From SAR324 cluster bacterium (lineage in GTDB: Bacteria > SAR324 > NAC60-12): a stretch of 64,000 bases of DNA. The notes beneath the pieces are model-generated. The model did no database searches and was not told the DNA's origin. It was given only the letters and a program-made list of their open reading frames with translations. Made by a program: the position numbers and the translations under genes. Below are positions 1-64,000 of the stretch, in pieces; the stretch's first letter is position 1; every line of letters begins with the position of its first letter. Location of the stretch: assembly GCA_015232315.1 (NCBI GenBank), contig JADFZZ010000001.1, forward strand, positions 208,835 to 272,834. The letters run 5' to 3'.

Positions 1-39
1 TCAGTTTTCGCTATAGGAAAACCATTCATAATTTATTAC

Positions 40-180
40 GCGAGTCCGGAGTTGAAATTTATTCATTAATATCAGTACTCCTTTAGTGTCATCTCGACGT
101 CAGGAGAGATCTTTCAACGCTCAAGGCCTTAAGATTACTCCTGGTGTCGAAATGACACAGACGCAACTCCGGATTCACCT
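40..180. repeat. about 140-bp imperfect palindromic (ERIC/MITE-like) intergenic repeat, family 1 copy A, in the leader of the MCP gene
   Basis: Near-identical copy at 22100..22238. Nested inverted repeats: tccggagt...actccgga, and gtgtcatctcgac...gtcgaaatgacac. Confidence 0.6.
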
Positions 181-199
181 ATTTATTCAGAGGATCATC

Positions 200-2188
200 A
201 TGAAATGGAAGATGTCACTAAAAAATAAAATTTTATGGGCTTATATTTTTGCTGGATTTGGTCCGTTCATCGGTTTGGGCCTCGTCAGTTATTTCAGCGC
301 ATCCAGTTCACTGGAGATGGTTCAGCAAAGTGGTGTTCAGTCAATGATCGAGCAGACAGAGCAGCACCTGAAATTATTGAGAGACCTTCATAAAGCTCAT
401 ATTCTGAGCTATTTCAAAGAAGTGGAACATGACCTGGAGTTTCTCCGTGAAACTCCAATGAACCTCATCACCTATCGGGCGTTCCTGCGAAGTTTTGAAG
501 AACTCCATGGAACCGGACAAGGACTGCAACTTCTGGCCAGCCCAGTCTACCAATCTGTTCATCAGCAGTTCCATCCAATGTATAAATCTTTCGTTCAGCA
601 CATGAACTATGGAGATTTTTATTTCATTGACCAGCAGGGACACGTCATTTACTCAGTGAATAAACAAAAAGATTTTTCCGTCAATCTCATGACCGATGAC
701 ATGACCAATCCGGCACTGAGTCGAGCGTATCGAAAAGCACTGGGTGGTCAGATGGCACTGGTTGATTCCGGTATTCCTGCCAATATTGAAAAAAGCGTTG
801 CCGCATATATGGCTCTGCCTATGAACAACGAACAGGGCGTTCCTGAAGGGGTGTTGGCTGTGCAAATTATGGCCGATGAAATGTCCTCTGTGAACAAGGA
901 TATTTCTCTGGGAACAACGGGTAAAAGCTATCTTGTTAGCAACGATTTTACCTTGCGGTCTCATATTCAACAGATGCGGAATTCTTCCATGTCGGGCGGC
1001 GCAGACTCCAACCGCATTGAATCCGGGGCTATCCGTAAAGGTCTGGACGGGCAGGATGGGATTGAGAAACATAAAAATTATGAAGGTCTGGATGTGATCA
1101 GCGCTTACACACCTGTTCAAGTCAAGGACCTGCATTGGGTGTTGATCGTGGAAATGGATGATGCGAAAGCACATGATGCGGCACTTGAGTTGGCCCGGGT
1201 TCATGGAAATGACATTGAATGGGCCAAGCGGAAAATACTGTTCTGGATTGGCGGCGTGACAGGCGCCTCCGCGATTCTGGGATTTGCCATGTTCTGGGTT
1301 GTCATCATTTCCATATCCCGTGTGATCGCCCGCATGGATGAAACGGTAGAGCAGGTGACGACCGCAACCCAGCATCTGTCTTCAGGATCTCAGGTCCAGA
1401 GCGCTTCTGTGGAAGAAGTGGTGGCTTCTGTGGAAGAACTGATATCCTCCATTCATGACGTGGCTCGCAATGCCAGTGACGTTTCCAATGACGCCAATGA
1501 ATCCGCTGAACAGGCAACCCTGGGTGGTGAGGCTGTCAAGCAGTCACTTCAGGCAATGGCACGGATCAACGAATCTTCCGAAAAAATCACGGAAATCATT
1601 GATGTGATCTCAGACATTGCGGAACAAACCAATTTACTAGCGTTGAATGCCGCCATCGAAGCCGCAAGGGCTGGCGAACATGGCAAAGGATTTGCGGTAG
1701 TGGCGGATGAAGTTCGTAAACTCGCAGAACGCAGTGCCAGAGCAACCAAAGAAATCACCCTGTTGATTCGGGAAAGCAATGGCCGCATCCAGGAAGGCAC
1801 TCAATTGTCAAACAAGGTTGGGAACATGCTGGAGCTGATTGTTGAGCATGTCAGAAAAACAGCGGAAATGGTGGAACAGATTTCTGCGGCTACAGAGGAA
1901 CAGGCGGCCACCTCCAATACTATCAAAAACAGCATCGAGGAAATTTCCAGCAAAGTCGAACAAAACGCTTCAGCGGCAGAACAGCTTGCGGCTTCAGCCT
2001 TGAGTATGAAGAACAGTCTTCAGGAAATCATCCGGGGTGTTTCGGAAGAAACCTCCCATGCCCATCATTTTGATCGGGAGTCTGCCACTGACGATGATCG
2101 TAATTCTGAAAAATCTGAAACAACCGCTGAAACACAGCACAAGCTCACCTTCTCCAAAAATTCAGGAGATGAATATCTCAACTGGTAA
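200..2188 (+). CDS. methyl-accepting chemotaxis protein (dCache-type periplasmic sensor, HAMP, MA domain)
   Basis: ATG at 200 after GAGG. Two TM segments flank a Cache-like region of about 320 aa ([16 protein letters not shown]). Signalling domain [35 protein letters not shown]. Confidence 0.9.
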
Positions 2189-2391
2189 CCCATAATTTGT
2201 TGCTGTAAATTTTCTGATGACGGCAACCGATTCAAGCCATCGCACTCTGTCATTCCGTGCTTGACACGGAATCCATCGGCGCACTCCTGGATCCCCGTTT
2301 TCATGGTGATGACATCGTGGCGGGCCACAGGATTTCATCACCGAATTATTTACAGCAGGCATAATTTTATAAGGGACGTTCAAAAAATAAC

Positions 2392-3180
2392 ATGGTACCT
2401 CAACTGACCAACCAGGAACTGGAGCAATTTGCTGAAATAGCCTACAAAGAACTGGGTATTATAATCTCTAACCAAAAACACGCACTGCTTCAAAACAGGC
2501 TTGGACGCAGATTGAGAGAGCTTGGACTGCGAAGCTTTCGGGAATATTATCAGTATTTACTGGCCCACAAAGCTGAAACACAGGAATTCATCGAAGCAGT
2601 CACCACCAATGAAACCTATTTTTTTCGATGTCCCAAACATTTTCACATGCTGGGACAACAAATTTTCCCCAATATCAAATCAGAACTGATCAATATCTGG
2701 AGTGCCGCCTGCTCCAATGGCTCTGAACCTTATTCACTGGCGATCGTCGCTCACGAGCGTCTGCCGGATTTTGAAAAGCGTAGTGTGAATGTGTGGGCCA
2801 GCGATATTGATCTTAAAATCCTGAAAAAAGCTGATGAAGGTGTGTATGACACTCATCTTCTACGACTGGCACGGGAAGATGTGTTGCATAAGTATTTTAT
2901 CCAGATCAAACCACAACTCTATCAGGTGATTCCTGCTTTACGTGAAATGTTGCTACTGGGACAGCACAATCTCCAGCATCGTTTCAACAAGGCCAAAATG
3001 GATGTTATTTTTTGTCGTAATGTTCTGATCTATTTTGACAATCAGAGCAAGCAGACGGTTTTTCAAAATTTGATAGAAGCTCTCAAGCCAGGTGGTTATC
3101 TTTTTCTCGGAGAATCAGAAATTATTCCTGATTTACCTGGAATGCACCGGATTGACGCTTCTGTCGCGGTAAAGAAATAA
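2392..3180 (+). CDS. cheR: chemotaxis protein methyltransferase CheR
   Basis: ETYFFRCPKHF and SAACSNGSEPYSLA SAM-binding motifs; follows the MCP. Confidence 0.9.
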   Translation: MVPQLTNQELEQFAEIAYKELGIIISNQKHALLQNRLGRRLRELGLRSFREYYQYLLAHKAETQEFIEAVTTNETYFFRCPKHFHMLGQQIFPNIKSELINIWSAACSNGSEPYSLAIVAHERLPDFEKRSVNVWASDIDLKILKKADEGVYDTHLLRLAREDVLHKYFIQIKPQLYQVIPALREMLLLGQHNLQHRFNKAKMDVIFCRNVLIYFDNQSKQTVFQNLIEALKPGGYLFLGESEIIPDLPGMHRIDASVAVKK

Positions 3181-3187
3181 GAAGATT

Positions 3188-3661
3188 ATGCCCAAAGTTG
3201 TTCGAGTCGCGATCGCAGGTGTGGATACCGCTCAAAATGGGGATCTGCTTTCTACTGTGGTGGGATCATGTATCGCCATCATGCTTTATGACAAAAAGAC
3301 CCGTATTGGTGGCATGGCTCATATTATGCTGGGATATTCGGATGGAAAAACGGATACTCCCGGAAAATACGCTGACACCGCAGTGCCGCATTTAATCCAA
3401 CTCATGGAGCAGTCAGGCGCTCAGGCATACCGGTTGAAAGGTGCGAAAGTGGCTGGAGGAGGTGAAATGTTTGATCATTTCAGTCCTGAATTGAATGTCT
3501 CAAAGCTTAACATTAAAGCGGTTTATGACATATTGGCCAGACATGGAATCAAAATCATCGCTGAAGATCTGGGAGGGAAAACCGGAAGGCGTGTGACGCT
3601 TGATACTGAAACAGGAAAAGTCCAGGTGGACGTGCATGGAGAACAAACCAAAACTTTATAA
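3188..3661 (+). CDS. cheD: chemoreceptor glutamine deamidase CheD
   Basis: 157 aa with GSCIAIMLYD and GGMAHIMLG motifs typical of CheD; adjacent to cheR. Confidence 0.8.
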   Translation: MPKVVRVAIAGVDTAQNGDLLSTVVGSCIAIMLYDKKTRIGGMAHIMLGYSDGKTDTPGKYADTAVPHLIQLMEQSGAQAYRLKGAKVAGGGEMFDHFSPELNVSKLNIKAVYDILARHGIKIIAEDLGGKTGRRVTLDTETGKVQVDVHGEQTKTL

Positions 3662-4102
3662 TCAGGCACCCGTACTGCCAAAGCCTCCGTCATTCCTTGC
3701 CGTCGATGACAGATCTGTGACATCTTCAATCATACAAGGTTCAAGCTTCCTCACCAACAATTGCGCAATCCGGGTATTGATTAGCTTTTGCGCCGCCTGG
3801 ACTGGATCACCAGTACCCACATAACGTAAAGGAACCATGATGATTCCACGATAATCGGGATCAATCACCCCCACACTGTTGGCCATGATAAAATCTGTTT
3901 TGGTGATACTGGACCTTGGCACAACCTCAATGTAATACCCTTCCGAAATTTCCACTGAAATTCCTGTATTGAAAAAGAACACACGATCGCGACGAGGTTC
4001 AACACCTACGGCGACAATATCAATTCCGGCATCTGTTGAATGGGCTTTGGCTGGTAGGGCCAACTCCGGAGAGTGGCGTTTGATTTTAAGGATTGCGGTC
4101 AT
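3662..4102 (-). CDS. dut: dUTP diphosphatase
   Basis: 146 aa; AGIDI, GVIDPDYRG motifs and overall dUTPase motif order. Confidence 0.88.
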   Translation of the reverse strand: MTAILKIKRHSPELALPAKAHSTDAGIDIVAVGVEPRRDRVFFFNTGISVEISEGYYIEVVPRSSITKTDFIMANSVGVIDPDYRGIIMVPLRYVGTGDPVQAAQKLINTRIAQLLVRKLEPCMIEDVTDLSSTARNDGGFGSTGA

Positions 4103-4635
4103 TGGTTTGCGGCCTTTGCTTCAGCATGGACAACCAACGTCACCTGATTGCCTTTTTCATTATAGATCAATTCATTGACAAACTGCTTTTTTGTGAGAAC
4201 AATACCGCGTCTGGAAATAGCCAGTGCGTTGGACACGAGGTCCTGTTTCACCAGTTGAGGTTTGAATCCGGGACCTTCATCGGTGATACAAACACGTATC
4301 TCCCGCCTGGAAAATTTGAGTTCAACTTGAATGATCCGGCTTTCATACGGAGTTTGTTTCGATCTATCTTCAAAAAACTCCCAGTAGGTGTCTTCTTCCA
4401 GCATTTTTTCTTTGAGATCCCCGTCAATCTCAAGATTTCCATGTTCAGAGGCATTGATCAGCATTTCGATCAATCCCATCTGCAAATGATTGAGCTGGAG
4501 TTCAGTATAACCACCCTGCTCACGACACACGGAAACAATGGCCTCAGCACTATTTTCCAGCACAGAAAGTGTGTTGGGCAGATGAATCGCTATTGAAAAA
4601 CTATCAATAAATTGGTCAGAAATATCTAAATGCAT
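4099..4635 (-). CDS. anti-sigma regulatory factor / switch Ser-Thr kinase (HATPase_c, RsbW/SpoIIAB-like)
   Basis: ASEHGN ... ITDEGPGF (N- and G-boxes of GHKL ATPases). Overlaps dut by 4 nt and lies downstream of the STAS gene. Confidence 0.7.
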   Translation of the reverse strand: MHLDISDQFIDSFSIAIHLPNTLSVLENSAEAIVSVCREQGGYTELQLNHLQMGLIEMLINASEHGNLEIDGDLKEKMLEEDTYWEFFEDRSKQTPYESRIIQVELKFSRREIRVCITDEGPGFKPQLVKQDLVSNALAISRRGIVLTKKQFVNELIYNEKGNQVTLVVHAEAKAANQ

Positions 4636-4646
4636 AAGCTTTGCTG

Positions 4647-4982
4647 TTATATTTGCGAGACCGCATCATCCATTGAGGGAAATATCTGTAGAAAATCATC
4701 CAGATGGGTTGATGTGATGATTTCCGCGACAATTCTCTGGCAATCACACAACGCAAATTTTCCGCCCCGTTTGAGAATGGTTTTGGCGCTGGCGACCAGA
4801 AAGCCAATTCCTGACGAATCCATCAGATTCACGTTTTTCATATCAATGATAATTTTGGTAATTGCCACATCTTCCACAGCGGGTTTGATATCCGTTTTAG
4901 CCACTTTGACACCTGTCAAAGCCAGATTTCCATTGAGGTGAAAAATTACAGCACCATTTTTTTCTTCACGAGAAATTTCCAT
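4647..4982 (-). CDS. STAS-domain anti-sigma-factor antagonist (SpoIIAA/RsbV-like)
   Basis: 111 aa with DSSGIGFLV motif carrying the conserved phosphorylatable Ser. Confidence 0.75.
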   Translation of the reverse strand: MEISREEKNGAVIFHLNGNLALTGVKVAKTDIKPAVEDVAITKIIIDMKNVNLMDSSGIGFLVASAKTILKRGGKFALCDCQRIVAEIITSTHLDDFLQIFPSMDDAVSQI

Positions 4983-5034
4983 AAATATTAGTCCTTTCCA
5001 GAATTTATCAGCTCTGACCTAGACACCATGTCTG

Positions 5035-6249
5035 TCATATATTTCCAAGATATTCAAAAGCGATAACTGTCACATCGTCATCGTATGTTCCAAAAGTGAA
5101 TTCATCCAGTGTCCTGACCAGATTTTTCACAAGGGTTTGCAGTGGTAATTCACGGTTCTGCGCTAAAAATGCGCATAGACGTTCTTCACCGAACAGGTTA
5201 TCTTCGCCATCTTTGGCTTCATTCACACCGTCAGTATAAAGAAATCCCCTGTCACCTTTTTTCATGGTATAACGTTCTTCGGTATAAGAAATCCAGTCAT
5301 TTGGAAACAATCCGAGAAGCTTTCCCTTGAGGTTTAACAAAACGGGAGGCTGGCCATCCGCCGGGATAATGATCAGTGACGGATGTCCGGCATTGGCCGT
5401 TGATAATTCTCCTTTGCTGTTGATGCGGGCACAGATTGCGGAAATAAAACGGTCATCAGGCATTTCTTCTTCAAACGTCTGATTCACATGCTTGAAAACA
5501 TCTTCAATGTTGGGACTGTCAATGCTTTGATCCAGTAGCATTTTTGCCATAATCGTCGAAAGTGCCGCGGCTACACCATGACCTGTGCCATCTCCCACAA
5601 ACATATTATAATAACCGTTATGCCCTTCCTTCAGATAATAAATGTCACCTGAAACATGAGATTGAGGATTGTATTGAACGACAATATCCAGAAAAGTCGG
5701 CGGCTTGTAACTGGTAATCAGTTTTTTCTGAACATCCTCAGCCATTTGCAGATCTTCTTCCATCTCCAGTTTCTGGCCCTTGATGGTGCTGTAAGACGCA
5801 CTGAGCGCCTCTTCCGCCATATTGCGCGCCATGATTTCCAGTCGAAGATCCTGCATGCTGCGATGACGTTCCAGATAGCCCATGGTCCGGGCTTTCAGTT
5901 CCTGCATGATAAAAGGCTTGGTCACATAATCCGTCGCACCCAGTTCAAAGGCCTGAATCTTGGAATTGTTATCCGTGATGCCTGTCAAAAATAATACGGG
6001 AACGGACGTATTACCCAGAGTTGTGCGTAGTTCCCTGATGAACATGAGTCCATCCATCACAGGCATTTCCATATCTGTAATGATCAGGTCTATTTCTTCT
6101 TTTTTGGCTATTCGCAAGCCTTCCTGTCCATTGGACGCTTCGAGAAAAGTGAAGACACAGGGAAGCGGTTGAAAGGCCTGTTTGATCACCATTCTGACAA
6201 ATTGGCTGTCATCAATGATCAGCAGGCAATAGTGCGGCTGTTCGGGCAT
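5035..6249 (-). CDS. response regulator receiver fused to a PP2C/SpoIIE-type phosphatase (RsbU-like)
   Basis: REC motifs LLIIDDS...ITDMEMPVMDG and PP2C motif GDGTGHGVAAAL. The ORF track starts at TTG 6264; the first ATG is at 6249. Confidence 0.78.
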   Translation of the reverse strand: MPEQPHYCLLIIDDSQFVRMVIKQAFQPLPCVFTFLEASNGQEGLRIAKKEEIDLIITDMEMPVMDGLMFIRELRTTLGNTSVPVLFLTGITDNNSKIQAFELGATDYVTKPFIMQELKARTMGYLERHRSMQDLRLEIMARNMAEEALSASYSTIKGQKLEMEEDLQMAEDVQKKLITSYKPPTFLDIVVQYNPQSHVSGDIYYLKEGHNGYYNMFVGDGTGHGVAAALSTIMAKMLLDQSIDSPNIEDVFKHVNQTFEEEMPDDRFISAICARINSKGELSTANAGHPSLIIIPADGQPPVLLNLKGKLLGLFPNDWISYTEERYTMKKGDRGFLYTDGVNEAKDGEDNLFGEERLCAFLAQNRELPLQTLVKNLVRTLDEFTFGTYDDDVTVIAFEYLGNI

Positions 6250-6269
6250 AAATGAGGGATCCAATGGTG

Positions 6270-6464
6270 TTATTCACGAATAAGAAATTCTATGTATTTA
6301 ATCACTCTGTTTTCACCCTCACCTTCATATTCAGTGTGGATGCCACGGATTTTATTGCTGCTTGAATATTCCCGAATCAGAGTTTTCACCATGGGATCAT
6401 CTGCAAGAAATTTGCGTCTGACCAGTTTGGATGGTGGTGAAGATGTTTTTTTTTCTACCGGCAT
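6270..6464 (-). CDS. small hypothetical protein (64 aa) heading the partner-switching operon
   Basis: ATG preceded by AAGGTGA at good spacing; 5 nt upstream of the RR-PP2C gene; no recognisable domain. Confidence 0.35.
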   Translation of the reverse strand: MPVEKKTSSPPSKLVRRKFLADDPMVKTLIREYSSSNKIRGIHTEYEGEGENRVIKYIEFLIRE

Positions 6465-6704
6465 GATGTTTCACCTTAGATTTAAATCCCTGCAATAAAT
6501 TCTTGTATGAAAGAGCCTTAGCAACTGTAAACAATATTCTTTCCCCATTCAGGTAGCTTGACAATCGCAACAGCATATCGTTTTTATGCTTAACTTCTCT
6601 ATATATTTTTGTCAAATACTGTTTTGAGATCCTTTGTGGAAAAGCAATGTCTTTGAAAAAAACAAATTATTGAAATTAATAAAAATGGATTTTATGAGGG
6701 GATT

Positions 6705-8312
6705 ATGAAACTGAGAAAAACCAATATCGAACGCTTGAAAAATGAGTCCTTTGATGTGCTGATCATTGGCGGCGGAATCAATGGTGCTGTCTCCGCGGCA
6801 TCTCTGTCTGGCAAAGGCGCAAAAGTCGCGCTGATTGACCGTGTTGATTTTGCCGGATTCACCAGCATGCAGTCCTCAAATCTGGCATGGGGTGGCATCA
6901 AATATCTGGAAACGTATGAATTCGGACTGGTTCGCAAACTCTGCATGTCACGGAACCATTTGATGCGCAGTTATCCCTCCACAGTCCAGGAAATCCGGTT
7001 TTTTACGACACTGGCCAAAGGCTTCCGATACCCTCCATGGTTTCTGTTCTGCGGAACACTGTTCTATTGGCTCATGGGGAATTTTTTCACCAAACCACCA
7101 CGCTATCTGACACCTTCCATCATTAATAAAGAAGAACCTGTGGTCAACACGGACAACAGCAATGGCGGAATGGAATATTCAGACGCGTACCTGCATGACA
7201 ATGATGCCCGGTTTGTATTTAACTTCATTCGAGGTGCCTTGAATTATGGCTGTGCCGCGGCCAATTATGTGGAGTCACTGGGAGCATCACAGAATCAGGG
7301 TTTATGGAAAACAAAAGTGCGTGACACGGTTTCCGGAGAAGAATTCACCATCACTTCCAAAGCGTTGATCAATTGCTGTGGTCCCTTTGTGGATGAACAC
7401 AACCAGATCACCGGTCAGAAAACAGAACATCACCATGCGTTTTCCAAAGGCATCCATCTGATCGTAGATCGTATTACTCCCAACAAAAGAGTACTGACTT
7501 TCTTTGCGGATGACGGACGACTGTTCTTTGTAATCCCGATGGGCCCCAAAACATCGATTGGGACAACCGACACCAAAGTACAATCTCCAAATACCGAAGT
7601 GACTGCGGAAGATCGGAAATTTGTGCTGGATAATATCAACAAACGCCTCAAACTGGAAAAGCCGATCACGGAATCCGATGTGATCGCTGAACGTTGCGGA
7701 GTCCGTCCGCTGGTGGTGTCTGGTAATACTTCAGGAAATCAGGACTGGTTTCAGCTTTCCCGCAAACACGTTGTCGAAGCCAACGTCAAGGATCGTCACA
7801 TCAGTATCTTTGGCGGAAAACTGACTGATTGTCTGAATGTGGGCGAAGAGGTTTTTCATGAAGTTCGAAAATTTGGCGTGGAATTTCCGTTCCCCGATAA
7901 AAAATGGTATGGTGAGCCACCTGATGCGGTGAAAGAAGAATTTTTTCATCAGGCCAGACTGATGAATCTGGATGCGAGGACCCCGGCGACCTCTTCCGAA
8001 AAACTCACATCCAGATTATGGAGACGTTATGGTGCTCATGCACTCGGGATGTTGGAAAGTATCCGACGTGAACCTGAAATGGCAGAACTGCTGATTGAAA
8101 ATTCGGAATATCTGCGGTGTGAAGTCGAAGAAGCCGCGCAACGGGAGATGATCACCAAACTGGATGATTTTCTCCGACGTCGTTCAAAAATCACTCAGGT
8201 CGTTCCTCATGACGTCGTGCGTGATTCCGCAGGCTTGAAAGACGCTTGTGTCATATTTTTCGGTGATCAGGCTGAAGAACGTTACCAGGAATATTTCAGG
8301 GAACATCAGTGA
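6705..8312 (+). CDS. FAD-dependent glycerol-3-phosphate dehydrogenase-like oxidoreductase (GlpD/GlpA family)
   Basis: N-terminal FAD fold DVLIIGGGINGAVSAASL followed by AGFTSMQSSNLAWGGIKYLE. Confidence 0.7.
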   Translation: MKLRKTNIERLKNESFDVLIIGGGINGAVSAASLSGKGAKVALIDRVDFAGFTSMQSSNLAWGGIKYLETYEFGLVRKLCMSRNHLMRSYPSTVQEIRFFTTLAKGFRYPPWFLFCGTLFYWLMGNFFTKPPRYLTPSIINKEEPVVNTDNSNGGMEYSDAYLHDNDARFVFNFIRGALNYGCAAANYVESLGASQNQGLWKTKVRDTVSGEEFTITSKALINCCGPFVDEHNQITGQKTEHHHAFSKGIHLIVDRITPNKRVLTFFADDGRLFFVIPMGPKTSIGTTDTKVQSPNTEVTAEDRKFVLDNINKRLKLEKPITESDVIAERCGVRPLVVSGNTSGNQDWFQLSRKHVVEANVKDRHISIFGGKLTDCLNVGEEVFHEVRKFGVEFPFPDKKWYGEPPDAVKEEFFHQARLMNLDARTPATSSEKLTSRLWRRYGAHALGMLESIRREPEMAELLIENSEYLRCEVEEAAQREMITKLDDFLRRRSKITQVVPHDVVRDSAGLKDACVIFFGDQAEERYQEYFREHQ

Positions 8313-8342
8313 TTGCAGACGAATAAAAAATGGAGTGTGACT

Positions 8343-9284
8343 GTGAACAATGAATTCAATCTCGTCCTGGCGAGTCCTCGCGGTTTCTGTGCCGGTGTGG
8401 ATAGAGCCATCACCATTGTGGAAAAAGCGCTGGAACTTTATGGTCCGCCGATTTATGTGCGGCATGAAATTGTGCATAATCCACATGTCGTGAACAGGCT
8501 CAAAAAACGTGGTGTGATTTTTGTGGAAGAACTGGATACCGTCCCTGAAAACGCTCATCTGATTTTTTCAGCACATGGTGTTTCTCCCGCAGTACGGGAT
8601 GCCGCATCACAAAAAAATCTGGCTGTGCTCGACGCGACGTGTCCGCTTGTCACCAAAGTTCATCTGGAAGCACAGCGTTATGCCCGAGAAGGATATATCA
8701 TCATCATGATCGGGCACAAAGACCATGTGGAAGTGGTCGGAACCCTTGGTGAAGCTCCAGAAAAAATGGTCGTCATCGGGAAGGTTGAGGAGGTAGAAAC
8801 ACTGGAGATCCCCTCGGGGCAGAAAATCGCGTATCTCACTCAGACGACGCTGTCACTTGATGACACAGCCAGTATCATTCAGGCTCTCAAAGCAAAATAT
8901 CCTGATATCGAAGGTCCCAAAAAAGATGACATCTGTTATGCGACCCAGAATCGTCAGAACGCGGTAAAAAGTTTGGCACAAGCTGTTGATCTGATTCTGG
9001 TCGTCGGGGCGCCCAACAGTTCCAACACAGTGCGGTTGGTGGAAGTTGCTCAAGGCGCGGGAATTCCCGCCAGAAGAATTGAGTCGGCCGATGAACTGGA
9101 GAGGGCATGGTTCCGTTTCGGTATGCGGATCGGCATCACCGCTGGAGCTTCCGCACCGGAAGATATTGTTCAGGGAATAGTTTCCAGACTTGAAACCTTT
9201 GTGGACCATAGCTCCATTGAAGAATTGACGCTTGTGGAAGAAAACGTCACTTTTGCGCTTCCTGCCGCTTTAAAAAATGTCTGA
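8343..9284 (+). CDS. ispH: 4-hydroxy-3-methylbut-2-enyl diphosphate reductase IspH (LytB)
   Basis: LASPRGFCAGVDRAI plus further Cys-containing motifs. Likely GTG start at 8343 (GGAG 7 nt upstream); the ORF track begins at TTG 8313. Confidence 0.88.
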   Translation: MNNEFNLVLASPRGFCAGVDRAITIVEKALELYGPPIYVRHEIVHNPHVVNRLKKRGVIFVEELDTVPENAHLIFSAHGVSPAVRDAASQKNLAVLDATCPLVTKVHLEAQRYAREGYIIIMIGHKDHVEVVGTLGEAPEKMVVIGKVEEVETLEIPSGQKIAYLTQTTLSLDDTASIIQALKAKYPDIEGPKKDDICYATQNRQNAVKSLAQAVDLILVVGAPNSSNTVRLVEVAQGAGIPARRIESADELERAWFRFGMRIGITAGASAPEDIVQGIVSRLETFVDHSSIEELTLVEENVTFALPAALKNV

Positions 9285-9798
9285 ACCGTGTCGCCGCAAT
9301 GTGCCGCATGGAGACTCGATGTTTTTCTTCAGCGGTCATTTCGGCCATTGTTCGGGTTTCACCAGCAGGTTGAAAAATACAGTCCCAGCCAAATCCGTTA
9401 CTGCCTCTTGGTGGAACAATCGTTCCCTCCAGTGTTCCCTCAAGCACATGCATGGTTTCGCCATCCTCAGAATAACCGAGACAACATACGGCTCTTGCTG
9501 ATTTATCTGGAAAAGCGCTGAGGGCCTGAACCAGCCCCTGCATTCCCATATTTTTCTCAAACCATTTGATCAAAACCCCGGGCAGTTCATTCCATGCGTT
9601 AAAAAACAGGGAGGTGTCTTCCACCAGAACAGGTTGCTGAAGTGCGGAATAGGCTTTTTGTGTCTTGTCACGAACCAGTTCATGAAGATTCGTGGTCTGG
9701 ATTTCATGCAGATCCAACGCTACGTTTTCCAGAGGAATTCCCAGGAGTTCACGCATTTCACGGAGTTTGTTCAGATTGGATGTTACGAAATACAGCAT
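9247..9798 (-). CDS. rdgB: non-canonical purine NTP pyrophosphatase (RdgB/HAM1 family)
   Basis: MLYFVTSNLNKLREM...EDTSL...FGWD motifs; 3' end overlaps ispH by 38 nt (convergent). Confidence 0.82.
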   Translation of the reverse strand: MLYFVTSNLNKLREMRELLGIPLENVALDLHEIQTTNLHELVRDKTQKAYSALQQPVLVEDTSLFFNAWNELPGVLIKWFEKNMGMQGLVQALSAFPDKSARAVCCLGYSEDGETMHVLEGTLEGTIVPPRGSNGFGWDCIFQPAGETRTMAEMTAEEKHRVSMRHIAATRFRHFLKRQEAQK

Positions 9799-12666
9799 TT
9801 AATCCAGGGGTTTAATGAGTTTGAGTCCCGATGGCAATTTGTCTCCAAACAACCAGTCATTTGACGTAGCGGAGGAAAGGTTTTCGTCAGTCGGCACTTG
9901 CAGTATTTGTTGCAAGGCCTCTGTTCCTTCCTTTTTTTTGAGAAAATCAATAATTTTATTACGGGTTCTGTCACTGATATCACGAGAACGGTCTTCGGTA
10001 AGCTGTCCCATTTTTGAGAGGATCAGCGGTAAATCCTGATAGAAAGTGATCTCGGGGGACAAACTCAGCAACCAGTCGATCCAGGATTCTACCGTAGAAA
10101 CACTGACCGCGTTGACCGGACTTCCATAAACAGGCACTCTGCCGCCTATACGTGCCAGACACCAACCTTCAATTCCTGTTGCTTGCCCCAGTTTGACCTG
10201 ACTGATCAGTTCATGCCCCAATTTCAATTTTTCCTGCGGTGGCAGATGTTCAAGGCTGGCCAGCAGTCTCCATAGTTCATTGAGTGCCGTTGGTGACGCT
10301 GCGGCAGTGGTTTTTCCACCTTTTTTACCAGTTTTTCCGATCGTGCCTTTACGAGGTTTCATTGCGGATTCCCTGATTTTTTTCCACCCCATGTCCAGCA
10401 GAAGTTGCTGATTGGCTGTTGAAATTCCACCCGCGATTCGTCGACACATCACCCACCATTCAATTTCAATGGCGCGTTCTTTTCGAAAATGAGGGCCACC
10501 CGGAAACAATTCCATCACCTGTCGCATTTTGAGTTCATCGCCTCTGCAACCATATCCCGGTCGCAGACAAAAACCCGCAAGTTTCAGCCAGTTCAATTCA
10601 TGATTGACCGATCGTGTTCTTCGTCCCATGCCCTCATACAGAAATGGCCATAAGCCACGTAACAATGGGATCGACCACTCCTCACGGGGCATTTCCAGAG
10701 CTTGTTCCATTTGCCGGTAAATGCCGCCACTGACGGAGCCTTCAGCATTTCGTCCGAACCACTCCTGAAGGCAGGCTCTGGCAGGGAGCAAATCTTCTTC
10801 TGCTAATGTAATCAAGGATTCATCGTCCGTTTGTGCCGCAGTGTTTGCCGCACGCAGTTGAAACGCCAGTTTCCATTCCTGGTTCCGTTGCGCGTCTACA
10901 CAAAACAAACTCAGGGTTCCGATTTCGTTCAATATGGCTTTGAGATGAATTTCCAGTTCCAGTGTCTTCTTTTTAACGAGTTGACGATCAGGAGTGATCA
11001 AGGTCTGCAAGGGCGGCAATTCAATAAATTCCCGCTCTTTTTCTTCCGCGTTCAGCAACAGGATAGCTCCCGCCTGATCCTGAGGACGATGAATGGAGGA
11101 CATCAACTGAAATACCACAGGCTGATTCACTCTCAGCATGATGCCCGTTTGAAGAACAGTCACAGGTTGTTCGGGAACAATGTGCTGAGGCAAAATACAA
11201 AGCCACGCTTCTTTTTTGTCTGATTCTGATAATTCCAGATGGACATGGATATAATAAGACCGTGCGCTACCACCCTTGATCAGAATACCATGCCCCTGTT
11301 GCGCCATTTGATAATACGCGGCACCGCGAGCAACCGCCAAATGCAGATCGTGGTGTTCCAAAGGCTGAACAACCGCTGGTCTTCGTGATTCATGGCATTG
11401 TTCACGCCAGGTTTCCAACTGAGTCAATAAACGGGACCTTACCACAGCAGGTGACAAAGCCCCTCCATTGAACAAGACCTGATCGGGAAATTTCAGTTGT
11501 CCGTGATCTTCCAGTGAGCGCTTTAAAAACGCATGAAGATGTTTGGTGATCGCCGCATCCTGAGCATAGGGCAAGCCCATCTGTTTCAGACCGACATTAC
11601 GATTTTTGATCAGGGCGGCATCCCATGAAATGACAGGAAAAAATCCCTCAAGAACGATTTGTTCCAGCAACCCCCTGTTTAAAGCAACGGTTCGAGTATT
11701 TCCCATCAATCGACTGCCTGAACCACTGATGGTGACAGGAATCTGTTCATGACTGCCTGAGAAAACAGTTTCCTTGGCGAGTCGACACTGCTGAACCAGT
11801 GAGTCCCATAACCGTGGTGCCAGTTTTTGACTGTTTCCTGCCAGTTCGGATTCAAAGTGATGCGCGAGGGCCAGATCCATGTTGTCGCCTCCCAACAGCA
11901 GATGATCACTGACTGCGATGCGTTCAAAATCCGGAATCTTTCCGGCCTCAGTTGCAGTGGTATGAATCAGACTGAAATCAGAGGTTCCGCCGCCAATATC
12001 AATCACTAAGGTTACATGCGATTCATGAGACAGGGTTGAGGCCTCCTGATCCGCAATCCAGGAATAAAACGCGGCCTGGGGTTCTTCCAGCAAAGAATAA
12101 TTTTTGAGCCCGGATGATTCCACGGCACTGAGTGTGAGTTCACGGGCGATTTCATCAAATGAGGCAGGAATGGTGATGACAACCTGCTGAAGTTCCAATT
12201 TGAGAGCACTGTTTTGGGCCGCAAAATGATGGTCCCAGGCATTTCGGATGTGAGCCAGAATCATGGCGGTCGCCTCGACGGGAGACCAGAGATGGGATTC
12301 AGTATTACCTAAGGGCAGAAACGCAGAGAATGGATCAATTCCATGGTAACAAAGCCATGATTTTGCGGAACTGATGGTTAAATGCGGTGTACGGAATTGT
12401 TGTTGCCGGGCATAGTCCCCCACAATCAAGGGGGCCGAAGAGGACTCCCATGAGTGTTTGAAAATGCCGGAATTCAGTTCTTCAACGTTGGGAAGGTAAA
12501 GGCATGAGGGGAGCACCGGATTCTTATGAAGACGCCCCTTGTCCACCCATTGCGCAATATCAAACGGATGAATCGTGTGTGTCCAATCCTGCTGATCTAC
12601 ATAAAACACTGCGCAATTGCTGGTTCCAAGATCTATTCCAACCAGATATCGGGAATTATTTGCCAT
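9799..12666 (-). CDS. 955-aa Hsp70-superfamily protein: complete actin-fold nucleotide-binding domain plus a C-terminal extension of about 550 aa that does not resemble the DnaK substrate-binding domain
   Basis: Phosphate-1 VGIDLGTSNCAV, connect-1 LEEPQAAFYSW, phosphate-2 IDIGGGTSDFSLI, LLGGDNMD, adenosine FNGGALSPAV. No DnaK substrate-binding-domain signature downstream. Confidence 0.7.
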   Translation of the reverse strand: MANNSRYLVGIDLGTSNCAVFYVDQQDWTHTIHPFDIAQWVDKGRLHKNPVLPSCLYLPNVEELNSGIFKHSWESSSAPLIVGDYARQQQFRTPHLTISSAKSWLCYHGIDPFSAFLPLGNTESHLWSPVEATAMILAHIRNAWDHHFAAQNSALKLELQQVVITIPASFDEIARELTLSAVESSGLKNYSLLEEPQAAFYSWIADQEASTLSHESHVTLVIDIGGGTSDFSLIHTTATEAGKIPDFERIAVSDHLLLGGDNMDLALAHHFESELAGNSQKLAPRLWDSLVQQCRLAKETVFSGSHEQIPVTISGSGSRLMGNTRTVALNRGLLEQIVLEGFFPVISWDAALIKNRNVGLKQMGLPYAQDAAITKHLHAFLKRSLEDHGQLKFPDQVLFNGGALSPAVVRSRLLTQLETWREQCHESRRPAVVQPLEHHDLHLAVARGAAYYQMAQQGHGILIKGGSARSYYIHVHLELSESDKKEAWLCILPQHIVPEQPVTVLQTGIMLRVNQPVVFQLMSSIHRPQDQAGAILLLNAEEKEREFIELPPLQTLITPDRQLVKKKTLELEIHLKAILNEIGTLSLFCVDAQRNQEWKLAFQLRAANTAAQTDDESLITLAEEDLLPARACLQEWFGRNAEGSVSGGIYRQMEQALEMPREEWSIPLLRGLWPFLYEGMGRRTRSVNHELNWLKLAGFCLRPGYGCRGDELKMRQVMELFPGGPHFRKERAIEIEWWVMCRRIAGGISTANQQLLLDMGWKKIRESAMKPRKGTIGKTGKKGGKTTAAASPTALNELWRLLASLEHLPPQEKLKLGHELISQVKLGQATGIEGWCLARIGGRVPVYGSPVNAVSVSTVESWIDWLLSLSPEITFYQDLPLILSKMGQLTEDRSRDISDRTRNKIIDFLKKKEGTEALQQILQVPTDENLSSATSNDWLFGDKLPSGLKLIKPLD

Positions 12667-13411
12667 TCCTCACTTCTTCATATTCTTCGTCATCTTCATC
12701 TTCATCGTCATCGTCATACTCTTCATACTCTTCATATTCGTCTTCGTCTTCATAGTCATTCTCGTCGTCCTCATCAGGACCATTTGAGTTTGACTGATTT
12801 TCCAGCGTGAAGTGCAAAGCCATTTCAAAAGCCGCTCTTGTAAACTCAAGGACTTTGGCGAAGCCTTCATCCGACAGCTTTCGGGCCTCATCCCGACTGC
12901 GGAAAATATTAATAAATTCACGTTCGCGCTCAAAATGATGTGGAATACGCCCTACCCCCCAATCCTGCAAAATCCGCCAGGCTTCCGGATTGTAGGTGCG
13001 TACTGATCTCAGAATAAACGGGACCGGATCATGGCGTGCCAACAGTGCGGCCAGACGCAGGGTTAATTCAAACGAAAGCGTGGCTGTTCCATTTTCTACC
13101 GCATCCAGCAATGTCTGGTCAGAAAGATCAAGAGCATCATTCAGATCATTGATGGTCATTCCGGCCACCTGCCGCAAGTCACGCAACGAAGCGCCCATTT
13201 CCTGCAGGGCGAGAGATCTGTCAGCACCGGGGATCAATGCTTTACCGACTCTGATGGATTTTTCTCCTGTTTTTGCGACAGCCTTGAACGCCGCATTGGT
13301 CATTCCTGCCATCATTCGAATCAGCGAACGTTCCTCTTTAGGATACATTCGGATCACATCATCAGAAACTGCCTGAGGTAATTCAGCAGAAACGGGTTTA
13401 TTTCTGGCCAT
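12656..13411 (-). CDS. XRE-family helix-turn-helix protein with poly-acidic (D/E/Y-rich) C-terminal tail
   Basis: GMTINDLNDALDLSDQTLLDAVENGTATLSFELTLRLAALL fits the XRE HTH pattern. Last 45 aa are about 85% Asp/Glu/Tyr. Stop overlaps the downstream Hsp70-like start by 11 nt. Confidence 0.55.
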   Translation of the reverse strand: MARNKPVSAELPQAVSDDVIRMYPKEERSLIRMMAGMTNAAFKAVAKTGEKSIRVGKALIPGADRSLALQEMGASLRDLRQVAGMTINDLNDALDLSDQTLLDAVENGTATLSFELTLRLAALLARHDPVPFILRSVRTYNPEAWRILQDWGVGRIPHHFEREREFINIFRSRDEARKLSDEGFAKVLEFTRAAFEMALHFTLENQSNSNGPDEDDENDYEDEDEYEEYEEYDDDDEDEDDEEYEEVRNGK

Positions 13412-13457
13412 AACATCCTGTCCGTTAAGGTTTTAAAGTTAGCCGCTACCGGCGATT

Positions 13458-14759
13458 CTATGCCTCATAGAAATTCAGATCATTTTCAACTTCATGTAAG
13501 AGGTCCTTCACCATTTTATCACCAAATTCCAGTTGAATTTGCAACAATTTCTGGACCCGTTTCAGATTTTCCAGAATCCATGGTCGAGGTAACTGAATAT
13601 TCAGGAGATGAACAGAAGTTTGAATGAAATATCGCAGAACACTGGCATATTCGAGCAGAATAGTGAGTTCGTGCCCTTTCTTCTTCAGAGAGCGCTTGCT
13701 ACTGCCGGTACGTCTCAGGGCAAGGCCATAAAAGTGATAGGTTTTTTTAAACAATTCCTGAATATCTTTTCTGATTTCCTTCCCGATTGCACCCGCACGA
13801 AAGCGATTGACCATGTAGGTCATCTCACTCATATAAACTCTGGCCTTCAAAAAATAGCCCAAAGAATTATCCTTGTCATGAAGCACAAATTTATCAGTGA
13901 TGTCAACCGCATAAGTTTGTAGCAACAGATGAAATCTTAAAAAATGGATGATGGCATAGGCTTTGACATATAAATGTTGTTTGAGTTCAGGCTTTGACTG
14001 ATCGCTGTTGAGTTGCCGTTCAATGTCATTGATATCAAACATTTCGGTGAACATATATTTGGAAAGCTCAGTCGCTTTAGCCGCATGGGTCATGTATTCC
14101 TGAATCACACGGATGTTTCTGTTGATCACGGCTTTCAACCGTTCCAGTGTTTTGATTTGCTCTTCTGTTCCTGTGGCTTTTTTTGCCAGAAGAATTTTGT
14201 TTTCTATTGTTCGGACATCATGCCTGCATTTAGCCTGAAGTTGGTTCAAATAGGTATTCTGTGCCCATAAAGCCACCTGAATTCCGGGAATACTGAACAC
14301 ACCAAAGGTATTTGCCACAGTCGATTGCAGTAACATGGTTCGATACACTTCCACAGGAAGTTCACGCCCTGTCTGGCCCAATAACGTGACAAGAGCAATA
14401 CGCGCCTGATAATCCATAGGATCCGTTTTCAAACGTTCCACCAGGTCTGTGGCAGTTTTGGTTGGATGATGCTGTGCCAGATCTTCTCCAGTAACCCCTT
14501 CCCAGTATAGTTTGCCGAACTTGCCACCGAGCATGGCTTTTGCCCTCATGATGAAGGTTGCGTTTTTTGCTTTCAATATTTCATCATGCCTTTTTTTAAT
14601 ATCCCCTTCCCAGTGAGTCACCAGTCCCGGAATGTTACCAATATTCTTGGCAATAATCTTGAGATGCGTCAGTCCCTCTTTAGGGTCTGAGCTTTCCCAA
14701 TCCTTGCCGAAAATATCTTCATTGATAATTTGTCCTTCTTCCTTTTTCTTCTCAGCCAT
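13458..14759 (-). CDS. hypothetical protein (433 aa), first gene of the Hsp70-like operon
   Basis: Long ORF with ATG start, same strand, 46-bp gap to the next gene; no recognisable motif. Confidence 0.45.
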   Translation of the reverse strand: MAEKKKEEGQIINEDIFGKDWESSDPKEGLTHLKIIAKNIGNIPGLVTHWEGDIKKRHDEILKAKNATFIMRAKAMLGGKFGKLYWEGVTGEDLAQHHPTKTATDLVERLKTDPMDYQARIALVTLLGQTGRELPVEVYRTMLLQSTVANTFGVFSIPGIQVALWAQNTYLNQLQAKCRHDVRTIENKILLAKKATGTEEQIKTLERLKAVINRNIRVIQEYMTHAAKATELSKYMFTEMFDINDIERQLNSDQSKPELKQHLYVKAYAIIHFLRFHLLLQTYAVDITDKFVLHDKDNSLGYFLKARVYMSEMTYMVNRFRAGAIGKEIRKDIQELFKKTYHFYGLALRRTGSSKRSLKKKGHELTILLEYASVLRYFIQTSVHLLNIQLPRPWILENLKRVQKLLQIQLEFGDKMVKDLLHEVENDLNFYEA

Positions 14760-15002
14760 TCATCCATTATGGAAATTAGGGACAATTAAAGGGTTCCAGC
14801 CCCCCAATAAATTTTAGGCACACTAAAATAAATCAATAAAAACTTCAAACATTACTATACATGCCACGGTTTTATCAAAAAAATCGAGTGCAACTCCACG
14901 GCACAGACAAAAAAAATAAATAAACCATTTGACCTCTTTGAAATGAAATTGCTATGAAGAATTGAACCAATTATTCCATAATCATTCATTACAAGGAGCA
15001 AT

Positions 15003-15569
15003 ATGACACAAAAAATAAAAAAAATAATGACCGTCACCCTGATGTTTTTATTCATGGCTCAGACCGGAGCCTCCTTATATGCTCAAGAAACGCCCCCCGC
15101 ACAAAATGCGGAAACAGACGCCGCGGCGGTAAAAAAAATCAATCGCGATGATCTGATCAAATACAGAAATTATGTCATGACCATCAAAGGCAATCACACC
15201 CAGGCCTTGAGGTTGCTTGTCGCTAAAAAAATCAATATGAGAAATCAGTTTATTGCCCATGCGGAAGCCTTGAGTGCCTTGTCCTTTGAAATGTTGCGAC
15301 TGTTTCTTCCGGGAAGCATGGGACCAAAATCACGAGCCAAAGCGGAAATCTGGGACAAAGATGGACGGTTGAGCAAAAAATTCGTGGAACAAACTCAAAT
15401 CATGGAAAAAGAAGCACGCCAATTGGTGGATGTCTCACGCTATGGCGATCTGGATGCTATCAAAAAACAACTTCGTTCCTTTGAAAAAAATGGTTGCAAA
15501 GGCTGTCACTCTGAATTCCGTGGTGAAGGAACACCGGATCCGATCGCGTCGTATGAAGATGAGGAATAA
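15003..15569 (+). CDS. cytochrome c' (class II cytochrome c) family protein, secreted
   Basis: AAGGAG RBS, signal peptide, four-helix-bundle length, C-terminal haem motif CKGCH. Confidence 0.6.
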   Translation: MTQKIKKIMTVTLMFLFMAQTGASLYAQETPPAQNAETDAAAVKKINRDDLIKYRNYVMTIKGNHTQALRLLVAKKINMRNQFIAHAEALSALSFEMLRLFLPGSMGPKSRAKAEIWDKDGRLSKKFVEQTQIMEKEARQLVDVSRYGDLDAIKKQLRSFEKNGCKGCHSEFRGEGTPDPIASYEDEE

Positions 15570-15606
15570 TCCTTAAACCATTTAAAAATTTTTGAGGAGT
15601 AGGAAT

Positions 15607-16770
15607 ATGAATAAAGTATTAACCGGAGCAGGGATATTATTACTGCTTGTGCTGGGCTTTTATTTGATAAGTGGACTGTTTGAAAAACCAGATGAAGTGG
15701 TAACTCCAGTCACACAGACAGAACCGGAACAAGAGGAATTGACTCTTGAAGAGCCGACCATCACACCAGTCACTGTGGCGCCAAAAACAGAAACGCAACC
15801 CCAGGTTGTTGAGAAAACAGAAGAAGCTCAGGACAATCAGCAAATCCTAAAACAAGGTGATCAATTGATTCAGGCCAAACTTCAGGAGATTGCCACAGAT
15901 TATGCGCATAACCTGAAATTTCCGCCATATGCCACACCTTTGAATGAAAATAGTTATGAGTATTTGAATCCAAACGCGTTTATTCCTTTCAGACTTAAGA
16001 TGCCAACCGGTGAGCCATTCTCATACGAGATCATATTGCCATCATCTGTATTATTTAAAGGCATTCCTATTGAAGGGACTTTCCGCATCTATGGAGATCA
16101 ATCTGAACCGCTTCCCCAGGTTCTGGATGTCAAGGCTGAAATTCTCAACAGACAAAAGGTTTTGGCTTCAACACAAATGACGATGACTCAAAATGATGAG
16201 ATGGAAAAACACTTCAGCTTTACGATTGAATCCCCAATCGAGGAAAGCAAAGATTGGCCTGCGGAACTTCAGATCAAAGCGGTTTTTCTGCTGAGTGGTT
16301 ATGGAGAACAAAGTTATATCCTGCCCTTCCGTCTTGAAGAATCAGTGGCAAAAGTGGATGGTCTCGGACAAGAAACTGTTGATGGCCCTAACTTGCTCAT
16401 TCCTGTCAATATTACAGTAAATAATTCAGGGACATACCGTGTAAGCGCTAATTTGTATTCCCAAACGACTGGGAGTCCTCTTGTACATATACAGGGACAA
16501 CAAAAAATTGAAGGAACATCAGGCACAGTTATATTGAAAGCGCATGTTTCCGCACTGAAGGAACGACAGGATACAGGGCCTTATGTCGCAAAAACTTTTC
16601 TGGTTGCTCGTCATTCCGAGAGTGGTGGCGCCGATCAGTCAGGGAATGCCGGGAATGCCGAATTTGTCATTCCTGGACATGATTTTAATGAGTATAAAGA
16701 TGAACCTTATGTTGATATGGGGGAACAGGAGAAACTGAAAAGATTTAATCAAATTATTCAGAATTGGTAA
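15607..16770 (+). CDS. hypothetical N-terminally membrane-anchored periplasmic protein
   Basis: GAGGAG RBS before ATG 15607; single N-terminal TM (ILLLLVLGFYLISG); Pro/Thr/Glu-rich linker then a large globular region. Confidence 0.5.
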   Translation: MNKVLTGAGILLLLVLGFYLISGLFEKPDEVVTPVTQTEPEQEELTLEEPTITPVTVAPKTETQPQVVEKTEEAQDNQQILKQGDQLIQAKLQEIATDYAHNLKFPPYATPLNENSYEYLNPNAFIPFRLKMPTGEPFSYEIILPSSVLFKGIPIEGTFRIYGDQSEPLPQVLDVKAEILNRQKVLASTQMTMTQNDEMEKHFSFTIESPIEESKDWPAELQIKAVFLLSGYGEQSYILPFRLEESVAKVDGLGQETVDGPNLLIPVNITVNNSGTYRVSANLYSQTTGSPLVHIQGQQKIEGTSGTVILKAHVSALKERQDTGPYVAKTFLVARHSESGGADQSGNAGNAEFVIPGHDFNEYKDEPYVDMGEQEKLKRFNQIIQNW

Positions 16771-16782
16771 TTTTAAAAAATG

Positions 16783-16813
16783 GTTGGTTGTCTTGGAAAC
16801 GACAACCAACCTT
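16783..16813 (+). terminator. hairpin downstream of 15607..16770
   Basis: ggttggttgtc-ttggaaac-gacaaccaacc stem-loop followed by a T-rich tract. Confidence 0.4.
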
Positions 16814-17151
16814 CCTTCCTTATCCCACATGCCTGTTTTTCTACATAACATGATCAAGAAAAATGATTGTAATTTGAGGACAACTTACGACATTCCCCTC
16901 TTGGAATGATTTAAGATTATTAAAATAAAATATTTCATAAGATCATTAGCTAACAATATGATATTATTTAAAAATATAAAATCTACTCGACTGGCGTTTT
17001 CTGAAGAAATTTTTGTGGAATGGGAATTTAACGACCTCGACGTTGCACTAATTGGAGAATGTAATACGCTTTAATCAAAATATTATTTTACTTACAGATG
17101 GTTTTTGGGGATCATCTGAATTTAATAACAATCATTTGTGGGGAGGGCCCA

Positions 17152-18957
17152 ATGAAAAAAGTCATAAAAAAAATAATGATATCCTGTTTGGCATTAGGCG
17201 TAATGACCGCATGCCAACCAACCCAGGAAGAGAATCAATTGAATGTTAGCGCTGATAATCAGCAGGGACAGTCTCTCAGTTTTGATAAGTCAATCAGTGT
17301 AGCAGATTCCAGTGAGCGATTGTCTGTCAATCCAGACCTGATTTTTGTGGAAGGATTCAGCAATGGTTTTATGAATACCAACAGTTTTTATACATTAATG
17401 TCTCCCTTGAACAGTATGCTAGGACTCTTTGGAACCAGTGTTGAGGAAATTGTGAGTTCTGTTGCTGGAATCGATTTATCCAGTCAGCCAGGTTATGCGA
17501 AGTGGTATTTCTCAAAATATGCTGACGCATTCCTGGCCCAAGGAAAGGTCAATAAAGTGGGTTATCTCCATTGGGATACGGGTTATAGAATTTTAAGAGA
17601 TGGATTAATAAGCCAAATGGAGGATAACTATAATGGAGCTGGGGCGCCTGGATTACACACCCGGATTCAGCGCATGATGAATGGGACTTATACGGCAAAT
17701 GATGTGAAAAATTTTGATGCATATTGTCCTGGAGCAACTGAAACAGTTACAGAATTTGGCATATCAAATGTTAAAAAATGTAACAATGCCGCCTATAAAC
17801 TTTGTGCTAATGGTTGTATTTTCATGACACACTCCACAGGAGGTCTGGTTTTCGATCGGTTAGTTTATGAAGCTAATCAGGAGAAGCTATATCCGGGAAC
17901 CTACCCTAAACTGGCAGGTGTGTGGGATAAAACCACCATGGCCATTGAAATTTCTTCAGCCGGTGGAGGAACCGAGTTTTCGAACACAGTCATCAACCTA
18001 GTGGTTACTATGTGTAGTGGCGGCACCCAAACGGATCAATTGGTTAACTTTCTTGTAGGAGCCTTGTTCCCGGAATATTCTTGTGTGTCAGGAGGGTTAG
18101 AAACCAACAGCCAAAGGGCTGGTGCAGGTAGAGACTTGATGCCTGCGATTGCTCGTGATGCGACTAATGGAACAAAAGCCAGCTTTGGACGAACACCAAT
18201 TCTTCATATTGCGGGAAATGGAAACATGATGCCAGATGTGGGGATTTTGAGACTGGATTGGATTATTTCTAACAGTTATGGCGGTGCAGGCTATGGAGAT
18301 GGATTGGTTCCTTTAGCTTCTACCTGTGGTGCTAATACGGCAACACCTATCAAGAGTTGTCATCCTAAAGTGAGCCCTACTGGTACAATTGGAACCTATA
18401 GCGCTCCTGCTGGATTGTATACAAACCATCATCCCTTTATCATGACTGGAGAAGGCCATTTGAGCGAAATGAACGCAATTTTCGAAGCTTTGGGTGTGGA
18501 TGATAGTAACTGGGGAACTTATGTGAATCCAATCAACTATGTAGAAGTAGCTTTGAAATCCGGTAATTTGGAGCAAAAAATGGAACAGAGTTTCAGCAAT
18601 AGTGTAGTAGAAGTTCTGGTTCCGCCTCAAGGCTGGGGAAATCCAGAGGTAATGAGAACACAATGTTGGTATGAAACCGGATACGCTGGTGCGGATACAG
18701 CACTGCATACAAATTTGGATACATCCAGTAATTATGGCGGCATGTCCAATCAGGTTGATGACATCACCTGGAGAGGAACCAATACTCGCTATGATTTTTG
18801 GGATTGTGGTGGAAATAAAACGGATTGGTATTATTCCATTACCCAAATGAGCCTTGAAGGGGATGGCGACAGAATGTTCCACCTGTTGAGTAAAAAACTG
18901 GACGCTCGCATGCAACGGGGTGATACGGGACAACAAAACAATATGCAGGTTCAATAA
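17152..18957 (+). CDS. secreted lipoprotein, lipase/esterase-like alpha/beta hydrolase candidate (paralogue A)
   Basis: GGGAGGG RBS; lipobox LALGVMTAC; nucleophile-elbow-like FMTHSTGGLV; acid motif DGLVPLAS; Cys-rich C-terminal half; about 75% identical to 19414..21231. Confidence 0.55.
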   Translation: MKKVIKKIMISCLALGVMTACQPTQEENQLNVSADNQQGQSLSFDKSISVADSSERLSVNPDLIFVEGFSNGFMNTNSFYTLMSPLNSMLGLFGTSVEEIVSSVAGIDLSSQPGYAKWYFSKYADAFLAQGKVNKVGYLHWDTGYRILRDGLISQMEDNYNGAGAPGLHTRIQRMMNGTYTANDVKNFDAYCPGATETVTEFGISNVKKCNNAAYKLCANGCIFMTHSTGGLVFDRLVYEANQEKLYPGTYPKLAGVWDKTTMAIEISSAGGGTEFSNTVINLVVTMCSGGTQTDQLVNFLVGALFPEYSCVSGGLETNSQRAGAGRDLMPAIARDATNGTKASFGRTPILHIAGNGNMMPDVGILRLDWIISNSYGGAGYGDGLVPLASTCGANTATPIKSCHPKVSPTGTIGTYSAPAGLYTNHHPFIMTGEGHLSEMNAIFEALGVDDSNWGTYVNPINYVEVALKSGNLEQKMEQSFSNSVVEVLVPPQGWGNPEVMRTQCWYETGYAGADTALHTNLDTSSNYGGMSNQVDDITWRGTNTRYDFWDCGGNKTDWYYSITQMSLEGDGDRMFHLLSKKLDARMQRGDTGQQNNMQVQ

Positions 18958-18990
18958 ATGAATCAATCAGGCCATTGAGTTCGAATGCGG

Positions 18991-19027
18991 TTTCTGATCA
19001 TAGTATTAGAAACCGCTTTTTGTTTTA
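18991..19027 (+). terminator. Rho-independent terminator after lipoprotein A
   Basis: gcggtttct...agaaaccgc stem followed by TTTTT. Confidence 0.55.
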
Positions 19028-19413
19028 AAGGAATGGCTCATCAATAACATTCCCAACTATAAATAGTCTTCTCCATAGCTGTGCTTTGGCTGGTTGGAGG
19101 CAAATGGGTAAGTTATTTCTGTGCGATTCCAAAGTGGGTTCCATTAGGACTTTTTACGACACAACTTTCTCCAATTGTCAGATTGGATGAAATCTGGAAC
19201 ACTTAACACTGCACCATAATACACTGATATATATCAAAAAATATTAAAATAAATTGAGAGGGAATTGTTAAAGTGTTTGGTGTAAATATTTTCACGACAA
19301 TCAGGTTGCACAAATAGCAATTAAACACTAATTAATAATTAAAAGATTATTTTTCTTACGAAAGACGGTTATGGGGATCGTCTATAAATCCAAATTTTTC
19401 TCTGGAGGGCACA

Positions 19414-21231
19414 ATGAGAGTAATAATCAAAAAAATCATTATAGCAGGTATTGCCTTGGGATTCATGACCGCATGCCAACCACCTCAGGAGCAGGAACAG
19501 CTCAATGTCGCAGATGTTCCTCAACAGGATCAGACAATCAACTTTGACAAAGCTCTGACTTCAGAAGATTCCTCACTTCGTTTGGCTGATTCAGTCAAAC
19601 CTGATATTATCTTTGTAGAAGGGTTTAGTAACGGGTTCATGAACACCGATAGTTTTTACACATTAATGTCGCCATTAAACAGTATGCTTGGACTGTTTGG
19701 AACCAGTGTTCAGGGATTATTAAGTTCTGTTTCTGGAATTGACACATCCAGTCAACCGGCTTATGCAAAATGGTACTTTTCAAAGTATGCCACTGCTTTT
19801 GAAGCTCAGGGCAAAGTCAGTAAAGTGGGTTATTTGCATTGGGATACCGGGCACCGAATTCTGAGAAGTGGTCCACAAACAAGTCAAATGGAAGATAACT
19901 ATGATGGTAAGGGTAATCCAGGACTGCATACCCGTATTAAACGTATGATGAATGGTACTTACACCGCAAATGATGTGAAAAATTTTGATGCGTATTGTCC
20001 GGGTGCGACAGAGACTGTTTCAGAGTTTGGATTAAGCAATGTCAAGAAATGTAATAATCCGGCTTATGCATTGTGTACCAATGGCTGTATGTTCATGACA
20101 CACTCTACTGGTGGACTTGTTTTTGACAGATTGATTTATGAAGCCAATCAGGAAAAACTAGTCGCTGGTTCCTACCCTAAATTGGCTGGTGTCTGGGATA
20201 AGACAACAATGGCCGTTGAAGTTTCTTCAGCAACTGGCGGAACAGAGTTTGCCAATACCGTCATTAATCTTGTTGTTGCCGCATGTAATGGTCCAAGTCA
20301 AACGGATAAACTCGTGATGTTTTTGGTACAGGCACTGTTCCCACAATATGAATGTAATCAGGCAGGACTGACTTATAATGAAATGAAGGCTGGTGCTGGT
20401 TCAGACTTAGTACCAACTGTAGCTCGAGCGGCAAATACAGGTTCTCAATCAAGTTTTGGACGAACCCCGATTCTGCATATTGCTGGAAATGGAAACATGA
20501 TGCCTAACGTCGGCATTCTGCGACTTGACTGGATTATCGCCAATAGTTACGGCGGTGCTGGCTATGGTGATGGTTTGGTGCCTTTAGCATCAACATGTGG
20601 AGCCAACTCAGCAACACCTATTAAAAGTTGTCATCCCAAAGTAAGTCCTACAGGATCTGTTGGTAGCTATAGTGCTCCCGCTGGATTGTTCACGAATCAT
20701 CATCCCTTTGTCATGACAGGGGAAGGTCACTTGAGTGAAATGAACGCGATTTTTGAAGCATTGGGCGTAGATGACAGCAACTGGGGAACCTATGTAAATC
20801 CAATCAACTATCTAGAAGTAGCTTTGAAATCAGGAAATCTGGAAGAGCGGATGGAGAAAAGCTTCAGCAATAGTGTCGTAGAGGTTTTGGTTCCTCCACA
20901 AGGTTGGGGTAATCCTGGACAGGTACGTGATCAGTGCGAACTGGATAGCGGATATGCCGGAGCGGATTCTGCATTAGCAACCAACTTGGACAGCGTGAGC
21001 GATTTTGGTGGAATGTCCAACCAAATGGATGGTTTTACATGGAACCGTGGTGCTGATGTCGGTAATTGTGGAGCGTTTGGATGGTGGGATAAGTATCGAT
21101 ATACTTATACCGTTACCAGTATGAGTTTGGAAGGTTCTGGTGACAGAATGTTCCATCTGTTGAGCAAAAAACTGGATACACGAATGCAACGTGGTGATAC
21201 AGGACAACAAAATAACATGATCGTCCAGTAA
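19414..21231 (+). CDS. secreted lipoprotein, lipase/esterase-like alpha/beta hydrolase candidate (paralogue B)
   Basis: GGAGGG RBS; lipobox IALGFMTAC; same FMTHSTGGLV and DGLVPLAS motifs. The upstream leader (tggggatcRtct) is also duplicated. Confidence 0.55.
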   Translation: MRVIIKKIIIAGIALGFMTACQPPQEQEQLNVADVPQQDQTINFDKALTSEDSSLRLADSVKPDIIFVEGFSNGFMNTDSFYTLMSPLNSMLGLFGTSVQGLLSSVSGIDTSSQPAYAKWYFSKYATAFEAQGKVSKVGYLHWDTGHRILRSGPQTSQMEDNYDGKGNPGLHTRIKRMMNGTYTANDVKNFDAYCPGATETVSEFGLSNVKKCNNPAYALCTNGCMFMTHSTGGLVFDRLIYEANQEKLVAGSYPKLAGVWDKTTMAVEVSSATGGTEFANTVINLVVAACNGPSQTDKLVMFLVQALFPQYECNQAGLTYNEMKAGAGSDLVPTVARAANTGSQSSFGRTPILHIAGNGNMMPNVGILRLDWIIANSYGGAGYGDGLVPLASTCGANSATPIKSCHPKVSPTGSVGSYSAPAGLFTNHHPFVMTGEGHLSEMNAIFEALGVDDSNWGTYVNPINYLEVALKSGNLEERMEKSFSNSVVEVLVPPQGWGNPGQVRDQCELDSGYAGADSALATNLDSVSDFGGMSNQMDGFTWNRGADVGNCGAFGWWDKYRYTYTVTSMSLEGSGDRMFHLLSKKLDTRMQRGDTGQQNNMIVQ

Positions 21232-21257
21232 GTTTTCGATCAATTTCTGATTCTACA

Positions 21258-21296
21258 TGATTTTTGAAGCGGCAATTTCCTGAGTTTGGAAGTTGC
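21258..21296 (+). terminator. Rho-independent terminator after lipoprotein B
   Basis: agcggcaa...ttgccgct stem followed by TTTTT. Confidence 0.55.
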
Positions 21297-21484
21297 CGCT
21301 TTTTGTTTATGCACTATTAGGGGTTGGTCACATTTTCGACAGTATGTCAGAAAACAGTCTTTGATTTATCACCTGGTTTGGGTTTTGTTCCGTAGGGGCA
21401 GACCTGTCTGCCCGGATCAGGGCGAACACACAGGTTCGCCCCTACAATTTGTGGCCGAAAATATGATCCACCCCTACGTATATT

Positions 21485-21565
21485 CCATAATCCTGACTTT
21501 ATGAGGATTCATTCTGATTCTGTCTTTCCTCCATGCCCATCCTGATTTTTTCTGGTCTATGTTTT
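21485..21565. repeat. family-3 repeat (aatcctgactttatgaggattcat...catcctgattttttctgg)
   Basis: Second copy at 23962..24048; partial copy at 22745..22775. Confidence 0.55.
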
Positions 21566-21570
21566 CTAAT

Positions 21571-21763
21571 CTGAAAAAAACTCTTGTTAAGGAACATTCG
21601 AAAAATAACTTGGGACCTTTCAAATTCCGGTTGACAGTTTGTCATCTCGACGAAGGAGAGATCCGGTTCGCCACGCTTGAAGATCCCTCGTCGCTCGTAC
21701 CTCGCTCTGTCGGGATGACACAGGCAAACTGTAAAGTACTTTTTGACTGATTTTGAAAGGTGC
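21571..21763. repeat. family-2 composite palindromic repeat (core acagtttgtcatctcgacgaaggagagatc...ctgtcgggatgacacaggcaaactgt)
   Basis: Inverted copy at 48471..48650. Its first 45 bp (ctgaaaaaaactct...aaaaataactt) recur at 22852..22897. Confidence 0.6.
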
Positions 21764-21831
21764 CCGGCATGACACAAAAACACAGTTTCGCGACAGCGAC
21801 TAAATAAGGATGTTGCTGTCAAACAAGTAAC

Positions 21832-22074
21832 TCATTCTCTCTCCCACTCTTCACGCATCTCCAGAATTTTCTCATCAATTTTGTCGAAGTGAGTGACTCC
21901 ATAGAATTTTTCTGGATCAAACTGTTTTGAAACAGTTTGAGATGGTTGGTTTTCTTCAACCGGTAATACTACTAATTCAACCTTTGAATAGTGAAAATCT
22001 TTAGGAATGTTTATAATTCCTCTCAAATTTTCCAAATCAATTATTTCCCTTAATGCAATCATCTTAATCTCCAA
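21832..22074 (-). CDS. orphan antitoxin-like small protein (AbrB/VapB-like beta-barrel?)
   Basis: 80 aa with ...KVELVVLPVEE... pattern typical of small antitoxins. No cognate toxin follows; repeats occupy that position. TTG start at 22074 or ATG at 22062. Confidence 0.3.
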   Translation of the reverse strand: MEIKMIALREIIDLENLRGIINIPKDFHYSKVELVVLPVEENQPSQTVSKQFDPEKFYGVTHFDKIDEKILEMREEWERE

Positions 22075-22099
22075 TTCTCTGGTTTTCCTATATATACAT

Positions 22100-22238
22100 G
22101 CGAATCCGGTGTTATAATTTATTCATTAATATCAGCTTCGTTCAGTGTCATCTCGACTTCAGGAGAGATCTTTCAACGCTCAAGGCCTTAAGATTTCTCC
22201 TATCGTCGAAATGGCACAGACTTAACTCCGGATCCACA
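22100..22238. repeat. family-1 palindromic repeat copy B
   Basis: About 90% identical over about 139 bp to 40..180. Confidence 0.6.
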
Positions 22239-22642
22239 TATATCTGTGTGAAAGTAATACTCTATCCATTATTCACAGCAAACAAGGTAAAACCAATGCA
22301 TGAACAGATTTCTGGTTTCAAATCTCCAAAGCGTTACTCCCAGATTAACGCCGTCAATTTTCTTCAGCCTCTTCCCTGTGAATTTGAATTTTCCAGTGGA
22401 AATCCTGATTGAGAGCTTTGAAATCAGGAAGATTGAAGCGGCTGAATGACTTGCTTTACCGTGTTAATATCGACCAGTCTTCCTTCATTGTATTTGTGGA
22501 TAATGCTGGTAATCAGAAAATTTAGGTTGACCTGCAACAGTCAACAAAATGAAATTACCAGTGTCTGGGTAAAAACCAATTTTAGAAGTAAAAAATTTCA
22601 TAAATTTAGAGGATTAGCTAAATTTGAAGTAAGGCGGAAGTA

Positions 22643-22768
22643 CTCAAAACATGAATGCGCTATTGGCGAAACGGTGACCATGGCCGGCGCTGGCATGGAT
22701 GGAATTTGCAGAAAATTAATCATTCCCTATTTTGTCTTTAACCCCATAAGAGTCCATCACAATCCTGA
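22643..22768. repeat. 126-bp direct repeat, left copy, bracketing the BrnTA cassette
   Basis: Differs at two positions from 23855..23980. Confidence 0.65.
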
Positions 22769-22818
22769 TTTTATGAGCACCTTTCAGAGAAAATTGATTA
22801 AAAGATTGCTTAACATAT

Positions 22819-23145
22819 GGCTAATGATACATATAACCCAAGTTGTGACCGATCTGAAAAAAACTCTCGTTGAGGAACTTTCGAAAAATAACTTCCATAA
22901 CTTTTCAAAAAATCATTTCCTGCCGGGCATGCGTAGAGATGCGCGATTCGCAGGTCTCTACAGACCTGGGCAAGGGCTGTGTGTTAAAAAACTTTGGGCA
23001 GTTATTCTTTTGTCGTTCCTAAGGGCATTTCACCCAGATTTTGTGTCATCCCCAATGAATATGCGGAATCTTGACCACGATTTGAGCAGTGATTTCTCCC
23101 TTTGGTCAATATGGCACCGTAGGTCACAACTTGGGTTACATATAT
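22819..23145. mobile_element. MITE-like non-autonomous element with 17-20-bp terminal inverted repeats
   Basis: Left end acatataacccaagttgtgacc; right end ggtcacaacttgggttacatatat (reverse complement). No ORF inside. Carries the hairpin cgtagagatgcgcgattcgcaggtctctacag. Confidence 0.45.
22918..22972. repeat. GC-rich hairpin repeat (family 6)
   Basis: tgccgggcatgcgtagagatgcgcgattcgcaggtctctacagacctg; second copy at 45139..45190. Confidence 0.5.
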
Positions 23146-23175
23146 AAATATGGTTAATTATCAGGATGATGCAAA

Positions 23176-23457
23176 GTGGAATTTGAATGGGATGAGGATA
23201 ACAATAAAATCAACAAGGAAAAGCATGGCATCTCATTTTACGATGCTCAATATGCTTTTGCAGATCCCAATCGTATAGTTGCAAAAGATCTCAAACATAG
23301 CCAAATTGAGAAACGATTTTATTGTTTTGGAAAGGTAAAAGAAGAAATTGTAACAGTCAGATTCACTTACCGAGATCATAAAATAAGGATTATTGGCGCA
23401 GGATATTGGCGAAAAGGGAGAAGTACTTATGAACAGCAAAATAAAATACGTGGATGA
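23176..23457 (+). CDS. brnT: BrnT-family (DUF497) ribonuclease toxin
   Basis: GTG start; MEFEWDEDNNKINKEKHGISFYDAQYAF...RIIGA matches the BrnT pattern. Confidence 0.75.
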   Translation: MEFEWDEDNNKINKEKHGISFYDAQYAFADPNRIVAKDLKHSQIEKRFYCFGKVKEEIVTVRFTYRDHKIRIIGAGYWRKGRSTYEQQNKIRG

Positions 23458-23674
23458 ACCAATGGAGTTTGAGGTTGTTGAGGATTTTCTGCCACCCCCT
23501 GTCGATCTTGTGTTTAAGGAAGAGACGATAAAAGTGACAATCAACCTCAACAAATCCAGTGTAAAATTCTTCAAAAAAAAAGCACAGGAAGTTGGGATTC
23601 CTTATCAAAAAATGATTCGTAAAATAGTAGATTTATATGCGAATCGATACAGTGATACGGGAAGCTCTCATTAA
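23429..23674 (+). CDS. brnA: BrnA-family antitoxin
   Basis: 81 aa, overlaps brnT by 29 nt; C-terminal KKAQEVGIPYQKMIRKIVDLYA ribbon-helix-helix-like region. Confidence 0.65.
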   Translation: MNSKIKYVDEPMEFEVVEDFLPPPVDLVFKEETIKVTINLNKSSVKFFKKKAQEVGIPYQKMIRKIVDLYANRYSDTGSSH

Positions 23675-23854
23675 AACTTTAGGAGTGATAATGGCAATGT
23701 CGGAGTCAGTTTGATGTGCGGATGTTTAAGGCTATCAACGAAAGCCGATACACTTTGTAAATTCAATGAATTAGAGAACCCCTGCAAGGTCAGACGGGAC
23801 GTACGATTTTGACTAAAATTTTACGACCATCTGTATCGGGTTAACCTGGTAGCC

Positions 23855-23980
23855 CTCAAAACATGAATGCGCTATTGGCGAAACGGTGACCATGGCCGGC
23901 GCTGGAATGGATGGAATTTGCAGAAAATTAATCATTCCCTATTTTGTCTTTAACCCCATAAGTGTCCATCACAATCCTGA
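23855..23980. repeat. 126-bp direct repeat, right copy, bracketing the BrnTA cassette
   Basis: See 22643..22768; continues into a family-3 repeat at 23962..24048. Confidence 0.65.
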
Positions 23981-24101
23981 CTTTATGAGGATTCATCAGA
24001 ATCCTGTCTTTCCTTCATGCCCATCCTGATTTTTTCTGGCCTATTTTTTCAAAGTCGATAGTTCTATAAAAAACATCCACAATCATCTGAATGGAGTCGC
24101 T

Positions 24102-24566
24102 ATGGGATTGAGTGTTGAAGATAAAAAAGAAGTGGAGGACTTTGTCAAAAACGTCATGCAGTTGAACCAACTGGATGTGCAGGACCTTCAACAGCAATGG
24201 CGAAAATTCAAGGAAGCTCCTGAAGCCAGTTTGGCGGCACTTGAAGTTCAGACATCAGAACTTGGCCGGGAAATTCGGGAATTCAAGCAGGATGTATCAA
24301 AACGTTTTGAGCAGGTGGATAAACGTTTTGAGCAGGTGGATAAACGTTTTGAACAGGTGGATAGACGTTTTGAGCAGGTAGATAAACGTTTTGAGCAGGT
24401 GGATAAACGTTTTGAGCAGGTGCGTCAGCAGTTGGATGATGTCAACAAAACCATGATGCGGCTCCATGAAAGCATGAATGCCCAGGTCTGGAAATTTCTT
24501 GGCGGATTAGGGGTCATTCTCATTTTGTTACGACTGTCCGGCGCAATTTTTCCTAATCTGCCATAA
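24102..24566 (+). CDS. C-terminally membrane-anchored coiled-coil protein with six KRFEQVD heptad repeats (DUF1640-like)
   Basis: GGAG RBS; heptad array KRFEQVDKRFEQVD...; C-terminal TM FLGGLGVILILLRLSGAIF. Confidence 0.6.
   Translation: MGLSVEDKKEVEDFVKNVMQLNQLDVQDLQQQWRKFKEAPEASLAALEVQTSELGREIREFKQDVSKRFEQVDKRFEQVDKRFEQVDRRFEQVDKRFEQVDKRFEQVRQQLDDVNKTMMRLHESMNAQVWKFLGGLGVILILLRLSGAIFPNLP
24300..24425 (+). repeat. 6 x 21-bp near-perfect in-frame tandem repeat (aaacgttttgagcaggtggat)
   Basis: Units at 24300, 24321, 24342, 24363, 24384 and 24405, with 0-3 mismatches each. Confidence 0.85.
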
Positions 24567-24652
24567 GATGACTCTGCATTGAAACGCACCTGTGCTAGTG
24601 AAATATTGTCATTCCATTCATTGTAATCACACAAACAGCGAAGATATCAGAC

Positions 24653-27421
24653 ATGGATTCTTTAACAAAATTCAAACGAAAAGGTTTCAGCGCTCAAGCG
24701 GCCACAACAGAAGACAACATTGGTTTTCAGATCAACTTTGATCAGACAGGAGCCTACCTGTCTGTCATCAACTCGCAGGGAAAAGAGGTCGATCCGGATT
24801 ATCGAAGTTACAGCGGAATCACCCGGGACATACTTCGTCTGATAGCGGATATTCAACTGAGGCAGGAATTTCAGATTGATTGGGATTCTGACAATTCACG
24901 AGTCTATCTGGCCTCTCATGAATCCCTGATTATGAAACTGCGTCTTCATCCCAAAGTTCTCACCGATTCCGGACAATTGATCAGTTTTTCAAGCCATGCC
25001 GCCAAATTGCTTATGGCTGTTGAGGAGAATGCCAAAAAAAAGCTCAGTGGAAAATTGCGACTGCTTCTTGGCGAGGGGGAATCTCCTGAGGTACGCTTTT
25101 TGACAGATTCTCTGGTTCTTTCGGGCACCACTGTTTATGAAATTCCATCCGCGGGAGAACGGTTTGCTGATCTTGCGATGTTTGAATCTGCGTTTCAGGC
25201 CAATGAACTGGAAAATTTTCTGTCCCTGTTTTATTCCCACTTTGCAGACATTCCGATTCGTTATCAGGATTACCAGTGTGTAGAAGGTCCCACCCGTCTG
25301 GCTCAGGCCGCTCTCGTGTTTGAGAAAATAGACCATGAACAAAATCTCTATCTGCGAGTCAGTACGACCGTGGAAGGTCTGGATGCCGATTTCTTTGAGG
25401 AGTATGAAATCAATCGGTTGGTGACACTCAATGAAATGGAACGTGTGATTCAAATATGTCCCCTGGTCGAGGAAAGCTCAGTGGATGCCTTGCGCGAAAT
25501 CAACAGTCTGTTGAACAAGCGAAAGCGCCAACTGAAGACAGACAATGCGGATTTTTACCTGGAAGAGAATCTGTTCATCATTCAGAAAACACTGGCTCAG
25601 GAATTTATCTATCTGGATTTGCCCAATCTCATTGGTCGCTACTCACTGCTCGGTTCTGAAAAACTGAAAGATTACAAGGTACGTGCGGTCACGCCTCGTT
25701 TGAGTCTGGCATTGGCACATGGCATTGATTTTCTGGAAGGCGAGGCCACCCTCGAGATTGAAGGGCAGAGCTTTTCCTTGTTTGAGGCCATCAGCCTTTA
25801 TCGAAAAAAATCCTATATTCCGTTGACCGACGGCACCCATGCCCTGATCAACCAGGGGTATATCGAAAAGCTGGAACGTCTGTTTAAAAAACAGCAGGAT
25901 CAGGTCAAAGTTTCATTCTTTGATCTTCCCGCGATTGAAGAATTGATTGATGAAAAAGCGGCTCAGGCAACCTTTCCACAATCCCGTGAAATTTTCAGGG
26001 GATTCAATGAATTGAAGGATCAAAAAATCAAACTGCCAACCGTCAAGGCTACCTTGCGCCCCTATCAGCAACAAGGGTACAAGTGGCTTGAATATTTGCG
26101 AAAAAACAATCTGGGAGGATGTCTTGCGGATGATATGGGTCTGGGAAAAACAATCCAGACTCTGACCATGCTGGCTGGCGTGTATCCCAAAGAAAAAATG
26201 CCCTCCTTGCTGGTAATGCCTAAAAGTCTGCTGTTCAACTGGCAAAAGGAAATCGAAAAATTTACGCCGAATATCACGTGTTATGTGTTTTATGGCAATG
26301 ATCGGGATATGGCCAAAGCCAAAGAGCACAATCTGATTCTCACCACCTATGCCATGCTACGCAATCAAATTGAACAGTTTTGCGAGGAACAGTTTTATTA
26401 TGTAGTTCTCGATGAATCACAGAATATCAAAAACATTCAGTCCCAGATTTCCAAGGCTGTTCTGCTGTTGAAGGCTCAACACCGTCTGGCCCTGAGCGGT
26501 ACTCCTGTTGAAAATAATTTGGGTGAACTGTATTCCCTGTTTCGGTTTCTCAATCCTGCCATGTTCAATTCCGCTGATGAATTCAACCGGTATTACATTG
26601 CTCCGATTCAGCAAAACAATGATAAACAGGCGATTCATGAGCTTAAAACAAAAATTTATCCCTTTATTTTAAGACGTCTCAAAAAAGATGTGCTCAAAGA
26701 ACTTCCGGACAAGATTGAGCAGGTGTTGTATGTGGATATGTCTGACGAACAAAAACGGCTGTATCACCAACGGCGTGTGTTTTATCAGGATTCGCTGAAA
26801 CAACAGATCGCGGTGAACGGAATCAACAAATCACAATTTTTTATCTTCCAGGCACTGACCGAATTGCGTCAGATCGCATCCATTCCTGAAGCCCAAAGTG
26901 ATGGAGCGATTGTCTCCCCCAAACGGGAATTGTTGCTGGAACAAATCATGGAATCCACCGCCAACCGACACAAGGTGCTCGTTTTCGGCAATTTCCTTTC
27001 AATCCTCGAGCATGTCGGCGAAGATCTTCAGCAGGCCGGAATCCAGTATCTGGTCATGACTGGAGCAACCCAGGACAGAGGTGCTCTGGTGGAACGGTTT
27101 CAGAATGATCCCGACTGCCAGGTTTTTCTCATGACTCTCAAAACCGGCGGTTTGGGGTTGAATCTCACGAAAGCGGATACCATCTTCATTTTTGATCCCT
27201 GGTGGAATCTGGCCGCTGAAAATCAGGCCATAGACCGCAGTCATCGCATTGGACAGGATAAAACAGTGTTCAGCTACAAACTCATCACCCGTGGTTCCAT
27301 CGAAGAAAAAATCCTTCAACTTCAGGAAAAGAAACGGGAACTGTTTGAAAACATCATTTCCAGTGACAGTGCGTCTATTAAATCATTGAATGAAGAAGAT
27401 ATTAATTTCATTCTCAGTTAA
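24653..27421 (+). CDS. SNF2-family (Swi2/Snf2) ATPase with an N-terminal domain of about 450 aa of unassigned function
   Basis: LRPYQQQGYKWL, DDMGLGKT (Walker A), VVLDESQNIKN (DExx), LALSGTPVENNLGELYSLFRFL, and helicase-C motifs towards the C-terminus. Confidence 0.85.
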   Translation: MDSLTKFKRKGFSAQAATTEDNIGFQINFDQTGAYLSVINSQGKEVDPDYRSYSGITRDILRLIADIQLRQEFQIDWDSDNSRVYLASHESLIMKLRLHPKVLTDSGQLISFSSHAAKLLMAVEENAKKKLSGKLRLLLGEGESPEVRFLTDSLVLSGTTVYEIPSAGERFADLAMFESAFQANELENFLSLFYSHFADIPIRYQDYQCVEGPTRLAQAALVFEKIDHEQNLYLRVSTTVEGLDADFFEEYEINRLVTLNEMERVIQICPLVEESSVDALREINSLLNKRKRQLKTDNADFYLEENLFIIQKTLAQEFIYLDLPNLIGRYSLLGSEKLKDYKVRAVTPRLSLALAHGIDFLEGEATLEIEGQSFSLFEAISLYRKKSYIPLTDGTHALINQGYIEKLERLFKKQQDQVKVSFFDLPAIEELIDEKAAQATFPQSREIFRGFNELKDQKIKLPTVKATLRPYQQQGYKWLEYLRKNNLGGCLADDMGLGKTIQTLTMLAGVYPKEKMPSLLVMPKSLLFNWQKEIEKFTPNITCYVFYGNDRDMAKAKEHNLILTTYAMLRNQIEQFCEEQFYYVVLDESQNIKNIQSQISKAVLLLKAQHRLALSGTPVENNLGELYSLFRFLNPAMFNSADEFNRYYIAPIQQNNDKQAIHELKTKIYPFILRRLKKDVLKELPDKIEQVLYVDMSDEQKRLYHQRRVFYQDSLKQQIAVNGINKSQFFIFQALTELRQIASIPEAQSDGAIVSPKRELLLEQIMESTANRHKVLVFGNFLSILEHVGEDLQQAGIQYLVMTGATQDRGALVERFQNDPDCQVFLMTLKTGGLGLNLTKADTIFIFDPWWNLAAENQAIDRSHRIGQDKTVFSYKLITRGSIEEKILQLQEKKRELFENIISSDSASIKSLNEEDINFILS

Positions 27422-27429
27422 GGAATCTT

Positions 27430-29355
27430 ATGGCGGATCTGAATAAAATATTTAAAAAACTCAGTGATATGGGCATCATTGTGGATAAAACTACAGAGGG
27501 TGTCATCATAGACAAGGTCAGTGAGTTACAGGGCATGGCGAAACCAACACAGCAAAAACCGGAAAACCAGCTCTATGCAATGATTTCCTCAAGCTACACC
27601 AAGGCCATTCTCTCTATTCTTTATGAGAAATGGATCAGGAAGCTTATTGACCGTTTTCCCGAATTGTTCAGAAAACATGGTTGTCCTGTCCCCTTGAAGT
27701 ATCCTAACAAGGACCATCTCACCAGGATGCTGCTGGCGGTGTATTCAGAAAAAAAAATGTTTGACGCATTATGGCAGAACCTGCCGGAGGCGGTACGACA
27801 AATTTTTATCTGGACGATCTGGTATAAAAGATTCTGTCATCAGGACATGCTGGCACAAACACTCAAAATCCAGATTTGGCAAACTGCGGATCGCTACTCT
27901 AATGAACACCATATGTATCTGAAACCAGAGTATCTGTTTTTTTCTTATGAAGTTCAGTACAGTTACCTCAGCAACAGAAATACTGAAAAACCACCCTACA
28001 TTTACAACCTGTATTTCAATCCGGAACTGGGAGAATATCTGAAACAATTCTTGCCCACGCCCGACGGTTATGATTTGCATCCAGAGGCCAAGATTCCGGA
28101 ATGCAGGATTCACGAAAACCGGGGTCTGATCCTTCAGGAGTTGCCTGTGTTATGGGCCTATATCCAGCAGGGCCAACTCAAACTTTCCAATAATGGCAAA
28201 ATTCTGAAAGCGTCTCTCAAGGAATTTCAGAAATTGATGCAGGTTCCTGAATTTTTTGAGGAACAGAATCTGAATTCCCTGCGAACGGAAATGCTCACCA
28301 ATCTGCTGGCCTGCATCAAGATCAAGCCGCAATCCGATCCGTTAAAACTCCTTCAACAGGTTTTTGAAAATTATCAGGTAAAAAACACCTACTCTCATCT
28401 GAATGGTTTGTTGTTTCATCTCAAGGGGCGTTCGACTTATCTTTCTCATATTTATTACGAAGAATTCAATCTTGCTCCAATTCTGGTGCAAAGACTGCTT
28501 TCCGCCTTGCCACAGGGGCAATGGGTATCTTTGGAAAATCTGAAGGATTACGCGAATTTAAGGTCGGTTCCCATCCTGAACGTATTGGATCCTTATCATG
28601 CGACACGCTATCTGCATTATATCTCTGGTGAACAGAGCACGTATGAACACAAAAAGTATATCATGCGTGATAATCTTGAATATACCATCAAACAGCCTTT
28701 GATTGCCGGGTCCATGTTCCTGTACGCCTGTCTGGGATTGGTGGACATCGCTTATGATTTCCCCAAAAATGACGTGGTGCAGGAGCGTCAACTGGGTTAT
28801 CTCAGTGTGTTTGATGGATTGCGCTATGTGCGGTTGACGGATCTGGGTGCCTTTCTTACAGGCAAAACTTCAAGTTACAGTGCTCCGGTCATGGCGGTGG
28901 CTCAGACAAAGGTGCTTCTTGATGAAAATCGCCTGATCTGCGGGCTGGATGGCAATGATCCCGTCAAACGCCTGATTCTTGAAAAAATGGCAAAACCCAT
29001 TGCCTTGAATCATTTCAAGGTTGATCATGAATCCTTTCTGAAAGGCTGTGTGACCAAAAAAGATGTTCAGGAAAAGATTGATCTGTTCCACACTCATATC
29101 GAAGGAAAACCACCTGAAATCTGGAAAAACTTTTTTAAACAGACACTCGCCCGCATCAATCCGCTAACCCATAAAAAAGATTTGCTGGTCTTTGAACTGG
29201 AACAGGATCGGGATCTGATTCATTTGCTGGCGACAGACGCAATTCTTAAAAAACACATTTTGAAAGTTGAGAATTTCCACATCGCCATTGAACGGAGTGA
29301 TTATAATAAGGTTAAAAAAAGATTGGAATCGCTGGGTTATCTGTTAACCAATTGA
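27430..29355 (+). CDS. hypothetical protein (641 aa), translationally adjacent partner of the SNF2 ATPase
   Basis: AAGGAA RBS; 8-bp gap after the SNF2 stop; no Zn-finger or nuclease motif recognised. Confidence 0.5.
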   Translation: MADLNKIFKKLSDMGIIVDKTTEGVIIDKVSELQGMAKPTQQKPENQLYAMISSSYTKAILSILYEKWIRKLIDRFPELFRKHGCPVPLKYPNKDHLTRMLLAVYSEKKMFDALWQNLPEAVRQIFIWTIWYKRFCHQDMLAQTLKIQIWQTADRYSNEHHMYLKPEYLFFSYEVQYSYLSNRNTEKPPYIYNLYFNPELGEYLKQFLPTPDGYDLHPEAKIPECRIHENRGLILQELPVLWAYIQQGQLKLSNNGKILKASLKEFQKLMQVPEFFEEQNLNSLRTEMLTNLLACIKIKPQSDPLKLLQQVFENYQVKNTYSHLNGLLFHLKGRSTYLSHIYYEEFNLAPILVQRLLSALPQGQWVSLENLKDYANLRSVPILNVLDPYHATRYLHYISGEQSTYEHKKYIMRDNLEYTIKQPLIAGSMFLYACLGLVDIAYDFPKNDVVQERQLGYLSVFDGLRYVRLTDLGAFLTGKTSSYSAPVMAVAQTKVLLDENRLICGLDGNDPVKRLILEKMAKPIALNHFKVDHESFLKGCVTKKDVQEKIDLFHTHIEGKPPEIWKNFFKQTLARINPLTHKKDLLVFELEQDRDLIHLLATDAILKKHILKVENFHIAIERSDYNKVKKRLESLGYLLTN

Positions 29356-29410
29356 CGTGTGACGGGACGGTGCAGGCGTGTTGTTTATAGAGACGTCGCA
29401 TGCAACGCCT

Positions 29411-29662
29411 CTATGGTGAAGGTTCCTGTTTTTCGTGTTCCTCGGAGGCTACCGTGTTCTGCAATTTGCGAAGCAGGCGGTAGATGCTCCGGTAACCGGC
29501 AAAGACGCCAAAGAGAACAAACAGTAAAAAGAGCCAGGGCGTGGTTCCAAAAACTCTATCCAGATATTGCCCAACCACACATCCCACCACTACCGACAAT
29601 CCCAGTTCCAGTCCCATCGAACTGAACATGAGCCATTTTGACTCCAGTTTAGGCCATTGCAT
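29411..29662 (-). CDS. AtpZ/AtpI-family small membrane protein (PF09527-like)
   Basis: Two TMs and GLELGLSVVVGCVVGQYLDRVFGTTPWLFLLFVLFGVFAGYRSIYRLL pattern. Confidence 0.5.
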   Translation of the reverse strand: MQWPKLESKWLMFSSMGLELGLSVVVGCVVGQYLDRVFGTTPWLFLLFVLFGVFAGYRSIYRLLRKLQNTVASEEHEKQEPSP

Positions 29663-29855
29663 GACGCTCCTGTCAGAGGATAAAACAATTTTGCATCTGT
29701 CTGCTGGACAAATGCTTGAGATTTTAAAAGGTTTTCTCTAAGGTTCCCTTCTTGATGAAAATCCGTTGCTGACCTTAGTAAGGGAAAGCACTGCTGTCAA
29801 GCGGGAGAATGGGTTTCCGGTTCTTTGCATGTTTATTGGTTGTTTGGGAGAAACT

Positions 29856-31760
29856 ATGATTCAACAGTTACGTTCATATTCAGAAAGCATTTTTTTTAAG
29901 GCATTGCTGGGCTTCATTGCCATAACGTTCGTGATTTCATTCGGAATTGGCGCAATTTCAGGTGACAAAAAAGAAGTGATCGCAACGGTCAACCATACAG
30001 AAATTCTGATGAAAGACTATCAACGGGCCTATCAGAATCAGCTTCAGTCTTTGCAGGCCAATCTTGGTGAACAGGCAGAACAGTTCGCCCAGCAGTTCAA
30101 TCTCAAACAACGTGTGCTGGATCAGTTGATCAATCAACAGTTGCTGATAGACGAAGCTAAAAATCTGGGAATTTTTACCACAGACAAGGAACTCAAGGAA
30201 TATATCACCGAACAGCCCTACTTTCAAAAGAACGGGCATTTTGATTTTGAAACCTACCAGACCATTCTCAAACAGAACCGTTTGACCATTGATGATTATG
30301 AAAAACTTCAACGGAAAGACCTGCTGCTTCAGAAAATCCGAAACATTCTGGGCGAAGGTATTGTCGCCAGTGCCGCAGAGGTTGATCTGGAATACCGCAT
30401 GGATCAGGAAAAAATGGCTGTGGACTTTATCGCTTTCACCACAGATCCATTTGTGTCACAGGTTCAGTGGACGGAAGAGGAACTCAATAAAACTTATGAA
30501 GATTCGAAGCTGGAATATAAAACTCCGCGCCAGTTTAAAATCGCGTATATTCCATTGAAGCTGGATGCGTTCATTCCTGAAGCTGTGAAGGATCGTGAAA
30601 TTGAACGCTATTACGAAAAAAACAAAACAGATTACACGCAACAGGCAGAAGTGAAAGCCAGACACATTCTGTTGAAAATTGAAGCGGAAGCCAATGATGC
30701 GCAAAAAACAGAAAAAAAACAATTCCTGGAATCTCTCCGGGCACGCATTCTCAAAGGAGAGTCTTTTGAGGGACTGGCCAGAATTTATTCCGAAGACGGA
30801 ACCAAAGACAAAGGCGGTGATCTGGGTTGGTTCAAAGTCGGAGAAATGGTGCCGGAATTTGAAAAAGCCGCATTTGCGCTCAATCCAGGCGAAGTGAGCC
30901 CCCTGGTGGAATCTCCTTTTGGTTATCATCTGATCCAAGTTGACGAAAAACGACCTGAAATCATCGCGTCTCTGGACGATGTGAAAGATGAAATCGCGGA
31001 TCTGCTCAAAAGCAAACGTGCTGAAAAATTATTGGATAGAGCGCTTGAAAATCTTGAAACACGAATGACAACCCTCAAGGAACTGGATGAGATCGCTAAG
31101 GAGTTTCAGCAGACCATTGTCACCACCGAATGGTTTTCAGAAGATACTGTCATTCCGGGATTGGGATCTGCCAAACCCTTGGTTTCAACATTGCGCCACA
31201 AGAGCGCCGACGATTTGGGAACATGGAAACGAAATCCTGTGGTTGGGCATGTCGTTTATAAACTGGTTGAACTCAAAGAGCCTGAGATTCGGCCGCTGGC
31301 TGAGGTGAAAGTGGCAGTGGAGGAAAAAATCCGGAACGCTAAAGCCGAACAACAGGCCTGGGACAAAGCTCAGGAGTCGCTCACACAATTGCGGGAAGGA
31401 ACCTCACTGGAAGATATCGCTCAGCGTTACTCATTTAAAATTGAAAGTGTTTCGCTCAATATCAAATCGAACAATCTGCCAGGTGTGGGCTCAAACACGG
31501 AATTCAAGAAAACCGCTTTCGACTTGAGCCAGGCCAGTCGCTATGGACTGAGCAGAAACACTCAGAAACAAATGCATCTGCTCCGGTTTAAACAACGACA
31601 ACTGGAAGCGGGCGATGCCACTGCCAAAAAACTGGAACTGCGACAACGTCTGTTTGAAAGTTCACAGAACAGCATTGTGGAAAAAAGAATCCAGCAGCTT
31701 CGTGAATCTGCCACCATTAAAATTCTGAATCCATTGTTCAACCAGGCGGCTCAGGGATAA
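29856..31760 (+). CDS. ppiD: periplasmic chaperone / PPIase PpiD (SurA-like, parvulin domain)
   Basis: GGGAG RBS before ATG 29856; N-terminal TM; parvulin motif ARHILLK...GGDLGWF...FGYHLIQV. Confidence 0.65.
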   Translation: MIQQLRSYSESIFFKALLGFIAITFVISFGIGAISGDKKEVIATVNHTEILMKDYQRAYQNQLQSLQANLGEQAEQFAQQFNLKQRVLDQLINQQLLIDEAKNLGIFTTDKELKEYITEQPYFQKNGHFDFETYQTILKQNRLTIDDYEKLQRKDLLLQKIRNILGEGIVASAAEVDLEYRMDQEKMAVDFIAFTTDPFVSQVQWTEEELNKTYEDSKLEYKTPRQFKIAYIPLKLDAFIPEAVKDREIERYYEKNKTDYTQQAEVKARHILLKIEAEANDAQKTEKKQFLESLRARILKGESFEGLARIYSEDGTKDKGGDLGWFKVGEMVPEFEKAAFALNPGEVSPLVESPFGYHLIQVDEKRPEIIASLDDVKDEIADLLKSKRAEKLLDRALENLETRMTTLKELDEIAKEFQQTIVTTEWFSEDTVIPGLGSAKPLVSTLRHKSADDLGTWKRNPVVGHVVYKLVELKEPEIRPLAEVKVAVEEKIRNAKAEQQAWDKAQESLTQLREGTSLEDIAQRYSFKIESVSLNIKSNNLPGVGSNTEFKKTAFDLSQASRYGLSRNTQKQMHLLRFKQRQLEAGDATAKKLELRQRLFESSQNSIVEKRIQQLRESATIKILNPLFNQAAQG

Positions 31761-31763
31761 TCC

Positions 31764-32297
31764 ATGCGGAACCGTTTTTCACAGCAGACAATTTTTGCGG
31801 AACTTTGTCTGCTGGTTTTATGGTCTTGCGGACTTCATGCACAACCGTTTGCCTGGGAAACGGCTCAAGCCACGTCCCATGTCACCCTGTATGCGGAATT
31901 CAATCCCTTCGTTGTCACTCCGGGAACGGATGTTCATTTACAGATACAGGTTTTTCCGGCAACAGGCTGGCATGTTTACTCCATTCTTCCACAGCCTGAC
32001 GGCGGACCAGATCCGACGACACTGACACTGAGTCTGCCTGCTTTTCTGGTACCTGTGGGCGTTTTGACGGAAAGCCCCGCGGAAAAGAAACAGGATCTGG
32101 TTCTGGAAATGGAGGTGGCTCTGCATGAAAAACCTTTTTTACTAAGCCAGGCGTTGCGATTAAAGTCTGATGCCCCTGTCGGAGAATATAATATTTCAGG
32201 AACCTTGAGTTTCCATGCCTGTGACCAGCGGATATGTGCTCCCCTTCAGCATGCATCGTTTGTCACTTCCCTGACTGTGAATTCTTCAACTCCATAG
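31764..32297 (+). CDS. DsbD N-terminal (alpha) domain-like secreted thiol-disulfide protein
   Basis: Signal peptide; C-terminal FHACDQRICAP resembling the DsbD-alpha C-x4-C motif. Confidence 0.4.
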   Translation: MRNRFSQQTIFAELCLLVLWSCGLHAQPFAWETAQATSHVTLYAEFNPFVVTPGTDVHLQIQVFPATGWHVYSILPQPDGGPDPTTLTLSLPAFLVPVGVLTESPAEKKQDLVLEMEVALHEKPFLLSQALRLKSDAPVGEYNISGTLSFHACDQRICAPLQHASFVTSLTVNSSTP

Positions 32298-32342
32298 TGG
32301 AATCATGGTCCATTTCATGATCTGTTGCTTCAGGAGAAATAC

Positions 32343-32954
32343 ATGAGCAATCAACCAAAAAGTCAGAATATTGTGTGGCATCATGGTGCTGTCACCCGGG
32401 ATATGCGAGAAGAGCAATACAAACAAAAATCATGCACCCTCTGGTTCACCGGATTGTCCGGATCGGGTAAATCCACGTTAGCCCATTTGGTTCAGCACCG
32501 TCTGTTTGAGCTGGGAAAACCCTCCTATGTTCTGGATGGTGACAATCTGCGTCATGGGTTGAATGTGGATCTGGGCTTTTCTCCCGCAGACCGCAATGAA
32601 AACATTCGTCGAAGCGGCGAAGTTGCCAAACTGTTCAATGACGCGGGATTGATCGTGTTGACCGCCTTCATTTCACCCTATCGTGCTGACCGTGACAAAG
32701 TCCGGAACATCATGAACGAGGGACAATTCATTGAAGTCTGGCTCAATCCATCGCTCGATGTTTGTGAAGCGCGGGATCCCAAAGGACTTTACAAAAAAGC
32801 CAGAGCCGGTCAGATTCCAGAATTCACCGGAATTTCAGCACCCTATGAAGAGCCACTGAATGCCGAGATCCCACTTGACACCGGGAAATATTCCCAGGAA
32901 GAGGCCGCTCAGCAGATTCTGGACTATCTGAATCAGAAGGGTTATTTGTTGTAG
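32343..32954 (+). CDS. cysC: adenylylsulfate kinase
   Basis: AGGAGA RBS before ATG 32343; P-loop GLSGSGKST; YVLDGDNLRHGL...FISPY motifs. Confidence 0.85.
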   Translation: MSNQPKSQNIVWHHGAVTRDMREEQYKQKSCTLWFTGLSGSGKSTLAHLVQHRLFELGKPSYVLDGDNLRHGLNVDLGFSPADRNENIRRSGEVAKLFNDAGLIVLTAFISPYRADRDKVRNIMNEGQFIEVWLNPSLDVCEARDPKGLYKKARAGQIPEFTGISAPYEEPLNAEIPLDTGKYSQEEAAQQILDYLNQKGYLL

Positions 32955-33044
32955 TGAGACTTTAATAAAAGCATGATCAAGAGTCATGTTGATGGCTCTT
33001 TCATGCACTCTGAACAAAATAATGATCTTTAGTCTTGAGGGAAT

Positions 33045-33266
33045 ATGGAGGCTTATCGGATAGAAACTCAAGTGGATCAAAACAGTTCACTGGTTCTGAC
33101 CAATTTACCATTTCATGAGGGAGAAACGGTTGAAGTTCTCATTATCAAAGCTCCTCTACCTATGAAAAATAATTCAAACAAATCTTATGTACTACGTGGT
33201 ACTCCAGTGAAATACATCGAGCCAACTGAACCTGTTGCTAAAGAGGACTGGGAGGCGTTGAAGTGA
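33045..33266 (+). CDS. type II antitoxin (VapB-like) of the PIN toxin
   Basis: 73 aa; stop overlaps the downstream PIN gene start by 4 nt. Confidence 0.5.
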   Translation: MEAYRIETQVDQNSSLVLTNLPFHEGETVEVLIIKAPLPMKNNSNKSYVLRGTPVKYIEPTEPVAKEDWEALK

Positions 33267-33658
33267 TTGTTTTGGATACTCATATCTGGATTTGGTGGGT
33301 CCACGGTGATCGTAATCTTCCTGATGTCTACAGGAATTATCTTCAACAGAATGAATCTCAGGGACTGGGGATCAGTATCATTTCCTGTTGGGAAATTGCC
33401 AAATTAGTTGAATATCAACGTCTGGAATTGCCCTGTGATGTGGCGGAATGGACAGAAAAAGCTGTCAGTTATCCGTACATCTGTTTACTGGATTTAACAC
33501 CAGAAATTATTATTGATTCGACAAGACTGCCTCAACCATTTCATCGCGATCCAGCAGATCAATTGATTGTTGCAACGGCCAGAATCCATCATTGCTCACT
33601 AATGACGGTAGACTCAAAAATTACAAACTATCCACATGTATCAAAGGTTCCACAATAG
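33263..33658 (+). CDS. vapC: PIN-domain toxin (VapC family)
   Basis: GTG start; VLDTHIWIWW...D...E...D acidic residues with PIN spacing. Confidence 0.65.
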   Translation: MIVLDTHIWIWWVHGDRNLPDVYRNYLQQNESQGLGISIISCWEIAKLVEYQRLELPCDVAEWTEKAVSYPYICLLDLTPEIIIDSTRLPQPFHRDPADQLIVATARIHHCSLMTVDSKITNYPHVSKVPQ

Positions 33659-33681
33659 ATCATTGAACAGCAAGGTGTGAT

Positions 33682-36600
33682 TTGCCTAAACTCTATTATT
33701 CGAATGACCTGACCATCATGGCTGGTATGCTGGCTGAAAATCTCGCGGATGAAGATCCGTTTGACACCGGCATCATTGTTGTTCCCAATTTCAGCCTGCA
33801 ACAGTGGCTTTCTCTACAAATCGCTTCGTTGAACGGTATTGCCGCCAATCTGAGCTATGTGCCGCTTGAAAAGGCAATTCTCTCCGCGATTGTTCCCTCC
33901 AGTCAGAAAAAAAACATCACCCTCCTGCATCCCGGGTCCATTCAACTGCTGCTGGTCAGTCTTCTTCATGAAAAACTCAATGACAGTGACCCTGTCTGGA
34001 CTCCGCTGAAGGACTACATTTTCAGTCATGAACAGTTGCAGTCTCATGCGTTGGAAGTTCGTATTTTTCAGCTTGCCGCCAAACTGTCCAACCTGTTCCA
34101 GCAATATGAATATCTCCGCTGGGACATGCTGGCTGAATGGAAAGCGGGCCGCACCTGTTTCAATGAACCGGCATTGACCACGGAACGTTGGCAAAAAGCG
34201 TTGTGGTTGGGATTGTTTGGCGAGAATGGTCTGGTGGAAAAGTTCAATGAACAGGTTCTCAACAACAGAGATGGTGAGCTATCCAGGACATATTGGACCT
34301 TACCCCAGATTGTACGCTATCTGCCGCTGGCCTCCCCTGTTCAATCGAAAAAGAGCCTGCATATTTTTGGTTTGTCCTACATTTCCCGTTTTTATCATGA
34401 CATTCTGTCAACAAAACTTGAAGATTACTATGAGGTGTCGGTTTACACCCTCAACCCCTGTATGGAGTTTTGGGAAGATCTTGAATCAGAATGGGAATCC
34501 CGGATTGCCGCCAAAAAAATTCTCCGGCAGAGTCCGGAATATTATGACAAGGTGCTCACCAGATATCATACGCCGATTTCCGATGAAGACAGTCAGGCTG
34601 GAGAATTGTTTCAGCACGAGGAAGATAATCAGTTTCTCAAGGCCTGGGGTCGGCCCGGACGGGAAAACATCCGTCTGCTCAATGAATGGGGCCAGTGGGA
34701 ATTTTATCCTGTGTTCCATAATCCACTGCATCTGCGGCACACGATTCTGAGTCAGATTCAATTTGATATTCTCACCAGAGAACCCCGCAAACCTGCCCCT
34801 TTGCAATTGCCTCAAGATGACAGCCTGGTGGTGATGGCCTGTCCCAATGTTCGTCGTGAAGTGGAAATTGTGACCAATGAAATCTGGAAACTGCTTCAAA
34901 GCCATGAGGATCTCCGGATGAATCAGATTGCGGTCATTATTCCTGATATGGAACGCTACCAGACCGATGTCGAAATCGTCTTCCAAGCGATCCATCGTCT
35001 CCCCTACAACCTGATTGATGGTGTCAATCTGCGTGCCGGCAGGTTGCTGGATGGCGCGTTAAAACTGTTTGGACTCTGTTTGACCGACTATACCAGGAAA
35101 GATATGTTTGAACTGCTTGGAAATCCCAACTTTCTCAAGCATCCTGACGATCCGGAGATCGATCTCGAACTGTGGCTCGACTGGGCTGAAAAACTGGGGA
35201 TTTTTTATGGAATCAGTGAAACCGATAATCGGGAACGTGGATTTCAACACCTCAAGGATGATTTGTATAACTGGGAACAGGGATTGAACCGCTTGAATCT
35301 GGGCATGTTTCTCAGTGTTTCTCCTGACGATCCAAAACTGTTTGAATTGCGGAACCGGTCCTGTGTGCCCTTGACCATTGAAGCACAACATGACACGCAG
35401 GCTCAATGGTTCATGACCCTCATCAGGTCGCTGATCGCTGACACCCGGTCCATGCGAAACTGGCAAATGACAGGAGATCTGTGGGGGAAATACCTGCACA
35501 CGCTGTTCACCACCTATTTCGCACCGCTCAATGACACGGAACAGGATGAATATTCACGTATCGCCAACAGCCTGTTGGAAATGCGTGAATTTGAAGTTCT
35601 GGGAAAGTCTGCTGTTGGCTTTTCTGTGGTGTATGAGTTTTTCAAACAGTCTCAGGATGAAGTTTCCATGCACCGTGGACGTTATCTGGCAGAAGGGGTG
35701 ACAATTTCCTCGTTTTTGCCCATGCGGCCCATTCCGTTTGATGTGGTCTTTATTCTGGGACTGGGAGAAGGCCAGTTTCCCGCGCTGGATCAAAAGGACA
35801 ATCTGGACTTGCGGCAGGCCCGGCGGCTTCTGCACAATCCTGTCAGGGGCAAAGCCTACCGAGACCGGGAAATCGGCGATGTGTCCAATGCGGAGAAAGA
35901 CAAGTACATGTTTCTGGAAATTATGGTTTCAACCAGAAAAAAGTTGTATCTCAGCTACATTTCACGCAATGACAAAACCGATGATCCTCTCAATCCGTCT
36001 TCCGTGGTTCAGTCTTTGATTGGCATTCTCGATACGGAATATCTGGCAGGACGATTTCAGCAACAGGTGCATCCGCTTAAAAATTATGATTCCCGCTATT
36101 TTCCAGAATTGAAGCCACAACCATCTGAAACAGCTCTCCACAGTTTTGACCATTATGCCCGACTTCAGGCTTATGCCCGGCATTGGCGCGAGCAACTTCA
36201 GATCAGGACTGAAAACAGCCCGTCATCAGCCCCTGTACTCAAGGATCAATGGGAAAAATGGTACTGGCAATTGACCGGAGGCAAAGAGCGGTTGAGGCCA
36301 ACGAACGAAAAAGAACTGCCGGAAAAAATCGTGATTTCGTTGTCACAAATCCGACAATTTCTGGAATGTCCACTGCAATCCGCGGCTCGACGGCAGTTGG
36401 GCCTGTTTGATGAAGAGGATCTGTCATCGGTCGAAGCAACCCATGAACCCTTTGGGGTGGACCACCTTCAGGAATGGCAGCTTTTGAACCGTACACTGGA
36501 ATATGGCATGAGTCCCGCTGGTCTTCATTCGTCTCTCGACGCATGGTATCAACAGCAAGTGCGTTATCTGGAATTACAGGGGCAGTTTCCTTCAGGTTTG

Positions 36601-37332
36601 TTTCAACAAAATTGGAAAAAGAAACATCTCGATATTCTGAACCAATGGTTTGACAAATTCAAAACCGTGACCAAACATTTGGAGGTCACGACACCGCACA
36701 AGGTTTTCTTTGGAACCGTGCGAGAATCCTTTGTGACTGAAGCCATCAGTCAGCATCGGTTTCAGCCGGCATTCAAAACAACCATGAAACGGGGAGAGCA
36801 GACGCTTCAGGTGGAGATCCACGGACAAACCGAGTGGTTGGCCTCTCTTTCCGGAAGTGTGCTGTGTCATTTCACTGCCGGCAATATCAAATCAAAACAC
36901 TGGCTGAGGGTCTTTCTAAGTGCGGCGTTATTACGGGCAACGGGTTCCATTTCCTCCGGGTCAGACAGCAGTGAAGCCTGGATCATCTCCGGAGAAGATA
37001 AACCTGCCCGAAAGTTACTGCGTCTCGATCATTGGACAGCGGAACAGGCCGCAACCTGGCTGAAACAAATATTGCATGCCATGCTTGCGGAGCGGTTTGA
37101 TATTCTGTTTCCGGTCGAAGCGGTCATTGCCAAAGATCCAACAGGAATGGAACCTTCTGAATTCAACCGTCAGTTCAACGAAACGCTGGACAAACTGGTT
37201 CAGGGGGGAAAAGGATTCAGTTCGCTGTATGGACCTGTCACCAATCTTGAGGATTACAGCGCGCCTGAAAATCCGTATGAATTGATGACACAGCGTTTTG
37301 GCGATTTTTTTAATATCCTGAGGGACCCATGA
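33682..37332 (+). CDS. recC: exodeoxyribonuclease V gamma subunit RecC
   Basis: TTG start. Collinear similarity to E. coli RecC, for example YYSNDLTIM versus VYHSNRLDVL, GIAANLSYVPL versus GIAANIDFPLP, FLPMRPIPFDVVFILGLGEGQFP versus LMPMRSIPFKVVCLLGMNDGVYP, YMFLEIMVSTRKKLYLSYI versus YLFLEALISAQQKLYISYI. Confidence 0.8.
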   Translation: MPKLYYSNDLTIMAGMLAENLADEDPFDTGIIVVPNFSLQQWLSLQIASLNGIAANLSYVPLEKAILSAIVPSSQKKNITLLHPGSIQLLLVSLLHEKLNDSDPVWTPLKDYIFSHEQLQSHALEVRIFQLAAKLSNLFQQYEYLRWDMLAEWKAGRTCFNEPALTTERWQKALWLGLFGENGLVEKFNEQVLNNRDGELSRTYWTLPQIVRYLPLASPVQSKKSLHIFGLSYISRFYHDILSTKLEDYYEVSVYTLNPCMEFWEDLESEWESRIAAKKILRQSPEYYDKVLTRYHTPISDEDSQAGELFQHEEDNQFLKAWGRPGRENIRLLNEWGQWEFYPVFHNPLHLRHTILSQIQFDILTREPRKPAPLQLPQDDSLVVMACPNVRREVEIVTNEIWKLLQSHEDLRMNQIAVIIPDMERYQTDVEIVFQAIHRLPYNLIDGVNLRAGRLLDGALKLFGLCLTDYTRKDMFELLGNPNFLKHPDDPEIDLELWLDWAEKLGIFYGISETDNRERGFQHLKDDLYNWEQGLNRLNLGMFLSVSPDDPKLFELRNRSCVPLTIEAQHDTQAQWFMTLIRSLIADTRSMRNWQMTGDLWGKYLHTLFTTYFAPLNDTEQDEYSRIANSLLEMREFEVLGKSAVGFSVVYEFFKQSQDEVSMHRGRYLAEGVTISSFLPMRPIPFDVVFILGLGEGQFPALDQKDNLDLRQARRLLHNPVRGKAYRDREIGDVSNAEKDKYMFLEIMVSTRKKLYLSYISRNDKTDDPLNPSSVVQSLIGILDTEYLAGRFQQQVHPLKNYDSRYFPELKPQPSETALHSFDHYARLQAYARHWREQLQIRTENSPSSAPVLKDQWEKWYWQLTGGKERLRPTNEKELPEKIVISLSQIRQFLECPLQSAARRQLGLFDEEDLSSVEATHEPFGVDHLQEWQLLNRTLEYGMSPAGLHSSLDAWYQQQVRYLELQGQFPSGLFQQNWKKKHLDILNQWFDKFKTVTKHLEVTTPHKVFFGTVRESFVTEAISQHRFQPAFKTTMKRGEQTLQVEIHGQTEWLASLSGSVLCHFTAGNIKSKHWLRVFLSAALLRATGSISSGSDSSEAWIISGEDKPARKLLRLDHWTAEQAATWLKQILHAMLAERFDILFPVEAVIAKDPTGMEPSEFNRQFNETLDKLVQGGKGFSSLYGPVTNLEDYSAPENPYELMTQRFGDFFNILRDP

Positions 37333-38108
37333 AAACCCGATGGCGACTGATCATCGATCCGCCGATGCCGCCAGCGTTCAACATGGCGGCAGATCAAGTT
37401 CTGCTCAATCAGCAAACCGCCGACTCTTTGCCGGTATTCCGGATTTATTTCTGGAACCAGCCCACGCTTTCTATCGGCAAAAACCAGAAAATTCATTCAT
37501 CCCTGAACTGGGACTGGTGCGCACAACACAATGTCGCCGTGATCCGTCGGGTCACAGGTGGACAGGCGGTGTTGCATGGGCAGGACATTACCTATTCTGT
37601 CATCGGCAGTGTCAAAGATCCGATGCTGGGAGGGGGAATCCTGCAGACGTACCGCACCATTTCACAAGGTCTGTTTAATTTTTTTCAATCGTTGGGTTTG
37701 TCTCTGGAAATCCAGCCGCATTCTACACGGGATTTGGCAAGATCCGCCGTTTGTTTTGAAATGCCCTCTGCCTTTGAATTGCTGATCAACGGCAAAAAGA
37801 TTGTGGGCAGTGCCCAGCGGCAAACCACAACCGCGTTTTTACAGCATGGCACCATTCCCCTGAACAGTCAGATCGAACCGCTGAGCCATCTGTTTCTCAA
37901 GGCGGACCCCAATAAACTGTCTCAGGAAATCACATCGCTGGAATCAGAAAATGTGTTGCATGGAGCGACCACAGAATTGCTGTGCGACAAACTGTGTGAT
38001 TCGTTTCAGACCGTCTTTGGCATGGACTGGGATCGTTCAGGCTGGACAGAACAGGAACTGGAACAGATTCAGGCTGAGATCAGCAATTTTCCTCTTTCCT
38101 CTCCATGA
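37329..38108 (+). CDS. lipoate/octanoate-protein ligase family protein (BPL/LPL catalytic domain, LplA/LipB-like)
   Basis: KIVGSAQRQTTTAFLQHGTIPL motif (conserved Lys in K-x-x-G-S-A); start overlaps the recC stop. Confidence 0.6.
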   Translation: MKTRWRLIIDPPMPPAFNMAADQVLLNQQTADSLPVFRIYFWNQPTLSIGKNQKIHSSLNWDWCAQHNVAVIRRVTGGQAVLHGQDITYSVIGSVKDPMLGGGILQTYRTISQGLFNFFQSLGLSLEIQPHSTRDLARSAVCFEMPSAFELLINGKKIVGSAQRQTTTAFLQHGTIPLNSQIEPLSHLFLKADPNKLSQEITSLESENVLHGATTELLCDKLCDSFQTVFGMDWDRSGWTEQELEQIQAEISNFPLSSP

Positions 38109-38298
38109 TTGGCAGAGATATTTTTCCATATCATCTGAAACCCCGGCAGTGGTCTCGTTTGGGTAGTACTGCAAAGGTAATGCTTTTGAGATCATTTTTC
38201 AGATTTTGACAATGAACCACTCTTGACTCAAATTATATTCACTTCTATTGTGTACGTATCTTGAAAAATATGATGTACGTTCCAGAACCGGAGGAATT

Positions 38299-38535
38299 AT
38301 GAAAACTGTCACACCAACAGAATTGCGGAGTAATATTTATCATTTACTGGATGAAGTACTCAGCACAGGAGTGCCCATTGAAGTGAATAAAGGTGGAAGG
38401 AAACTGAGGATTGTGCCTATTGGAACGACAGAAAAACTTCAAAACCTGGTTTCAAGACCTCATGTCATTCAGGGAAATCCGAATGATCTGGTCAATATTA
38501 GTTGGGAAGATGAGGTGAATCTTGATTTACATTGA
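38299..38535 (+). CDS. Phd/YefM-family antitoxin
   Basis: GGAGGA RBS; MKTVTPTELRSNIYHLLDEV...KLRIVPI. Confidence 0.65.
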   Translation: MKTVTPTELRSNIYHLLDEVLSTGVPIEVNKGGRKLRIVPIGTTEKLQNLVSRPHVIQGNPNDLVNISWEDEVNLDLH

Positions 38536-38896
38536 TACACATGTGGTGGTGTGGCTGTATGCGGGACTCACTGAACAATTAAGCGAACAGGCCAAAGAAC
38601 TTATCAATGAACATGAAATTTATATTTCAACCGTTGTTCGTTTGGAATTACAATATTTGTACGAAATCAAACGTATCACTGATGACTCCAATACCATCGT
38701 TTCTGATCTGACTACAAGATTGGGACTTAAGGTGTGTGACAAAACTTTCAATGCTGTTATTGGTCAAGCACTTCAAGTCACGTGGACGCGTGATCCTTTT
38801 GACCGTATGATTACAGCTAATGCGGCTCTTGACAAAAATATTCTGCTTACCCGAGATCAGAATATTTTAGTCAATTATTCAAACGCCAGGTGGTAA
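38522..38896 (+). CDS. vapC: PIN-domain toxin (VapC family)
   Basis: TTG start overlapping the antitoxin end; IYIDTHVVVWL and further acidic residues. Confidence 0.6.
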   Translation: MIYIDTHVVVWLYAGLTEQLSEQAKELINEHEIYISTVVRLELQYLYEIKRITDDSNTIVSDLTTRLGLKVCDKTFNAVIGQALQVTWTRDPFDRMITANAALDKNILLTRDQNILVNYSNARW

Positions 38897-38960
38897 GCGA
38901 GGTCATCTCGCCATTTTGTCACCACACAAAGGATTCTTATCTCAACCTGACAGGACACCT

Positions 38961-40220
38961 ATGACACAAACCTCACAAAAATCACAATCCACCTTGCCTC
39001 TCAGAGGCGTCAGGGTGCTTGATTTCACCCAGAATCTTCCAGGGCCGTATGCCACATTTTTGCTGGCATGTCTGGGAGCCGAAGTGATCAAGGTTGAGCC
39101 TCCCCGTGGAGATGGGGCCAGGGCATTGCCGCCATTTTTTGAAATGGTCAATCGGGGCAAAAAAAGCATGACTGTGGATTTGAACCGGCCTGAAGATCGT
39201 GAAATTCTCTGCTCACTTGTGTCAAGGATGGATGTGGTGGTGGAAGGTTTTCGCCCCGGTGTGATGCAGAAATTCGGATTGAATGGTTCTGCGTTGCTGG
39301 AAATAAATCCAAGACTGATCTATTGCTCCATCAGCGGCTACGGACAAACCGGGCCCCTGTCTGAAACACCGGGTCATGATCTGAATTTTCAGGCTTTTTC
39401 CGGGATGTGCCACATGCAACGTGATGCGTCTGGCATACCTCAACCTGTTGCCATTCCTATGGCCGATTTGTCTTCTTCAATGTCAGCCGTATCCGCCATT
39501 CTTGCGGCACTCTACGCCCGGGAAAAGGAATTCATTGGCCGGATCATTGACATTGCCATGACCGACACCATTTTTTCATGGGTCTGGATCTGGTATCAAG
39601 GACTTCACCCTCAAAACGCTTCCGCAAAGCAGGGAATAGCGTCCGCTGAAAACTGGCTGGATTCACAGAAAAAAGGCGTATTGCATCGGCTTCGTCCCTT
39701 GTTGTCATCGCCCTCTCTGAAAAACTCCCTTGAGCATCTGGAACAGAAAATTCAACACAGTTCGTTCATCAAGGAACTGGAACGCCTTCGACTTCACATT
39801 CTGCCGCATTATAATTTGTATCGCACTAAAGACGGGCATTATCTCAGCATTGGCATTGTGGACGAAGAAAAATTCTGGAAGATTCTTTGCAAAGAGCTCA
39901 ATCTCAATGCGTTTCTCGCTGTTCCTTTGCCGGCAAGGGGGGTGTTAGCATGGCCCCTTCGCAGACAAATCAGGCAACGTATCGCAAAAAAGACGCTTGA
40001 AGAATGGACACAAAAACTGTTTTCAGCGGATCTCCCGGTGTATCCGGTGATTCGCCCGGATGAAGCCGCAAAGAATCTTCAACGTGACAGAAACTCTGTG
40101 ATGGAAAATGGAATCCTGGGGTCCCCGTTTTCATTAGGGCAATGTCCGCCTTCTCCTGCTCCCCGACTAGGAGAACACAATGAAGAAATCCTGGCTTCAC
40201 TGCTCATCCCTGAAAAGTAG
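38961..40220 (+). CDS. CoA-transferase family III (CaiB/BaiF) protein
   Basis: LRGVRVLDFTQNLPGPYATFLLACLGAEVIKVEPP N-terminal signature; ATG 38961 after AGGA. Confidence 0.75.
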   Translation: MTQTSQKSQSTLPLRGVRVLDFTQNLPGPYATFLLACLGAEVIKVEPPRGDGARALPPFFEMVNRGKKSMTVDLNRPEDREILCSLVSRMDVVVEGFRPGVMQKFGLNGSALLEINPRLIYCSISGYGQTGPLSETPGHDLNFQAFSGMCHMQRDASGIPQPVAIPMADLSSSMSAVSAILAALYAREKEFIGRIIDIAMTDTIFSWVWIWYQGLHPQNASAKQGIASAENWLDSQKKGVLHRLRPLLSSPSLKNSLEHLEQKIQHSSFIKELERLRLHILPHYNLYRTKDGHYLSIGIVDEEKFWKILCKELNLNAFLAVPLPARGVLAWPLRRQIRQRIAKKTLEEWTQKLFSADLPVYPVIRPDEAAKNLQRDRNSVMENGILGSPFSLGQCPPSPAPRLGEHNEEILASLLIPEK

Positions 40221-40278
40221 GGGCGACCGGCCGGTCGCCCCAGTCCCATTATTTCTACCAATAATTTACAGGAACCTT

Positions 40279-40563
40279 ATGATCACCGTTGGCATGAATT
40301 ACAAAGTCCTTTCCGGCAAAGAAACCATTTTTGAAAACGCCTTTCGTCAGGTTGTGGAAAAGATGCGAGAAACTGAAGGACATCAGGAGACACGTCTTTA
40401 CAAAGATATTGATGAAAGTCAGAGTTATCTGATTGTTTCGGAATGGACATCCCGTGACGCGTTCAATACCTTCATCGCATCGGAGCAATTCAAAAAAGTC
40501 ACAAATTGGGGAACCACGCAGGTTCTCGCGGGGCGTCCCAAACATGAGGTCTATGAAAAATAG
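40279..40563 (+). CDS. antibiotic-biosynthesis-monooxygenase (ABM) domain protein
   Basis: About 95 aa ferredoxin-like ...YLIVSEWTSRDAFNTFIASEQF... pattern. Confidence 0.5.
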   Translation: MITVGMNYKVLSGKETIFENAFRQVVEKMRETEGHQETRLYKDIDESQSYLIVSEWTSRDAFNTFIASEQFKKVTNWGTTQVLAGRPKHEVYEK

Positions 40564-40685
40564 TTGGAACTTTTCGCAATGTGAATGAAATTTGCTGAAG
40601 AGATCCGCTTTTGCATGGAGATGGCATGAAATTTCTATGATATACGGATCAATAAAGATACTCTTCAGAAAGAACAGGCAGGCAC

Positions 40686-43598
40686 ATGCGGATCAAAATC
40701 TGGATATTGACAGGATTATTGAGTTTATGGTGGGTGGGACAGACCGTTCTGGCGCAGGATGCGGTTACGTCCATTCAGGGCATTGAACTCAAACGCCTTG
40801 GACAGCAATTGAATGTCCGCTTCCTCTGCGATATGACGCCGGTCTATGAAATTGTAGAAAATCTGGACCGTCAAACCATGATCATCAAATTCAAAAATGC
40901 CCGCACTGCTTTTCCTGACGGCAAGGATGAGCGCCGGTTCAATGATGTGATTCTGGAAGGAATCCGGTTTATGCCGGTGGGGAAAGAAATCTGGGCTCAG
41001 ATCAAAACCCTGGAAAGCAACCTGGCTTACAGCATTGGGAAAAGCCAACAACCAGGGGTTCTGGAACTGGAACTGCGTCCCTCTGTTGTCTTGAATCCCC
41101 TACCACCTCCGCCCCGTGAACCTTCACTTCGCCTCACCGCAATTCGCTTTGGAATGCATCCGCCTGACTACTCTCGAGCCACATTTACGCTGAGCGGGGA
41201 AGCCCGTATCATGATTGTTCAGGACAAAGACCAGAAAACGACTAAAATCCGCTTTGCAGACACACATCCAGCACCTGATCTGAAAATTCCGACCTATTCC
41301 GATGACCGGATTCGCTTTGTTGAAATCACAAAAGATCCCAACCAGACCTTCATCAGCATTGAATCAACGACTGGCAAGCTGGAAGTCAAGGAAAGTTTTT
41401 TATATGATCCTCCCCGGTGGGTCGTTGATTTTTATGGCGAACCCGGATCTGCTCAAGTCACACCTGAGGTTGCGGAAGTCGTTGAAGAAAAAAAGGATCT
41501 GACCGAAGAAGAACAGCAAAAACTGGCGGCTGAAGAAAAAAAACGTGAACTGGCTGAAAAAGAAAAACGAAAGGAAGATCGTGCAAGAAGCAACCGTCAA
41601 GCGGCCTTGCGTAATAATTATGCCAAGGCGGAAAGTGCCTTCAGAGATGGCAGTTACACGGGTAGCATCAATATTTTCAGACAAATCTACACCCAGGCCA
41701 AAGCCGATACCGGTGAATTTAAGGATCCGTTAGACCCGTTGGCGATTCAGTCCCTGTTCAGAATCGCGGATGCCATCTATACCATGGTGGAAAAGGAGAA
41801 TGGTCGGAATTATCATGAAGCGATCACGGCCTATGAAACAGCGATCCGGGTGGCAAAACAGAATGATGTGGAACTGGATCTGATTCCACATGCCTATTTC
41901 CGGATTGGGCAAAGTTATCACAAAATGCAGTTTTATGATGACGCCAACCTGATTTATCAGCAAATTGAGACAAATTATCCCGGCAGTGTTTACGCAACAG
42001 AGGCCCGTTTCTGGAAAGCCGTCAGTCAGGTGGATCGCAGAGAATGGAATCTGGCAATTCAGGATTTCCGGGAGTACCTGCGCACGCCGGATACCAAACA
42101 TCTGGCGACCGCTTATTATAAAATGGCGGAAGCCTATTACAACATCAATCAATACATCAAGGCACGGGAGGCGTTCGACAAAGCCCGTGCGATTGATCCC
42201 CGCTACCCTGATGACGCGTCCCTGTTGTTCCGCATGGGGGAAACCTATTATGAAACCGCGGATTACGCCACGGCCCGGGAAGTGTTCAAGGTATTGCTCA
42301 AGCGCTATCCCGATGCTGATTTTTCCAAACTGGTGGCCTTGCGTCTGGGTGATTTCCTGAGAGATGAAGGCCAGGAGGATGAGGCCATAGCTGTCTATCA
42401 GACCGCTATGAAAAGCTTCTCTCGTGACATTGCGTTGCTGGGAAAGATGAGAATTGCCAATATTCAGGCACAGCGGCCCTATTCCCGTGAATTCCATGAA
42501 GCGATCAAGGTTTATGATGAAATTGTAACCAAATATCCGGAATCCTCCCAGGTGGAAAACGCCATGCTCCGCAAAGGCTTAACGCTGACTCTGTTTGGAC
42601 AGTATGTGGACGCGATTGCGGCATTAGAGACTTATATGCAGAAGTATCCCAACAGTGTGTATGTGAATAAAAACATTATTCAGGATAACATTGACGAAAA
42701 CCTCAAAGGGCTGATCAACCGTCACTTCATGGAGGGCGATTATCTGGGGGTGCTGGCCATATATCAGGAGTACAAAGCAAAATATTTAACCAATTTCCAG
42801 TTTGACACCACTCTCTTTCAGGTGGGCATCGCCTACCAGAAAATCGGGTTGTTTGATGACGCGCTGGATTTGTTTAATTTTGTTGAAAATCGCACTTCGC
42901 AGACTTTGAAGGAACTCACCGCGCAGGAAAAAGCGGAGGTGCTCATTCAAAAAGGGGAACTGGCACTCGGACGGGACACACTGGCCCGTTTTATCAACGC
43001 GTTTCCTGACAGTCCCTATGATGCGGATGTTCGCAAGCGTCTGGCGGAGGTGTTTGAACTGAATCGTCAGTATCCGGAGGCGATTCAGGTCTATGAAGAA
43101 ACCCTTCGAAAATATGTCAAAACCAACAATCCGCTGCATGCCGAGATTGTTCCCAATCTGTATTTTCAACTGGCAGAGCTTAATAAAAATCAGGGGAATT
43201 ATGTCAGAGCTGAGGAATCCTATATCCAAACCATTAAACAGTTCCGGCATCCTGTGATTGGCGATAATGTTCCGGGTTACATCATTCAAAGCCATTTCTA
43301 TGAAGCTGAAATGGCTTATAAACGAAAAAACCTGGATACGGCTCTGCAAAAATATGAAAAAGCCATCAGTCTGTATTCCGGGCGGGATGAACCAGAGGTG
43401 ATTGAGTCGGTGCGCTGGGCCAGATTTTATATGGGCAATATCTTTCAATCCACTGGAGAATTACAAAAAGGCTTAGCAATCTACAAGGAGCTGATGGATA
43501 TCCCTGATAACCCGGACGCACTCTGGAAAAAACTGGCGAAGGAAAATTTTGACGCGTTGACTCGCCAATTGGCTTATGAAAATTATCTCAAAAACTGA
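40686..43598 (+). CDS. large secreted protein with two N-terminal AMIN-like domains and multiple TPR repeats
   Basis: Signal peptide; AMIN-like beta modules; Glu/Lys-rich linker; Y/A/W-rich 34-aa repeats across about 600 aa. Confidence 0.6.
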   Translation: MRIKIWILTGLLSLWWVGQTVLAQDAVTSIQGIELKRLGQQLNVRFLCDMTPVYEIVENLDRQTMIIKFKNARTAFPDGKDERRFNDVILEGIRFMPVGKEIWAQIKTLESNLAYSIGKSQQPGVLELELRPSVVLNPLPPPPREPSLRLTAIRFGMHPPDYSRATFTLSGEARIMIVQDKDQKTTKIRFADTHPAPDLKIPTYSDDRIRFVEITKDPNQTFISIESTTGKLEVKESFLYDPPRWVVDFYGEPGSAQVTPEVAEVVEEKKDLTEEEQQKLAAEEKKRELAEKEKRKEDRARSNRQAALRNNYAKAESAFRDGSYTGSINIFRQIYTQAKADTGEFKDPLDPLAIQSLFRIADAIYTMVEKENGRNYHEAITAYETAIRVAKQNDVELDLIPHAYFRIGQSYHKMQFYDDANLIYQQIETNYPGSVYATEARFWKAVSQVDRREWNLAIQDFREYLRTPDTKHLATAYYKMAEAYYNINQYIKAREAFDKARAIDPRYPDDASLLFRMGETYYETADYATAREVFKVLLKRYPDADFSKLVALRLGDFLRDEGQEDEAIAVYQTAMKSFSRDIALLGKMRIANIQAQRPYSREFHEAIKVYDEIVTKYPESSQVENAMLRKGLTLTLFGQYVDAIAALETYMQKYPNSVYVNKNIIQDNIDENLKGLINRHFMEGDYLGVLAIYQEYKAKYLTNFQFDTTLFQVGIAYQKIGLFDDALDLFNFVENRTSQTLKELTAQEKAEVLIQKGELALGRDTLARFINAFPDSPYDADVRKRLAEVFELNRQYPEAIQVYEETLRKYVKTNNPLHAEIVPNLYFQLAELNKNQGNYVRAEESYIQTIKQFRHPVIGDNVPGYIIQSHFYEAEMAYKRKNLDTALQKYEKAISLYSGRDEPEVIESVRWARFYMGNIFQSTGELQKGLAIYKELMDIPDNPDALWKKLAKENFDALTRQLAYENYLKN

Positions 43599-44275
43599 TG
43601 ATGGCCGCAGATCACTTCATTGAGATGATGTTTCAGCATGGATGGGCGTTTGATTCCAGTTGCTGGGAAAAATGGCTACAGGCATTTCCTGATAATGTGG
43701 ATCTGCTATTCGAGGATCGCGGATATTATGGTCCGGTACGTCGGGTTTCTTTTCAGCGTCAGGCTTCTTTCAAAATTGTGGTGGCCCATTCGATGGGGTT
43801 GTGGTGGCTCAGTGAGTCTGTGCTCAGTCAGTGTGATCGTTTGATTTTGCTGGGATGTTTTGAAGGACTTCCTCCGGAAATTGAAGGCAAACCGCTCGCG
43901 TTTTCCAGAAGTCTGCCCCGTATGATCCGAAAATTCAGGGAACAGCCCTTATCGGTTTTGCGGGATTTTTTCAAATATTGTGATTGTCCGGATTTTTTCA
44001 TGGAGAATTGCGATTTGTCCATCAATCTGGAATTGCTGATGGAGGATCTCGTTCAGTTGAAAAACAACCGGATGGATCTGGAATTGTTGGAGAATATCCC
44101 GGATATCCTGATGTTTCACGGGACACAGGATCAAATCATTCCTCTCCGGTTGGGCACACAACTTCAGCAACAGCTTTCTCAGAGTCAATTGATCCTTGTT
44201 CCTGATGCGGGACATGCGCTACCAGTCGTGTTACCAGATGTATGCCCGCATTCTTTTCTGTCAATCATCGCCTGA
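43598..44275 (+). CDS. alpha/beta-hydrolase; BioH/BioG-like pimeloyl-ACP methyl ester esterase candidate
   Basis: Nucleophile elbow VVAHSMGLWW; HGTQDQIIP and DAGHALP (Asp/His); immediately upstream of bioC. Confidence 0.5.
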   Translation: MMAADHFIEMMFQHGWAFDSSCWEKWLQAFPDNVDLLFEDRGYYGPVRRVSFQRQASFKIVVAHSMGLWWLSESVLSQCDRLILLGCFEGLPPEIEGKPLAFSRSLPRMIRKFREQPLSVLRDFFKYCDCPDFFMENCDLSINLELLMEDLVQLKNNRMDLELLENIPDILMFHGTQDQIIPLRLGTQLQQQLSQSQLILVPDAGHALPVVLPDVCPHSFLSIIA

Positions 44276-44290
44276 AAAAAGTTATACCGC

Positions 44291-45091
44291 ATGATAGCAC
44301 CGGACATAAAACATAAAATCATCCGGAATTTTTCCCTGCATGCCCGGGAATATGAGAATCATGCGGATTTTCAAAAATATTCGGCAAACCAGTTTTTTTC
44401 CCGTTGCGAGCCGATTCTTCCCTTATGTACACAGCATCCTGTGCTGGAGATTGGCTGTGGAACAGGGTTTGTTTCAGAAATTCTTTTGTCAGCCGCACCA
44501 GACCACCATCTCGAAATCACGGATATCTCACCTGCCATGTTGAGACAATGTCAGGAACGTCTCCTGAGTCGGCAAATTCCCATTAATCATGCGAAATTTT
44601 ATCAACTGGATGGTGAAAAACTGGACACCAGGGAGCATTATGGCCTGATCTTGTCCAATCTTACGTTTCAATGGTTTCTTGATTTTTCCGGGTCACTGGA
44701 AAAACTGATGAAGGCCTTACGTCCCGGGGGATGGTTGGTTTTTTCTGTTCCGGGAAGTGGTTGTTATCCTGAGTGGAAACAGGCATGCATGGCACTCCAT
44801 CTGTCTGTCACGGCCAACAGTCTTCCTGATTTAACGGCCCTCACAAAACAAATGCAACCCCACTCTGCCGGGATTCACCTGGAGCAGATGGAATATACAG
44901 AATGGCACCCCTCCGCCAGAGCTTTTTTCCATAGTCTCAAAGCAATTGGAGCCGCGACCAGCCTTGGTTCGGTCAGGCTGTCGCCTTCAGAATTCAGACG
45001 TTTGCTGGAATATCTGGACGGTCAGGCCTCTGACCGGGGAATACCGGTGACCTACGAATTGGGGATATTCACGCTTCAGAAGCAGGCGTAG
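44291..45091 (+). CDS. bioC: malonyl-ACP O-methyltransferase BioC-like SAM-dependent methyltransferase
   Basis: LEIGCGTGFVS SAM motif I; HAREYENHADFQKYSA N-terminus resembling BioC. Confidence 0.55.
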   Translation: MIAPDIKHKIIRNFSLHAREYENHADFQKYSANQFFSRCEPILPLCTQHPVLEIGCGTGFVSEILLSAAPDHHLEITDISPAMLRQCQERLLSRQIPINHAKFYQLDGEKLDTREHYGLILSNLTFQWFLDFSGSLEKLMKALRPGGWLVFSVPGSGCYPEWKQACMALHLSVTANSLPDLTALTKQMQPHSAGIHLEQMEYTEWHPSARAFFHSLKAIGAATSLGSVRLSPSEFRRLLEYLDGQASDRGIPVTYELGIFTLQKQA

Positions 45092-45138
45092 GAACACTCA
45101 AAAATTAGAATAGAAAACTTTCCAAAAATATTTCTTCT

Positions 45139-45190
45139 GCCAGGCACACGTAGAGACGCGCGATTCGCACGTCTCTACAGATCTGAAAAT
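45139..45190. repeat. GC-rich hairpin repeat (family 6) between convergent bioC and trmJ-like
   Basis: ctgccaggcacacgtagagacgcgcgattcgcacgtctctacagatctg; may act as a bidirectional terminator. Confidence 0.5.
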
Positions 45191-45211
45191 GGAGGTTGCT
45201 TGATACTAAAA

Positions 45212-45979
45212 CTAATACAATTTATTCTTTTGCTGTTCCATAGAAGCGGGCTGACTTTGCTGATCGAGTGCCCAACGGGTTTGCCTGATCATTCCCCGTA
45301 GCAAGGCGAGATCGTCAGGTGATGGTTGAGCACGGAACAGCATCCGGCGGATTTTGTTCATGCGGGCTTCAACGGTATGGGGATACAAATAGCCAATTTC
45401 CAGTAGCAATTCTGAAAGATGCTCCAGAAAATGATTCATATCCGTCACAGGAGCCAGAGTTTGAGCCTGCCCGGACTGTTCCTCCGGATGATCCGAAGTC
45501 GTGGCTTGTTCGGCGCAAAACCAGCGGTAGCAGCAAATTCCTACGGATTGAGCAAGATTGAGTGTGGAAAATTCAGGCGATGCGGGTATGTGGATCCAGT
45601 GCTGGGCCCATTGCAGTTCTTCGTTGCTCAACCCCCGGTCTTCAGCGCCGAATAAAATCCCTGAAGGCTGATTTTGTGAGATGATCCGGTTAAAAATCGG
45701 GTCTGGTTCCAGCATGGTTTCCTGGATCTGCCTTGATTTCGCAGTGGTAGCCATCACGGTCGAGCATCCTTCCAGAGCCTCCGCCATTGTTGATACACAA
45801 CGAATTTCCCGCAGAATATCCGCTCCATGTGTCGCCATATTGAACGCCTCCTGTGAGTGAACATCACAGCGTGGATTCACGGCGATCAAAGAATCAAAAC
45901 CGAAATTTTTCATGACACGGGCAATGGATCCTACATTCAGGGGCCCCTGGGGTTCTACAAGGACAATACGGGGTTTCAT
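45212..45979 (-). CDS. SpoU/TrmH-family RNA 2'-O-methyltransferase (TrmJ-like)
   Basis: IVLVEPQGPLNVGSIARVMKNFG N-terminal SpoU motif; ATG 45979 (TTG at 45985 in the ORF track). Confidence 0.7.
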   Translation of the reverse strand: MKPRIVLVEPQGPLNVGSIARVMKNFGFDSLIAVNPRCDVHSQEAFNMATHGADILREIRCVSTMAEALEGCSTVMATTAKSRQIQETMLEPDPIFNRIISQNQPSGILFGAEDRGLSNEELQWAQHWIHIPASPEFSTLNLAQSVGICCYRWFCAEQATTSDHPEEQSGQAQTLAPVTDMNHFLEHLSELLLEIGYLYPHTVEARMNKIRRMLFRAQPSPDDLALLRGMIRQTRWALDQQSQPASMEQQKNKLY

Positions 45980-46004
45980 AAGCAAGTCAGATGGGATCAG
46001 GGTG

Positions 46005-46796
46005 TTATTTGGAGATCAACAGGTCTTCCCGGAGTTGATGCTGTGGGGTGAATAATCTAAAAAAAGCGAGCAGTATCACCCCTGTCAATCCAAAGGCAAC
46101 GGCCGAGGCGATCAGCACCATGATCACGATCTGATAACGTACCGCTTCAATCGGGGGCGTTCCTGATAGAATCTGTCCGGTCATCATTCCCGGTAAACTC
46201 ACCACGCCAGCGATCATCATAGTGTTCAGAATAGGGATCATGCCTGTTCTCAGGGTGTTGCGCATGGTCTCCTGAATAGCTTCCCAGCGTGTGGCACCCA
46301 ACGCCAAGGATGTTTCGATCTTGTCACGATGAGTGACAATTTCTTCCATGAACCGGTCAAGGCCCAAGGAGATACCATTCAGGATATTTCCCAGAATCAT
46401 ACCGAAAATCGGGAAAAAATATCGTGGTTCGTACCATGGGGTTACCTGAATGATGCCTGTCAGTCCAATGCCGGTGACAATGAAGGCAGAACCCAGAATG
46501 GAGACAAAACTGTGCCAGTAGATGCCGGGAAATCTCCGTTTTGTACGGTTCACCGCTGAAATGCTGGCGATGGTTGTCATGATCAATGCTCCGACCATCA
46601 CCCAGATAAACGAGCGGAGCGCAAAGATCCACTCCAGAATCATACCGACCAGCAATAACTGAATGGTCATCCTTGCCACGGCAATTCCCAGGGATCGCTC
46701 AAGTTTGAGCTTTAACATCAGCGATAGCCCCAGATTACCCAGCAAAAGCAACAATGCCAGGCCCAGTTGAAGAGGATGAATCGAGATATAGTTCAT
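46005..46796 (-). CDS. fetB: ABC transporter permease, FetB/YbbM (UPF0014) family
   Basis: 263 aa, multi-TM; overlaps the upstream ATPase gene by 4 nt. Confidence 0.65.
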   Translation of the reverse strand: MNYISIHPLQLGLALLLLLGNLGLSLMLKLKLERSLGIAVARMTIQLLLVGMILEWIFALRSFIWVMVGALIMTTIASISAVNRTKRRFPGIYWHSFVSILGSAFIVTGIGLTGIIQVTPWYEPRYFFPIFGMILGNILNGISLGLDRFMEEIVTHRDKIETSLALGATRWEAIQETMRNTLRTGMIPILNTMMIAGVVSLPGMMTGQILSGTPPIEAVRYQIVIMVLIASAVAFGLTGVILLAFFRLFTPQHQLREDLLISK

Positions 46797-47476
46797 GAGT
46801 TGGCTCCTGCTGGATTCAATGTAATCTGACGGTTGGAGATTCTGGAAATCTGGGCTTCATCATGTGTGATCCATAGCCATGAACGCAAGGTCTGCCGTTC
46901 CTGTTGCCAGTCTGTTAAAAATTGCTCCACTTTGTGCAGGAGGGGCGGATCCATGGCTGAAGTTGGTTCATCCAGCAAAAGCAATTCAGGGTCATTTTGT
47001 AAGGCTCTCAGGAGGGCTACAAGCTGAGCTTCTCCTCCAGAGAGACGATGGGCTTTTTGGGTTAAAAATGATTCAGGACGTCCCAACAAATTTAGCCACT
47101 TATGAATCATGTCAGCGGGGTATTTCTGATTTTTGTACTGTCCATACTGATAAACACGTCGAAAGTTATCTTCAACGGTTCCTTCCCATAGCATTGGTTT
47201 TTGTGCGACATAGCGCACCTGAGTCCGGTACAACGGAACAGACCATTGCGCCAGGGGTTGATTTTTATAAAAAAGCTCTCCTTCCTGAAGTGGATCCAAC
47301 AAGCATAACCGTCGCATCAGCAACGATTTTCCTGAACCTGAAGGGCCAGTCAACGCAATTCGTTCTCCAGACTGAATCTCAAAATCGAGGCCTCGCCAGA
47401 GCCATTGATCATTGATGTAGCATCCCAACTGATGAGCGTTGAGATTCCATGAGGAAGCATTTGGGGAAATTGTCAT
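46793..47476 (-). CDS. fetA: ABC transporter ATP-binding protein, FetA/YbbL family
   Basis: Walker A GPSGSGKS, signature LSGGEAQ, Walker B LLLLDEP. Confidence 0.75.
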   Translation of the reverse strand: MTISPNASSWNLNAHQLGCYINDQWLWRGLDFEIQSGERIALTGPSGSGKSLLMRRLCLLDPLQEGELFYKNQPLAQWSVPLYRTQVRYVAQKPMLWEGTVEDNFRRVYQYGQYKNQKYPADMIHKWLNLLGRPESFLTQKAHRLSGGEAQLVALLRALQNDPELLLLDEPTSAMDPPLLHKVEQFLTDWQQERQTLRSWLWITHDEAQISRISNRQITLNPAGANS

Positions 47477-47728
47477 AAATCCGGAAACTCTTGTGTAAAC
47501 AAAGGGGGTTCATAACATAATCATGTGAACGGGAGCACATCATACATAAGGTTTCCGGATATTCCAGTTTTGTCTTTGTCGTGAAATGCTCAGGAAATTC
47601 GTGGAATCATGGTTTGGAAACCCAAACACTGAACCTGACTTGCTGTCAAACAGGGGGATATAATCACTTGAACATTAAATTCAATCTCTATAAAACCTCG
47701 AAAGTTGTCGCTGTCCTGATTTTAAAGT

Positions 47729-48448
47729 ATGTCTTCCAACTATCTGTCTGTTAGATATCATACTCTTAGTGGATCAATTATTGATATGAGTAAAAACCCA
47801 AAAAAACGTAATAAACCGAAAAAAAATAAGAACCACTTACCCAGAAGTGTAATGTTTAGAAAGCGTAAGTCATTACAAACACTTCAATTTTCAAATTACA
47901 GTATTACATATGACGCGCTTGAGAGAACCAGATTTCCAGAAGAAGTGGAAGAACAATTTAAAGAGCTTCATGATCTTGTTTATAGTGATCCACTTGAGGC
48001 AATTCCACGTTTAAAGGCATTAAAGGCAAAGTATCCAGAGATACGTGAATTATACAATTGGCTATTCGCCGCTCTCAGCAAAAACGAACAATTGGAAGAA
48101 GCTGACGCAATCGTAAAGGAAAATTATCAAAAACATCCAGATTACTTATTTGCAAAATTAAATTATGCGGAGTTTTGTCTTCGAAAGGGCAACTTCGAAG
48201 AAGTTCCAATTATTTTGGAACAAAAATTCGACTTAAAAATGCTTTATCCTGACCGCGATATTTTTCATATTACAGAGGTCGTTGGCTTTTTTGGTGTAAC
48301 AGGACTATATTTTCTTGAAAGTGGTCAGATTGAAGCGGCTAAAACATGTTTTAATCTTCTTCAAGATATAGCGCCTGACTCTTCTGTGACCTCAAAATTG
48401 ATGTTAAAACTTGCACCTTTTTTATTTAGAGAATTACTCGGTTTTTGA
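47729..48448 (+). CDS. hypothetical TPR-like protein with basic N-terminus, in an AT-rich gene (about 35% GC)
   Basis: Lys/Asn-rich N-terminus (KKRNKPKKNKNH) then helical repeats (AKLNYAEFCLRKGNFEE). GC content is well below the flanking sequence. Confidence 0.45.
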   Translation: MSSNYLSVRYHTLSGSIIDMSKNPKKRNKPKKNKNHLPRSVMFRKRKSLQTLQFSNYSITYDALERTRFPEEVEEQFKELHDLVYSDPLEAIPRLKALKAKYPEIRELYNWLFAALSKNEQLEEADAIVKENYQKHPDYLFAKLNYAEFCLRKGNFEEVPIILEQKFDLKMLYPDRDIFHITEVVGFFGVTGLYFLESGQIEAAKTCFNLLQDIAPDSSVTSKLMLKLAPFLFRELLGF

Positions 48449-48470
48449 GTGTAAATTGTACACTTCCAAA

Positions 48471-48650
48471 GTGCACCGTTCAAAATCAGTCACAAGTACT
48501 TTACAGTTTGCCGGTGTCATCCCGACAGAGCGAGGTATGAGCGACGAGGGATCTTGAAGCGTGGTGAACCGGATCGCTTCTTCGTCGAGATGACAAACTG
48601 TCAACCGTGATTTGAAAAGTGCCAAAGATTTCAGTGATTTTTCAGAGCAT
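48471..48650. repeat. family-2 palindromic repeat, inverted copy
   Basis: Reverse complement of 21571..21763 at about 90% identity. Confidence 0.6.
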
Positions 48651-48708
48651 CTCTTTTTCAACGTTCAGTGATCCCCGTCAACCACTGACCTTTGCGTTAT
48701 GAAACAAC

Positions 48709-49815
48709 ATGTTTGATCGGCGTCTGATCTCCAATTTTGACTGGTTCCTGATTTTTATGCTGATCGTTATTTGCGCAATAGGCATGGTAGCGATGTATTC
48801 TGCGACCACAGGAGATCCGGTCATGCTGTTGTACCGCAAACGGCAATTGTACTGGATCCTGGTAGGATTTGGCGTGATATTGTTCACCATCCTGATTGAT
48901 TACCGGTTTTTTGTAAGCCTTGGATACATTGTTCATGGCATGGTTATCGGCTTGCTGGTCCTGGTTTCCATGTTCGGAACAGGAGGACCCGGATCTCCGG
49001 TAGAACGCTGGCTGGCTGTTGGCCCTGTGTTTATCCAGCCTTCGGAGTTTGCCAAATTTTCTTTGGTGTTGGCCTTGGCCTATTATTTCAGGGAGGGACG
49101 TCGTATTGGCGATTTGCGCTGGATCAATCTGCTTTGGCCGGCCCTGCTTCTGGGGGTTCCGTTTATTTTGATTCTGCGCCAGCCTGACCTGGGAACAGCT
49201 CTCATGCTGGTCATTATTTTTGTGCCTATCATTTTTTTGGCTGGAATTCGTCTGAGCTCCATGTTTTCGACCCTGGCACTCAGTCTGGTGTGTTTGCCCA
49301 TCGCCTGGTTCTATGTTCTCAAACCCTACCAGAAAGACCGTGTTCTTACGTTTCTTAACCCTGACCGTGATCCCTTGGGAACAGGCTATCATGTGATCCA
49401 GTCCAAAATCGCGGTTGGTAGCGGCCAATTCTGGGGTAAAGGATTTGGTGGCGGAACTCAGGGACAACTCAATTTTTTGCCGGCTCATCATACCGATTTT
49501 ATTTTTTCAGTATTTTCAGAAGAATGGGGTTTTGTCGGCGCTGTGAGTGTGTTGGTCGTGTTTCTGCTGTTTGCGTTGTGGGCACTTTCCAATGTGTTGA
49601 AAACCAAAGACCGGATCAGCGCGATATTGACCGTCGGGATCGTGGTGATTATTACCTCACAGGTCACCATCAATATCGGCATGGTTCTGGGGCTGATGCC
49701 TGTGGTCGGAGTTCCCCTTCCGTTTTTCAGTTATGGGGGTTCTTCCATGCTGTCCATGATGTTTGGCGTGGGTTTGTTGTTAAATATCCGTATGAGACGA
49801 TTTCAATATAATTAA
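48709..49815 (+). CDS. SEDS-family peptidoglycan glycosyltransferase RodA/FtsW
   Basis: Ten predicted TM segments; SEFAKF, PDLGTA, FLPAHHTDFIFSV motifs. Confidence 0.8.
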   Translation: MFDRRLISNFDWFLIFMLIVICAIGMVAMYSATTGDPVMLLYRKRQLYWILVGFGVILFTILIDYRFFVSLGYIVHGMVIGLLVLVSMFGTGGPGSPVERWLAVGPVFIQPSEFAKFSLVLALAYYFREGRRIGDLRWINLLWPALLLGVPFILILRQPDLGTALMLVIIFVPIIFLAGIRLSSMFSTLALSLVCLPIAWFYVLKPYQKDRVLTFLNPDRDPLGTGYHVIQSKIAVGSGQFWGKGFGGGTQGQLNFLPAHHTDFIFSVFSEEWGFVGAVSVLVVFLLFALWALSNVLKTKDRISAILTVGIVVIITSQVTINIGMVLGLMPVVGVPLPFFSYGGSSMLSMMFGVGLLLNIRMRRFQYN

Positions 49816-49831
49816 AACTTTCAGGAAGTAT

Positions 49832-51268
49832 ATGGTTCGTACACGTTTTGCGCCAAGCCCAACCGGATACCTTCATGTCGGGGGATTGCGCACCGCATTA
49901 TTCAGTTTCCTGTATGCCCGACAACAGCAGGGATCATTTCTTTTCAGACTGGAAGATACAGACCGGAATCGACTGGTTGAGGGGGCTGAGGAAGACTTGA
50001 TTGCCATGCTGAAATGGGCTGGCATTACTCCTGACGAAGGACCTGGCGTTGGTGGCGATTATGGCCCCTATAAACAGTCAGAACGGCTGGAAATCTATGC
50101 CCGACACGCACAGATTCTGCTGGACAAAGGCCATGCGTATCCCTGTTTTTGCAGTGCTGAACGGCTGGAACAGGTGAAAACGGAACAAAAAGCTCAAGGA
50201 TTGATTTCCCGCTATGATGGACATTGCCGTAATTTGCCACGTGATGCAGGTTTGACACGCATAGAATCAGGAGAGCCTTATGTGATCCGCATGAAAATTC
50301 CTGAAAATGAAACAATCCTGATGGAAGACCTGATTCGTGATAAAGTTGCCATCAACTCAGAACAGATTGATGACCAGGTGCTGATCAAAACCGACCGTTT
50401 CCCAACCTATCACATGGCGGTTGTGGTGGATGATCACCTCATGCGGATTACCCATGTGATCCGTGGTGAGGAATGGTTGCCTTCCTTTCCCAAGCATCTG
50501 CTACTGTATCGTTATTTTGGCTGGGAACCACCACAGTTTGCCCATCTTCCCCTGATTCTGAATACCGATCGTTCCAAGTTGAGTAAACGTCAGGGCAGTG
50601 TGTCGGTTGAAGACTTTCGTAAGGAAGGCTATCTGTCGCAGACCATGGTCAATTTTATCGCATTACTGGGCTGGAATCCCGGTGACGCGCAGGAATTGTT
50701 CAGCATGGAACAACTGATTGAACGATTCAGTTTTGAACGGGTGGGTAAATCAGGATCCGTGTTTGACAGGGAGAAACTGAACTGGATGAATCAGCAATAT
50801 ATCAAAAAACTGTCTCCGGAGGAGTTATGGGACGCGTTAGCTCCTTATATTCAGACCACTCCATTTGCGGGGGAATCGCCGGATCGTCTGAAAAAAGTAT
50901 GTCAGATTGCTCAGAACAGTCTGACACAGCTTAAAGATATTCAGAATTCGCTATCGTTGTTTTTTGAAGATCGGGGCAGTACTCTGTCTGATCCGGTTTT
51001 GATTGAGTTCCTGAAAAAAGAAGAATCACGAGTGGTGCTGAAGGCCTTTCTGGAACAGACTGAAACGCTGGAAACACTGGAAGACAGCAACTTTGCTGAA
51101 GTGATGAAACAAATTCAAAAAATAACAGGTATCAAAGGAAAAAATTTGTGGTTGCCAATGCGTTACGCCATCACTCAGGTTGAACAAGGACCCGATCTGC
51201 ATTTAATGGTGGGGGTTTATGGGAAAAACAAGTGCAGGAAGATGGTGGAGTATGCGCTGGGTCTCTAA
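49832..51268 (+). CDS. gltX: glutamate--tRNA ligase
   Basis: RFAPSPTGYLHVGGLRTALF (HIGH region) and KLSKRQG (KMSKS). Confidence 0.9.
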   Translation: MVRTRFAPSPTGYLHVGGLRTALFSFLYARQQQGSFLFRLEDTDRNRLVEGAEEDLIAMLKWAGITPDEGPGVGGDYGPYKQSERLEIYARHAQILLDKGHAYPCFCSAERLEQVKTEQKAQGLISRYDGHCRNLPRDAGLTRIESGEPYVIRMKIPENETILMEDLIRDKVAINSEQIDDQVLIKTDRFPTYHMAVVVDDHLMRITHVIRGEEWLPSFPKHLLLYRYFGWEPPQFAHLPLILNTDRSKLSKRQGSVSVEDFRKEGYLSQTMVNFIALLGWNPGDAQELFSMEQLIERFSFERVGKSGSVFDREKLNWMNQQYIKKLSPEELWDALAPYIQTTPFAGESPDRLKKVCQIAQNSLTQLKDIQNSLSLFFEDRGSTLSDPVLIEFLKKEESRVVLKAFLEQTETLETLEDSNFAEVMKQIQKITGIKGKNLWLPMRYAITQVEQGPDLHLMVGVYGKNKCRKMVEYALGL

Positions 51269-52598
51269 GCATTTTTTAACTCCGCGATTCAGGCCGGTTA
51301 TGGCCTGTGCCTGCCTGATGATCGCCTGGTCTGCCAGTGTGCGGGCCGAAACGTTTTCTTCTGTTCCCGAAGCCATGGAACATGCGGCTACAGCCTTTTT
51401 CCAGCAAACAGACAAGCTTCCTGCCTTAAAACCACTGATTGTTGTGCTGAATATTGCCCCTCGACAGGCACAGCGTGATGAGATTTCCGAAAAACTGGAA
51501 AAAATATTAACAGATCAATTGATCCTGAAAAACAAACGTAGCATTATTCCCTTTGACAGATTGAATAGACTTCGTGCGGAATGGCTCAAAGTTTTTCCGC
51601 AAACCGGTCAGAGTGAAATTGCTTCAGAGCTTACCAGTCTGGTTGGCGCAGACTGGATCGTTCAGGGAGAGTATCGTCTCAAGGATGAGACACTTCTCTC
51701 GATTCACCTGGAATTGTTTGATGTGTTGACCGGTTCCATCTTGTGGAATATGGAACTGACCACAGCCATGGTATTTAAAATTCCTGAAGCAACCGCCAGG
51801 GTTGAACAACCTATCGAACAGGACACTCCTCTGGTCACTGTTCCCACCCCTGCTCTCGCGGAAATCGTTCCGGTGATTCCTGAACCTGAAACAGCCGTTG
51901 TTCCTATGGTTCTGATTCCAGCCGGCAATTATAGCATCGGCAGTAACAGCAACTATCCTGAAGAACAGCCTGTCCATGAGGTATTTCTGGACGCTTTCAT
52001 GATTGATATCCATGAAGTGACCAACGACGCTTTTTCGCGCTGCAAGACTTGTCAGAAAGGAACAGGGATTTTTGACACCACGAATCCTCTTCAACCTGTG
52101 GTGTATGTCGATTGGGAAAACGCAAATAATTACTGTGAATTTGTCGGAAAGAGGCTTCCCACTGAGGCTGAATGGGAAGTTGCCGCCAGATCGGGTAGCC
52201 CGGGAAAATATGCCTGGGGGGATGATGTCACACAACTGCGGGATTATGCCTGGTTTGCGGGGAATATGGATGAAAAACCGGGAGCGCATGATGTGTCAAT
52301 TCTCAAACCGAACAGTCTGGGAATTTACGACATGCAGGGCAATGTCATGGAATGGGTGATGGATTGGTTTGATCCCGCGTATTACCAGGTTTCAGATCCG
52401 ATGAATCCCAAAGGGCCGATGCAGGCTGTTTCAGAAGAATATCCGCTCAAAGGTGTCAGAGGTGGTGCCTGGGGTGGCGAATTTGGAACTGGCTCGGCAG
52501 AAAATATGAGAGTGGCACACAGGATGGGATTGGCACCCTGGACTCGGGCATTTCATCTGGGATTCCGCTGTGTCAGAACTGGCACAACCGTTGAGTGA
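51252..52598 (+). CDS. secreted protein with C-terminal formylglycine-generating-enzyme (FGE-sulfatase/SUMF1) domain
   Basis: GGTGGAG RBS; signal peptide; C-terminal YAWGDD...GNVMEWV...RGGAWG...GFRCV. N-terminal region of about 200 aa unassigned. Confidence 0.65.
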   Translation: MRWVSKHFLTPRFRPVMACACLMIAWSASVRAETFSSVPEAMEHAATAFFQQTDKLPALKPLIVVLNIAPRQAQRDEISEKLEKILTDQLILKNKRSIIPFDRLNRLRAEWLKVFPQTGQSEIASELTSLVGADWIVQGEYRLKDETLLSIHLELFDVLTGSILWNMELTTAMVFKIPEATARVEQPIEQDTPLVTVPTPALAEIVPVIPEPETAVVPMVLIPAGNYSIGSNSNYPEEQPVHEVFLDAFMIDIHEVTNDAFSRCKTCQKGTGIFDTTNPLQPVVYVDWENANNYCEFVGKRLPTEAEWEVAARSGSPGKYAWGDDVTQLRDYAWFAGNMDEKPGAHDVSILKPNSLGIYDMQGNVMEWVMDWFDPAYYQVSDPMNPKGPMQAVSEEYPLKGVRGGAWGGEFGTGSAENMRVAHRMGLAPWTRAFHLGFRCVRTGTTVE

Positions 52599-52602
52599 TT
52601 CC

Positions 52603-53922
52603 TCACATCGCAGGCTCCTCCATCTCACACCGCTCCAGAATGATCTCAAAACACATCTTTGAAGCTCCACTGGCTGACTCCACATACTCTCGCAATTGAT
52701 GTCCAATATTTTTTGTCAATTCTGGTGAACCCAGTAATTCATTGAATATTTTTCTGAACTCCTCCGTTGTTTCTACAGAAAATACCAGTCCCTGGGAAAT
52801 AAGATCCAGTGCTTCAGGCGCATTGTGATATTTTGGACCAAAGATCACGGGCACTCCCATGGCGCAAGGCTCCATAATGTTGTGGATTCCAGTGGTGAAG
52901 CCTCCGCCGATATAGGCCAGATGTCCCTTGTGATAAAGGGATGAAAGAACTCCAACTGTATCGACCAGCACCACTCGTGCGTCTGTGTTTTGAGTGTGCC
53001 ATTGTGACCAGCGGACAGGTTTCCAAGCTTGAAACATCTGTTCCAGGGGGGCCAGATGTGATTCTGTGGGTTCATGTGGCACCATGATCACCATCAACCG
53101 GGAATTTTGTTTCAGGGATTCCAGCAAGACAGGCACCATGCACTTTTCATCCGGTGGCCAGGAGCTTCCCGCGATAAAAACAAACTGGTCATCACGGCAC
53201 GGCATGTGCGGAACCGGGATCCGGTCTCGCCGGTAAATGACGCTGTCTATGCGGGTGTTCCCGGCAATCAGCAATTGTTCAGGATTGGCTCCGGCATTTT
53301 CCAGCAACTGCCGGTCTGTTTCCGTGACTGTAAAAATCTGTTCCAGACAGGGATACAGGCTTTGAAAAAAAGACCGTCCCAGAAAAGAGTTCACTTTGCC
53401 TGAGTCAGGAGAGACGGAAGCAGAAACCAGGTATTGCGGAATGTTTTGCCGGTATGCTTCCCAGAGCAGATTAGGCCACAGGTCAAATTTGATATACACG
53501 ATAGCAGAAGGTTGGATCAAGGCCAGCAGACGACGCATGAAATAAGGGTAATCCAGTGGGAGATAATCACACATGACAGCGCCTCCGGTTTCACTGAAAT
53601 TGATTTTTTTCAACCATTTGAGAGCGTTGACAGAAGTGTAGGTGACAGCGAATTCCACATCATGCGTTTTGCACAATTCCATCAAGGGTTGTGCCTGAAG
53701 ATATTCTCCCGCGCTGGCGACATGAAACCAGATCAGCGGTTTTTTCCATTCACGCCGGGCAAGCTGGTTCCCGATACGCGTCCAGAGATCCTTGCGGCCT
53801 TGCAGGGATTCCCGGAGATTTTCAGATTTCATGGACACAATCTTGACCAGTATCCAGGCGACAGGCAGAAATAGAAGGTTGTATAGTGTGGACCAGAATT
53901 TCTGAAAGGGAGACAGTTTCAT
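52603..53922 (-). CDS. waaA: 3-deoxy-D-manno-octulosonic acid (Kdo) transferase WaaA/KdtA
   Basis: PLIWFHVASAGE N-terminal motif and glycosyltransferase-N/-1 architecture. Confidence 0.8.
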   Translation of the reverse strand: MKLSPFQKFWSTLYNLLFLPVAWILVKIVSMKSENLRESLQGRKDLWTRIGNQLARREWKKPLIWFHVASAGEYLQAQPLMELCKTHDVEFAVTYTSVNALKWLKKINFSETGGAVMCDYLPLDYPYFMRRLLALIQPSAIVYIKFDLWPNLLWEAYRQNIPQYLVSASVSPDSGKVNSFLGRSFFQSLYPCLEQIFTVTETDRQLLENAGANPEQLLIAGNTRIDSVIYRRDRIPVPHMPCRDDQFVFIAGSSWPPDEKCMVPVLLESLKQNSRLMVIMVPHEPTESHLAPLEQMFQAWKPVRWSQWHTQNTDARVVLVDTVGVLSSLYHKGHLAYIGGGFTTGIHNIMEPCAMGVPVIFGPKYHNAPEALDLISQGLVFSVETTEEFRKIFNELLGSPELTKNIGHQLREYVESASGASKMCFEIILERCEMEEPAM

Positions 53923-55334
53923 GCGAGTTTATTTTTAATGGAGGAATCGTTATTAAAAGCACTGGGCAGGATATTGAAGGGCAATACCTTGATCAGAATC
54001 GCGAGAACCACCGCACCTGCGGGTAACAGAAAAATGGCGATTGCCGGAATCGTTTTGAGAATATCCAGCAATTGCAGGCGCACCTTGACGACTTCTTCAT
54101 CGGTCAAAGGTTCAGAGGTTGCCTTGACCAGCAAAGAATACAGTTCCTGGGTTTCCTTGATTTCAATCATGATTTTGTCAAGGTTGTCTTTAATCTGATT
54201 CATGATTTTATTCTGGAATCGTTGTTGAAGCTGAGACACCATCGGGTTGTTCTTCAGAAATACAAAACGATGACTTTCCCTCGCAAAAAAAGCACCGACA
54301 GAATCATACATGATTTCCAGTTCATCAGAACTCATCTCGAGCATTCCGGCAATCCGTTCAATCATCATGCGCTCCTGGGTTACCTGCTGATTATCAATCA
54401 GCGAAAGCAGAATGGTGCGCTCAAGGAGATATTTTTTCAAAGGCATGGCCTTTATTTTGAAGTGCAAATCATCCAGTCCCATGGGTTCCTGGATGCGCTC
54501 CAGCATCAATTCCTGCAATTCATCCGGAAAATCAGCCTGTTTGATATACTGCTCCATCACATTCATTTCCACATCAGCCAGATAGCCGTCAGACCAGATC
54601 AAGGCACCAAATACAAGAATGATCTGCAATCGGAAATCAAATTCTTCGTCGAGTGTTTTTCTCAAATCTTTTTCTCCATCTTGTTCTATGAGAAGATTTG
54701 TCGTATACCACCGGAAAAAATAGAATAACTTGGGGAAAATAAAACTGTTTTGCAGTGATCCAATCTGTGACAGGCGCGGATCCTGAATGTGGACTTTGTT
54801 GATCAGTGTGTCTTCCAGCAGATGCAACAGCCTTTGGCATTCGGCATGATCAAACAATCGCAAAACGGGCAGATCCTTGTGGATCATCAGGCTTTTTTCC
54901 TCAGGAAGATAAAAACGCAGTATTTTTACAAGGATGTGTGCCATTCTGTTTTCATAAGTCAGCATCGGTTGAATCACAAGGGACTCACGCATTGGCACAA
55001 AAAACAGGGTTTCCAGATAAATAAACAGGGATCCCGAATCTTCCACCGGAAAATGCAGAGAGTGAACAGTCTCGCTTAGGGATTCATCAAGAATGGGGCA
55101 TCCATAAAAAATTCCGTTCTCCTGAACAACCGCATATAAAAAATCATCAAAGGGCAGCCAGTTGTCTGGTGAATTTTCAAAAAAATGATCATCAAAGGGA
55201 TTCAGCAGGCGAAAACGGAGATAGCGTTCAATCCAGCCATGTCCACTTTGCAACGGATGATTACGCTGGAAAAAAAACGCAATCGCGTTCCAGAATCTTC
55301 GCAGGATCTGCATTAAATGACTGAGTCGTTGCAT
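53919..55334 (-). CDS. hypothetical protein with C-terminal LETM1-like segment
   Basis: C-terminus IPAIAIFLLPAGAVVLAILIKVLPFNILPSAF resembles the LETM1 signature (...LPVAVKLFPNMLPSTFE). Overlaps the waaA start by 4 nt. Confidence 0.45.
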   Translation of the reverse strand: MQRLSHLMQILRRFWNAIAFFFQRNHPLQSGHGWIERYLRFRLLNPFDDHFFENSPDNWLPFDDFLYAVVQENGIFYGCPILDESLSETVHSLHFPVEDSGSLFIYLETLFFVPMRESLVIQPMLTYENRMAHILVKILRFYLPEEKSLMIHKDLPVLRLFDHAECQRLLHLLEDTLINKVHIQDPRLSQIGSLQNSFIFPKLFYFFRWYTTNLLIEQDGEKDLRKTLDEEFDFRLQIILVFGALIWSDGYLADVEMNVMEQYIKQADFPDELQELMLERIQEPMGLDDLHFKIKAMPLKKYLLERTILLSLIDNQQVTQERMMIERIAGMLEMSSDELEIMYDSVGAFFARESHRFVFLKNNPMVSQLQQRFQNKIMNQIKDNLDKIMIEIKETQELYSLLVKATSEPLTDEEVVKVRLQLLDILKTIPAIAIFLLPAGAVVLAILIKVLPFNILPSAFNNDSSIKNKLA

Positions 55335-55368
55335 TGAAGATTTAATCTCCAGAAAATGAAATGAGAAT

Positions 55369-56982
55369 ATGGGAAATATCGGTTTATTGAACTCCCAGCA
55401 ATTTTGTTGCCAGAAAAACTATTCATATGATGGATTCATGCTGAAAAAAATGATTTCACCCCTTTGTGGTCTGCGGATTGGTAAAGACTCAAGAATAACC
55501 GCTCCATGTTTTAACCCCGACCTGCTTCCTCCCGGTAAGGGTAGGCCTACTAAAATCCCCGTCTTTTTTCAAGGGGTTAGGGGGGCTTTCCGAAAAATAT
55601 TGGAAGTCTTTGTTTACGTGTTCCTGATCGGGATGGTCAATCCCTTTGCCGTTCAGGGGCAAACCATATTTCAGAATCTGGTCGTGGATTATGGTCAGAC
55701 GGTGGTGACTGACTTTGTGACCTATGCTGTTCAGGGGGAACGATATCCCCTGATGCATGCGATTTCAAAACTCAGATACCGTGTTCTTTCCGAAAAATTG
55801 AGTCTTACCAGTCCCGGCCAGACCAAAGCTTGTTCAGATTTCAGAAATCTGGGGACACCTGTGCCCGTTGATAAAAAGGATTTTTGTCAAAAATATGACC
55901 AGTTGGTTGATTTGTCAAAACAAGGATTAGCGAATCTTGATGCGTTTGAAGAAATGATACGGGTTTTAGAGACATGGCTCATTCGTGAAGTTGAACGGCA
56001 AAAAGCGTCAACAGCCATGAAGCGCTGGATTCAGCAAAAATTGAATTGCCTGGATGAGTTGACACGTTGTGGCAATGATGAGGGCGCCATGCTGACAAGA
56101 ATCTCAAAACGTGACCCTAACCTGCTGAGACTCTACCGCTTTACTCTGAAAAATCTCCACAAGAAACTTTTTCCAGTCATGCTGGATTCCCTTGCTCAGG
56201 GGGTTCCCGCAGATTCTCCCTGCATTTTTACAGGGAAATTGGGGAATCTTGTCGTTGAAAAAGGAATGGTTTTTATTCCTTATGGTGTGTTTTTAATGGG
56301 CAGCACGGAAGGTCGCGAAAATGAGCGACCGGTTCATGCGGTGGAACAGGATGGTTTCTGGATCGATCGCTGTGAAGTGACCAACGCCATGTTGCAGGAA
56401 TTTCTGGTGAAAGATCCTTATCTTCGTAAAAGTACCTTCCCCAGAAAATATCATGATGGTGAATACCTCCAGTTATGGGACGACGATTTGAAAATGCCCA
56501 AAACTCAGGACAACATGCCGGTTGTTTATGTATCCTGGTTTGCGGCTAATTATTATTGTCTCCAAACAGGAAAAAGACTCCCTTCGGAAGCAGAATGGGA
56601 AAGAGCTGCCCGGGGCAATGTGCTCACCCAGACAAATTATGGTCATGGCAATGATCTGGTTTTGTTGAAAAACTATGGATGGTTCAATGAAAATTCAGAA
56701 GGTTTTTTTCATGTTGTCGCCGATCTTGCCCCCAATGATTTTCAGCTATTTGATATGCATGGCAATGCCTGGGAATGGGTTTATGACTGGTATTCGCCAT
56801 ATTCCTCCGGCCGGGTGACCAATCCGCAGGGGCCCTCTGACGGCAAATACAGGGTGCTTCGTGGAGGCTCCTGGAAAAGTCCGGCCTTTCATCTCAGAAG
56901 CAGTATGCGTGGTGACGATTCCCCCATCAACACCAGTCCTGATGTCGGCTTTCGCTGCGCCACCGATTCACGCCCACGATAG
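55369..56982 (+). CDS. second FGE-sulfatase/SUMF1-domain protein with unrelated N-terminal region
   Basis: C-terminal FIPYGVFLMGS...RPVHAV...WFAANYYC...RVLRGGSW...GFRCA. An alternative ATG at 55438 is possible. Confidence 0.65.
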   Translation: MGNIGLLNSQQFCCQKNYSYDGFMLKKMISPLCGLRIGKDSRITAPCFNPDLLPPGKGRPTKIPVFFQGVRGAFRKILEVFVYVFLIGMVNPFAVQGQTIFQNLVVDYGQTVVTDFVTYAVQGERYPLMHAISKLRYRVLSEKLSLTSPGQTKACSDFRNLGTPVPVDKKDFCQKYDQLVDLSKQGLANLDAFEEMIRVLETWLIREVERQKASTAMKRWIQQKLNCLDELTRCGNDEGAMLTRISKRDPNLLRLYRFTLKNLHKKLFPVMLDSLAQGVPADSPCIFTGKLGNLVVEKGMVFIPYGVFLMGSTEGRENERPVHAVEQDGFWIDRCEVTNAMLQEFLVKDPYLRKSTFPRKYHDGEYLQLWDDDLKMPKTQDNMPVVYVSWFAANYYCLQTGKRLPSEAEWERAARGNVLTQTNYGHGNDLVLLKNYGWFNENSEGFFHVVADLAPNDFQLFDMHGNAWEWVYDWYSPYSSGRVTNPQGPSDGKYRVLRGGSWKSPAFHLRSSMRGDDSPINTSPDVGFRCATDSRPR

Positions 56983-57144
56983 GGGATAAACCACAATTTG
57001 CAGCACAAAAGAAGGCTGGTCTCATCTTGATAGTTGTGTCAAAATCGAAAATAAAAAATGGTTTTGAGGAGATCTTAACAGGAATCCCGCTTGAATTTTC
57101 AAACAAGTCTTTCTTATGAAGAAGTCACCAGAAAAAGGATTTTT

Positions 57145-57354
57145 ATGACTGAATTACTGGAACAGGTTATTTCAAGGGTGAAGGTTCTGCCTATAGATGA
57201 TCAAAATCGTCTGGCGGCCATTCTATTGGAAGAAATATCTGATAATCAACGGTGGAATGAATTGTTCGGAAAATCACAAAACAAACTCGCTCAACTGGCC
57301 AATGAAGCTTTGGACGAATTTCACCATGGAGAGACAACCCCATTGGAATTATGA
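57145..57354 (+). CDS. type II antitoxin (small helical protein)
   Basis: AAGGA RBS; 69 aa; stop overlaps the downstream toxin start by 4 nt. Confidence 0.5.
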   Translation: MTELLEQVISRVKVLPIDDQNRLAAILLEEISDNQRWNELFGKSQNKLAQLANEALDEFHHGETTPLEL

Positions 57355-57620
57355 AATCGCGTGCGACCAAACGCTTTTGGAAATGTTTTGAACGACTGCC
57401 TCAAGAAATTCAGAAGCAGGCCCGTGAAACATACCGGAAATGGCAAGAAGACGCTTTTTATCCCAGCCTGGATTTTAAACAGATACATGCTGTAGAACTT
57501 GTTTACTCTGTCAGAATTGGCAGGGGATGGCGAGCTGTCGGAGTAAAAGAACACGACACGATAATTTGGTTTTGGATAGGTTCACATGAAGAGTACAATA
57601 ATTTGATCGCACAAATATAA
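57351..57620 (+). CDS. RelE/ParE-superfamily toxin
   Basis: 89 aa with ...VYSVRIGRGWRAVGVKEHDTIIWFWIGSHEEY... typical RelE/ParE-fold pattern. Confidence 0.55.
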   Translation: MKSRATKRFWKCFERLPQEIQKQARETYRKWQEDAFYPSLDFKQIHAVELVYSVRIGRGWRAVGVKEHDTIIWFWIGSHEEYNNLIAQI

Positions 57621-57763
57621 AGCTGTCTCACACTACACTGAAGTTGACTCCACACCCCGGGCAGACCTGTTGCCAACGGTCAATAATTTGATCGCACAAA
57701 TATAAAGCTGTCTCACACTACACTGAAGTTGATTCCACACCAGTCAGACCTGTTGCCAACGGT
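57596..57763 (+). repeat. tandem direct duplication (85 bp + 83 bp) that includes the last 25 nt of the toxin gene
   Basis: Copy 1 at 57596..57680, copy 2 at 57681..57763; about 95% identity with one 2-nt indel. Confidence 0.8.
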
Positions 57764-57812
57764 CATTAGAGATCATGTTCCTGATTTCTGAAAAACGCCT
57801 CTGTATTCCAGA

Positions 57813-57827
57813 TGGTATGGGGATTGC
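57813..57827 (+). promoter_or_regulatory. candidate sigma-54 (-24/-12) promoter upstream of flgF
   Basis: TGGTATGGGGATTGC fits TGGCAC-N5-TTGC (GG and GC correctly spaced); about 53 nt upstream of the flgF ATG. Confidence 0.45.
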
Positions 57828-57879
57828 TTTTCTTGTTGCTACGCTCACAAATCAGTCAATTTTTACTTGAAAGGTATTT

Positions 57880-58653
57880 ATGGATAGCGGTCTGTTTTCA
57901 CTGGTTTCCTCAACCAATGTGCTTCAGAAAAAGCTGGATAATATTTCAAACAACCTGGCCAACGTGAATACCTCCGGCTACAAGGAGGACAGGCTGTCGT
58001 TCAGGGAAGTGTTGTCCAAGGCCACGGCGGTTGCTCCGGAGTCGGATGAAGAATCGTTTTTGACGCATGAATACATCGATATGTATCAGGGACTGGATAA
58101 ATCTGCCGTCATGGTTGATTCTGTGGGAAAGAACTTTTCACCGGGAACCATGAATTATACAGGAAATACCCTGGATGTCGCCGTTGAAAATGAGGGTTTT
58201 TTTACCATCGACACACCTCAGGGTGAACGTTATACCCGCTCAGGGGAGTTCACAATGGATCAGGAGGGCAGGATGGTCACTCATGACGGTTATGCGGTTC
58301 TGGGACAGAAAGGCCCCATTCAGGTCAAAGGCAAAGAAATTGTGATTGATCAGGATGGCGGGGTCAATGTGGATGGCAAAGCGGTGGATACTCTGAAAGT
58401 GGTACGTTTTCGGGATTCCCAGGGACTTCAAAAACTGGGACGATCCTTTTATGCTCCTGTCACACGAGACAATGTGCCCATCATCAGCAAGGATTCAAGA
58501 ATTCGTCAGGGGGTGATTGAAGGCTCCAATGTGAATACCGTTAAGGAAATGACCAATATGATTCAGGCCAATCGTGCGTATGAAAGTGCGGTGAAGGCTA
58601 TGAAAAGCATTGATAGTATGAATGAAAAAGCGATTTCTATCGCTCAAGTGTAA
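57880..58653 (+). CDS. flgF: flagellar basal-body rod protein FlgF
   Basis: N-terminal LANVNTSGYK rod-protein motif; conserved C-terminal ANRAYE... Confidence 0.8.
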   Translation: MDSGLFSLVSSTNVLQKKLDNISNNLANVNTSGYKEDRLSFREVLSKATAVAPESDEESFLTHEYIDMYQGLDKSAVMVDSVGKNFSPGTMNYTGNTLDVAVENEGFFTIDTPQGERYTRSGEFTMDQEGRMVTHDGYAVLGQKGPIQVKGKEIVIDQDGGVNVDGKAVDTLKVVRFRDSQGLQKLGRSFYAPVTRDNVPIISKDSRIRQGVIEGSNVNTVKEMTNMIQANRAYESAVKAMKSIDSMNEKAISIAQV

Positions 58654-58679
58654 CGTTGAATGAATGAAAGAGGTGTCTT

Positions 58680-59468
58680 ATGATGCGTTCGTTGTTTACA
58701 TCAGCAACAGGGATGGGGGCTCAGCAACGGCAGATTGATACAATCGCCAACAACCTGGCCAACGTGAATACCACAGGCTTTAAAAAAAGCCGCAATCATT
58801 TTCAGGACCTGCTGTATCATAATGAAAAAACAGCGGGAGTGGCGTCTTCTTTGTCCACACAGGTTCCGGTTGGAATTCATGTGGGGCATGGGGTCAAGCA
58901 TGTTACCACTGAAAAAATCCACAATCAGGGCAACATGCAGAATACAGGCAATGACCTTGATATGAGTATTGATGGTCCGGGCTTTTTTCAGATTCTTCAA
59001 CCCAATGGCGCCTTGGCTTACACACGTGCCGGGCATTTCAACATTGATGGGCAGGGTCGGATGGTGACGGATGACGGGATGCTGCTTGATCCTGAAATCA
59101 ACATTCCTCCTGAAACCAGAAAAGTCCAGATCGGGTTTGATGGCACGGTCTCTGTTTTTTTAAGAGATGAAACACAACCGGAATCTGTTGGAACCATCCA
59201 GCTTGCACGGTTTGCGAATCCGGCAGGATTGACCCCTATGGGGAAAAATCTTTATCTTCCCTCTCCCGCCGCCGGCAATCCAATGGTCGATTCTCCAGCA
59301 TCCAACGGAATGGGGAGCATGAATCAGGGGTTTCTGGAAGGAGCCAATGTGTCAGTGGTGGAAGAAATGGTGAACATGATTACCGCACAGCGGGCGTATG
59401 AAGTGAATTCGAAGGCGATCCAGACCTCGGATGCTATGCTCCAGACAGCTAACAGTCTGGTCAGGTAA
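58680..59468 (+). CDS. flgG: flagellar basal-body distal rod protein FlgG
   Basis: MMRSLFTSATGMGAQQRQIDTIANNLANVNTTGFK and C-terminal AQRAYE. Confidence 0.85.
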   Translation: MMRSLFTSATGMGAQQRQIDTIANNLANVNTTGFKKSRNHFQDLLYHNEKTAGVASSLSTQVPVGIHVGHGVKHVTTEKIHNQGNMQNTGNDLDMSIDGPGFFQILQPNGALAYTRAGHFNIDGQGRMVTDDGMLLDPEINIPPETRKVQIGFDGTVSVFLRDETQPESVGTIQLARFANPAGLTPMGKNLYLPSPAAGNPMVDSPASNGMGSMNQGFLEGANVSVVEEMVNMITAQRAYEVNSKAIQTSDAMLQTANSLVR

Positions 59469-59473
59469 GCTTG

Positions 59474-60538
59474 ATGCAATCTTTTAAAAATAAGGTTCCG
59501 ATGAAAACTCTGTTTTCTCTGAGCGCAGTGGTATTGGTGGCTGTGTTATTGTCAGGTCTCAGTTCTGTGTATGCGGCTCCAATCCAGGAAAAACGGGCAG
59601 GTTATCAGAAACGACAGGAAAAACGCAGTCAGGAAGTGGCTCCGGAAAGTCAGATCCGTATTCTGCTTCCTGAAAGCACAGTTGTTGATGGCGAAACTTA
59701 CAAATTATCGGAAGTCTCACAAATTCAGGGTGAAGATTTTGATCTGATTGAAAAACTCAATGAAGTTGAAATCGGCAGATCCCCCTTGCCAGGCCACAAC
59801 ACTGTTCTCAGTGAATCGCTGGTTACTTCCAGAATCAGGCCACTGGTAGACCGTAATAAAATAGTATTTCCAGGGGCGACATCAACCCGGATTGAACGTT
59901 CCGCGCTGAAAATTTCCGGAAGTGATATTGAACAGGCCGTATCCAGGCATATTCAGTCTCAGAATCCCAATGAAGAAATCAAAACCAAATTTATATCGAG
60001 TATCCAGGATGTTCTGGTTCCCAAAGGTGAATTGACCTATGAAGTTGGAACAAAACGCGAGTATAAAAAAGAGGGTGGATATCGCACCTATGACATGGTT
60101 TTTTATATTGATGGGAAAATAGTCAAAACCGTCCCTGTCAGGGTTTACGTGAAAGTTTACAAGGACATTGTGGTGGCAAAAGAAACCATTCATCGTAATG
60201 AAGTGATTGAAGAAAGCGATTTGACCACCGTCAAGCGGAATGTGGACCGATTGCCCGCAACCTATGTGGAAGACAAAAATCATTTGATTGGTAAAATTGC
60301 AAAAAGAGTGATTGGACCTGAAGAAATTCTCAAAGAAAATTCGGTGACTACCGCGCCGATTGTCAATTCGGGTGATCGTTTGCTGATTGTGTTTGATACA
60401 CCAACGATCCGGTTAACGGCTCCTGGAATCGCAATGTCTAAAGGCCGTATGGGGGATCGGATTCCAGTTCGGAATATAGACAGCAAAACGATTGTTTTCG
60501 CCAAAGTTTCCAATAAAAATGTGGTTGAAGTTCAATGA
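59474..60538 (+). CDS. flgA: flagellar P-ring assembly chaperone FlgA
   Basis: Signal peptide; C-terminal SAF/FlgA domain (...GDRIPVRNIDSKTIVFAKV...). ATG 59474 (TTG 59471 in the track). Confidence 0.65.
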   Translation: MQSFKNKVPMKTLFSLSAVVLVAVLLSGLSSVYAAPIQEKRAGYQKRQEKRSQEVAPESQIRILLPESTVVDGETYKLSEVSQIQGEDFDLIEKLNEVEIGRSPLPGHNTVLSESLVTSRIRPLVDRNKIVFPGATSTRIERSALKISGSDIEQAVSRHIQSQNPNEEIKTKFISSIQDVLVPKGELTYEVGTKREYKKEGGYRTYDMVFYIDGKIVKTVPVRVYVKVYKDIVVAKETIHRNEVIEESDLTTVKRNVDRLPATYVEDKNHLIGKIAKRVIGPEEILKENSVTTAPIVNSGDRLLIVFDTPTIRLTAPGIAMSKGRMGDRIPVRNIDSKTIVFAKVSNKNVVEVQ

Positions 60539-60567
60539 CATACTGCTCCTCTCATAGAGATACTCTT

Positions 60568-61335
60568 ATGAAAAGTTTTGTCTCACTGCTGATGGTTCTG
60601 GTTTTACTGGGAGGATGTCAGCCTCTTGCCAGAAAGTCCGGTCCGCAAATGCCAATGACAACGCAGCAAAATCAGGTAAATACTGTCGCAGAACAGGCGA
60701 CACCCAAACCTTCTCCCAAAAACACCAGACGGCCACAGATTTCGTCCAGATCCAATCTCTATGAAGGATCATTGTGGCGTGATGAAGCTTCTTTCGGAAA
60801 CTTGTGGCGTGACCATCGTGCCCGTTTTAATAATGACCTCCTGACAATTGTGGAAGTGAATAAAATTGTCACTGTTCCTCCAGCCAAGGAAAAACCGGCT
60901 GAAACTACAGGCGCTCCTAGTGATGTCGTGCAAAAAGCCAATCTGGTGCTGGAAGCTCTCTCTTTGCGAGATATGATTGAGGAAGAACAAAATGATATTT
61001 TGCGATCGCTTGATTCGATATCCGCTGAAGTGATCAAGGTTCTACCCAACGGCAATATGCTGATTCGAGGAAAAAAAACCGATCTTCGCCAACGGAATCA
61101 AATCCGGTATGTGACGACAGTTACAGGTATTCTTCGTCCGGCGGATGTCACACAGGCAAACGTTGTTTCCGCATCCAAACTGGCTTATCCCGAAGTCAAG
61201 ATAAGCCGGCAGATTCAGGGCTCACTGGTTAGGGAACGTCTGGACAAACTCAAACCTTTGCTTGGTCAGCAAAAGGCTGGTTTGATGGGACGGATTACCG
61301 ATTTTACCAAAGCGGATAACCGTCAGGCCAAATAA
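60568..61335 (+). CDS. flgH: flagellar L-ring lipoprotein FlgH
   Basis: Lipobox LLGGC; SLWRDEA...LLTIVEVNKIV FlgH motif. Confidence 0.75.
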   Translation: MKSFVSLLMVLVLLGGCQPLARKSGPQMPMTTQQNQVNTVAEQATPKPSPKNTRRPQISSRSNLYEGSLWRDEASFGNLWRDHRARFNNDLLTIVEVNKIVTVPPAKEKPAETTGAPSDVVQKANLVLEALSLRDMIEEEQNDILRSLDSISAEVIKVLPNGNMLIRGKKTDLRQRNQIRYVTTVTGILRPADVTQANVVSASKLAYPEVKISRQIQGSLVRERLDKLKPLLGQQKAGLMGRITDFTKADNRQAK

Positions 61336-61345
61336 GGTTCAAGGT

Positions 61346-61801
61346 ATGAGTTGGTTCTGGCGCGGATCGCTATGGTTGGTAATCTTCTTCTTTCTTTCAG
61401 GCTGCTTTGTCCCGAGAACGGTGCCAGAGTCTGATGATCAAAAATGCCGGTTGGTCACCAGAAAAATGACACTGGATCTGGCGGATCGTACCAATTCTGA
61501 TCTGGCCGTGAGGGCCAGTGGTGAGGCCATGACACGCTCCATGTCCCAATGTGATAAACCGGAATGCATGCTGATCATCCCTCTCAGTATGCTTGCCATC
61601 CCCATCGGTTCTCTGATTGTTTCCGGAAGTATCGTGGCCGTTGGAAATACGGTGCACTGGATTGAACAGCAGGGACGTTGTGATGAAAGTGAAGTTCAGA
61701 CTGCCCTTCAGACTCTGGCTGATTCTTTACGGAGTTTAGGGGGAATTATCCTGGATACCGGTCAGAATTTCATGCGCTGGTTTGAAGCGCAAATCCTATA
61801 G
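61346..61801 (+). CDS. small lipoprotein (151 aa) directly downstream of flgH
   Basis: Lipobox FLSGC; 10-bp gap after flgH; sits where flgI would be expected. Confidence 0.5.
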   Translation: MSWFWRGSLWLVIFFFLSGCFVPRTVPESDDQKCRLVTRKMTLDLADRTNSDLAVRASGEAMTRSMSQCDKPECMLIIPLSMLAIPIGSLIVSGSIVAVGNTVHWIEQQGRCDESEVQTALQTLADSLRSLGGIILDTGQNFMRWFEAQIL

Positions 61802-62145
61802 ATCCTTCCTCATTTTCTTTCCAGAATGCTCACTCTCAAATATGTATAATCTGCCCTGTCTTCACCATTTTAATGTGGCTTCTGATTAAACTGGCAAAAA
61901 AGGACTGATTTTCGCATGATATATTTCATGGAATACTTTTTTTACTCGACAGTGGTAAGTTCTCAGCTTTCAATTCTCAGCTTTTTTTGAACCGTTTGAA
62001 ATTATTATGATTTTCATATAAGCATAAAATTTTTTGAAAATTTTATATTCAGGAAACCTTTAATTTCAAAAACTTACTAAAAGTTGAATGCTGATAACTG
62101 AAAACTTACAACTCTTGAGTTTTTTAAATTAATTTTTTACAGCAT

Positions 62146-63966
62146 ATGGTCATGGCTCGTCTTGAAGATACACTCACACTGCCCGAAACCACTAAAATTC
62201 CACAAACCCTGAATTGGGTTGAATCTGTGGCTAAAGCGCTCAATACGGAAGAAATTCAGACATACAGCAAATTGATCAGCCAGATGTTACGTGAAAACAA
62301 TGGATTATCAATCAAGATAAAGCTTCTTGCGTTGAGTGTTCTGAAAACATTTTCTCATCTTTCCAAAGATCAATCATTGCTTGTTGAGCAATCCAAAAAT
62401 ATTCCGTTGTCGGGCAATCGTGAAATATATTATCAGGTGCCATTTCTTCCAGAATTGACCATTGCTTCGGATCAATTGTTTCAGTGGTATCAGAAAGAAG
62501 CCAAATGGGTGCTCACGATCAAACGCGATCGTGGAGAATATTCCGCACTGAAATTAATGATCTATCTATATGAGGCGATGCTATTTCAGATGAGTACCCA
62601 CAAGCAATTGCAGAAACAATATCTGACCATTGCCGGAAATCTTTTTAAGACCATCCGGGAAAATATGGAGAGTATGGAAACCGCTTTCCAGAACAAGGAC
62701 ACCACGCATCCCTGGTTCAGTCCGGAATCTGCCGGAGATTATAAACGGGTCGCGATGTTGTGGAAAGAAACATTGGATGTCACAACGATTCGCCATGGTC
62801 AGAAAATACCATCAGCGATGCGTCAGGCTACTGGAAAAATGCCCTTTGACTGGGTTGAACTCTTAAAAATCAACCATGCCAGCAAAGTGACCATTCTGAA
62901 TATTGTCTATCCGTTGAATGGTCTGGAATCCCAATGCCGTGAAATTCGAACATACAGTTCCTATCTTCTGCATTTGGTGAGTCAGGACCGTCCAGAGTTT
63001 TTACATTCGCTGACGCATACCAGGGTGGCACAAAGCTTCATGAATCGGTTGAAAATCGCCTGGCAGTTGAAACAGAACTGGCCTCAATTGCCTCAAAATC
63101 TTCAGGAATCGGATCTGCGAGAGCTGTTGATGGTTCTGATGGAACAGGCCATCAACAGCTTGGCGACACACCACAAGGTTAAAATAAAGGCGCAAAACAA
63201 ACTGGCGGAAAAATTCAATGATTTTGGCGAGCAGGTGCAAACCCGGAAGGAGATTGTCGTGGTTGGACCTGAAATGGAAATTGAAGAAGTTGCACAGCCT
63301 GAACCGGCGTTGCCCTCACCAAACCCGGAAAAGGTTGTCACGGAATCTTCAAGGGTGGAAAAAACGGAAGCCCCGGCAATTGTGGCAAGCACAAAGTCAG
63401 ATGAACCGCAAGCCCTCGAAAAGGCGCCTTTGGCGGAAGCGGAGGAACAACAACAGGATGATGTTCCACCGATTGCCACGGATTTTGAACCGATTACCGA
63501 TGAGATGGAATTCGGTATGGGAATACAAACGATGCCATATGTTTTTCCATTTGATTATAGTAACTTGAAAGAAGAAGTCCCACTTCAGTATTTTCCTGAT
63601 ATCAAATGGGATCAACTCAAATGGAGTGACATGCGGGCTGGTGAAACCCATGTTTTTAACGGAGTCACCCGCGTGTTTATCAAAAAACTCGAAACCATTG
63701 AAACCTATCGCTATGACATTTACACTCCAGAAGAGTTTGAGTTGATAAAACCGGCACCCAATTATTATTGTTTTATTTTGAAACAAGCAGTTGGCGATCG
63801 ATTATTTTATTATGTTGCGATTAAAAAAGCAGGCCTGGTTCCCGGCAAAAACATCGCATGGGTTCAAATCAAACTCAGTGAACGGTTTATGGCACACATT
63901 GATAAAGCCTATTTTATGATTTTCCCCAAACCTTATAACCAGCATATCTTTGTCATTCCCCGATAA
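62146..63966 (+). CDS. hypothetical protein (606 aa)
   Basis: ATG start after a 345-bp AT-rich spacer; Glu/Pro-rich central linker; no recognised motif. Confidence 0.5.
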   Translation: MVMARLEDTLTLPETTKIPQTLNWVESVAKALNTEEIQTYSKLISQMLRENNGLSIKIKLLALSVLKTFSHLSKDQSLLVEQSKNIPLSGNREIYYQVPFLPELTIASDQLFQWYQKEAKWVLTIKRDRGEYSALKLMIYLYEAMLFQMSTHKQLQKQYLTIAGNLFKTIRENMESMETAFQNKDTTHPWFSPESAGDYKRVAMLWKETLDVTTIRHGQKIPSAMRQATGKMPFDWVELLKINHASKVTILNIVYPLNGLESQCREIRTYSSYLLHLVSQDRPEFLHSLTHTRVAQSFMNRLKIAWQLKQNWPQLPQNLQESDLRELLMVLMEQAINSLATHHKVKIKAQNKLAEKFNDFGEQVQTRKEIVVVGPEMEIEEVAQPEPALPSPNPEKVVTESSRVEKTEAPAIVASTKSDEPQALEKAPLAEAEEQQQDDVPPIATDFEPITDEMEFGMGIQTMPYVFPFDYSNLKEEVPLQYFPDIKWDQLKWSDMRAGETHVFNGVTRVFIKKLETIETYRYDIYTPEEFELIKPAPNYYCFILKQAVGDRLFYYVAIKKAGLVPGKNIAWVQIKLSERFMAHIDKAYFMIFPKPYNQHIFVIPR

Positions 63967-64000
63967 AGTCTTCGACAGTTGTAAGCTCTCGGCTTTCAGT

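Follow-up and report, generated by a model that had tools for sequence, protein, structure and literature searches.

Does an Hsp70-like ATPase gene that overlaps the gene of an acidic-tailed DNA-binding protein belong to a dedicated molecular module, or have genes from different settings come to lie side by side? We examined this question in a MAG of a SAR324 cluster bacterium, from which a stretch of 64 kb (the window) was analyzed. For the locus as a whole, we consider it probable that the Hsp70-like gene encodes a typical Hsp70-DUF3731 protein, present as a solo copy in its clade and juxtaposed locally with the other genes of the cluster, whose products would have the roles postulated below.

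Layout and conservation of the gene cluster

Three co-directional open reading frames on the minus strand encode an all-α TPR-like helical-repeat protein of 433 residues (13458..14759), an XRE-family HTH protein of 251 residues (12656..13411) and an Hsp70-DUF3731 protein of 955 residues (9799..12666, stop included), with coordinates exactly as given in the initial annotation. That annotation described a three-gene cluster and was right about these reading frames, but it missed a fourth co-directional member, rdgB/Ham1 (9247..9798, minus strand), which begins at the base right after the Hsp70-DUF3731 stop codon and encodes a non-canonical purine NTP pyrophosphatase (Pfam Ham1p_like, E 3.6e-47; TIGR00042, 145.9 bits, just above the cut-off of 145.35). 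The gene order is thus TPR-like gene, XRE, Hsp70-DUF3731, rdgB. The AT-rich divergent intergenic region between the 433-residue gene and the gene for cytochrome c' (14760..15002) is the likely promoter region of the cluster, because no other sizeable non-coding stretch precedes the four genes; a promoter consensus scan of this region gave no match above chance. Housekeeping genes surround the cluster, namely rdgB, ispH, and those for a GlpD-like dehydrogenase and cytochrome c', and its base composition and GC content are ordinary relative to the window.

Examination of gene neighborhoods elsewhere did not bear out a conserved three-gene module, as the three genes were found together at no other examined locus. 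Homologs of the 433-residue protein occur at five loci (L004–L008), where unrelated convergent genes follow, and in none of the five do they lie next to an XRE or Hsp70-DUF3731 gene, so that membership of this gene in a module finds no support in synteny. The four-gene cluster as a whole is therefore mostly a lineage-specific juxtaposition and not a conserved machine.

Domain architecture of the 955-residue protein

Residues 1–465 (11272..12666, minus strand) form an Hsp70-type nucleotide-binding domain, which was recovered by a family profile against the E. coli DnaK domain (E 1e-22) and by Pfam HSP70 (E 9.7e-18). The complete motif set reported initially is present, comprising phosphate-1 GIDLGTxN, the catalytic Lys, connect-1 EEPxAA, phosphate-2 DxGGGTxD, LGGxxxD and the adenosine GG, and it is conserved across 87 family members. 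Invariant or nearly invariant among them are D12, K102, E194/E195/P196, D223-G-G-G-T228-x-D230, G259-G-D-N (G259–D264) and N400-G401, and in the profile alignment DnaK D8, K70, E171, D194, T199 and D201 all have conserved equivalents. Judged by sequence, the protein is a member of the Hsp70/actin-fold ATPase superfamily, and the intact catalytic residues predict that the domain is ATPase-competent.

An AF2 model (pLDDT 88) places a β-sandwich and then an α-solenoid after this domain. The sandwich (residues 466–605; 10852..11271, minus strand) has eight strands, modeled at residues ~470–604 with pLDDT mostly 85–97, and its Foldseek matches were the substrate-binding domains (SBDs) of DnaK, HSP70, BiP and mortalin, with probabilities of 0.96–1.0 but E-values of ~5e-3 and TM scores of ~0.3–0.4. 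A sequence profile comparison with one DnaK SBD sequence gave no match. By eye, the segment GILIKGGSARSYYIHV that follows the nucleotide-binding domain parallels DnaK VLLLDVTPLSLGIET, and a 600-residue paralog found in other genomes is 39% identical to the protein over residues 1–605, the sandwich region included. Residues 466–605 thus appear, from the model, to resemble the Hsp70 substrate-binding β domain (SBDβ), and the initial view that the region after the nucleotide-binding domain is unlike the DnaK SBD would not hold for the whole of these 490 C-terminal residues; it stands for the helical lid, which is absent.

The position of that α-helical lid (SBDα) is taken by the ~330-residue ARM/HEAT-like solenoid (residues 623–955; 9802..10800, minus strand). 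Consistent with the claim that a canonical SBD-plus-lid is missing, the NCBIfam equivalogs of the DnaK/HscA type gave partial matches far below threshold, with scores of 55–81 bits against cut-offs of 620–820 (HscA, 80.8 against 708; DnaK, 55 against 648). The C-terminal half is nevertheless not novel, as had been implied: residues 686–950 match the whole of Pfam PF12531, DUF3731 'DNA-K related protein' (profile positions 1–248 of 248; 206.1 bits, cut-off 25; E 1.1e-60), and the architecture is already catalogued. Foldseek matched the solenoid to armadillo proteins, with HspBP1 ranked 23rd among generic ARM/HEAT matches. It is basic (net charge +6, pI 9) and carries numerous invariant Arg residues; the basicity is family-wide, with a median of +6 that includes genomes in which the gene belongs to a triad (described below) without any XRE gene.

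Compared with known chaperones, the 955-residue protein shares with DnaK, HscA and HscC the catalytic residues, followed by the segment that parallels DnaK by eye and by a sandwich that appears SBDβ-like, but it has the solenoid where these have the lid, and no dnaJ or grpE gene is adjacent. Eukaryotic Hsp110 and Grp170 are large Hsp70 derivatives that act as nucleotide-exchange factors. In Hsp110 the helical lid is retained in extended form and SBDβ carries insertions, whereas the solenoid at the lid position here is unrelated. The likeness, an analogy taken from PMC13580251, is that Hsp110 and Grp170 are likewise enlarged Hsp70 derivatives found alongside a smaller Hsp70.

The Hsp70-DUF3731 family and its usual context

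More than 8000 homologs have the same architecture, the best of them at 50% identity, and thousands of proteins with PF00012 and PF12531, which bear the NCBI name 'Hsp70 family protein', are 34–50% identical to the window protein over the whole length and share its three-part organization and size (900–990 residues). On sequence grounds, the protein is a typical member of this widespread and already catalogued family. DUF3731, DUF2760 and PF12531 are mentioned in no paper within the literature searched.

In most phyla the usual order is a DUF2760 gene, the lid-less 600-residue Hsp70 paralog, and the Hsp70-DUF3731 gene. The paralog lies directly upstream in 18 loci, from Gamma- and Betaproteobacteria, Acidobacteriota, Desulfobacteraceae, Planctomycetota and Verrucomicrobiota, and DUF2760 is upstream as well in 17 of them. 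The two Hsp70s are naturally fused in two proteins (P0010 and P0011), and the triad also occurs on Burkholderia chromids and, beside a VapC toxin gene, on a conjugative Bradyrhizobium plasmid. Most PF12531 members therefore follow DUF2760 and the smaller Hsp70, whereas the window gene follows XRE and has neither, like the SAR324-type relatives that also lack both: in this SAR324-like clade the Hsp70-DUF3731 gene is solo at L001, L002, L013 and L015, and at L002 and L015 it is flanked by the proteostasis genes prc and clpS-clpA. A tblastn search of the window with DUF2760 and the 600-residue Hsp70 matched only the 955-residue gene itself, and these partners could be encoded elsewhere in the source genome. 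As first reported, the arrangement differs from a canonical DnaK/DnaJ/GrpE operon, and no J-domain protein, GrpE, DnaK or second Hsp70 is encoded in the 64 kb. Among ~30 Hsp70-DUF3731 loci, a set that leaves aside the close relatives P0002, P0004 and P0007–P0009, neither the XRE gene nor the 433-residue gene was found.

HspBP1 and Fes1 are armadillo-type nucleotide-exchange factors of Hsp70, and the exchange activity of Hsp110 does not require hydrolysis. It is conceivable, if rather doubtful, that the Hsp70-DUF3731 protein is an Hsp110-like co-chaperone that holds no substrate of its own and serves as exchange factor or disaggregation booster for the cellular DnaK or the 600-residue paralog, with a solenoid akin to HspBP1/Fes1. 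Its conserved pairing and natural fusion with a second Hsp70, and the solo copies between prc and clpS-clpA, are consistent with this idea, as is the proposal that bacterial DnaK derivatives with a short or absent lid and extra domains, an unexplored 'dark matter', are Hsp110-like co-chaperones (PMC13580251). The low rank of HspBP1, however, indicates that the solenoid similarity is unspecific, the catalytic residues are fully conserved although Hsp110 would exchange nucleotide independently of hydrolysis, and J-protein, GrpE and DnaK are all absent nearby.

The initial annotation had also suggested a possible signaling or defense cassette, which found no support. A more specific form of this reading, with the ATPase and the HTH protein as a sensor-effector module for anti-phage defense or conflict on a defense island, we regard as highly improbable. 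The nucleotide-binding domain has a weak PADLOC match to the candidate PDC-M61B (25 bits, E 1.7e-6), but it spans only ~90 residues of the common actin-fold core; the HTH protein has a generic HTH_VI match (18 bits), and the 433-residue protein has no match in PADLOC-DB. The VapC gene beside the related plasmid-borne triad speaks for defense, while effector domains such as nuclease, protease, TIR or Sir2 are all lacking, the window locus has housekeeping neighbors and ordinary GC content, and the contexts of relatives are likewise housekeeping (EF-Ts, RRF, prc, clpA).

The XRE protein, its acidic tail and the Hsp70 junction

The XRE-HTH assignment of the 251-residue protein is borderline by its own Pfam score, as HTH_31 (PF13560) matches residues 71–126 with 26.7 bits, just under the gathering cut-off of 27; most of its homologs carry a precomputed PF13560 or PF01381 assignment. 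More than 1000 homologs at 55–70% identity share the invariant core AVENGTATLSFEL...ERERxF, and an alignment with 15 homologs from Marinobacter, Syntrophus, Desulfobacteraceae and others (50–65% identity) contains 52 invariant columns. Directly upstream of the XRE-family gene, 59 of 80 metagenome loci carry prc, which encodes the tail-specific protease, an adjacency seen in Marinobacter too, while Hsp70-DUF3731, DUF2760 and the 433-residue homolog were each found at none of the 80. The window protein contains the conserved ~150-residue core of this prc-linked family, and prc was not found in the window. It thus belongs to an unnamed, highly conserved XRE family normally encoded right after the gene of this envelope protease.

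Small HTH regulators are also co-transcribed with chaperone or protease genes in the HspR-DnaK and ClgR systems, to which the position of this family downstream of prc may be compared; HspR is of the MerR type, and ClgR belongs to the XRE family and regulates clp genes. The window protein shows hardly any similarity to ClgR (PDB 3f51, E 0.59), and no counterpart is known for its conserved 80-residue C-terminal domain or its variable tail.

At the junction, the end of the XRE gene and the beginning of the Hsp70-DUF3731 gene do share 11 nt, as first noted (ATGGCAAATAA; 12656..12666, minus strand). Coupled reinitiation would be more plausible for the Hsp70-DUF3731 gene than independent SD-driven initiation, because a GAGG lies only ~1 nt ahead of its ATG. 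The poly-acidic XRE tail was confirmed as well: residues 206–251 are encoded by a low-complexity GAW-rich tract (12659..12796, minus strand), and 85% of the 39 residues from 209 to 247 are Asp, Glu or Tyr. With a net charge of −26 over its 46 residues, and of −27 in the family-wide comparison, this tail is the most acidic among 107 family members (median −3). The XRE-to-Hsp70 junction is repeated once, in the related contig L120, where the upstream genes differ, the acidic-tailed XRE protein is 70% identical to that of the window, and a gene beginning MTPKNSRYLIGIDLGTSNSAVFYVDQ starts 5 nt downstream; the L120 Hsp70 is known from 34 residues only. The L120 tail, at −14, is joint second most acidic of the 107, and the tail of P0243, a protein whose genomic context lies outside the junction comparison, is at −14 tied with that of P0127. 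Since the junction recurs in L120, a two-gene, lineage-specific XRE-Hsp70 pairing is possible, and the tight coupling, the recurrence and the extreme acidic tails of both Hsp70-linked XRE proteins argue against pure coincidence.

A stronger form of this pairing would be a regulatory switch, likened to the action of DnaK on HspR or sigma-32, in which a prc-type XRE protein was recruited as specific partner of the solo Hsp70-DUF3731 protein in a SAR324 sub-lineage, its acidic tail docking on the basic solenoid or β-basket and ATP-dependent binding gating DNA binding. We consider this unlikely. The overlap, the persistence of the junction in L120 despite different upstream genes, the two acidic tails (−27 and −14), the basic, Arg-rich solenoid and the absence from the window of DUF2760 and the 600-residue Hsp70 all point toward it. 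However, there are two occurrences only and they are phylogenetically related, so that shared ancestry accounts for both tail and adjacency; the solenoid is equally basic across the family, even where the triad genomes have no XRE; the L120 Hsp70 was identified from just those 34 residues; and sister lineages at 44–50% identity lack the XRE gene. The fuller scenario, in which an XRE protein normally tied to prc was captured by the solo Hsp70-ARM protein and grew a 45-residue acidic tail that docks on the Arg-rich solenoid, so that a chaperone-gated transcription switch replaced the DUF2760/Hsp70 pair, is in our judgment decidedly unlikely.

Returning to the reading of a typical family member in a local juxtaposition, we can postulate certain activities. 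The Hsp70-DUF3731 protein probably acts as an ATP-driven clamp or co-chaperone of the Hsp70 type, and its solenoid would offer a partner or an anionic ligand a surface on which to dock. In the simplest reading, the XRE protein would be a transcription factor of protein-quality-control genes, which in the SAR324 lineage may control the Hsp70-DUF3731 gene, with translational coupling between the two.

The locus itself is ordinary, but the Hsp70-DUF3731 family is not trivial: a predicted ATPase-competent Hsp70 with an armadillo-like solenoid at the lid position occurs in thousands of bacteria from at least six phyla, where a second, lid-less Hsp70 and a DUF2760 protein usually accompany it and the two Hsp70s are in some cases fused. 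To this family, our analysis adds a domain map, the gene triad, the natural Hsp70 fusions, the basic, Arg-rich surface of the solenoid, and the one lineage that couples the Hsp70-DUF3731 gene to a putative regulator with an acidic tail. The XRE family, as a near-constant downstream partner of prc, offers a testable lead on the regulation of envelope proteolysis, and the chaperone-gated switch, if true, would provide the first handle on a binding partner of the DUF3731 solenoid.

Gene arrangement in the window

The ORF listing bore out the three co-directional minus-strand genes described in the initial annotation, which encode a 433-aa protein (13458..14759), a 251-aa XRE-HTH protein (12656..13411) and the 955-aa Hsp70-DUF3731 protein (9799..12666), as well as the overlap in which the stop of the XRE gene and the start of the 955-aa gene share 11 nt, ATGGCAAATAA. 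The description as a three-gene operon holds with respect to common orientation, but it overlooked a fourth co-directional gene, rdgB/Ham1 (9247..9798, minus strand), whose first base directly follows the 955-aa stop codon. The cluster is bounded on its 3' side by the convergent ispH gene (8313..9284, plus strand), whose 3' end shares 38 nt (9247-9284) with that of rdgB, and on its 5' side by a divergent cytochrome c' gene. A consensus scan for promoters and terminators across 8800..15300 returned counts not above those of shuffled controls and thus did not delimit any transcription unit. Proteins of the window with identical GenBank entries assign it to a SAR324 cluster bacterium MAG. The GC content of the cluster is unremarkable (0.46–0.49 vs approximately 0.45 for the whole window) and a PADLOC search provided no support for a defense cassette, a reading that was therefore rejected. 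No J-domain was found in the window, in agreement with the claimed absence of DnaJ, and neither a paralog of the 955-aa gene nor DUF2760 is present; tblastn found no match in the window to prc (the tail-specific protease gene), clpS, clpA, ubiB or other neighbors of the homologs. Downstream of the cluster, 5035-6264 holds a 409-aa response-regulator-like ORF with a TTG start, in which a PP2C/SpoIIE output domain is a by-eye reading only, and 15592-18957 upstream contains two large ORFs of 392 aa and 619 aa, the former (15592..16770) having no Pfam match.

Searches of Pfam, NCBIfam and PADLOC assigned the 433-aa protein to none of their families, and a sequence search of the PDB returned no significant match. 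A profile search placed it in a family of 134 representative clusters of similar length, with no Pfam domain shared across the 60 members scanned, and its structure model is all α-helical and very confident (pLDDT 92.6). Its downstream neighbors at five homologous loci (L004-L008) are unrelated genes in convergent orientation, and at none of the five does an XRE or Hsp70 gene come next, indicating that the 433-aa gene lies outside any conserved module. Among 80 XRE loci from a metagenome scan (L040-L119; XRE at about 10001-10600 in most), none contained Hsp70-DUF3731, DUF2760 or a 433-aa homolog. These results do not support the proposal of a three-gene module: the cluster is not conserved, and the local gene order in the window is largely incidental. 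As a separate observation, a 613-aa protein from a sibling MAG (P0122) begins with a counterpart of residues 1-300 of the 433-aa protein (97% identity; window 13860-14759) and continues as a 37%-identical paralog of the window's 392-aa ORF (15868-16767); it represents either a genuine gene fusion or a chimeric assembly.

Family and domain architecture of the 955-aa protein

The 955-aa protein is a member of a family that is catalogued in Pfam and has never been characterized. PF12531 (DUF3731, 'DNA-K related protein') is matched over its full length by residues 686-950 with E 1.1e-60, a partial HSP70 match is also present, and our literature search found no papers on DUF3731, DUF2760, PF12531 or 'DNA-K related protein'. 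The homology search returned at least 8000 homologs; among the matches listed, the best reached only 50% identity, and all 120 carried both HSP70 and DUF3731, most with lengths of 896–992 aa and two of approximately 1,500 aa. The family profile matched the E. coli DnaK nucleotide-binding domain (NBD) with E 1e-22, and the residues equivalent to DnaK D8, K70, E171, D194, T199 and D201 show little or no variation in the family, so the ATPase site is intact.

The initial annotation saw no resemblance between the C-terminal 550 residues and the DnaK substrate-binding domain (SBD), a view that our structural results modify. Residues 465-955, modelled with AlphaFold2 from an alignment of 87 sequences, gave a confident structure (pLDDT 88.3, pTM 0.83), in which residues ~470-604 form an eight-stranded β-sandwich that Foldseek matched to the SBDs of DnaK, HSP70, BiP and mortalin with a probability of 0.96–1.0 and an E value of only ~5e-3. 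An hhalign comparison of the family profile with the E. coli DnaK SBD gave no similarity (probability 0.2), and the SBDβ assignment is thus a purely structural one. The protein has therefore probably retained an SBDβ-type basket, contrary to the earlier view, which still applies to the region beyond it, where in the model a solenoid stands at the position of the lid. This solenoid (residues 623-955; 9802-10800) is basic, with a charge of +6, equal to the family median, and a pI of 9.0. Many of its arginines are invariant across the family, and those that are invariant or nearly so are unusually numerous, namely R670, R683, R702, R713, R743, R839, R843, R893, R895 and R902. Together with the conserved motifs LRPGxG and EWWxxxRRxAGG, these arginines point to conservation of a site that binds an anionic ligand, and the solenoid may dock such a ligand or a partner protein.

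Pairing with a second Hsp70 and horizontal mobility

The closest relatives of the 955-aa gene (L001, L002, L013 and L015; 44–50% identity) occur alone in housekeeping surroundings, and Hsp70-DUF3731 is thus a solo gene in the clade of the window. On two of these contigs, both SAR324-like, L002 (5599-14478) and L015 (1666-10408), Hsp70-DUF3731 is divergent from prc and has a hexapeptide-repeat gene, clpS and clpA on its other side, downstream. Each of the three possible pairs of prc, XRE and Hsp70-DUF3731 is thus adjacent somewhere (prc-XRE, XRE-Hsp70 and Hsp70-prc), a post hoc pattern drawn from few lineages.

A different organization was found in Planctomycetes bacterium Pan216, where the gene of interest is third, after DUF2760 and a 607-aa Hsp70 paralog. 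The latter is 39% identical to residues 1-605 of the 955-aa protein, indicating that it comprises the NBD and basket without the lid. Scanning of species-representative genomes followed by tblastn placed this paralog of about 600 aa directly upstream of Hsp70-DUF3731 at 18 loci, with DUF2760 also upstream at 17 of them, in Gamma- and Betaproteobacteria, Acidobacteriota, Desulfobacteraceae, Planctomycetota and Verrucomicrobiota. Hsp70-DUF3731 was not detectable beside the DUF2760 and 600-aa pair at one Parachlamydiaceae locus and at a second Verrucomicrobiota locus (Spartobacteria). The triad is also carried on chromids and secondary replicons of Burkholderia and Caballeronia (H1-H9), and on the conjugative plasmid pCC829_3 of Bradyrhizobium barranii, where it follows a MarR gene (L121 2953-8802), so the module is horizontally mobile.

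Two natural fusions, P0010 (1536 aa) and P0011 (1499 aa, from a Polyangiaceae MAG), have the 600-aa lid-less Hsp70 as their N-terminal half and Hsp70-DUF3731 as their C-terminal half, providing Rosetta-stone evidence that the two Hsp70s work as a pair. We postulate that the 955-aa protein is a clamp or co-chaperone of the Hsp70 type, powered by ATP. A rival possibility, an Hsp110-like exchange-factor role, as has been proposed for bacterial DnaK derivatives of this kind (PMC13580251), would also fit the observed pairing and fusions.

The XRE family and its linkage to prc

More than 1000 homologs of the XRE protein were found in Marinobacter, Pseudomonadales, Syntrophus, Desulfobacteraceae and others, with 55–70% identity over a core of ~150 residues, which is unusually high conservation for an XRE regulator; a PDB sequence search with the 251-aa protein gave no significant match. 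At 59 of the 80 metagenome loci prc lies directly upstream of XRE on the same strand, an arrangement also seen in Marinobacter (L010 5809-8714), and the family looks like a conserved partner of prc. A minority of contexts lack prc (L064 4230-11112; L090 783-3209; L092 2435-7768; L012 153-2591), with XRE followed by ubiB or located in storage-lipid/PHA neighborhoods, where Pfam confirmed WS/DGAT and phasin, patatin, or PHB depolymerase with MaoC and PhaR. The XRE protein may be a transcription factor of protein-quality-control genes.

The poly-acidic tail reported for the window protein is real, comprising 46 residues with a net charge of about -26, 39 of which are 85% D/E/Y. It is an extreme within the family, whose tail charges span -27 to +10 with a median of -3, and an acidic tail was therefore rejected as a family trait. 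The closest relative, P0127 (70% identity), has a tail charge of -14, and 5 nt after its gene on contig L120 the next gene begins MTPKNSRYLIGIDLGTSNSAVFYVDQEDVTRQLH, which over 30 residues is 77% identical to the N-terminus of the window Hsp70. Upstream of XRE, L120 carries other genes than the window does; the XRE-Hsp70 junction thus recurs once, in a related organism. A dedicated XRE-Hsp70 switch is possible, given the coupling of the two genes, the repeated junction, and the fact that the two Hsp70-linked XREs rank first and joint second for tail acidity, but these are two cases only, and related ones. On the preferred reading, the XRE protein, as a quality-control regulator, would control the Hsp70 gene in this lineage and be translationally coupled to it. 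The Hsp70-DUF3731 family as a whole merits experimental attention, as does the prc-XRE pair, which emerged as a by-product of this analysis.

Follow-up and report, generated by a model that had tools for sequence, protein, structure and literature searches.

The window analysed here, a 64,000-nucleotide stretch of a SAR324 MAG, carries two tandem genes for lipase-like hydrolases and, upstream of them, a gene for a membrane-anchored protein. In about ninety genomes, homologues of that protein nearly always lie beside the hydrolase gene or are fused to it, pointing to an undescribed two-part enzyme system. We consider it probable that the exported hydrolases, proposed Ser-Asp-His alpha/beta hydrolases of an uncharacterised family and most likely lipases or phospholipases, form one module with an obligatory partner. 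The features of the locus are listed in Table 1.

Table 1. Features of the hydrolase-partner locus (positions in the window)
Feature	Position	Strand	Description
Cytochrome c'	15003..15569	+	188 aa; signal peptide; C-terminal CKGCH haem site; PF01322, E 2.8e-19
Partner protein	15592..16770	+	392 aa from TTG; deposited as 387 aa from ATG 15607
GC-rich perfect hairpin	16782..16811		Just 3' of the partner gene; terminator-like, scored on the minus strand
Duplicated leader of copy 1	16959..17147	+	Conserved blocks ACGAC..TTGCAC..ATTATTTT.CTTAC; hairpin 17095-17118; Shine-Dalgarno GGAGGG 17142-17147
Hydrolase copy 1	17152..18957	+	601 aa; HQM11_00925; proposed triad S228 (17833-17835), D383 (18298-18300), H436 (18457-18459)
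Intrinsic terminator of copy 1	18987..19026	+	12-bp stem (18987-19016), then TTTTTGTTTT
Duplicated leader of copy 2	19225..19409	+	Hairpin 19363-19383; Shine-Dalgarno GGAGGG 19404-19409
Hydrolase copy 2	19414..21231	+	605 aa; HQM11_00930; proposed triad S231 (20104-20106), D386 (20569-20571), H439 (20728-20730)
Intrinsic terminator of copy 2	21266..21312	+	15-bp stem (stem-loop 21266-21302), then T-rich tail

Two exported hydrolase paralogues under purifying selection

An earlier, sequence-only reading of this DNA described a pair of 619 and 605 aa. Both open reading frames exist (17098..18957 and 19414..21231), yet copy 1 is really 601 aa long, since the ATG at 17152 follows the GGAGGG Shine-Dalgarno sequence and gives the deposited product. 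The two proteins are 77% identical (456/594), close to the 75% or so estimated at first. The same reading had called for dN/dS between the paralogues: with a dN of 0.16 and saturation at synonymous sites (pS 0.74), the ratio falls below about 0.1, so that the copies are under strong purifying selection. The ratio is lowest around the catalytic motifs, where the windows holding them have a dN of 0.04 to 0.08.

The signal peptide runs from MKKVIKK through a hydrophobic core to V-M-T-A-C21. The lipoboxes read LGVMTAC and LGFMTAC, with Cys21 in both copies (codon 17212-17214 in copy 1), and long-form homologues keep the cysteine (IVSC, MMAC, LSGC, IVAC, and IISC). This bears out the MTAC lipobox recognized earlier and is consistent with both hydrolases being secreted lipoproteins. 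The Met at position -3 of the lipobox is unusual. Ten cysteines remain in the mature protein, at positions 192, 210, 218, 222, 288, 311, 392, 403, 505, and 552; with 6 of the 10 in the N-terminal half, the Cys-rich C-terminal half described at first was overstated. Throughout the family, C392 and C403 never vary and C218 and C222 hardly do; the conserved pairs probably form disulfides.

An alpha/beta-hydrolase fold closest to family I lipases

Scans of both hydrolases against Pfam, NCBIfam, and PADLOC gave no significant match, nor did a single-sequence PDB search, in agreement with the sequence-only reading, which could fit them into no characterised lipase family. Two motifs that it had picked out, FMTHSTGGLV (aa 224 to 233) and GDGLVPLAS (aa 382 to 390), are present in both copies, with THSTGG at aa 226 to 231 in copy 1 and aa 229 to 234 in copy 2. 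Across 48 homologues, S228, T229, G230, D383, C392, and C403 are invariant and H227 nearly so; His436 is aligned or one position off in nearly all of them.

A structure model built from the 48-sequence alignment reached a pLDDT of 82.9 and a pTM of 0.86; an earlier full-length prediction from 16 sequences (pLDDT 46.6) was unusable. The model places S228 between strand 222-227 and helix 230-246, the position of a nucleophile elbow, and the elbow T226-H-S228-T-G230 has small residues at -2 and +2, as the alpha/beta-hydrolase superfamily requires. D383 and H436 follow the nucleophile in sequence order, are conserved, and are predicted to lie on loops behind later strands, H436 being 4 residues past strand 426-432. 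A profile of the Asp-His half of the domain found no lipase in the PDB; the equivalence of D383 and H436 to known catalytic residues therefore rests on fold topology and conservation rather than on an alignment with the sequence of a solved enzyme. In a Foldseek search of the PDB, all 43 matches at E<=1e-3 were bacterial lipases, nearly all of family I, with TM-scores of about 0.37 that are low because of the large insertions in the hydrolases. As modelled, the fold is thus that of an alpha/beta hydrolase, closest to the bacterial family I true lipases. What the sequence-only reading had supposed on both counts holds in the model: the fold resembles solved alpha/beta hydrolases, and the THSTGG serine, invariant in the 48 homologues, sits at the strand-turn-helix elbow.

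The substrate is most likely a lipid. The hydrolases might instead be serine hydrolases with a genuine partner that act on something else, such as polyhydroxyalkanoate, a wax ester or polyester, an acylated protein, a cell-envelope component, or another ester or thioester; we regard this as unlikely. It is far less likely still that they are non-catalytic lipoproteins in which the alpha/beta-hydrolase scaffold has been reused for binding or structure at the outer membrane. In favour of such a role, the HG oxyanion-loop dipeptide that usually follows strand 1 is EG in the window hydrolases (VEGF), a His-to-Glu change common to long forms, and the large insertions and the 160-aa C-terminal extension of unknown fold are both found in long forms only. 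(No PDB sequence matched the extension, aa 445 to 601.) However, other family members with an intact triad also show R, S, N, Q, or P in place of the H of HG. Neither Ser nor Asp varies in the two copies or in any relative, His is conserved throughout these proteins, and dN/dS is lowest around the catalytic motifs. We propose the triads given in Table 1, and hydrolysis by them is the expected activity.

A membrane-anchored partner linked to the hydrolase across genomes

The sequence-only reading had mentioned an adjoining membrane-anchored unknown. The gene indeed encodes a membrane-anchored protein, but what had been overlooked is that it is a conserved, sometimes fused, dedicated partner of the hydrolases. 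In the window protein, an N-terminal membrane anchor (aa 9 to 27) is followed by a Pro-, Glu-, and Thr-rich linker of about 65 aa and then by beta-sandwich domains with a relationship to DUF4785/NttD. The window protein matches both the neighbour of the hydrolase gene at related loci (E 1e-26 and 1e-17) and the C-terminal half of P0021 and P0026, two proteins in which hydrolase and partner are fused (E 7e-35 and 8e-41). The architecture recurs: in 38 of 40 partners, a hydrophobic 19-mer at the N terminus precedes a polar linker of 37 to 80 aa.

A profile of these 40 sequences matched PDB entry 4KH9 with an E of 1.3e-6 over about 145 residues and also matched arrestin-like domains, and the partners of loci L006 and L017 exceeded the Pfam cut-off for DUF4785_3rd (26.7 and 27.2 bits; cut-off, 24.5). 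Alone, the window partner reached no Pfam family threshold; it is therefore a distant DUF4785/NttD relative at the family level only. It gave no match at E<=1 to the lipase chaperone family PF03280 (Lipase_chap).

Among species-representative genomes, 275 relatives were found. Of 89 related loci, 86 have a partner homologue, either fused or next to the hydrolase gene on the same strand; the loci include about 80 species genomes from many genera, mostly marine Gammaproteobacteria. The locus scan used a 16-sequence alignment, the 48-sequence one being too diverse, and partners were counted by six-frame HMM scanning, which was far more informative than a word-indexed profile search (only 5 further partners). 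At two loci, L080 and L010 (the latter from SAR324 as well), no partner lies within about 5 kb. One partner beside two tandem hydrolases, as in the window, recurs in L018, L038, and L071. All-against-all clustering of neighbours yielded no third conserved gene, only lineage-specific synteny.

The remaining neighbours bear on two other explanations. First, the hydrolases could be membrane-damaging phospholipases directed against competitors or prey, with the partner as a periplasmic immunity protein or inhibitor, as in Tle-Tli pairs. We think this decidedly improbable: no type VI or other toxin-delivery domain occurs among the neighbour genes scanned, which lie up to about 10 kb away in both directions and encode cytochrome c', an Hsp70-like protein, an HTH protein, Ham1, LytB, BrnT/BrnA, and a SNF2 helicase; PADLOC returned no match, and natural fusions are hard to square with an inhibitor that the target must lack. 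Moreover, the enzymes bring a Sec signal or lipobox of their own and are therefore not cargo of a type VI apparatus.

Alternatively, the hydrolases could act alone: the 392-aa protein and cytochrome c' would then share a membrane function connected with respiration or NO, and the proximity of the 392-aa gene to the hydrolases would be incidental. The cytochrome c' gene, which the sequence-only reading had also named, lies only 22 to 37 nt upstream of the 392-aa gene, and the two are probably co-transcribed, whereas a hairpin and about 340 nt separate the latter from the hydrolases. The order cytochrome c'-392-aa protein-hydrolase is also retained in L001 and L002. Yet those two are the only ones to keep it, and none of the 80 genome loci has it; the constant companion of the 392-aa family is the hydrolase and not cytochrome c', for which no cluster appeared among conserved neighbours. 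Together with the fusions, this locus linkage largely refutes the idea, to which we give hardly any credence. Cytochrome c' was also considered as a component of the system and rejected, being conserved only in the three closest loci; it is context rather than core of the hydrolase-partner module.

Leaders, terminators, and transcription units

The duplication of the hydrolase gene extends into its leader, as first noticed from the sequence. Local alignment of the two upstream regions scored 50, against 22 +/- 2.8 for 500 shuffles (maximum, 37); the similarity spans about 160 nt (16959-17117 and 19225-19383), and GGAGGG is common to both copies. The terminators that the sequence-only reading had assigned to each copy were located as well, with a T-tract after each stem, and the repeats that it reported downstream are present. 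We considered the leader as a riboswitch and rejected it: there was no Rfam match, and the hairpin energy is unexceptional (z -1.6 to +0.6). The Rfam scan covered the whole window without a match, and a tRNA search of positions 14000 to 25000 found none.

The cytochrome c'-partner transcript probably ends at the hairpin just 3' of the partner gene. Partner and hydrolases in the window thus appear to be separate transcription units, each hydrolase having its own leader.

Proposed mechanism and significance

In the two-part system that we favour, the hydrolases would be exported by Sec and then lipidated at Cys21. The partner would be tethered in the inner membrane by its N-terminal helix, its beta-sandwich domains facing the periplasm on a long disordered linker, and would bind the hydrolases as an obligatory accessory subunit, a single partner serving both paralogues. 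It most likely would be a folding, activating, or holding factor acting before or during delivery to the outer membrane. This role may be analogous to that of the Lif foldase, or the partner may be a trans-acting counterpart of the essential beta-sandwich domain of PlaB. The partner is all-beta, is not homologous to Lif, and lacks a PF03280 match, so a foldase role is suggested only by analogous architecture; the fusion proteins fit a permanent subunit or a pro-domain better than a multi-turnover chaperone. More tentatively, the partner family could be a second, independently evolved class of steric chaperones or activators dedicated to exported lipases, tethered to the membrane and made of DUF4785/arrestin-like beta-sandwiches where Lif has a helical scaffold. 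If so, DUF4785 proteins, including NttD, an orphan type II substrate of Legionella, would be accessory to PlaB-like THSTG hydrolases, and SAR324 and marine bacteria that degrade hydrocarbons and lipids would share a lipolytic system that has been overlooked.

The hydrolases make up a new family of exported lipase-like enzymes that belongs to no Pfam family; RefSeq annotates all members, as well as the partner family, as "hypothetical protein." Carriers include Marinobacter and other genera that can be cultured and are genetically tractable. Should folding or activity depend on the partner, active enzyme could be obtained only by co-expression, as is the case for industrial lipases that depend on Lif. 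For DUF4785/NttD-like proteins, a structure has been solved (4KH9) but no function is known, and our hypothesis is that they are dedicated hydrolase partners. For SAR324, an abundant and poorly understood deep-ocean lineage, the module points to lipid hydrolysis at the cell surface.

Comparison with known systems

Relatives of the hydrolases match the putative serine esterase families DUF7379 and DUF676 weakly, around the nucleophile elbow; these matches are below threshold (14 to 24.5 bits against a cut-off of 33 and 12.8 to 18.5 against 20.3, respectively), and the window hydrolases gave none to either family. The type VI lipase effector-immunity pair Tle4-Tli4 differs in that enzymes of the window type have their own signal peptides, have no type VI genes among the neighbours scanned, and occur fused to their partners.

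Secreted lipases are known to have dedicated chaperones anchored in the membrane (LipH/Lif; PMC7046727, PMC13381987), and so do other substrates of type II secretion (PMC4713064). The family I.1/I.2 lipases with Lif (LipA-LipH/Lif and Acinetobacter LipA-LipB) resemble our locus, in working terms only, in that a dedicated membrane-anchored accessory protein is encoded next to the enzyme. Lif is alpha-helical, whereas the partner is all-beta and related to DUF4785 and arrestin-like domains; the hydrolase elbow is THSTG instead of GHSQG; and the hydrolases have no sequence homology to family I detectable in Pfam or the PDB. Unlike the Lif systems, the hydrolase-partner family includes natural enzyme-accessory fusions, and the window hydrolases are putative lipoproteins rather than free exoproteins.

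PlaB of Legionella pneumophila, of lipolytic family XVIII, resembles the hydrolases in the THSTG nucleophile motif found in both copies. PlaB (6zth) was also the best PDB sequence match of the hydrolase family profile, with HG and THSTGG aligned, at an E of 0.38, which is not significant. Bender et al. 2009 reportedly described GSDGVV and SHS motifs in PlaB. The THSTG motif was defined for the PlaB family (PMC6622161), in which it carries catalytic Ser85 of PlaB (bioRxiv 10.1101/2020.09.01.246603; PMC6622161). Unlike the window hydrolases, PlaB has neither a signal peptide nor conserved disulfide cysteines; its control is through tetramerisation that depends on NAD(H). Its bilobed beta-sandwich is fused at the C terminus, whereas in the window the beta-sandwich protein comes from a separate gene and is related to DUF4785/NttD. 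NttD itself (Legionella lpg0956; DUF4785; PDB 4KH9), to which the match of the partner-family profile and the two partners above the DUF4785_3rd threshold point, is soluble, secreted by the type II system, and built of three domains, with no known function (PMC5904407, PMC6617341); the partners, in contrast, are membrane anchored and paired with a hydrolase.

The tandem genes encode predicted hydrolases outside known families

The two hydrolase genes lie on the same strand and correspond to open reading frames 17098..18957 (619 aa) and 19414..21231 (605 aa) in the ORF track. We place the start of copy 1, the upstream gene, at the ATG at 17152, which has GGAGGG 5 nt upstream; the stretch before copy 2 that is homologous to the region ahead of this ATG is non-coding, and the deposited copy 1 protein, HQM11_00925 (SAR324 cluster bacterium MAG), is the same 601-aa form. 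Full-length identity between the two proteins is 77%, close to the 75% given by an earlier sequence-only reading. In both, a basic n-region and a hydrophobic core precede ...MTAC, which places Cys21 at the lipobox position. As that reading had it, both carry this lipobox sequence, FMTHSTGGLV, and an acid motif, GDGLVPLAS. Its “Cys-rich C-terminal half” was overstated: 6 of the 10 cysteines of the mature protein are in the N-terminal half.

Pfam, NCBIfam, and PADLOC scans and a PDB sequence search of the window hydrolases returned no significant match, in line with the earlier failure to place them in a characterised lipase family. When 1.84 billion representative proteins were searched exhaustively with HMMER (E<=1e-3), only 35 relatives were recovered. 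A minority are long forms of 575-664 aa; the majority are about 350 aa long and have an ordinary signal peptide, after which the mature chain opens at the first strand (V-I-L-V-H-G-F). Sub-threshold DUF7379 and DUF676 matches in the relatives centre on the nucleophile elbow; membership in either family was ruled out by the Pfam thresholds. For the extension of about 160 residues that distinguishes the long forms (aa 445-601), no homologue of solved structure was detectable. About 10 residues from the C terminus, the long forms (35-50% identical overall) conserve an (M/Q/E)RGD(T/G/A)G motif.

In an alignment of 48 sequences, S228, T229, G230, A270, G273, G324, D383, C392, and C403 (copy 1 numbering) are invariant, and H227, C218, C222, D328, L329, A334, and R335 are nearly so. 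A histidine is aligned with H436 (in EGHLSEM), or offset by one position, in almost all of them. A Ser-Asp-His set and two pairs of cysteines are thus conserved in these exported proteins. A first full-length structure model, from a 16-sequence alignment, was poor (pLDDT 46.6); a model of residues 55-450 from the 48-sequence alignment reached pLDDT 82.9 and pTM 0.86. In this model, S228 sits between strand 222-227 and helix 230-246, D383 in the loop region following strand 350-355, and H436 four residues past strand 426-432. The best PDB sequence match of the family profile, which was not significant (E 0.38), is PlaB, aligned at HG and THSTGG. The predicted topology, with S228 at the elbow position, the conserved Ser-Asp-His set, and the PlaB-like motif uphold the interpretation of the window proteins as probable alpha/beta hydrolases with a lipase-like active site, outside every characterised family. 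We infer that they are lipolytic.

Both copies are old and maintained

Comparison of the two copies gave a pS of 0.74, at which synonymous sites are saturated, a dN of 0.16, and a dN/dS below about 0.1; the segments holding the catalytic motifs have the lowest dN (0.04-0.08). This check, proposed with the sequence-only reading, reveals strong purifying selection on both copies, and the saturated pS and low dN imply that the duplication is old and that both copies have been maintained. In a sister MAG (L001), such a tandem pair again follows the same two genes. The second hydrolase of L001 clusters with copy 2 at no less than 90% identity. The first, P0002, is a mosaic of the window copies: residues 1-80 are 67-92% identical to copy 2 versus 36-65% to copy 1, and the last 250 (360-606) are 92-100% identical to copy 1. 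This pattern indicates that the paralogues exchange sequence, putatively by recombination or gene conversion.

Leaders, terminators, and flanking regions

The leader is indeed duplicated: about 160 nt upstream of each gene can be aligned, with a local score of 50 versus 22 +/- 2.8 (maximum 37) in 500 shuffles. The “tggggatcRtct” element described previously is the 3' arm of a small hairpin with a G-rich loop, about 35-55 nt before each start codon. Its R pairs with a Y of the 5' arm, a compensatory change (CAGATG...CATCTG versus AGACG...CGTCT). All four hydrolase genes of the two SAR324 MAGs (that of the window and L001) have the hairpin, which is absent from the related locus L002. Its folding energy is unremarkable (z -1.6 to +0.6). 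Each copy also has its own terminator, as proposed.

Just past the second terminator is a GC-rich imperfect palindrome (GTAGGGGCAGACCTGT...ACAGGTTCGCCCCTAC). This sequence, which is not a tRNA, has no second copy in the window. The repeat-rich stretch reported downstream, at 21471-24053, contains direct repeats. Upstream, the Hsp70-like protein ends in a DUF3731 “DnaK-related” domain (E 1.1e-60), and a glycerol-3-phosphate dehydrogenase-like gene about 9 kb from the hydrolases may be unrelated to them.

Coordinates of features in the window and in related loci
Feature	Location	Details
Glycerol-3-phosphate dehydrogenase-like gene	window 6705-8312	DAO + DAO_C
Hsp70-like gene, then HTH_31 gene	window 9799-13411 (minus strand)	955 aa; 251 aa
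Gene for 433-aa protein	window 13458-14759	no family match
Partner gene	window 15592-16770	392 aa
Leader hairpins	window 17095-17118, 19363-19383; L001 about 1812-1836, 3991-4011	
Hydrolase copy 1	window 17152-18957	601 aa
Hydrolase copy 2	window 19414-21231	605 aa
RGD-type motif	window 18916-18930, 21190-21204	aa 589-593, aa 593-597; also in homologues P0004, P0016
Terminators	window 18987-19016, 21266-21302	strong hairpin + T-tract
Palindrome	window 21392-21445	54 nt
99-nt direct repeat	window 21471 and 23955	83% identical
43-nt direct repeat	window 21569 and 22852	93% identical
153-nt direct repeat	window 22636 and 23848	93% identical
BrnT toxin gene	window 23176-23457	PF04365, E 4.7e-23; surrounded by direct repeats
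CopG-like antitoxin gene	window 23393-23674	overlaps BrnT gene; surrounded by direct repeats
P0002 hydrolase gene	L001 1869-3689	
Gene upstream of P0021 fusion	L003 1794-2621	275 aa

The hydrolases are genomically coupled to a membrane-anchored partner

Upstream of the hydrolases, the neighbours named in the earlier reading were confirmed: cytochrome c' (PF01322, E 2.8e-19) and a protein of 392 aa, here called the partner, which has a hydrophobic helix at its N terminus. At the short-form loci examined first, the gene directly upstream of the hydrolase encodes a partner homologue (E 1e-26 and 1e-17). Two proteins found by the HMMER search, P0021 (688 aa) and P0026 (713 aa), have an N-terminal hydrolase domain and a C-terminal half homologous to residues 93-391 of the window partner (E 7e-35 and 8e-41, respectively). 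Directly upstream of the P0021 gene is one whose product, of 275 aa, has a signal peptide and ...LGLAYRF at the C terminus; a Pfam scan gave no match, and the protein looks like an outer-membrane beta-barrel.

In 38 of 40 partners, the N-terminal region holds a hydrophobic 19-mer, and a linker of 37-80 residues comes next, 55-88% of which are Pro, Glu, Gln, Thr, Ser, Ala, Asp, or Lys. Against the PDB, the partner profile matched 4KH9 (E 1.3e-6) and arrestin C-domains (1e-5 to 1e-4), and two partners scored above the Pfam cut-off for DUF4785_3rd. The 4KH9 structure is that of Legionella NttD, which is exported by type II secretion, consists of three domains of mainly beta structure, and has no known function (PMC5904407, PMC6617341). 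The Marinobacter nauticus hydrolase (WP_121206641.1) and partner (WP_121206640.1) are both “hypothetical protein” in RefSeq.

A survey of genomes, one for each species, yielded 275 relatives; the 80 best come almost entirely from marine Gammaproteobacteria (Marinobacter, Bermanella, Arenicella, Glaciecola, Hahella, Oleispira, Thalassolituus, and Halomonadaceae), plus one further SAR324. In six-frame HMM scans of 89 loci, 86 had a partner homologue next to the hydrolase on the same strand or fused to it. The sole exceptions are L010 (SAR324 MAG PL25a_bin.125) and L080, where no partner could be detected in about 5 kb to each side of a short-form hydrolase; at L005 the contig is too short to judge. 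In the genome, the hydrolase is strictly coupled, fusions included, to a membrane-anchored beta-sandwich protein. The partner usually lies upstream; in Bermanella, Oleispira, and some others it is downstream. No third conserved gene was found around these loci, and cytochrome c' occurs with the pair in three cases only: the window, L001, and L002. Tandem or nearby hydrolase duplication beside a single partner gene recurs in unrelated Gammaproteobacteria: L018, L038, and L071, with one partner and two tandem hydrolases as in the window, and L012. The Arenicella-type loci L041 and L061 each hold two divergently oriented partner-hydrolase pairs.

Possible role of the partner

We infer that the partner is an obligatory accessory that binds the hydrolases in the periplasm. 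Were the hydrolase a toxin and the partner its immunity protein, the two would be antagonists; the natural fusions argue instead for cooperation. We favour a partner that would act as a folding, activating, or holding factor; alternatively, it could be the trans-encoded counterpart of PlaB's essential beta-sandwich domain. For the favoured accessory factor, the fusions suggest a stoichiometric subunit or pro-domain over a recycling chaperone. In the window, the partner gene probably shares a transcript with cytochrome c', and partner and enzymes appear to be transcribed separately, since each hydrolase has a leader and a terminator of its own. This layout allows independent control of their stoichiometry.

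The window enzymes have Gln at +2 of the predicted lipoprotein and, by the Escherichia coli rule, would be sorted to the outer membrane. With its linker of 65 residues, the partner could extend a domain far enough from its inner-membrane tether to reach them.

Comparison with known systems

By analogy, the hydrolase-partner module would work like a family I.1/I.2 lipase with its foldase Lif, a steric chaperone bound to the membrane (PMC7046727, PMC13381987); other type II substrates also have dedicated membrane chaperones (PMC4713064). Its active-site motif is common to PlaB, whose catalytic Ser85 lies within THSTG, the motif that defines lipolytic family XVIII (bioRxiv 10.1101/2020.09.01.246603; PMC6622161). 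Yet the module has no significant sequence similarity to either system, its accessory protein is not a Lif, and the window hydrolases have a signal peptide, unlike PlaB. Membership in the PlaB family or the lipase-Lif system was rejected on these three counts: sequence similarity, accessory type, and signal peptide. We class the module as a lipase-like family not characterised before, whose dedicated partner is of a new type.

Follow-up and report, generated by a model that had tools for sequence, protein, structure and literature searches.

The question raised by positions 21240-24100 of the DNA studied here is why 2.9 kb of a SAR324 chromosome should be so poor in genes and so rich in repeats, and what kind of sequence these repeats represent. 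The window, by which we mean the whole 64-kb stretch that was analysed, comes from a metagenome-assembled genome (MAG), and was compared with a sister genome which is ~98-99% identical to it. The first-pass annotation had taken the region to be tiled by repeats with hardly a credible long ORF, and had suggested either a recombination hotspot or a graveyard of small non-autonomous elements. Our reading is that the region is probably a permissive variable slot, filled by nested and decayed small elements moved in trans and by toxin-antitoxin cassettes as well. As listed in Table 1, it holds a terminator, five TIR-bounded palindromic units, GTAG-headed REP-like hairpins, two unstructured repeats found only locally (84 bp; 135-153 bp), an intact brnT/brnA operon and an orphan antitoxin gene. 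The GC content is 0.38 at 22-24 kb versus about 0.45 for the window. A lipoprotein-like paralogue array lies on one side of the mosaic and a helicase module on the other, and tandem paralogues near the mosaic are 76% identical.

By self-comparison of the window, every repeat listed at first pass was recovered almost to the base (blastn E 1e-12 to 1e-62), but the repeats cover only ~45% of 21240-24100 by our own tally, which is not a full tiling. Family 2, previously drawn at 21571..21763, stands for 21610-21763, whereas 21571-21609 belongs to a separate 43-nt module; the 126-bp direct repeats at 22643 and 23855 are present as 135 nt at 98% identity and can be extended to 153 nt; the MITE-like unit placed at 22819..23145 has its TIR pair at 22822-22850 and 23122-23150 (86% of 29 nt); and the GC-rich hairpin repeats, placed at 21392-21445 and 22933-22961, have other copies at 45150-45178 and 40217-40241.

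Table 1. Features of the repeat-rich region, in order of position, followed by the related copies elsewhere in the window
Feature	Position	Strand	Description
Intrinsic terminator of upstream 605-aa gene	21266..21302	+	terminator scan: 15-bp stem, then T-run
Element E	21318..21476		~160-bp palindromic unit; ~21-nt TIRs TAGGGGTxGGxCAxATTTTCG
REP doublet (REPIN/BIME-like) in element E	21392..21445		GTAGGGGCAGACCTGTCTGCCC, 6-nt spacer, inverted GTAGGGGCGAACCTGTGTGTTCGCCC; fold z -4.3
Family 3 copy a	21486..21569	+	84-bp direct repeat, this locus only; unstructured, z -0.7
M43a	21569..21611	+	43-nt module; 93% identical to 22852-22894
Family 2 copy A	21610..21764	+	155-bp palindromic unit; TIRs 21612-21627 / 21749-21764; covariance-model match E 4e-6
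PIN (VapC-like) toxin remnant	21800..21835	-	11 codons MSYLFDSNILI, then stop
Orphan antitoxin-like ORF	21832..22062	-	76 aa; NCBI MBF0349562.1, HQM11_00935
Family 1 copy B	22100..22241	+	142-bp unit; TIRs GCGAATCCGGTGTT / AACTCCGGATCCAC; core hairpin 22145-22217; covariance-model match E 1e-11
D5a	22636..22788	+	direct repeat, 135-153 bp; terminates with first ~20 nt of family 3
Composite MITE	22826-23147 (with flanks 22815..23158)		322 bp; outer TIRs share core AACCCAAGTTGTGACC
Family 5 copy A	22873..23022	+	~150-bp palindrome AGGAAC...GTTCCT around hairpin GTAGAGATGCGCGATTCGCAGGTCTCTAC (22933-22961)
Fifth core hairpin copy, degenerate	23043..23117	+	GTCATC-type; tentative, by eye
brnT toxin gene	23176..23457	+	93 aa, GTG start; Pfam PF04365 E 4.7e-23, above cut-off
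brnA-like antitoxin gene	23429..23674	+	81 aa; overlaps brnT by 29 nt
D5b + family 3 copy b	23848..24053	+	D5b 23848-24000 continuous with family 3 copy b 23970-24053
Family 1 copy A	40..182	+	upstream of MCP gene; covariance-model match E 1e-12
REP-like single hairpin	40217..40241	+	GTAGGGGCGACCGGCCGGTCGCCCC; at CoA-transferase gene stop codon; identical in sister genome
Family 5 copy B	45090..45242	+	between convergent methyltransferase genes, overlaps both 3' ends
Family 2 copy B	48473..48625	-	on 942-bp segment 47754-48695, absent from sister genome

The region is not free of ORFs, since brnT, brnA and an annotated 76-aa ORF are present, and these toxin-antitoxin genes had been missed at first pass. 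The brnT product further matches PDB 7vd7, a 'toxin' (E 1e-7), and is named 'BrnT family toxin' by NCBI (MBF0349563.1), and the brnA-like product, an NCBI 'CopG family transcriptional regulator' (MBF0349564.1), matches Pfam PF12441 CopG_antitoxin at E 5e-4, under the curated cut-off. Together they show the arrangement by which a BrnT/BrnA module is recognised, in which the gene for the BrnT/DUF497 toxin domain is followed, with an overlap, by an RHH/CopG antitoxin gene. As for the 76-aa antitoxin-like protein, no family was found in Pfam, NCBIfam or PADLOC, and its sole homologue among 5.8 billion proteins is the copy in the sister genome, where the ORF is paired with a PIN toxin; at that locus (L158) an intact 127-aa PIN gene (PF01850, E 3e-10) overlaps the antitoxin gene by 4 nt, whereas in the window the other 346 bp of the PIN gene are deleted. 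These genes resemble type II toxin-antitoxin modules (BrnT/BrnA; VapB/VapC-PIN) as variable-region cargo in overlapping gene pairs, with presence/absence and toxin-only deletions between close relatives, and depart from them in the 76-aa protein without family and the sub-threshold Pfam score of brnA. A 233-aa ORF at 22446-23147, which runs across repeats and has no Pfam match, was taken as spurious.

The graveyard suggestion is supported for most of the families, which have dispersed copies, TIRs, hairpins and in one case a target-site duplication, in a 64-kb stretch in whose long ORFs no transposase was found by Pfam. Families 1, 2 and 5 each recur once at a distance of 22-27 kb, in unrelated intergenic contexts and in both orientations, a dispersal seen within 64 kb with at most two copies per family there; as the copies are only 77-92% identical, they are old. 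Family 1 copy B matches 40-182 at 87% identity (blastn E 3e-43), family 2 copy A (21610-21763) matches the reverse complement of 48473-48625 at 92% (E 2e-57), and family 5 copy A aligns with 45090-45242 over both arms, the hairpin pattern of this family giving 2 matches versus 0 expected. TIRs are carried by families 1, 2 and 5 (AGGAAC / GTTCCT; those of family 1 are GAATCCGGAGTT arms), by element E and by the 322-bp unit, and all five fold into long hairpins with z of -3.0 to -4.7 (-3.4 for family 1 copy B, -3.0 for family 2 copy A, -3.8 for the composite MITE, and -4.3 at -30.3 kcal/mol as DNA for element E). The units are 142-322 bp long, the ORFs crossing them have no Pfam match, and NCBI annotates no gene on them, judging from the consecutive accessions MBF0349562-64. 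Moreover, family 5 copy A is nested inside the composite MITE, and the 3' half of M43a (AGGAAC...), which abuts family 2, is the left terminal repeat of family 5 in the family-5 alignment. Within the window, element E and the 322-bp unit each occur once. The latter is the sole unit with a convincing target-site duplication, the 11-bp ATATGGCTAAT (22815-22825) and ATATGGTTAAT (23148-23158) directly outside its TIRs being identical at 10 of 11 positions, with a chance of ~1e-5 by our own estimate; family 2, family 5 and element E showed no such duplication, and the direct repeats around family 1 are AT-rich, offset and ambiguous in this respect.

Being 140-320 bp in size, non-coding and TIR-bearing, with whole-element hairpin potential, intergenic positions that sometimes overlap gene ends, decay of size and sequence among copies and one 11-bp duplication, these units are like the bacterial MITEs Correia/NEMIS, RUP, ERIC, Chunjie, Nezha and QMITEs (reviewed in PMC10969869 and PMC2229807). 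Unlike them, they have no identified parent IS with matching TIRs and only two copies per family in 64 kb, and they are modular, the shell arm AGGAAC.../M43 standing beside two different hairpin cores and one core lying inside different shells. No transposase gene (Y1, DDE) or integrase domain was found by Pfam in the ~47 long ORFs of the window, and no transposase was recognised that would be cognate to the units by its matching ends. That the mosaic should consist of purely local duplication and recombination scars (segmental duplication, gene conversion) without element mobility is quite unlikely. Such a process fits family 3 and the 135-153-bp repeats, unstructured and confined to one locus, and would be in keeping with the tandem paralogues nearby and a neighbourhood rearranged relative to the sister, but not with copies of families 1, 2 and 5 at distant, unrelated intergenic sites in both orientations, with the TIRs and the 11-bp duplication, or with hairpin cores that recur in other phyla.

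The other kind of element is the GTAG-headed hairpin. In the doublet of element E, each half (21392-21413 and 21420-21445) has a 5' GTAG with an 8-bp GC stem behind it, and 3 hairpins of GTAGGGGC type and 2 of GTAGAGA type were counted in the 64 kb. Imperfect palindromes of ~20-40 nt with a 5' GTAG, which is a conserved REP feature (PMC3479197), are found in GTAGGGGCAGACCTGTCTGCCC, GTAGGGGCGAACCTGTGTGTTCGCCC and GTAGGGGCGACCGGCCGGTCGCCCC, and the inverted REP pair as a hairpin doublet, which is the published definition of a REPIN (PMC3337134), occurs at 21392-21445 and a second time in the sister locus L160. At the same sister locus (8326-8922) lies a decayed relic of a RAYT, the REP transposase, with an in-frame stop upstream; it matches NCBIfam NF047646 at E 1.4e-17 (63.9 bits, under the curated cut-off of 80) and Pfam Y1_Tnp PF01797 at E 1.7e-6, has 7975 homologues, many named RayT, and is interrupted by the GTAGGGGCGACC GTAG REP doublet, so that the REPs lie inside the gene and do not flank it. 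Compared with the REP/BIME/REPIN systems with RAYT (TnpA-REP) of Escherichia coli and Pseudomonas, the likeness covers short extragenic imperfect palindromes with 5' GTAG, a singlet together with a short-spacer inverted doublet, a mosaic with other modules as in BIMEs, and a RAYT-family relic in the lineage; the differences are that the stems bear no sequence relation to the REPs of enterobacteria or pseudomonads, that the window has no RAYT and the sister RAYT is a pseudogene with a REP doublet inside, and that the doublet here is enclosed by the larger TIR-bounded shell of element E. The units are best read as MITE- and REP/BIME-like relics, and the region is a variable region of an ordinary kind. 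BOX elements in Streptococcus pneumoniae are mosaic intergenic repeats too, with short modules in varying order and number per locus; this likeness is architectural only, the sequences being unrelated.

Family 3 and the 135-bp repeats are local duplications without mobile-element features, since neither occurs elsewhere in the window and both are unstructured (fold z for family 3 and D5 of -0.7, -1.2 and +0.9, the last for D5a), and to them the graveyard reading does not apply. The two family 3 copies (21486-21569 and 23970-24053) are 88-90% identical (blastn E 7e-25), 22643-22777 and 23855-23989 are 98% identical over 135 nt (E 9e-62), and D5a 22636-22788 and D5b 23848-24000 are 93% identical over 153 nt; family 3 copy b stands directly upstream of a coiled-coil gene starting at 24102. 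The first-pass annotation held that repeats unique to the locus would mean local duplication rather than dispersal, and such uniqueness is true of these two repeats and false for families 1, 2 and 5 within the 64 kb. The direct repeats of 84-153 bp bracket the toxin-antitoxin segments in the order fam3a ... D5a ... D5b+fam3b, as might be expected of an integron-like array of cassettes, or of what is left of an integrated island, in which they would serve as attC or att sites; chromosomal integrons typically carry toxin-antitoxin modules as cassettes, and the low GC at 22-24 kb would suit this origin as well. Nevertheless it is extremely improbable, for the repeats, by their folds, are not the imperfect palindromes that attC sites are, no integrase domain is found by Pfam among the window ORFs, the genes lie on both strands, and R''/R' core sites were not noticed when the repeats were read by eye.

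The suggestion of a recombination hotspot is supported by the sister genome, which differs by deletions of 141 bp and 346 bp, by a rearranged left flank of the mosaic and by contig breaks within repeats. The 141 bp are lost in the sister and take away half of family 2, only the right half of copy A, from 21671, being kept; sister homology starts exactly at the right end of element E (21477), and the first 53 bp of family 3 copy a are conserved. Comparison of the two genomes showed no small element cleanly present in one and absent from the other, as recent insertion would leave it: family 1 copy A at its orthologous site, family 5 copy B and the REP singlet are common to both, and family 2 copy B differs only within the 942-bp segment. 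Family 5 copy B shows 7 substitutions in 161 bp versus 1.5% in the flanking genes, with its hairpin identical. On these sequence comparisons, the locus is supported as a likely hotspot of indels and rearrangements.

The sister contigs stop at 22143, inside family 1 copy B, and resume at 24748, inside the helicase gene, so assemblers seem to struggle here, and the right half of the mosaic (22144-24747) is known from the present assembly alone. This break, the MAG source, and repeats that at 135 bp are near the typical k-mer length and 98% identical would speak for a chimeric repeat join, yet it is very unlikely that part of the mosaic is such an assembly artefact, as the contig spans 377,665 bp, the sister assembly independently gives the same order for the left half (21477-21529 and 21671-22143) at 94-99% identity, and the repeat copies carry substitutions rather than being identical.

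In the preferred reading of a permissive slot, an AT-rich chromosomal site would gather small non-coding palindromic elements, which are nested and then decay, of two kinds, namely TIR-bearing MITE-like units and REP/REPIN-like hairpins with 5' GTAG, and toxin-antitoxin cassettes would occupy the same slot. Since the elements encode nothing, we infer that they were moved in trans by transposases coded elsewhere, probably a DDE-type enzyme for the unit with the 11-bp target duplication and a RAYT-type HUH tyrosine transposase for the GTAG hairpins. The repeats and the dispensable toxin-antitoxin genes may then have become substrates for microhomology deletions, local duplications (84-bp, 135-153-bp) and rearrangements. 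The fragmented ORF landscape would be due to this accumulation of elements and to the deletions, duplications and rearrangements that followed, although the order of events, like the enzymes, is to be taken as a probable reconstruction.

Families 1 and 2 have a hairpin core in common, which leads beyond this lineage. The core has the form of GTCATCTCGAC, 3-5 variable compensating base pairs, GGAGAGATCT, a loop and the mirror image, and in family 2 copy A the core hairpin of GTCATCTCGAC type lies at 21639-21721. Chance is excluded; the two-box pattern has 4 matches in the window and 0 in 100 shuffles. The core covariance model finds 4 sites in 64 kb versus none in unrelated metagenome loci totalling 966 kb. 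The degenerate fifth copy has a right arm GATTTCTCCCTTTGGTCAATATGGCAC that fits the consensus at ~23/27 positions, with no match at 23043..23117 by the covariance model. With intact boxes the core occurs in at least 7 phyla (Gammaproteobacteria, Desulfobacterota, Myxococcota, SAR324, Bacteroidota, Patescibacteria, Chloroflexota), and Acidobacteriota carry it with variant interiors. It is almost always intergenic, within differing lineage-specific TIR shells and at times in tandem arrays; viral contigs gave one match, and the sequenced plasmids searched gave none. Across phyla the two boxes do not vary and the 3-5-bp spacer shows covariation, with 95.7% of cells paired and 6 pairs doubly changed, a covariation score reached by 0 of 500 shuffles.

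Such conservation might be expected if the palindromic units were in the first place functional host elements, repeated on account of what they do and not by selfish spread, whether as structured small RNAs, as 3' hairpins that stabilise or attenuate mRNA, or as binding sites for protein, and REPs are known to be co-opted for RNA and binding-site roles (PMC3479197). The hairpins are stable, their copies stand at gene ends or upstream of genes, and in Thiotrichaceae NORP24 one shell carries CTAC/GTAG or CAAC/GTTG spacers in the same genome. We still regard a primary host function as rather improbable: complementary arms are expected of any palindromic transposon, RNA function or not, the spacers of the window copies are decayed and contain unpaired positions, the hairpins have no T-tract behind them, and their orientation to adjoining genes is inconsistent. 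Nor does Rfam 15 recognise them, there being 0 matches at gathering score in the window, a single match of 15 bits in the region at E up to 1, only 6S RNA and tRNAs elsewhere in the 18 core-hairpin loci, and only sub-threshold eukaryotic miRNA-precursor models at lax thresholds. It is possible, if somewhat doubtful, that the core of families 1 and 2 is a pan-bacterial palindromic module not described before. Were it a genuine unit, it would imply either an enzyme, shared widely or spreading horizontally, by which both boxes are recognised, or a function conserved in the DNA or the RNA.

Our analysis reveals that the 2.9-kb mosaic at 21240-24100 consists of small bacterial repeats that are new representatives of known kinds, gathered in a toxin-antitoxin-rich hypervariable slot (see the table). 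Every repeat described in the first-pass annotation was recovered by self-comparison and blastn at essentially the same place (E 8e-12 to 9e-62), and its interpretation of the stretch is largely right but incomplete. More specifically, the repeat assigned to family 2 at 21571..21763 is real, but its first 40 nt belong to a separate 43-nt module with a second copy at 22852-22894; the stretch is tiled by repeats over about 45% of its length, but genes and gene relics occupy about 27% by our tally; and the long ORFs, which had been judged not credible, were marked as spurious, but three real or relic toxin-antitoxin genes were found. For the small ORFs nothing was added by NCBIfam and PADLOC, and tblastn detected no pseudogene remnants of the flanking genes inside the region.

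Features of the mosaic from left to right, followed by related copies elsewhere in the window
Feature	Position	Remarks
Intrinsic terminator of upstream 605-aa gene	21266-21302	terminator scan
Element E	21318-21476	TIRs of ~21 nt; fold z -4.3
Inverted doublet of GTAG-headed GC-rich hairpins	21392-21445	enclosed by element E
Family 3a	21486-21569	right of element E; 88% identical to 23970-24053 (3b)
M43a (43-nt module)		between family 3a and family 2
Family 2	21610-21763	92% identical to reverse complement of 48473-48625 (2B); TIRs 21612-21627 / 21749-21764; fold z -3.0
PIN-toxin remnant	21800-21835	minus strand; 11 codons
76-aa ORF	21832-22062	minus strand; 100% identical to NCBI MBF0349562.1, 'hypothetical protein HQM11_00935'
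Family 1	22100-22241	right of 76-aa ORF; 87% identical to 40-182 (1A); fold z -3.4
Anonymous AT-rich DNA		400 bp, between family 1 and D5a
Direct repeat D5a	22636-22788	135 bp at 98% identity to D5b, extendable to 153 bp
322-bp composite unit	22826-23147	TIR pair 22822-22850 / 23122-23150; 11-bp target-site duplication ATATGGCTAAT / ATATGGTTAAT at flanks
Family 5		~150-bp palindrome around GTAGAGATGCGCGATTCGCAGGTCTCTAC, nested in 322-bp unit
Degenerate family 1/2 hairpin core		within 322-bp unit; seen by eye
brnT and overlapping CopG-type brnA		right of 322-bp unit; brnT Pfam E 5e-23
Direct repeat D5b	23848-24000	spaced 1212 bp from D5a; continuous with family 3b, directly upstream of coiled-coil gene
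Third GTAG hairpin, GTAGGGGCGACCGGCCGGTCGCCCC	40217-40241	at stop codon of a gene
Family 5, second copy (5B)	45090-45242	between two convergent genes
Core hairpin sites	86-158, 21639-21721, 22145-22217, 48514-48596	all sites in the window

The palindromic units are in all cases small intergenic elements that end in TIRs and have no coding capacity, with 77-92% identity between copies; their terminal sequences are GAATCCGGAGTT, AACCCAAGTTGTGACC, TAGGGGTNGGNCANATTTTCG and AGGAAC...GTTCCT, and one of them is flanked by a target-site duplication. In these respects, and in the lack of any transposase among about 47 ORFs of the window, they resemble bacterial MITEs, which are likewise small, non-coding and TIR-bounded (PMC10969869). 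The hairpins of the GTAGGGGC type, on the other hand, share the hallmarks of REP, BIME and REPIN sequences, namely a 5' GTAG, an imperfect palindrome and an arrangement as singlets or inverted doublets (PMC3479197, PMC3337134). The repeats had been described as interspersed; families 1, 2 and 5 are copied elsewhere in the 64 kb, but family 3 and D5 are confined to the locus. Since the latter two are unstructured, their folds being no more stable than those of shuffled sequence (z -0.7, -1.2 and +0.9), and have no further copy in the window or the sister loci except the orthologous piece, they are local duplications. A purely local-duplication origin of the whole mosaic, which would suit family 3 and D5 but not the three dispersed families, is accordingly given low weight. 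As a separate matter, a homology of the 135-bp repeat to the TIR of element E was considered and rejected, as its score of 20.5 does not stand out significantly from shuffled sequences (mean 14.9, sd 2.8). A 28-mer from the loop of family 1 had no match in JGI metagenomes, and therefore the lineage is not represented there at that stringency; a protein search with the translation of family 2 gave no candidates, so that spurious ORFs provided no proxy for copy number.

Families 1 and 2 both contain GTCATCTCGAC...GTCG(A/G)(A/G)ATG(A/G)CAC, a two-box hairpin core. Searching one genome per species over 185,579 species, we found the core at 76 loci where about one is expected by chance according to our calculation, and in most of them it has the form GTCATCTCGAC, 3-5 variable bp, GGAGAGATCT, a loop and the mirror image. 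The two boxes do not vary, and the spacer between them covaries even inside one genome; the TIR shell around the core differs by lineage. The loci extend over at least seven phyla (Gammaproteobacteria, Desulfobacterota, Myxococcota, SAR324, Bacteroidota, Patescibacteria and Chloroflexota), including Thiotrichaceae, methanotrophs and others in Gammaproteobacteria and the cultured Pontibacter, Flavobacterium and Cesiribacter in Bacteroidota, while Acidobacteriota carry variants. The core usually occurs once per 8 kb; in Flavobacterium azizsancarii five tandem copies are found with a 100-bp period (L047 5398-5986). Within the window, a covariance model detected these four sites of the table alone, and it had no hit in 966 kb of unrelated metagenome loci, namely those of SNF2 homologues, used as negative control. 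Beside the core hairpin, four loci from Patescibacteria, Prevotellaceae and a viral source (L037, L075, L076 and L077) carry related variants, for example GTCATTTCGAGCCTGTCGAGAAATCTC, GTCATCTCGAGCGTAGTCGAGAGATCTC and GTCACCCTGAGCGTTAGCGAAGGGTCTC, and there are hints of a wider superfamily of 'GTCAY...GA...ATC' palindromes.

As for the role of the core, it is free of a covering long ORF in 69 of 77 loci, its neighbours in the 77 loci are ordinary genes, and no obvious transposase was seen among the small adjacent ORFs when read by eye. No gene was found to be linked to the core, and it is therefore treated as a recognition module of REP/MITE-like kind. That the palindromic units primarily serve an RNA or regulatory function is a reading to which we give low weight; element E and families 1 and 2 do have the negative fold scores listed in the table, but the core motif is not in Rfam and the 64-kb window has no Rfam match at gathering score. 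A literature search on the hairpin sequence returned only primers. Moreover, the core hairpin has a single match and the GTAGAGA hairpin none in 2.9 million viral contigs, and the core consensus has none in 72,556 plasmids, so that no vector for the cross-phylum spread was found in either collection.

The surrounding window is an ordinary bacterial chromosome according to Pfam, with genes for chemotaxis, LytB, RecC, PpiD, RodA, GltX and the flagellar rod, and it contains no tRNA genes. Besides the 76-aa ORF, ten of its proteins match exactly a series of consecutive accessions on the same MAG contig of 377,665 bp. An integron-like array, that is, the mosaic as a series of captured cassettes, has low weight too; the toxin-antitoxin genes do lie among the repeats, but neither integrase nor transposase nor Y1 domain is present in about 47 ORFs scanned in the window. 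Several neighbours merit mention in their own right. To the left, paralogues of secreted or lipoprotein-like type (619 and 605 aa, 76% identical, without Pfam match) are arrayed in tandem at 13458-21231 with a 2271-bp period; to the right, a 21-bp unit coding for the heptad KRFEQVD is repeated six times in tandem and in frame within the coiled-coil gene (24281-24443). Beyond it, 24653-29355 encodes an SNF2-family helicase, with a helicase domain that is hit by the PADLOC models for DpdE and ZorD, and then a 641-aa protein without known domain; the pair is kept in 70 of 80 metagenome loci, and the two genes may together form a defence-like module as yet uncharacterised. In an empty-site comparison through the SNF2 homologues in metagenomes, these proved only 47-63% identical and without conserved upstream synteny, and so were uninformative on the mosaic. 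Further off, in the region 57091-57768, a ParE-like toxin gene (57351-57620; PF24732, E 4e-16) with a small partner ORF upstream extends into the beginning of a tandem pair of 85-bp repeat units (57596-57768), both of which have a GC-rich segment at their end.

The REP reading of the GTAG hairpins gained support from the sister genome, MAG GCA_015231535.1, of which about 50 kb of orthologous sequence (loci L158-L161, 97-99.5% identical) was compared. In the slot between APS kinase and recC (window 32955-33662 vs L160 8209-8938), the window has a VapB-like/PIN pair (33045-33658) and the sister a decayed REP-associated tyrosine transposase (RAYT). This relic matches the NCBIfam model of that name with E 1.4e-17, a score that falls short of the curated cut-off, and Pfam Y1_Tnp with E 1.7e-6, and it is broken in frame by a REP doublet, GTAGGGGCGACCCGCCGGTCGCCC...GGGCGACCCGCCGGTCGCCCCTAC. 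A sequence reconstructed manually, by taking out the doublet and substituting the in-frame stop, retrieved 7975 homologues, many of them named RayT. No intact copy was found in the window and the sister loci compared; the relic means that the lineage has had the enzyme class mobilising GTAG hairpins. A Methylocaldum homologue (P0016), tried as a guide to the hairpin type used by RAYTs of the clade, was uninformative because it lies inside a type I R-M operon without flanking intergenic DNA.

The same comparison reveals the instability of the locus. The sister lacks 21530-21670, and only the right arm of family 2 remains there, fused to a truncated family 3. An insertion would not bring in half a palindrome, hence the sequence was deleted in the sister, and the arrangement of family 3, M43 and family 2 is older than the split. 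Conversely, 346 bp encoding the sister's 127-aa PIN toxin (PF01850), whose gene overlaps the antitoxin gene by 4 nt, is absent from the window, where the 76-aa ORF is an orphaned antitoxin. At 38248-38896, a Phd/YefM-like antitoxin accompanies a PIN-like toxin; the sister has lost the 406 bp of the toxin (38495-38900) at a GGTCA microhomology, which mirrors the toxin loss inside the mosaic. A 942-bp segment directly upstream of the rodA start (47754-48695), with family 2B and a TPR-like 239-aa ORF and with GTTA at both ends, exists only in the window.

On the left side, sister homology sets in precisely where element E ends on its right (21477), beyond which the sister has different paralogues; a chimeric 613-aa gene there is 97% identical at its N-terminus to the window's 433-aa protein and 37% at its C-terminus to p392, and the block with cytochrome c' has the opposite orientation with respect to the mosaic. 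The sister contig ends at 22143 inside family 1 and the sequence resumes at 24748; brnT/brnA has no sister cluster mate at 90% identity or more. An assembly artefact, by which part of the mosaic would be a chimeric join of repeats, is given low weight; a sister contig does end within it, but the part from 21477 to 22143 has its counterpart there apart from the indels. Separately, the last 74 bp of a sister contig (L161 18751-18824) matches window 4766-4839 at 95%, about 6 kb off the collinear position, which may point to a further short repeat or to chimerism at the contig end.

Both genomes have family 1A, family 5B and the REP singlet, which in our reading makes these insertions old, while recent change appears dominated by deletion and rearrangement. 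A graveyard of small elements combined with a recombination hotspot fits this better than active transposition does. As to mechanism, the units would have been inserted by transposases acting in trans, probably of DDE type where the target-site duplication occurs and of RAYT type in the case of the GTAG hairpins, with a preference for AT-rich non-essential DNA and for one another. The repeats and the dispensable toxin-antitoxin genes may then have promoted microhomology deletions and local duplications; the junctions in question carry TAA, GGTCA and GTTA.

For this genome, these results explain the broken, non-coding look of the 2.9-kb stretch, at which assemblers and annotators are expected to struggle. 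Between genomes only about 1-3% apart, toxin genes were lost independently at two toxin-antitoxin loci, and at a third site one genome has a RAYT relic where the other has a VapBC pair. A variable slot of the SAR324 chromosome is thereby documented in which toxin-antitoxin cassettes and small palindromic elements accumulate and decay. If the core is a distinct element, it would provide a tractable case for how very short palindromic DNA is spread or maintained across distant bacteria.

Follow-up and report, generated by a model that had tools for sequence, protein, structure and literature searches.

A brnTA toxin-antitoxin module between 135-bp direct repeats in a SAR324 cluster genome: candidate insertion with long target duplication

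Two near-identical direct repeats enclose a brnTA toxin-antitoxin pair in a chromosome of the SAR324 cluster. Are these repeats ends that a mobile cassette carries along, or a trace of the way in which the pair entered its present site? The question was addressed in a stretch of 64,000 nucleotides, here called the window, from a metagenome-assembled genome (MAG) of a SAR324 cluster bacterium (locus tags HQM11_; BrnT deposited as MBF0349563.1). The window is ordinary chromosome, with genes for chemotaxis, IspH, GltX, RodA, KdtA, RecC, SurA and flagellar rod proteins. BrnTA is a type II toxin-antitoxin system, represented by BrnT/BrnA of Brucella abortus and by the Pfam families PF04365 and PF14384. 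The features needed below are listed here; R is the direct repeat, E a separate repeated module that overlaps its end, and L081 and L082 are metagenomic loci with the closest brnTA relatives.

21486..21569, no strand assigned: E copy 1, 88% identical to copy 2, with no R in front of it
22643..22777, no strand assigned: R copy A, 135 bp; it closes with the first ~17-20 nt of E, which breaks off after TTTATGAG
22778..22835, + strand: insert head; behind its first 33 bp, from ~22811 on, it holds the left half of the region conserved in front of brnT, with TACATATA at the end
22836..23136, no strand assigned: MITE, 301 bp, with inverted ends and a target duplication, 39 bp upstream of brnT
23137..23175, + strand: right half of the brnT upstream region, with the second ATATGGTT motif; colinear with L081 and L082 once the MITE is left out
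23176..23457, + strand: brnT toxin gene, 93 aa, GTG start, PF04365; product identical to NCBI MBF0349563.1
23429..23674, + strand: antitoxin gene, 81 aa, ribbon-helix-helix, BrnA/CopG-type; NCBI MBF0349564.1, "CopG family transcriptional regulator"
23675..23854, no strand assigned: insert tail, 180 bp, without similarity to L081 or L082, to 86 fetched loci or in plasmid and phage BLAST
23855..23989, no strand assigned: R copy B, 135 bp, running unbroken into an intact E module
23970..24053, no strand assigned: E copy 2, complete, with ATCCTG in each of three iterations and with a short hairpin; overlaps the end of R copy B
24102..24566, + strand: downstream host gene for a 154-aa coiled-coil/membrane protein, 113 bp past R copy B

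The initial annotation described direct repeats of 126 bp, and alignment bears out both their coordinates (22643-22768 and 23855-23980) and the number of differences between them, exactly two (C/A at 22694 and A/T at 22751). BLAST stretches the pair to 135 bp (22643-22777 and 23855-23989, 97.8% identity) with a third mismatch at 22769, so that the exact-match blocks are 51, 56, 17 and 8 bp long. Copy B follows copy A at a spacing of 1212 bp, and the sequence between them (22778-23854) amounts to 1,077 bp; the brnTA pair at 23176-23674 lies within it, as had been described. Both copies have sharp borders, since background identity is reached within a few bases past either side. R occurs in exactly two copies within the window, and self-comparison of all 64 kb ranks the pair as the non-tandem repeat of highest identity. 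A 37-nt core of R gave no match in 100 shuffled windows. GC content of R is 43%, that of the window 45%.

The assignment of BrnT to its family is firm. It scores 81.7 bits against PF04365 (cutoff 34.5) over model positions 1-75 of 77, it has 7,966 relatives at E<=1e-10, all of which carry PF04365 among the matches listed, and it matches a "toxin" chain in PDB (7vd7_A, E 9.5e-8); NCBIfam returned no match. The partner gene overlaps brnT by 29 nt. Its product reaches 21.7 bits against PF12441 (CopG_antitoxin), below the cutoff of 28, and matches neither PF14384 (BrnA) in the Pfam profile search nor, usefully, any PDB sequence. Among its relatives, seven of eight match PF12441 weakly and four of eight match PF14384 (best E 1.2e-5). 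The order of brnT and its partner is colinear in L081 and L082, at 81-83% DNA identity. "BrnA-like ribbon-helix-helix antitoxin" is thus a fair description of this candidate and does not imply strict membership of the BrnA family.

Further, the initial annotation placed a MITE-like element next to the cassette. The element is a true MITE enclosed by the repeats; its position, however, is inside the cassette, upstream of brnT, and not merely adjacent. Its terminal inverted repeats are perfect (15/15 bp, ACCCAAGTTGTGACC, at 22836-22850 and 23122-23136), as is the 8-bp target-site duplication TACATATA (8/8 bp, 22828-22835 and 23137-23144), and its interior holds only short unsupported ORFs. The window contains one full copy; internal parts resemble 21569-21611 (93%) and 45090-45185 (77.6%). 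When the MITE and one copy of the duplication are removed, the two sides of the insertion point join into a sequence that is colinear with the regions preceding brnT in L081 and L082. In these regions two conserved ATATGGYT motifs, 24 bp apart, flank a palindrome (TACATATGTA in L081, 4940-5000), and it is this palindrome within the conserved region (22811-22835 and 23137-23175) that the MITE entered. The region is a putative promoter/operator, which the MITE would have split or rewired. The 135-bp repeats are not attributable to the MITE, which the cassette contains as a passenger.

We wondered if the module is native to this chromosome. GC content of brnTA is 35.7% (window 45%), and its relatives in L081 and L082 have ~35.5% in hosts of 48 and 50%. 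The next-best BrnT proteins after its own record are 76-78% identical. L081 and L082 match the window at 81-83% DNA identity over ~22811-23656 (MITE excluded) and have nothing in common with it beyond; in both, brnTA adjoins oligopeptide-transporter genes. A module of ~36% GC in hosts of 45, 48 and 50%, with unrelated neighbourhoods, is foreign in composition and moves between contexts. Judged from composition and relatives, it looks horizontally acquired. Plasmid and phage BLAST gave a sole match, a 48-nt stretch of brnT on an Acinetobacter plasmid. L081, the contig with the 76% BrnT relative, carries, besides brnTA, a second toxin-antitoxin pair between direct repeats: a vapBC-type (PIN) pair flanked by 289-bp repeats at 5693-5981 and 7712-8000 (84% identity, pieces of oppC paralogues), a segment that is absent from the related contig L082.

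The repeats do not share this history. R is absent from L081 and L082, the closest brnTA relatives, and its GC content is 43%; it therefore does not travel with brnTA. Searches of metagenome and viral collections and BLAST against the 86 fetched loci revealed no further copies of R, E or the MITE. These results bear on the proposal that the module is mobile owing to its flanking repeats. Horizontal acquisition is supported by the GC content of 36% and by relatives at unrelated loci, whereas the repeats as the cause of mobility are not, since the relatives lack R, R was found nowhere else in the searches made, and copy A ends inside E.

The last point requires a closer look at E. Copy A of R holds just the first ~17-20 nt of E and diverges after TTTATGAG, while copy B continues into the complete module. 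An intact E without a preceding R at 21486-21569 shows that E exists independently of R and that copy A breaks off within E sequence. Copies A and B are 98% identical and the two E copies 88%, so the duplication of R is younger than the surrounding repeats.

These surroundings are rich in repeats. Six of the ten repeat pairs of the window touch a 2.9-kb tract (21232-24101), in which at least six distinct repeat relationships are found, including E in two copies, pieces of the MITE and two other MITE-like families. Three further short dispersed families are represented by 40-182 and 22100-22241, by 21610-21763 and 48473-48625 on the opposite strand, and by 22873-22968 and 45090-45185 (78-92% identity across the three families). 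Some of them have hairpin-forming cores, for example GTCATCTCGAC...GAGAGATC, and all three probably add to the MITE-like elements of this genome. A GC-rich palindromic unit, GTAGGGGCAGACCTGTCTGCCC...GGGCGAACACACAGGTTCGCCCCTAC, lies at 21385-21447, directly 3' of the terminator-like hairpin (21266-21302) of a 605-aa gene. Between the repeat elements an orphan ORF of 80 aa (21832-22074, minus strand) has no match in Pfam or NCBIfam; it may be the one gene that separates the 605-aa gene from brnT in the NCBI annotation, judging by accession numbering, or a relic of another small module. Elsewhere in the window, the spacer preceding a flagellar rod gene contains two tandem copies of an 85-bp unit (57596-57765, 94% matches).

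Several identities for R were tried and rejected. Rfam gave no match at gathering or permissive thresholds, which speaks against an RNA gene, and folding of R is no better than that of shuffled sequences (z +0.88 as DNA, +1.25 and -0.59 as RNA of the two strands), which speaks against a structured site. As a coding relic, its open frame was compared with 1.84 billion representatives and yielded one chance match of 22 residues to a repeat protein. The idea that R and E regulate the 154-aa gene and are conserved with it was discarded at the distance of its 62-69% homologues, upstream of which both are absent. Integron, integrase island and composite transposon were rejected for want of recombinase, tRNA or attC features: no integrase or transposase domain and no tyrosine recombinase domain or IntI was found among the window ORFs scanned, no tRNA in the 64 kb, and no GTTRRRY or RYYYAAC core site could be read at the ends of R. 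An ORF of 233 aa spanning R and the MITE (22446-23147) is spurious, since it has no Pfam match and its path leads through non-coding repeats.

The chromosomal setting was compared with that of related genomes. A sibling MAG (GCA_015231535.1) is 98.6% identical rightward from inside the helicase gene (24748) and 81-93% identical left of the tract, which places the brnTA tract at a sharp divergence breakpoint. Its contigs (L083 and L084) end at the window equivalents of 20473 and 24748, leaving 20474-24747 as a gap. In the genome-contig search the next relatives reach at best 61% identity at the flanking helicase and have no upstream synteny. The 154-aa gene downstream of copy B is the probable original right-hand neighbour of a single ancestral R-E. 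No R or E was found upstream of its homologues in other organisms. The same MAG has an 84% paralogue elsewhere (HQM11_17915, 140 aa).

Some features of the neighbouring genes deserve mention in their own right. The 154-aa protein has a C-terminal hydrophobic segment, and within its gene a 21-bp unit (KRFEQVD) is repeated 5.9 times in frame (24300-24422). It is followed at 24653-29355 by a SNF2-family helicase (922 aa) and a 641-aa protein without Pfam match, which are paired in most fetched loci across many phyla (75 tblastn matches to the 641-aa protein, 80 loci). The two may form a two-gene system that awaits characterisation. The repeat-rich tract is directly preceded by tandem paralogues of 619 and 605 aa (17072-18945 and 19336-21219, ~73% DNA identity) without Pfam domain; the pair is also present in the sibling MAG.

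The reading that we favour, and to which we give about an even chance, is that foreign brnTA reached its place before the 154-aa gene by an insertion that duplicated 135 bp of the target, and that the MITE came later. A horizontally acquired module of ~770 bp, made up of both genes with ~90 bp of leading and 180 bp of trailing sequence, would have entered the intergenic spacer that precedes the 154-aa gene, where R was presumably present as a single copy. Insertion would have duplicated 135 bp of local target, leaving one copy on each side, without any dedicated recombinase encoded nearby. The duplication might have arisen, for example, when the two ends of the incoming DNA were attached to staggered points of the target, or to sister chromosomes at points that differ. 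The 301-bp MITE would have transposed into the brnT upstream region afterwards. Since R is unseen elsewhere and copy A ends inside an E that is intact beside copy B, the two copies look, from their arrangement, like duplicated local target, that is, an insertion scar, and not like ends carried by a mobile cassette. The borders of R are arbitrary and cut across the pre-existing E, which argues for segmental duplication of local target and against two insertions of a discrete element. Simple interruption of one R-E would leave the remaining part of E behind the insert, where instead a complete second R begins with its first base.

The same R-X-R arrangement would be produced exactly if R were part of the mobile unit. 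A circle of R and brnTA, released from a donor by recombination between two R copies, would enter by Campbell-type crossover at a resident R and could leave by the same way; the exact blocks of 51 and 56 bp could sustain homologous recombination, and the three mismatches could be polymorphisms between donor and recipient. We nevertheless consider this unlikely. The closest brnTA relatives lack R, which turned up at no other place in the window and in no fetched locus, metagenome collection or viral collection; R has the GC content of the host (43%) and the module has 36%; and since copy A ends inside the local E, the end of the cassette would include a fragment of a host repeat. Moreover, an earlier R-X-R is presupposed and left unexplained. 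A comparably low probability is assigned to chance or relic flanking, in which R (or R with E) belongs to a dispersed or once-tandem family and two members, one truncated at its 3' end and perhaps homogenised by gene conversion, happen to flank brnTA. "Chance insertions between repeated sequences" are a class listed by Furuta et al. (PMC2853133). Flanking of this kind retains some probability because six of the ten repeat pairs touch the tract, which behaves as a repeat sink, and the 84% paralogue of the 154-aa gene might have an R-E of its own. On the other hand, the 64 kb contain just two R copies, 98% identical, while other families are at 77-93%; the borders of R are sharp and do not decay; what follows the insert is a second R complete from its first base and not the remainder of an interrupted member; and homologues of the 154-aa gene in other organisms have neither R nor E upstream.

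Less probable still is an assembly artefact, in which a short-read assembler would have threaded a loop (a strain variant, a separate locus or a small circle that also has R) into the chromosome. In its favour are the nature of the genome as a MAG, the presumable source study, which used metaSPAdes defaults and discarded scaffolds below 2 kb, and the contig ends of the sibling MAG to the left and right of the tract. However, the R copies differ at three positions and share no exact block longer than 56 bp, so that ordinary reads span the blocks and phase both copies to their flanks; the 377-kb contig is continuous, and NCBI gene numbering is consecutive across the region. Toxin-antitoxin cassettes are typical of the chromosomal-integron arrays of Vibrio, and R and/or E might be recombination sites, attC-like or otherwise, of a small array served by a recombinase encoded elsewhere. 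The length of 126-135 bp resembles that of Vibrio chromosomal-integron repeats, E or R-E units precede three successive segments (E1; copy A with its stub of E; copy B with E2), and the homology of A and B ends inside a small hairpin. Against these points stand the lack of a stable single-strand fold in R, the lack of core sites at its ends and of an integrase in the window, and the fact that just one repeat pair is near-identical; a site-specific cassette system is therefore exceedingly improbable. We would give hardly more credit to a non-integron cassette array of SAR324 at 21470-24100 with boundary sites of R/E type and an unlinked recombinase or nicking enzyme. If real, such an array would shuttle toxin-antitoxin and other small genes in SAR324, and the duplication of R would break exactly in the E hairpin.

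Insertion with long target duplication remains the preferred reading. According to established knowledge of recombination, the exact blocks of 51 and 56 bp in principle permit RecA-dependent deletion or amplification of the 1.2-kb unit. There is no sign that the R copies mobilise the cassette, and recombinational loss or amplification would be a side effect of the scar.

Insertion with long target duplication is an established pattern for restriction-modification units (Nobusato et al. 2000, Gene 259:99; Furuta et al. 2010, PMC2853133). In these cases, recognised by genome comparison, the repeats are 46-423 bp long and genome-unique, the inserts are smaller than 20 kb and mobility genes are missing; the long flanking repeats later permit amplification or loss of the unit (PMC2853133). 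Furuta et al. 2010 considered inserts below 20 kb with direct repeats above 30 bp (PMC2853133); here the insert is 1,077 bp and the repeats are 135 bp at 97.8% identity. Window scans detected no linked mobility genes and no tRNA-integrase att site, the MITE being non-autonomous. Concerning uniqueness, R has two copies in the 64 kb and none in the collections searched. In the accessible part of the toxin-antitoxin literature, the term "long target duplication" appears to be cited for restriction-modification systems only.

If our reading is right, this recombinase-independent route, described for restriction-modification units, also serves a type II toxin-antitoxin pair, and it operates in an uncultured, probably magnetotactic lineage of SAR324. 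It would also support the view that addictive two-gene modules in general enter chromosomes in this way and leave repeats through which they can be lost or amplified. The pattern is already known for selfish pairs, and the locus is an ordinary example for a systematic survey and not a discovery in itself; one locus that is unverified and comes from a metagenome-assembled genome can offer no more.

How does the locus compare with known systems? As in other BrnTA systems, the toxin gene comes first and overlaps a downstream gene for a ribbon-helix-helix antitoxin; here, however, the antitoxin matches only PF12441, below cutoff. The 301-bp element shares with MITEs the 15-bp terminal inverted repeats, the 8-bp duplication, the lack of coding capacity and an empty site in brnT homologues, but the window has no second full copy and no cognate transposase, only related internal fragments. 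With cassettes of chromosomal integrons (attC/VCR) the locus has in common a toxin-antitoxin pair between near-identical direct repeats of ~130 bp, whereas attC hairpin, core sites, IntI and a cassette array are missing here. In comparison with restriction-modification insertions, the cargo differs, being a type II toxin-antitoxin pair, and with a toxin predicted to be an RNase the proposed tie to DNA double-strand breaks made by the cargo falls away; that class is defined by its empty site. What this locus shares with them is a small selfish unit between long direct repeats, 135 bp in the present case, that were seen at no other place in the window or the collections searched and have no linked integrase or transposase.
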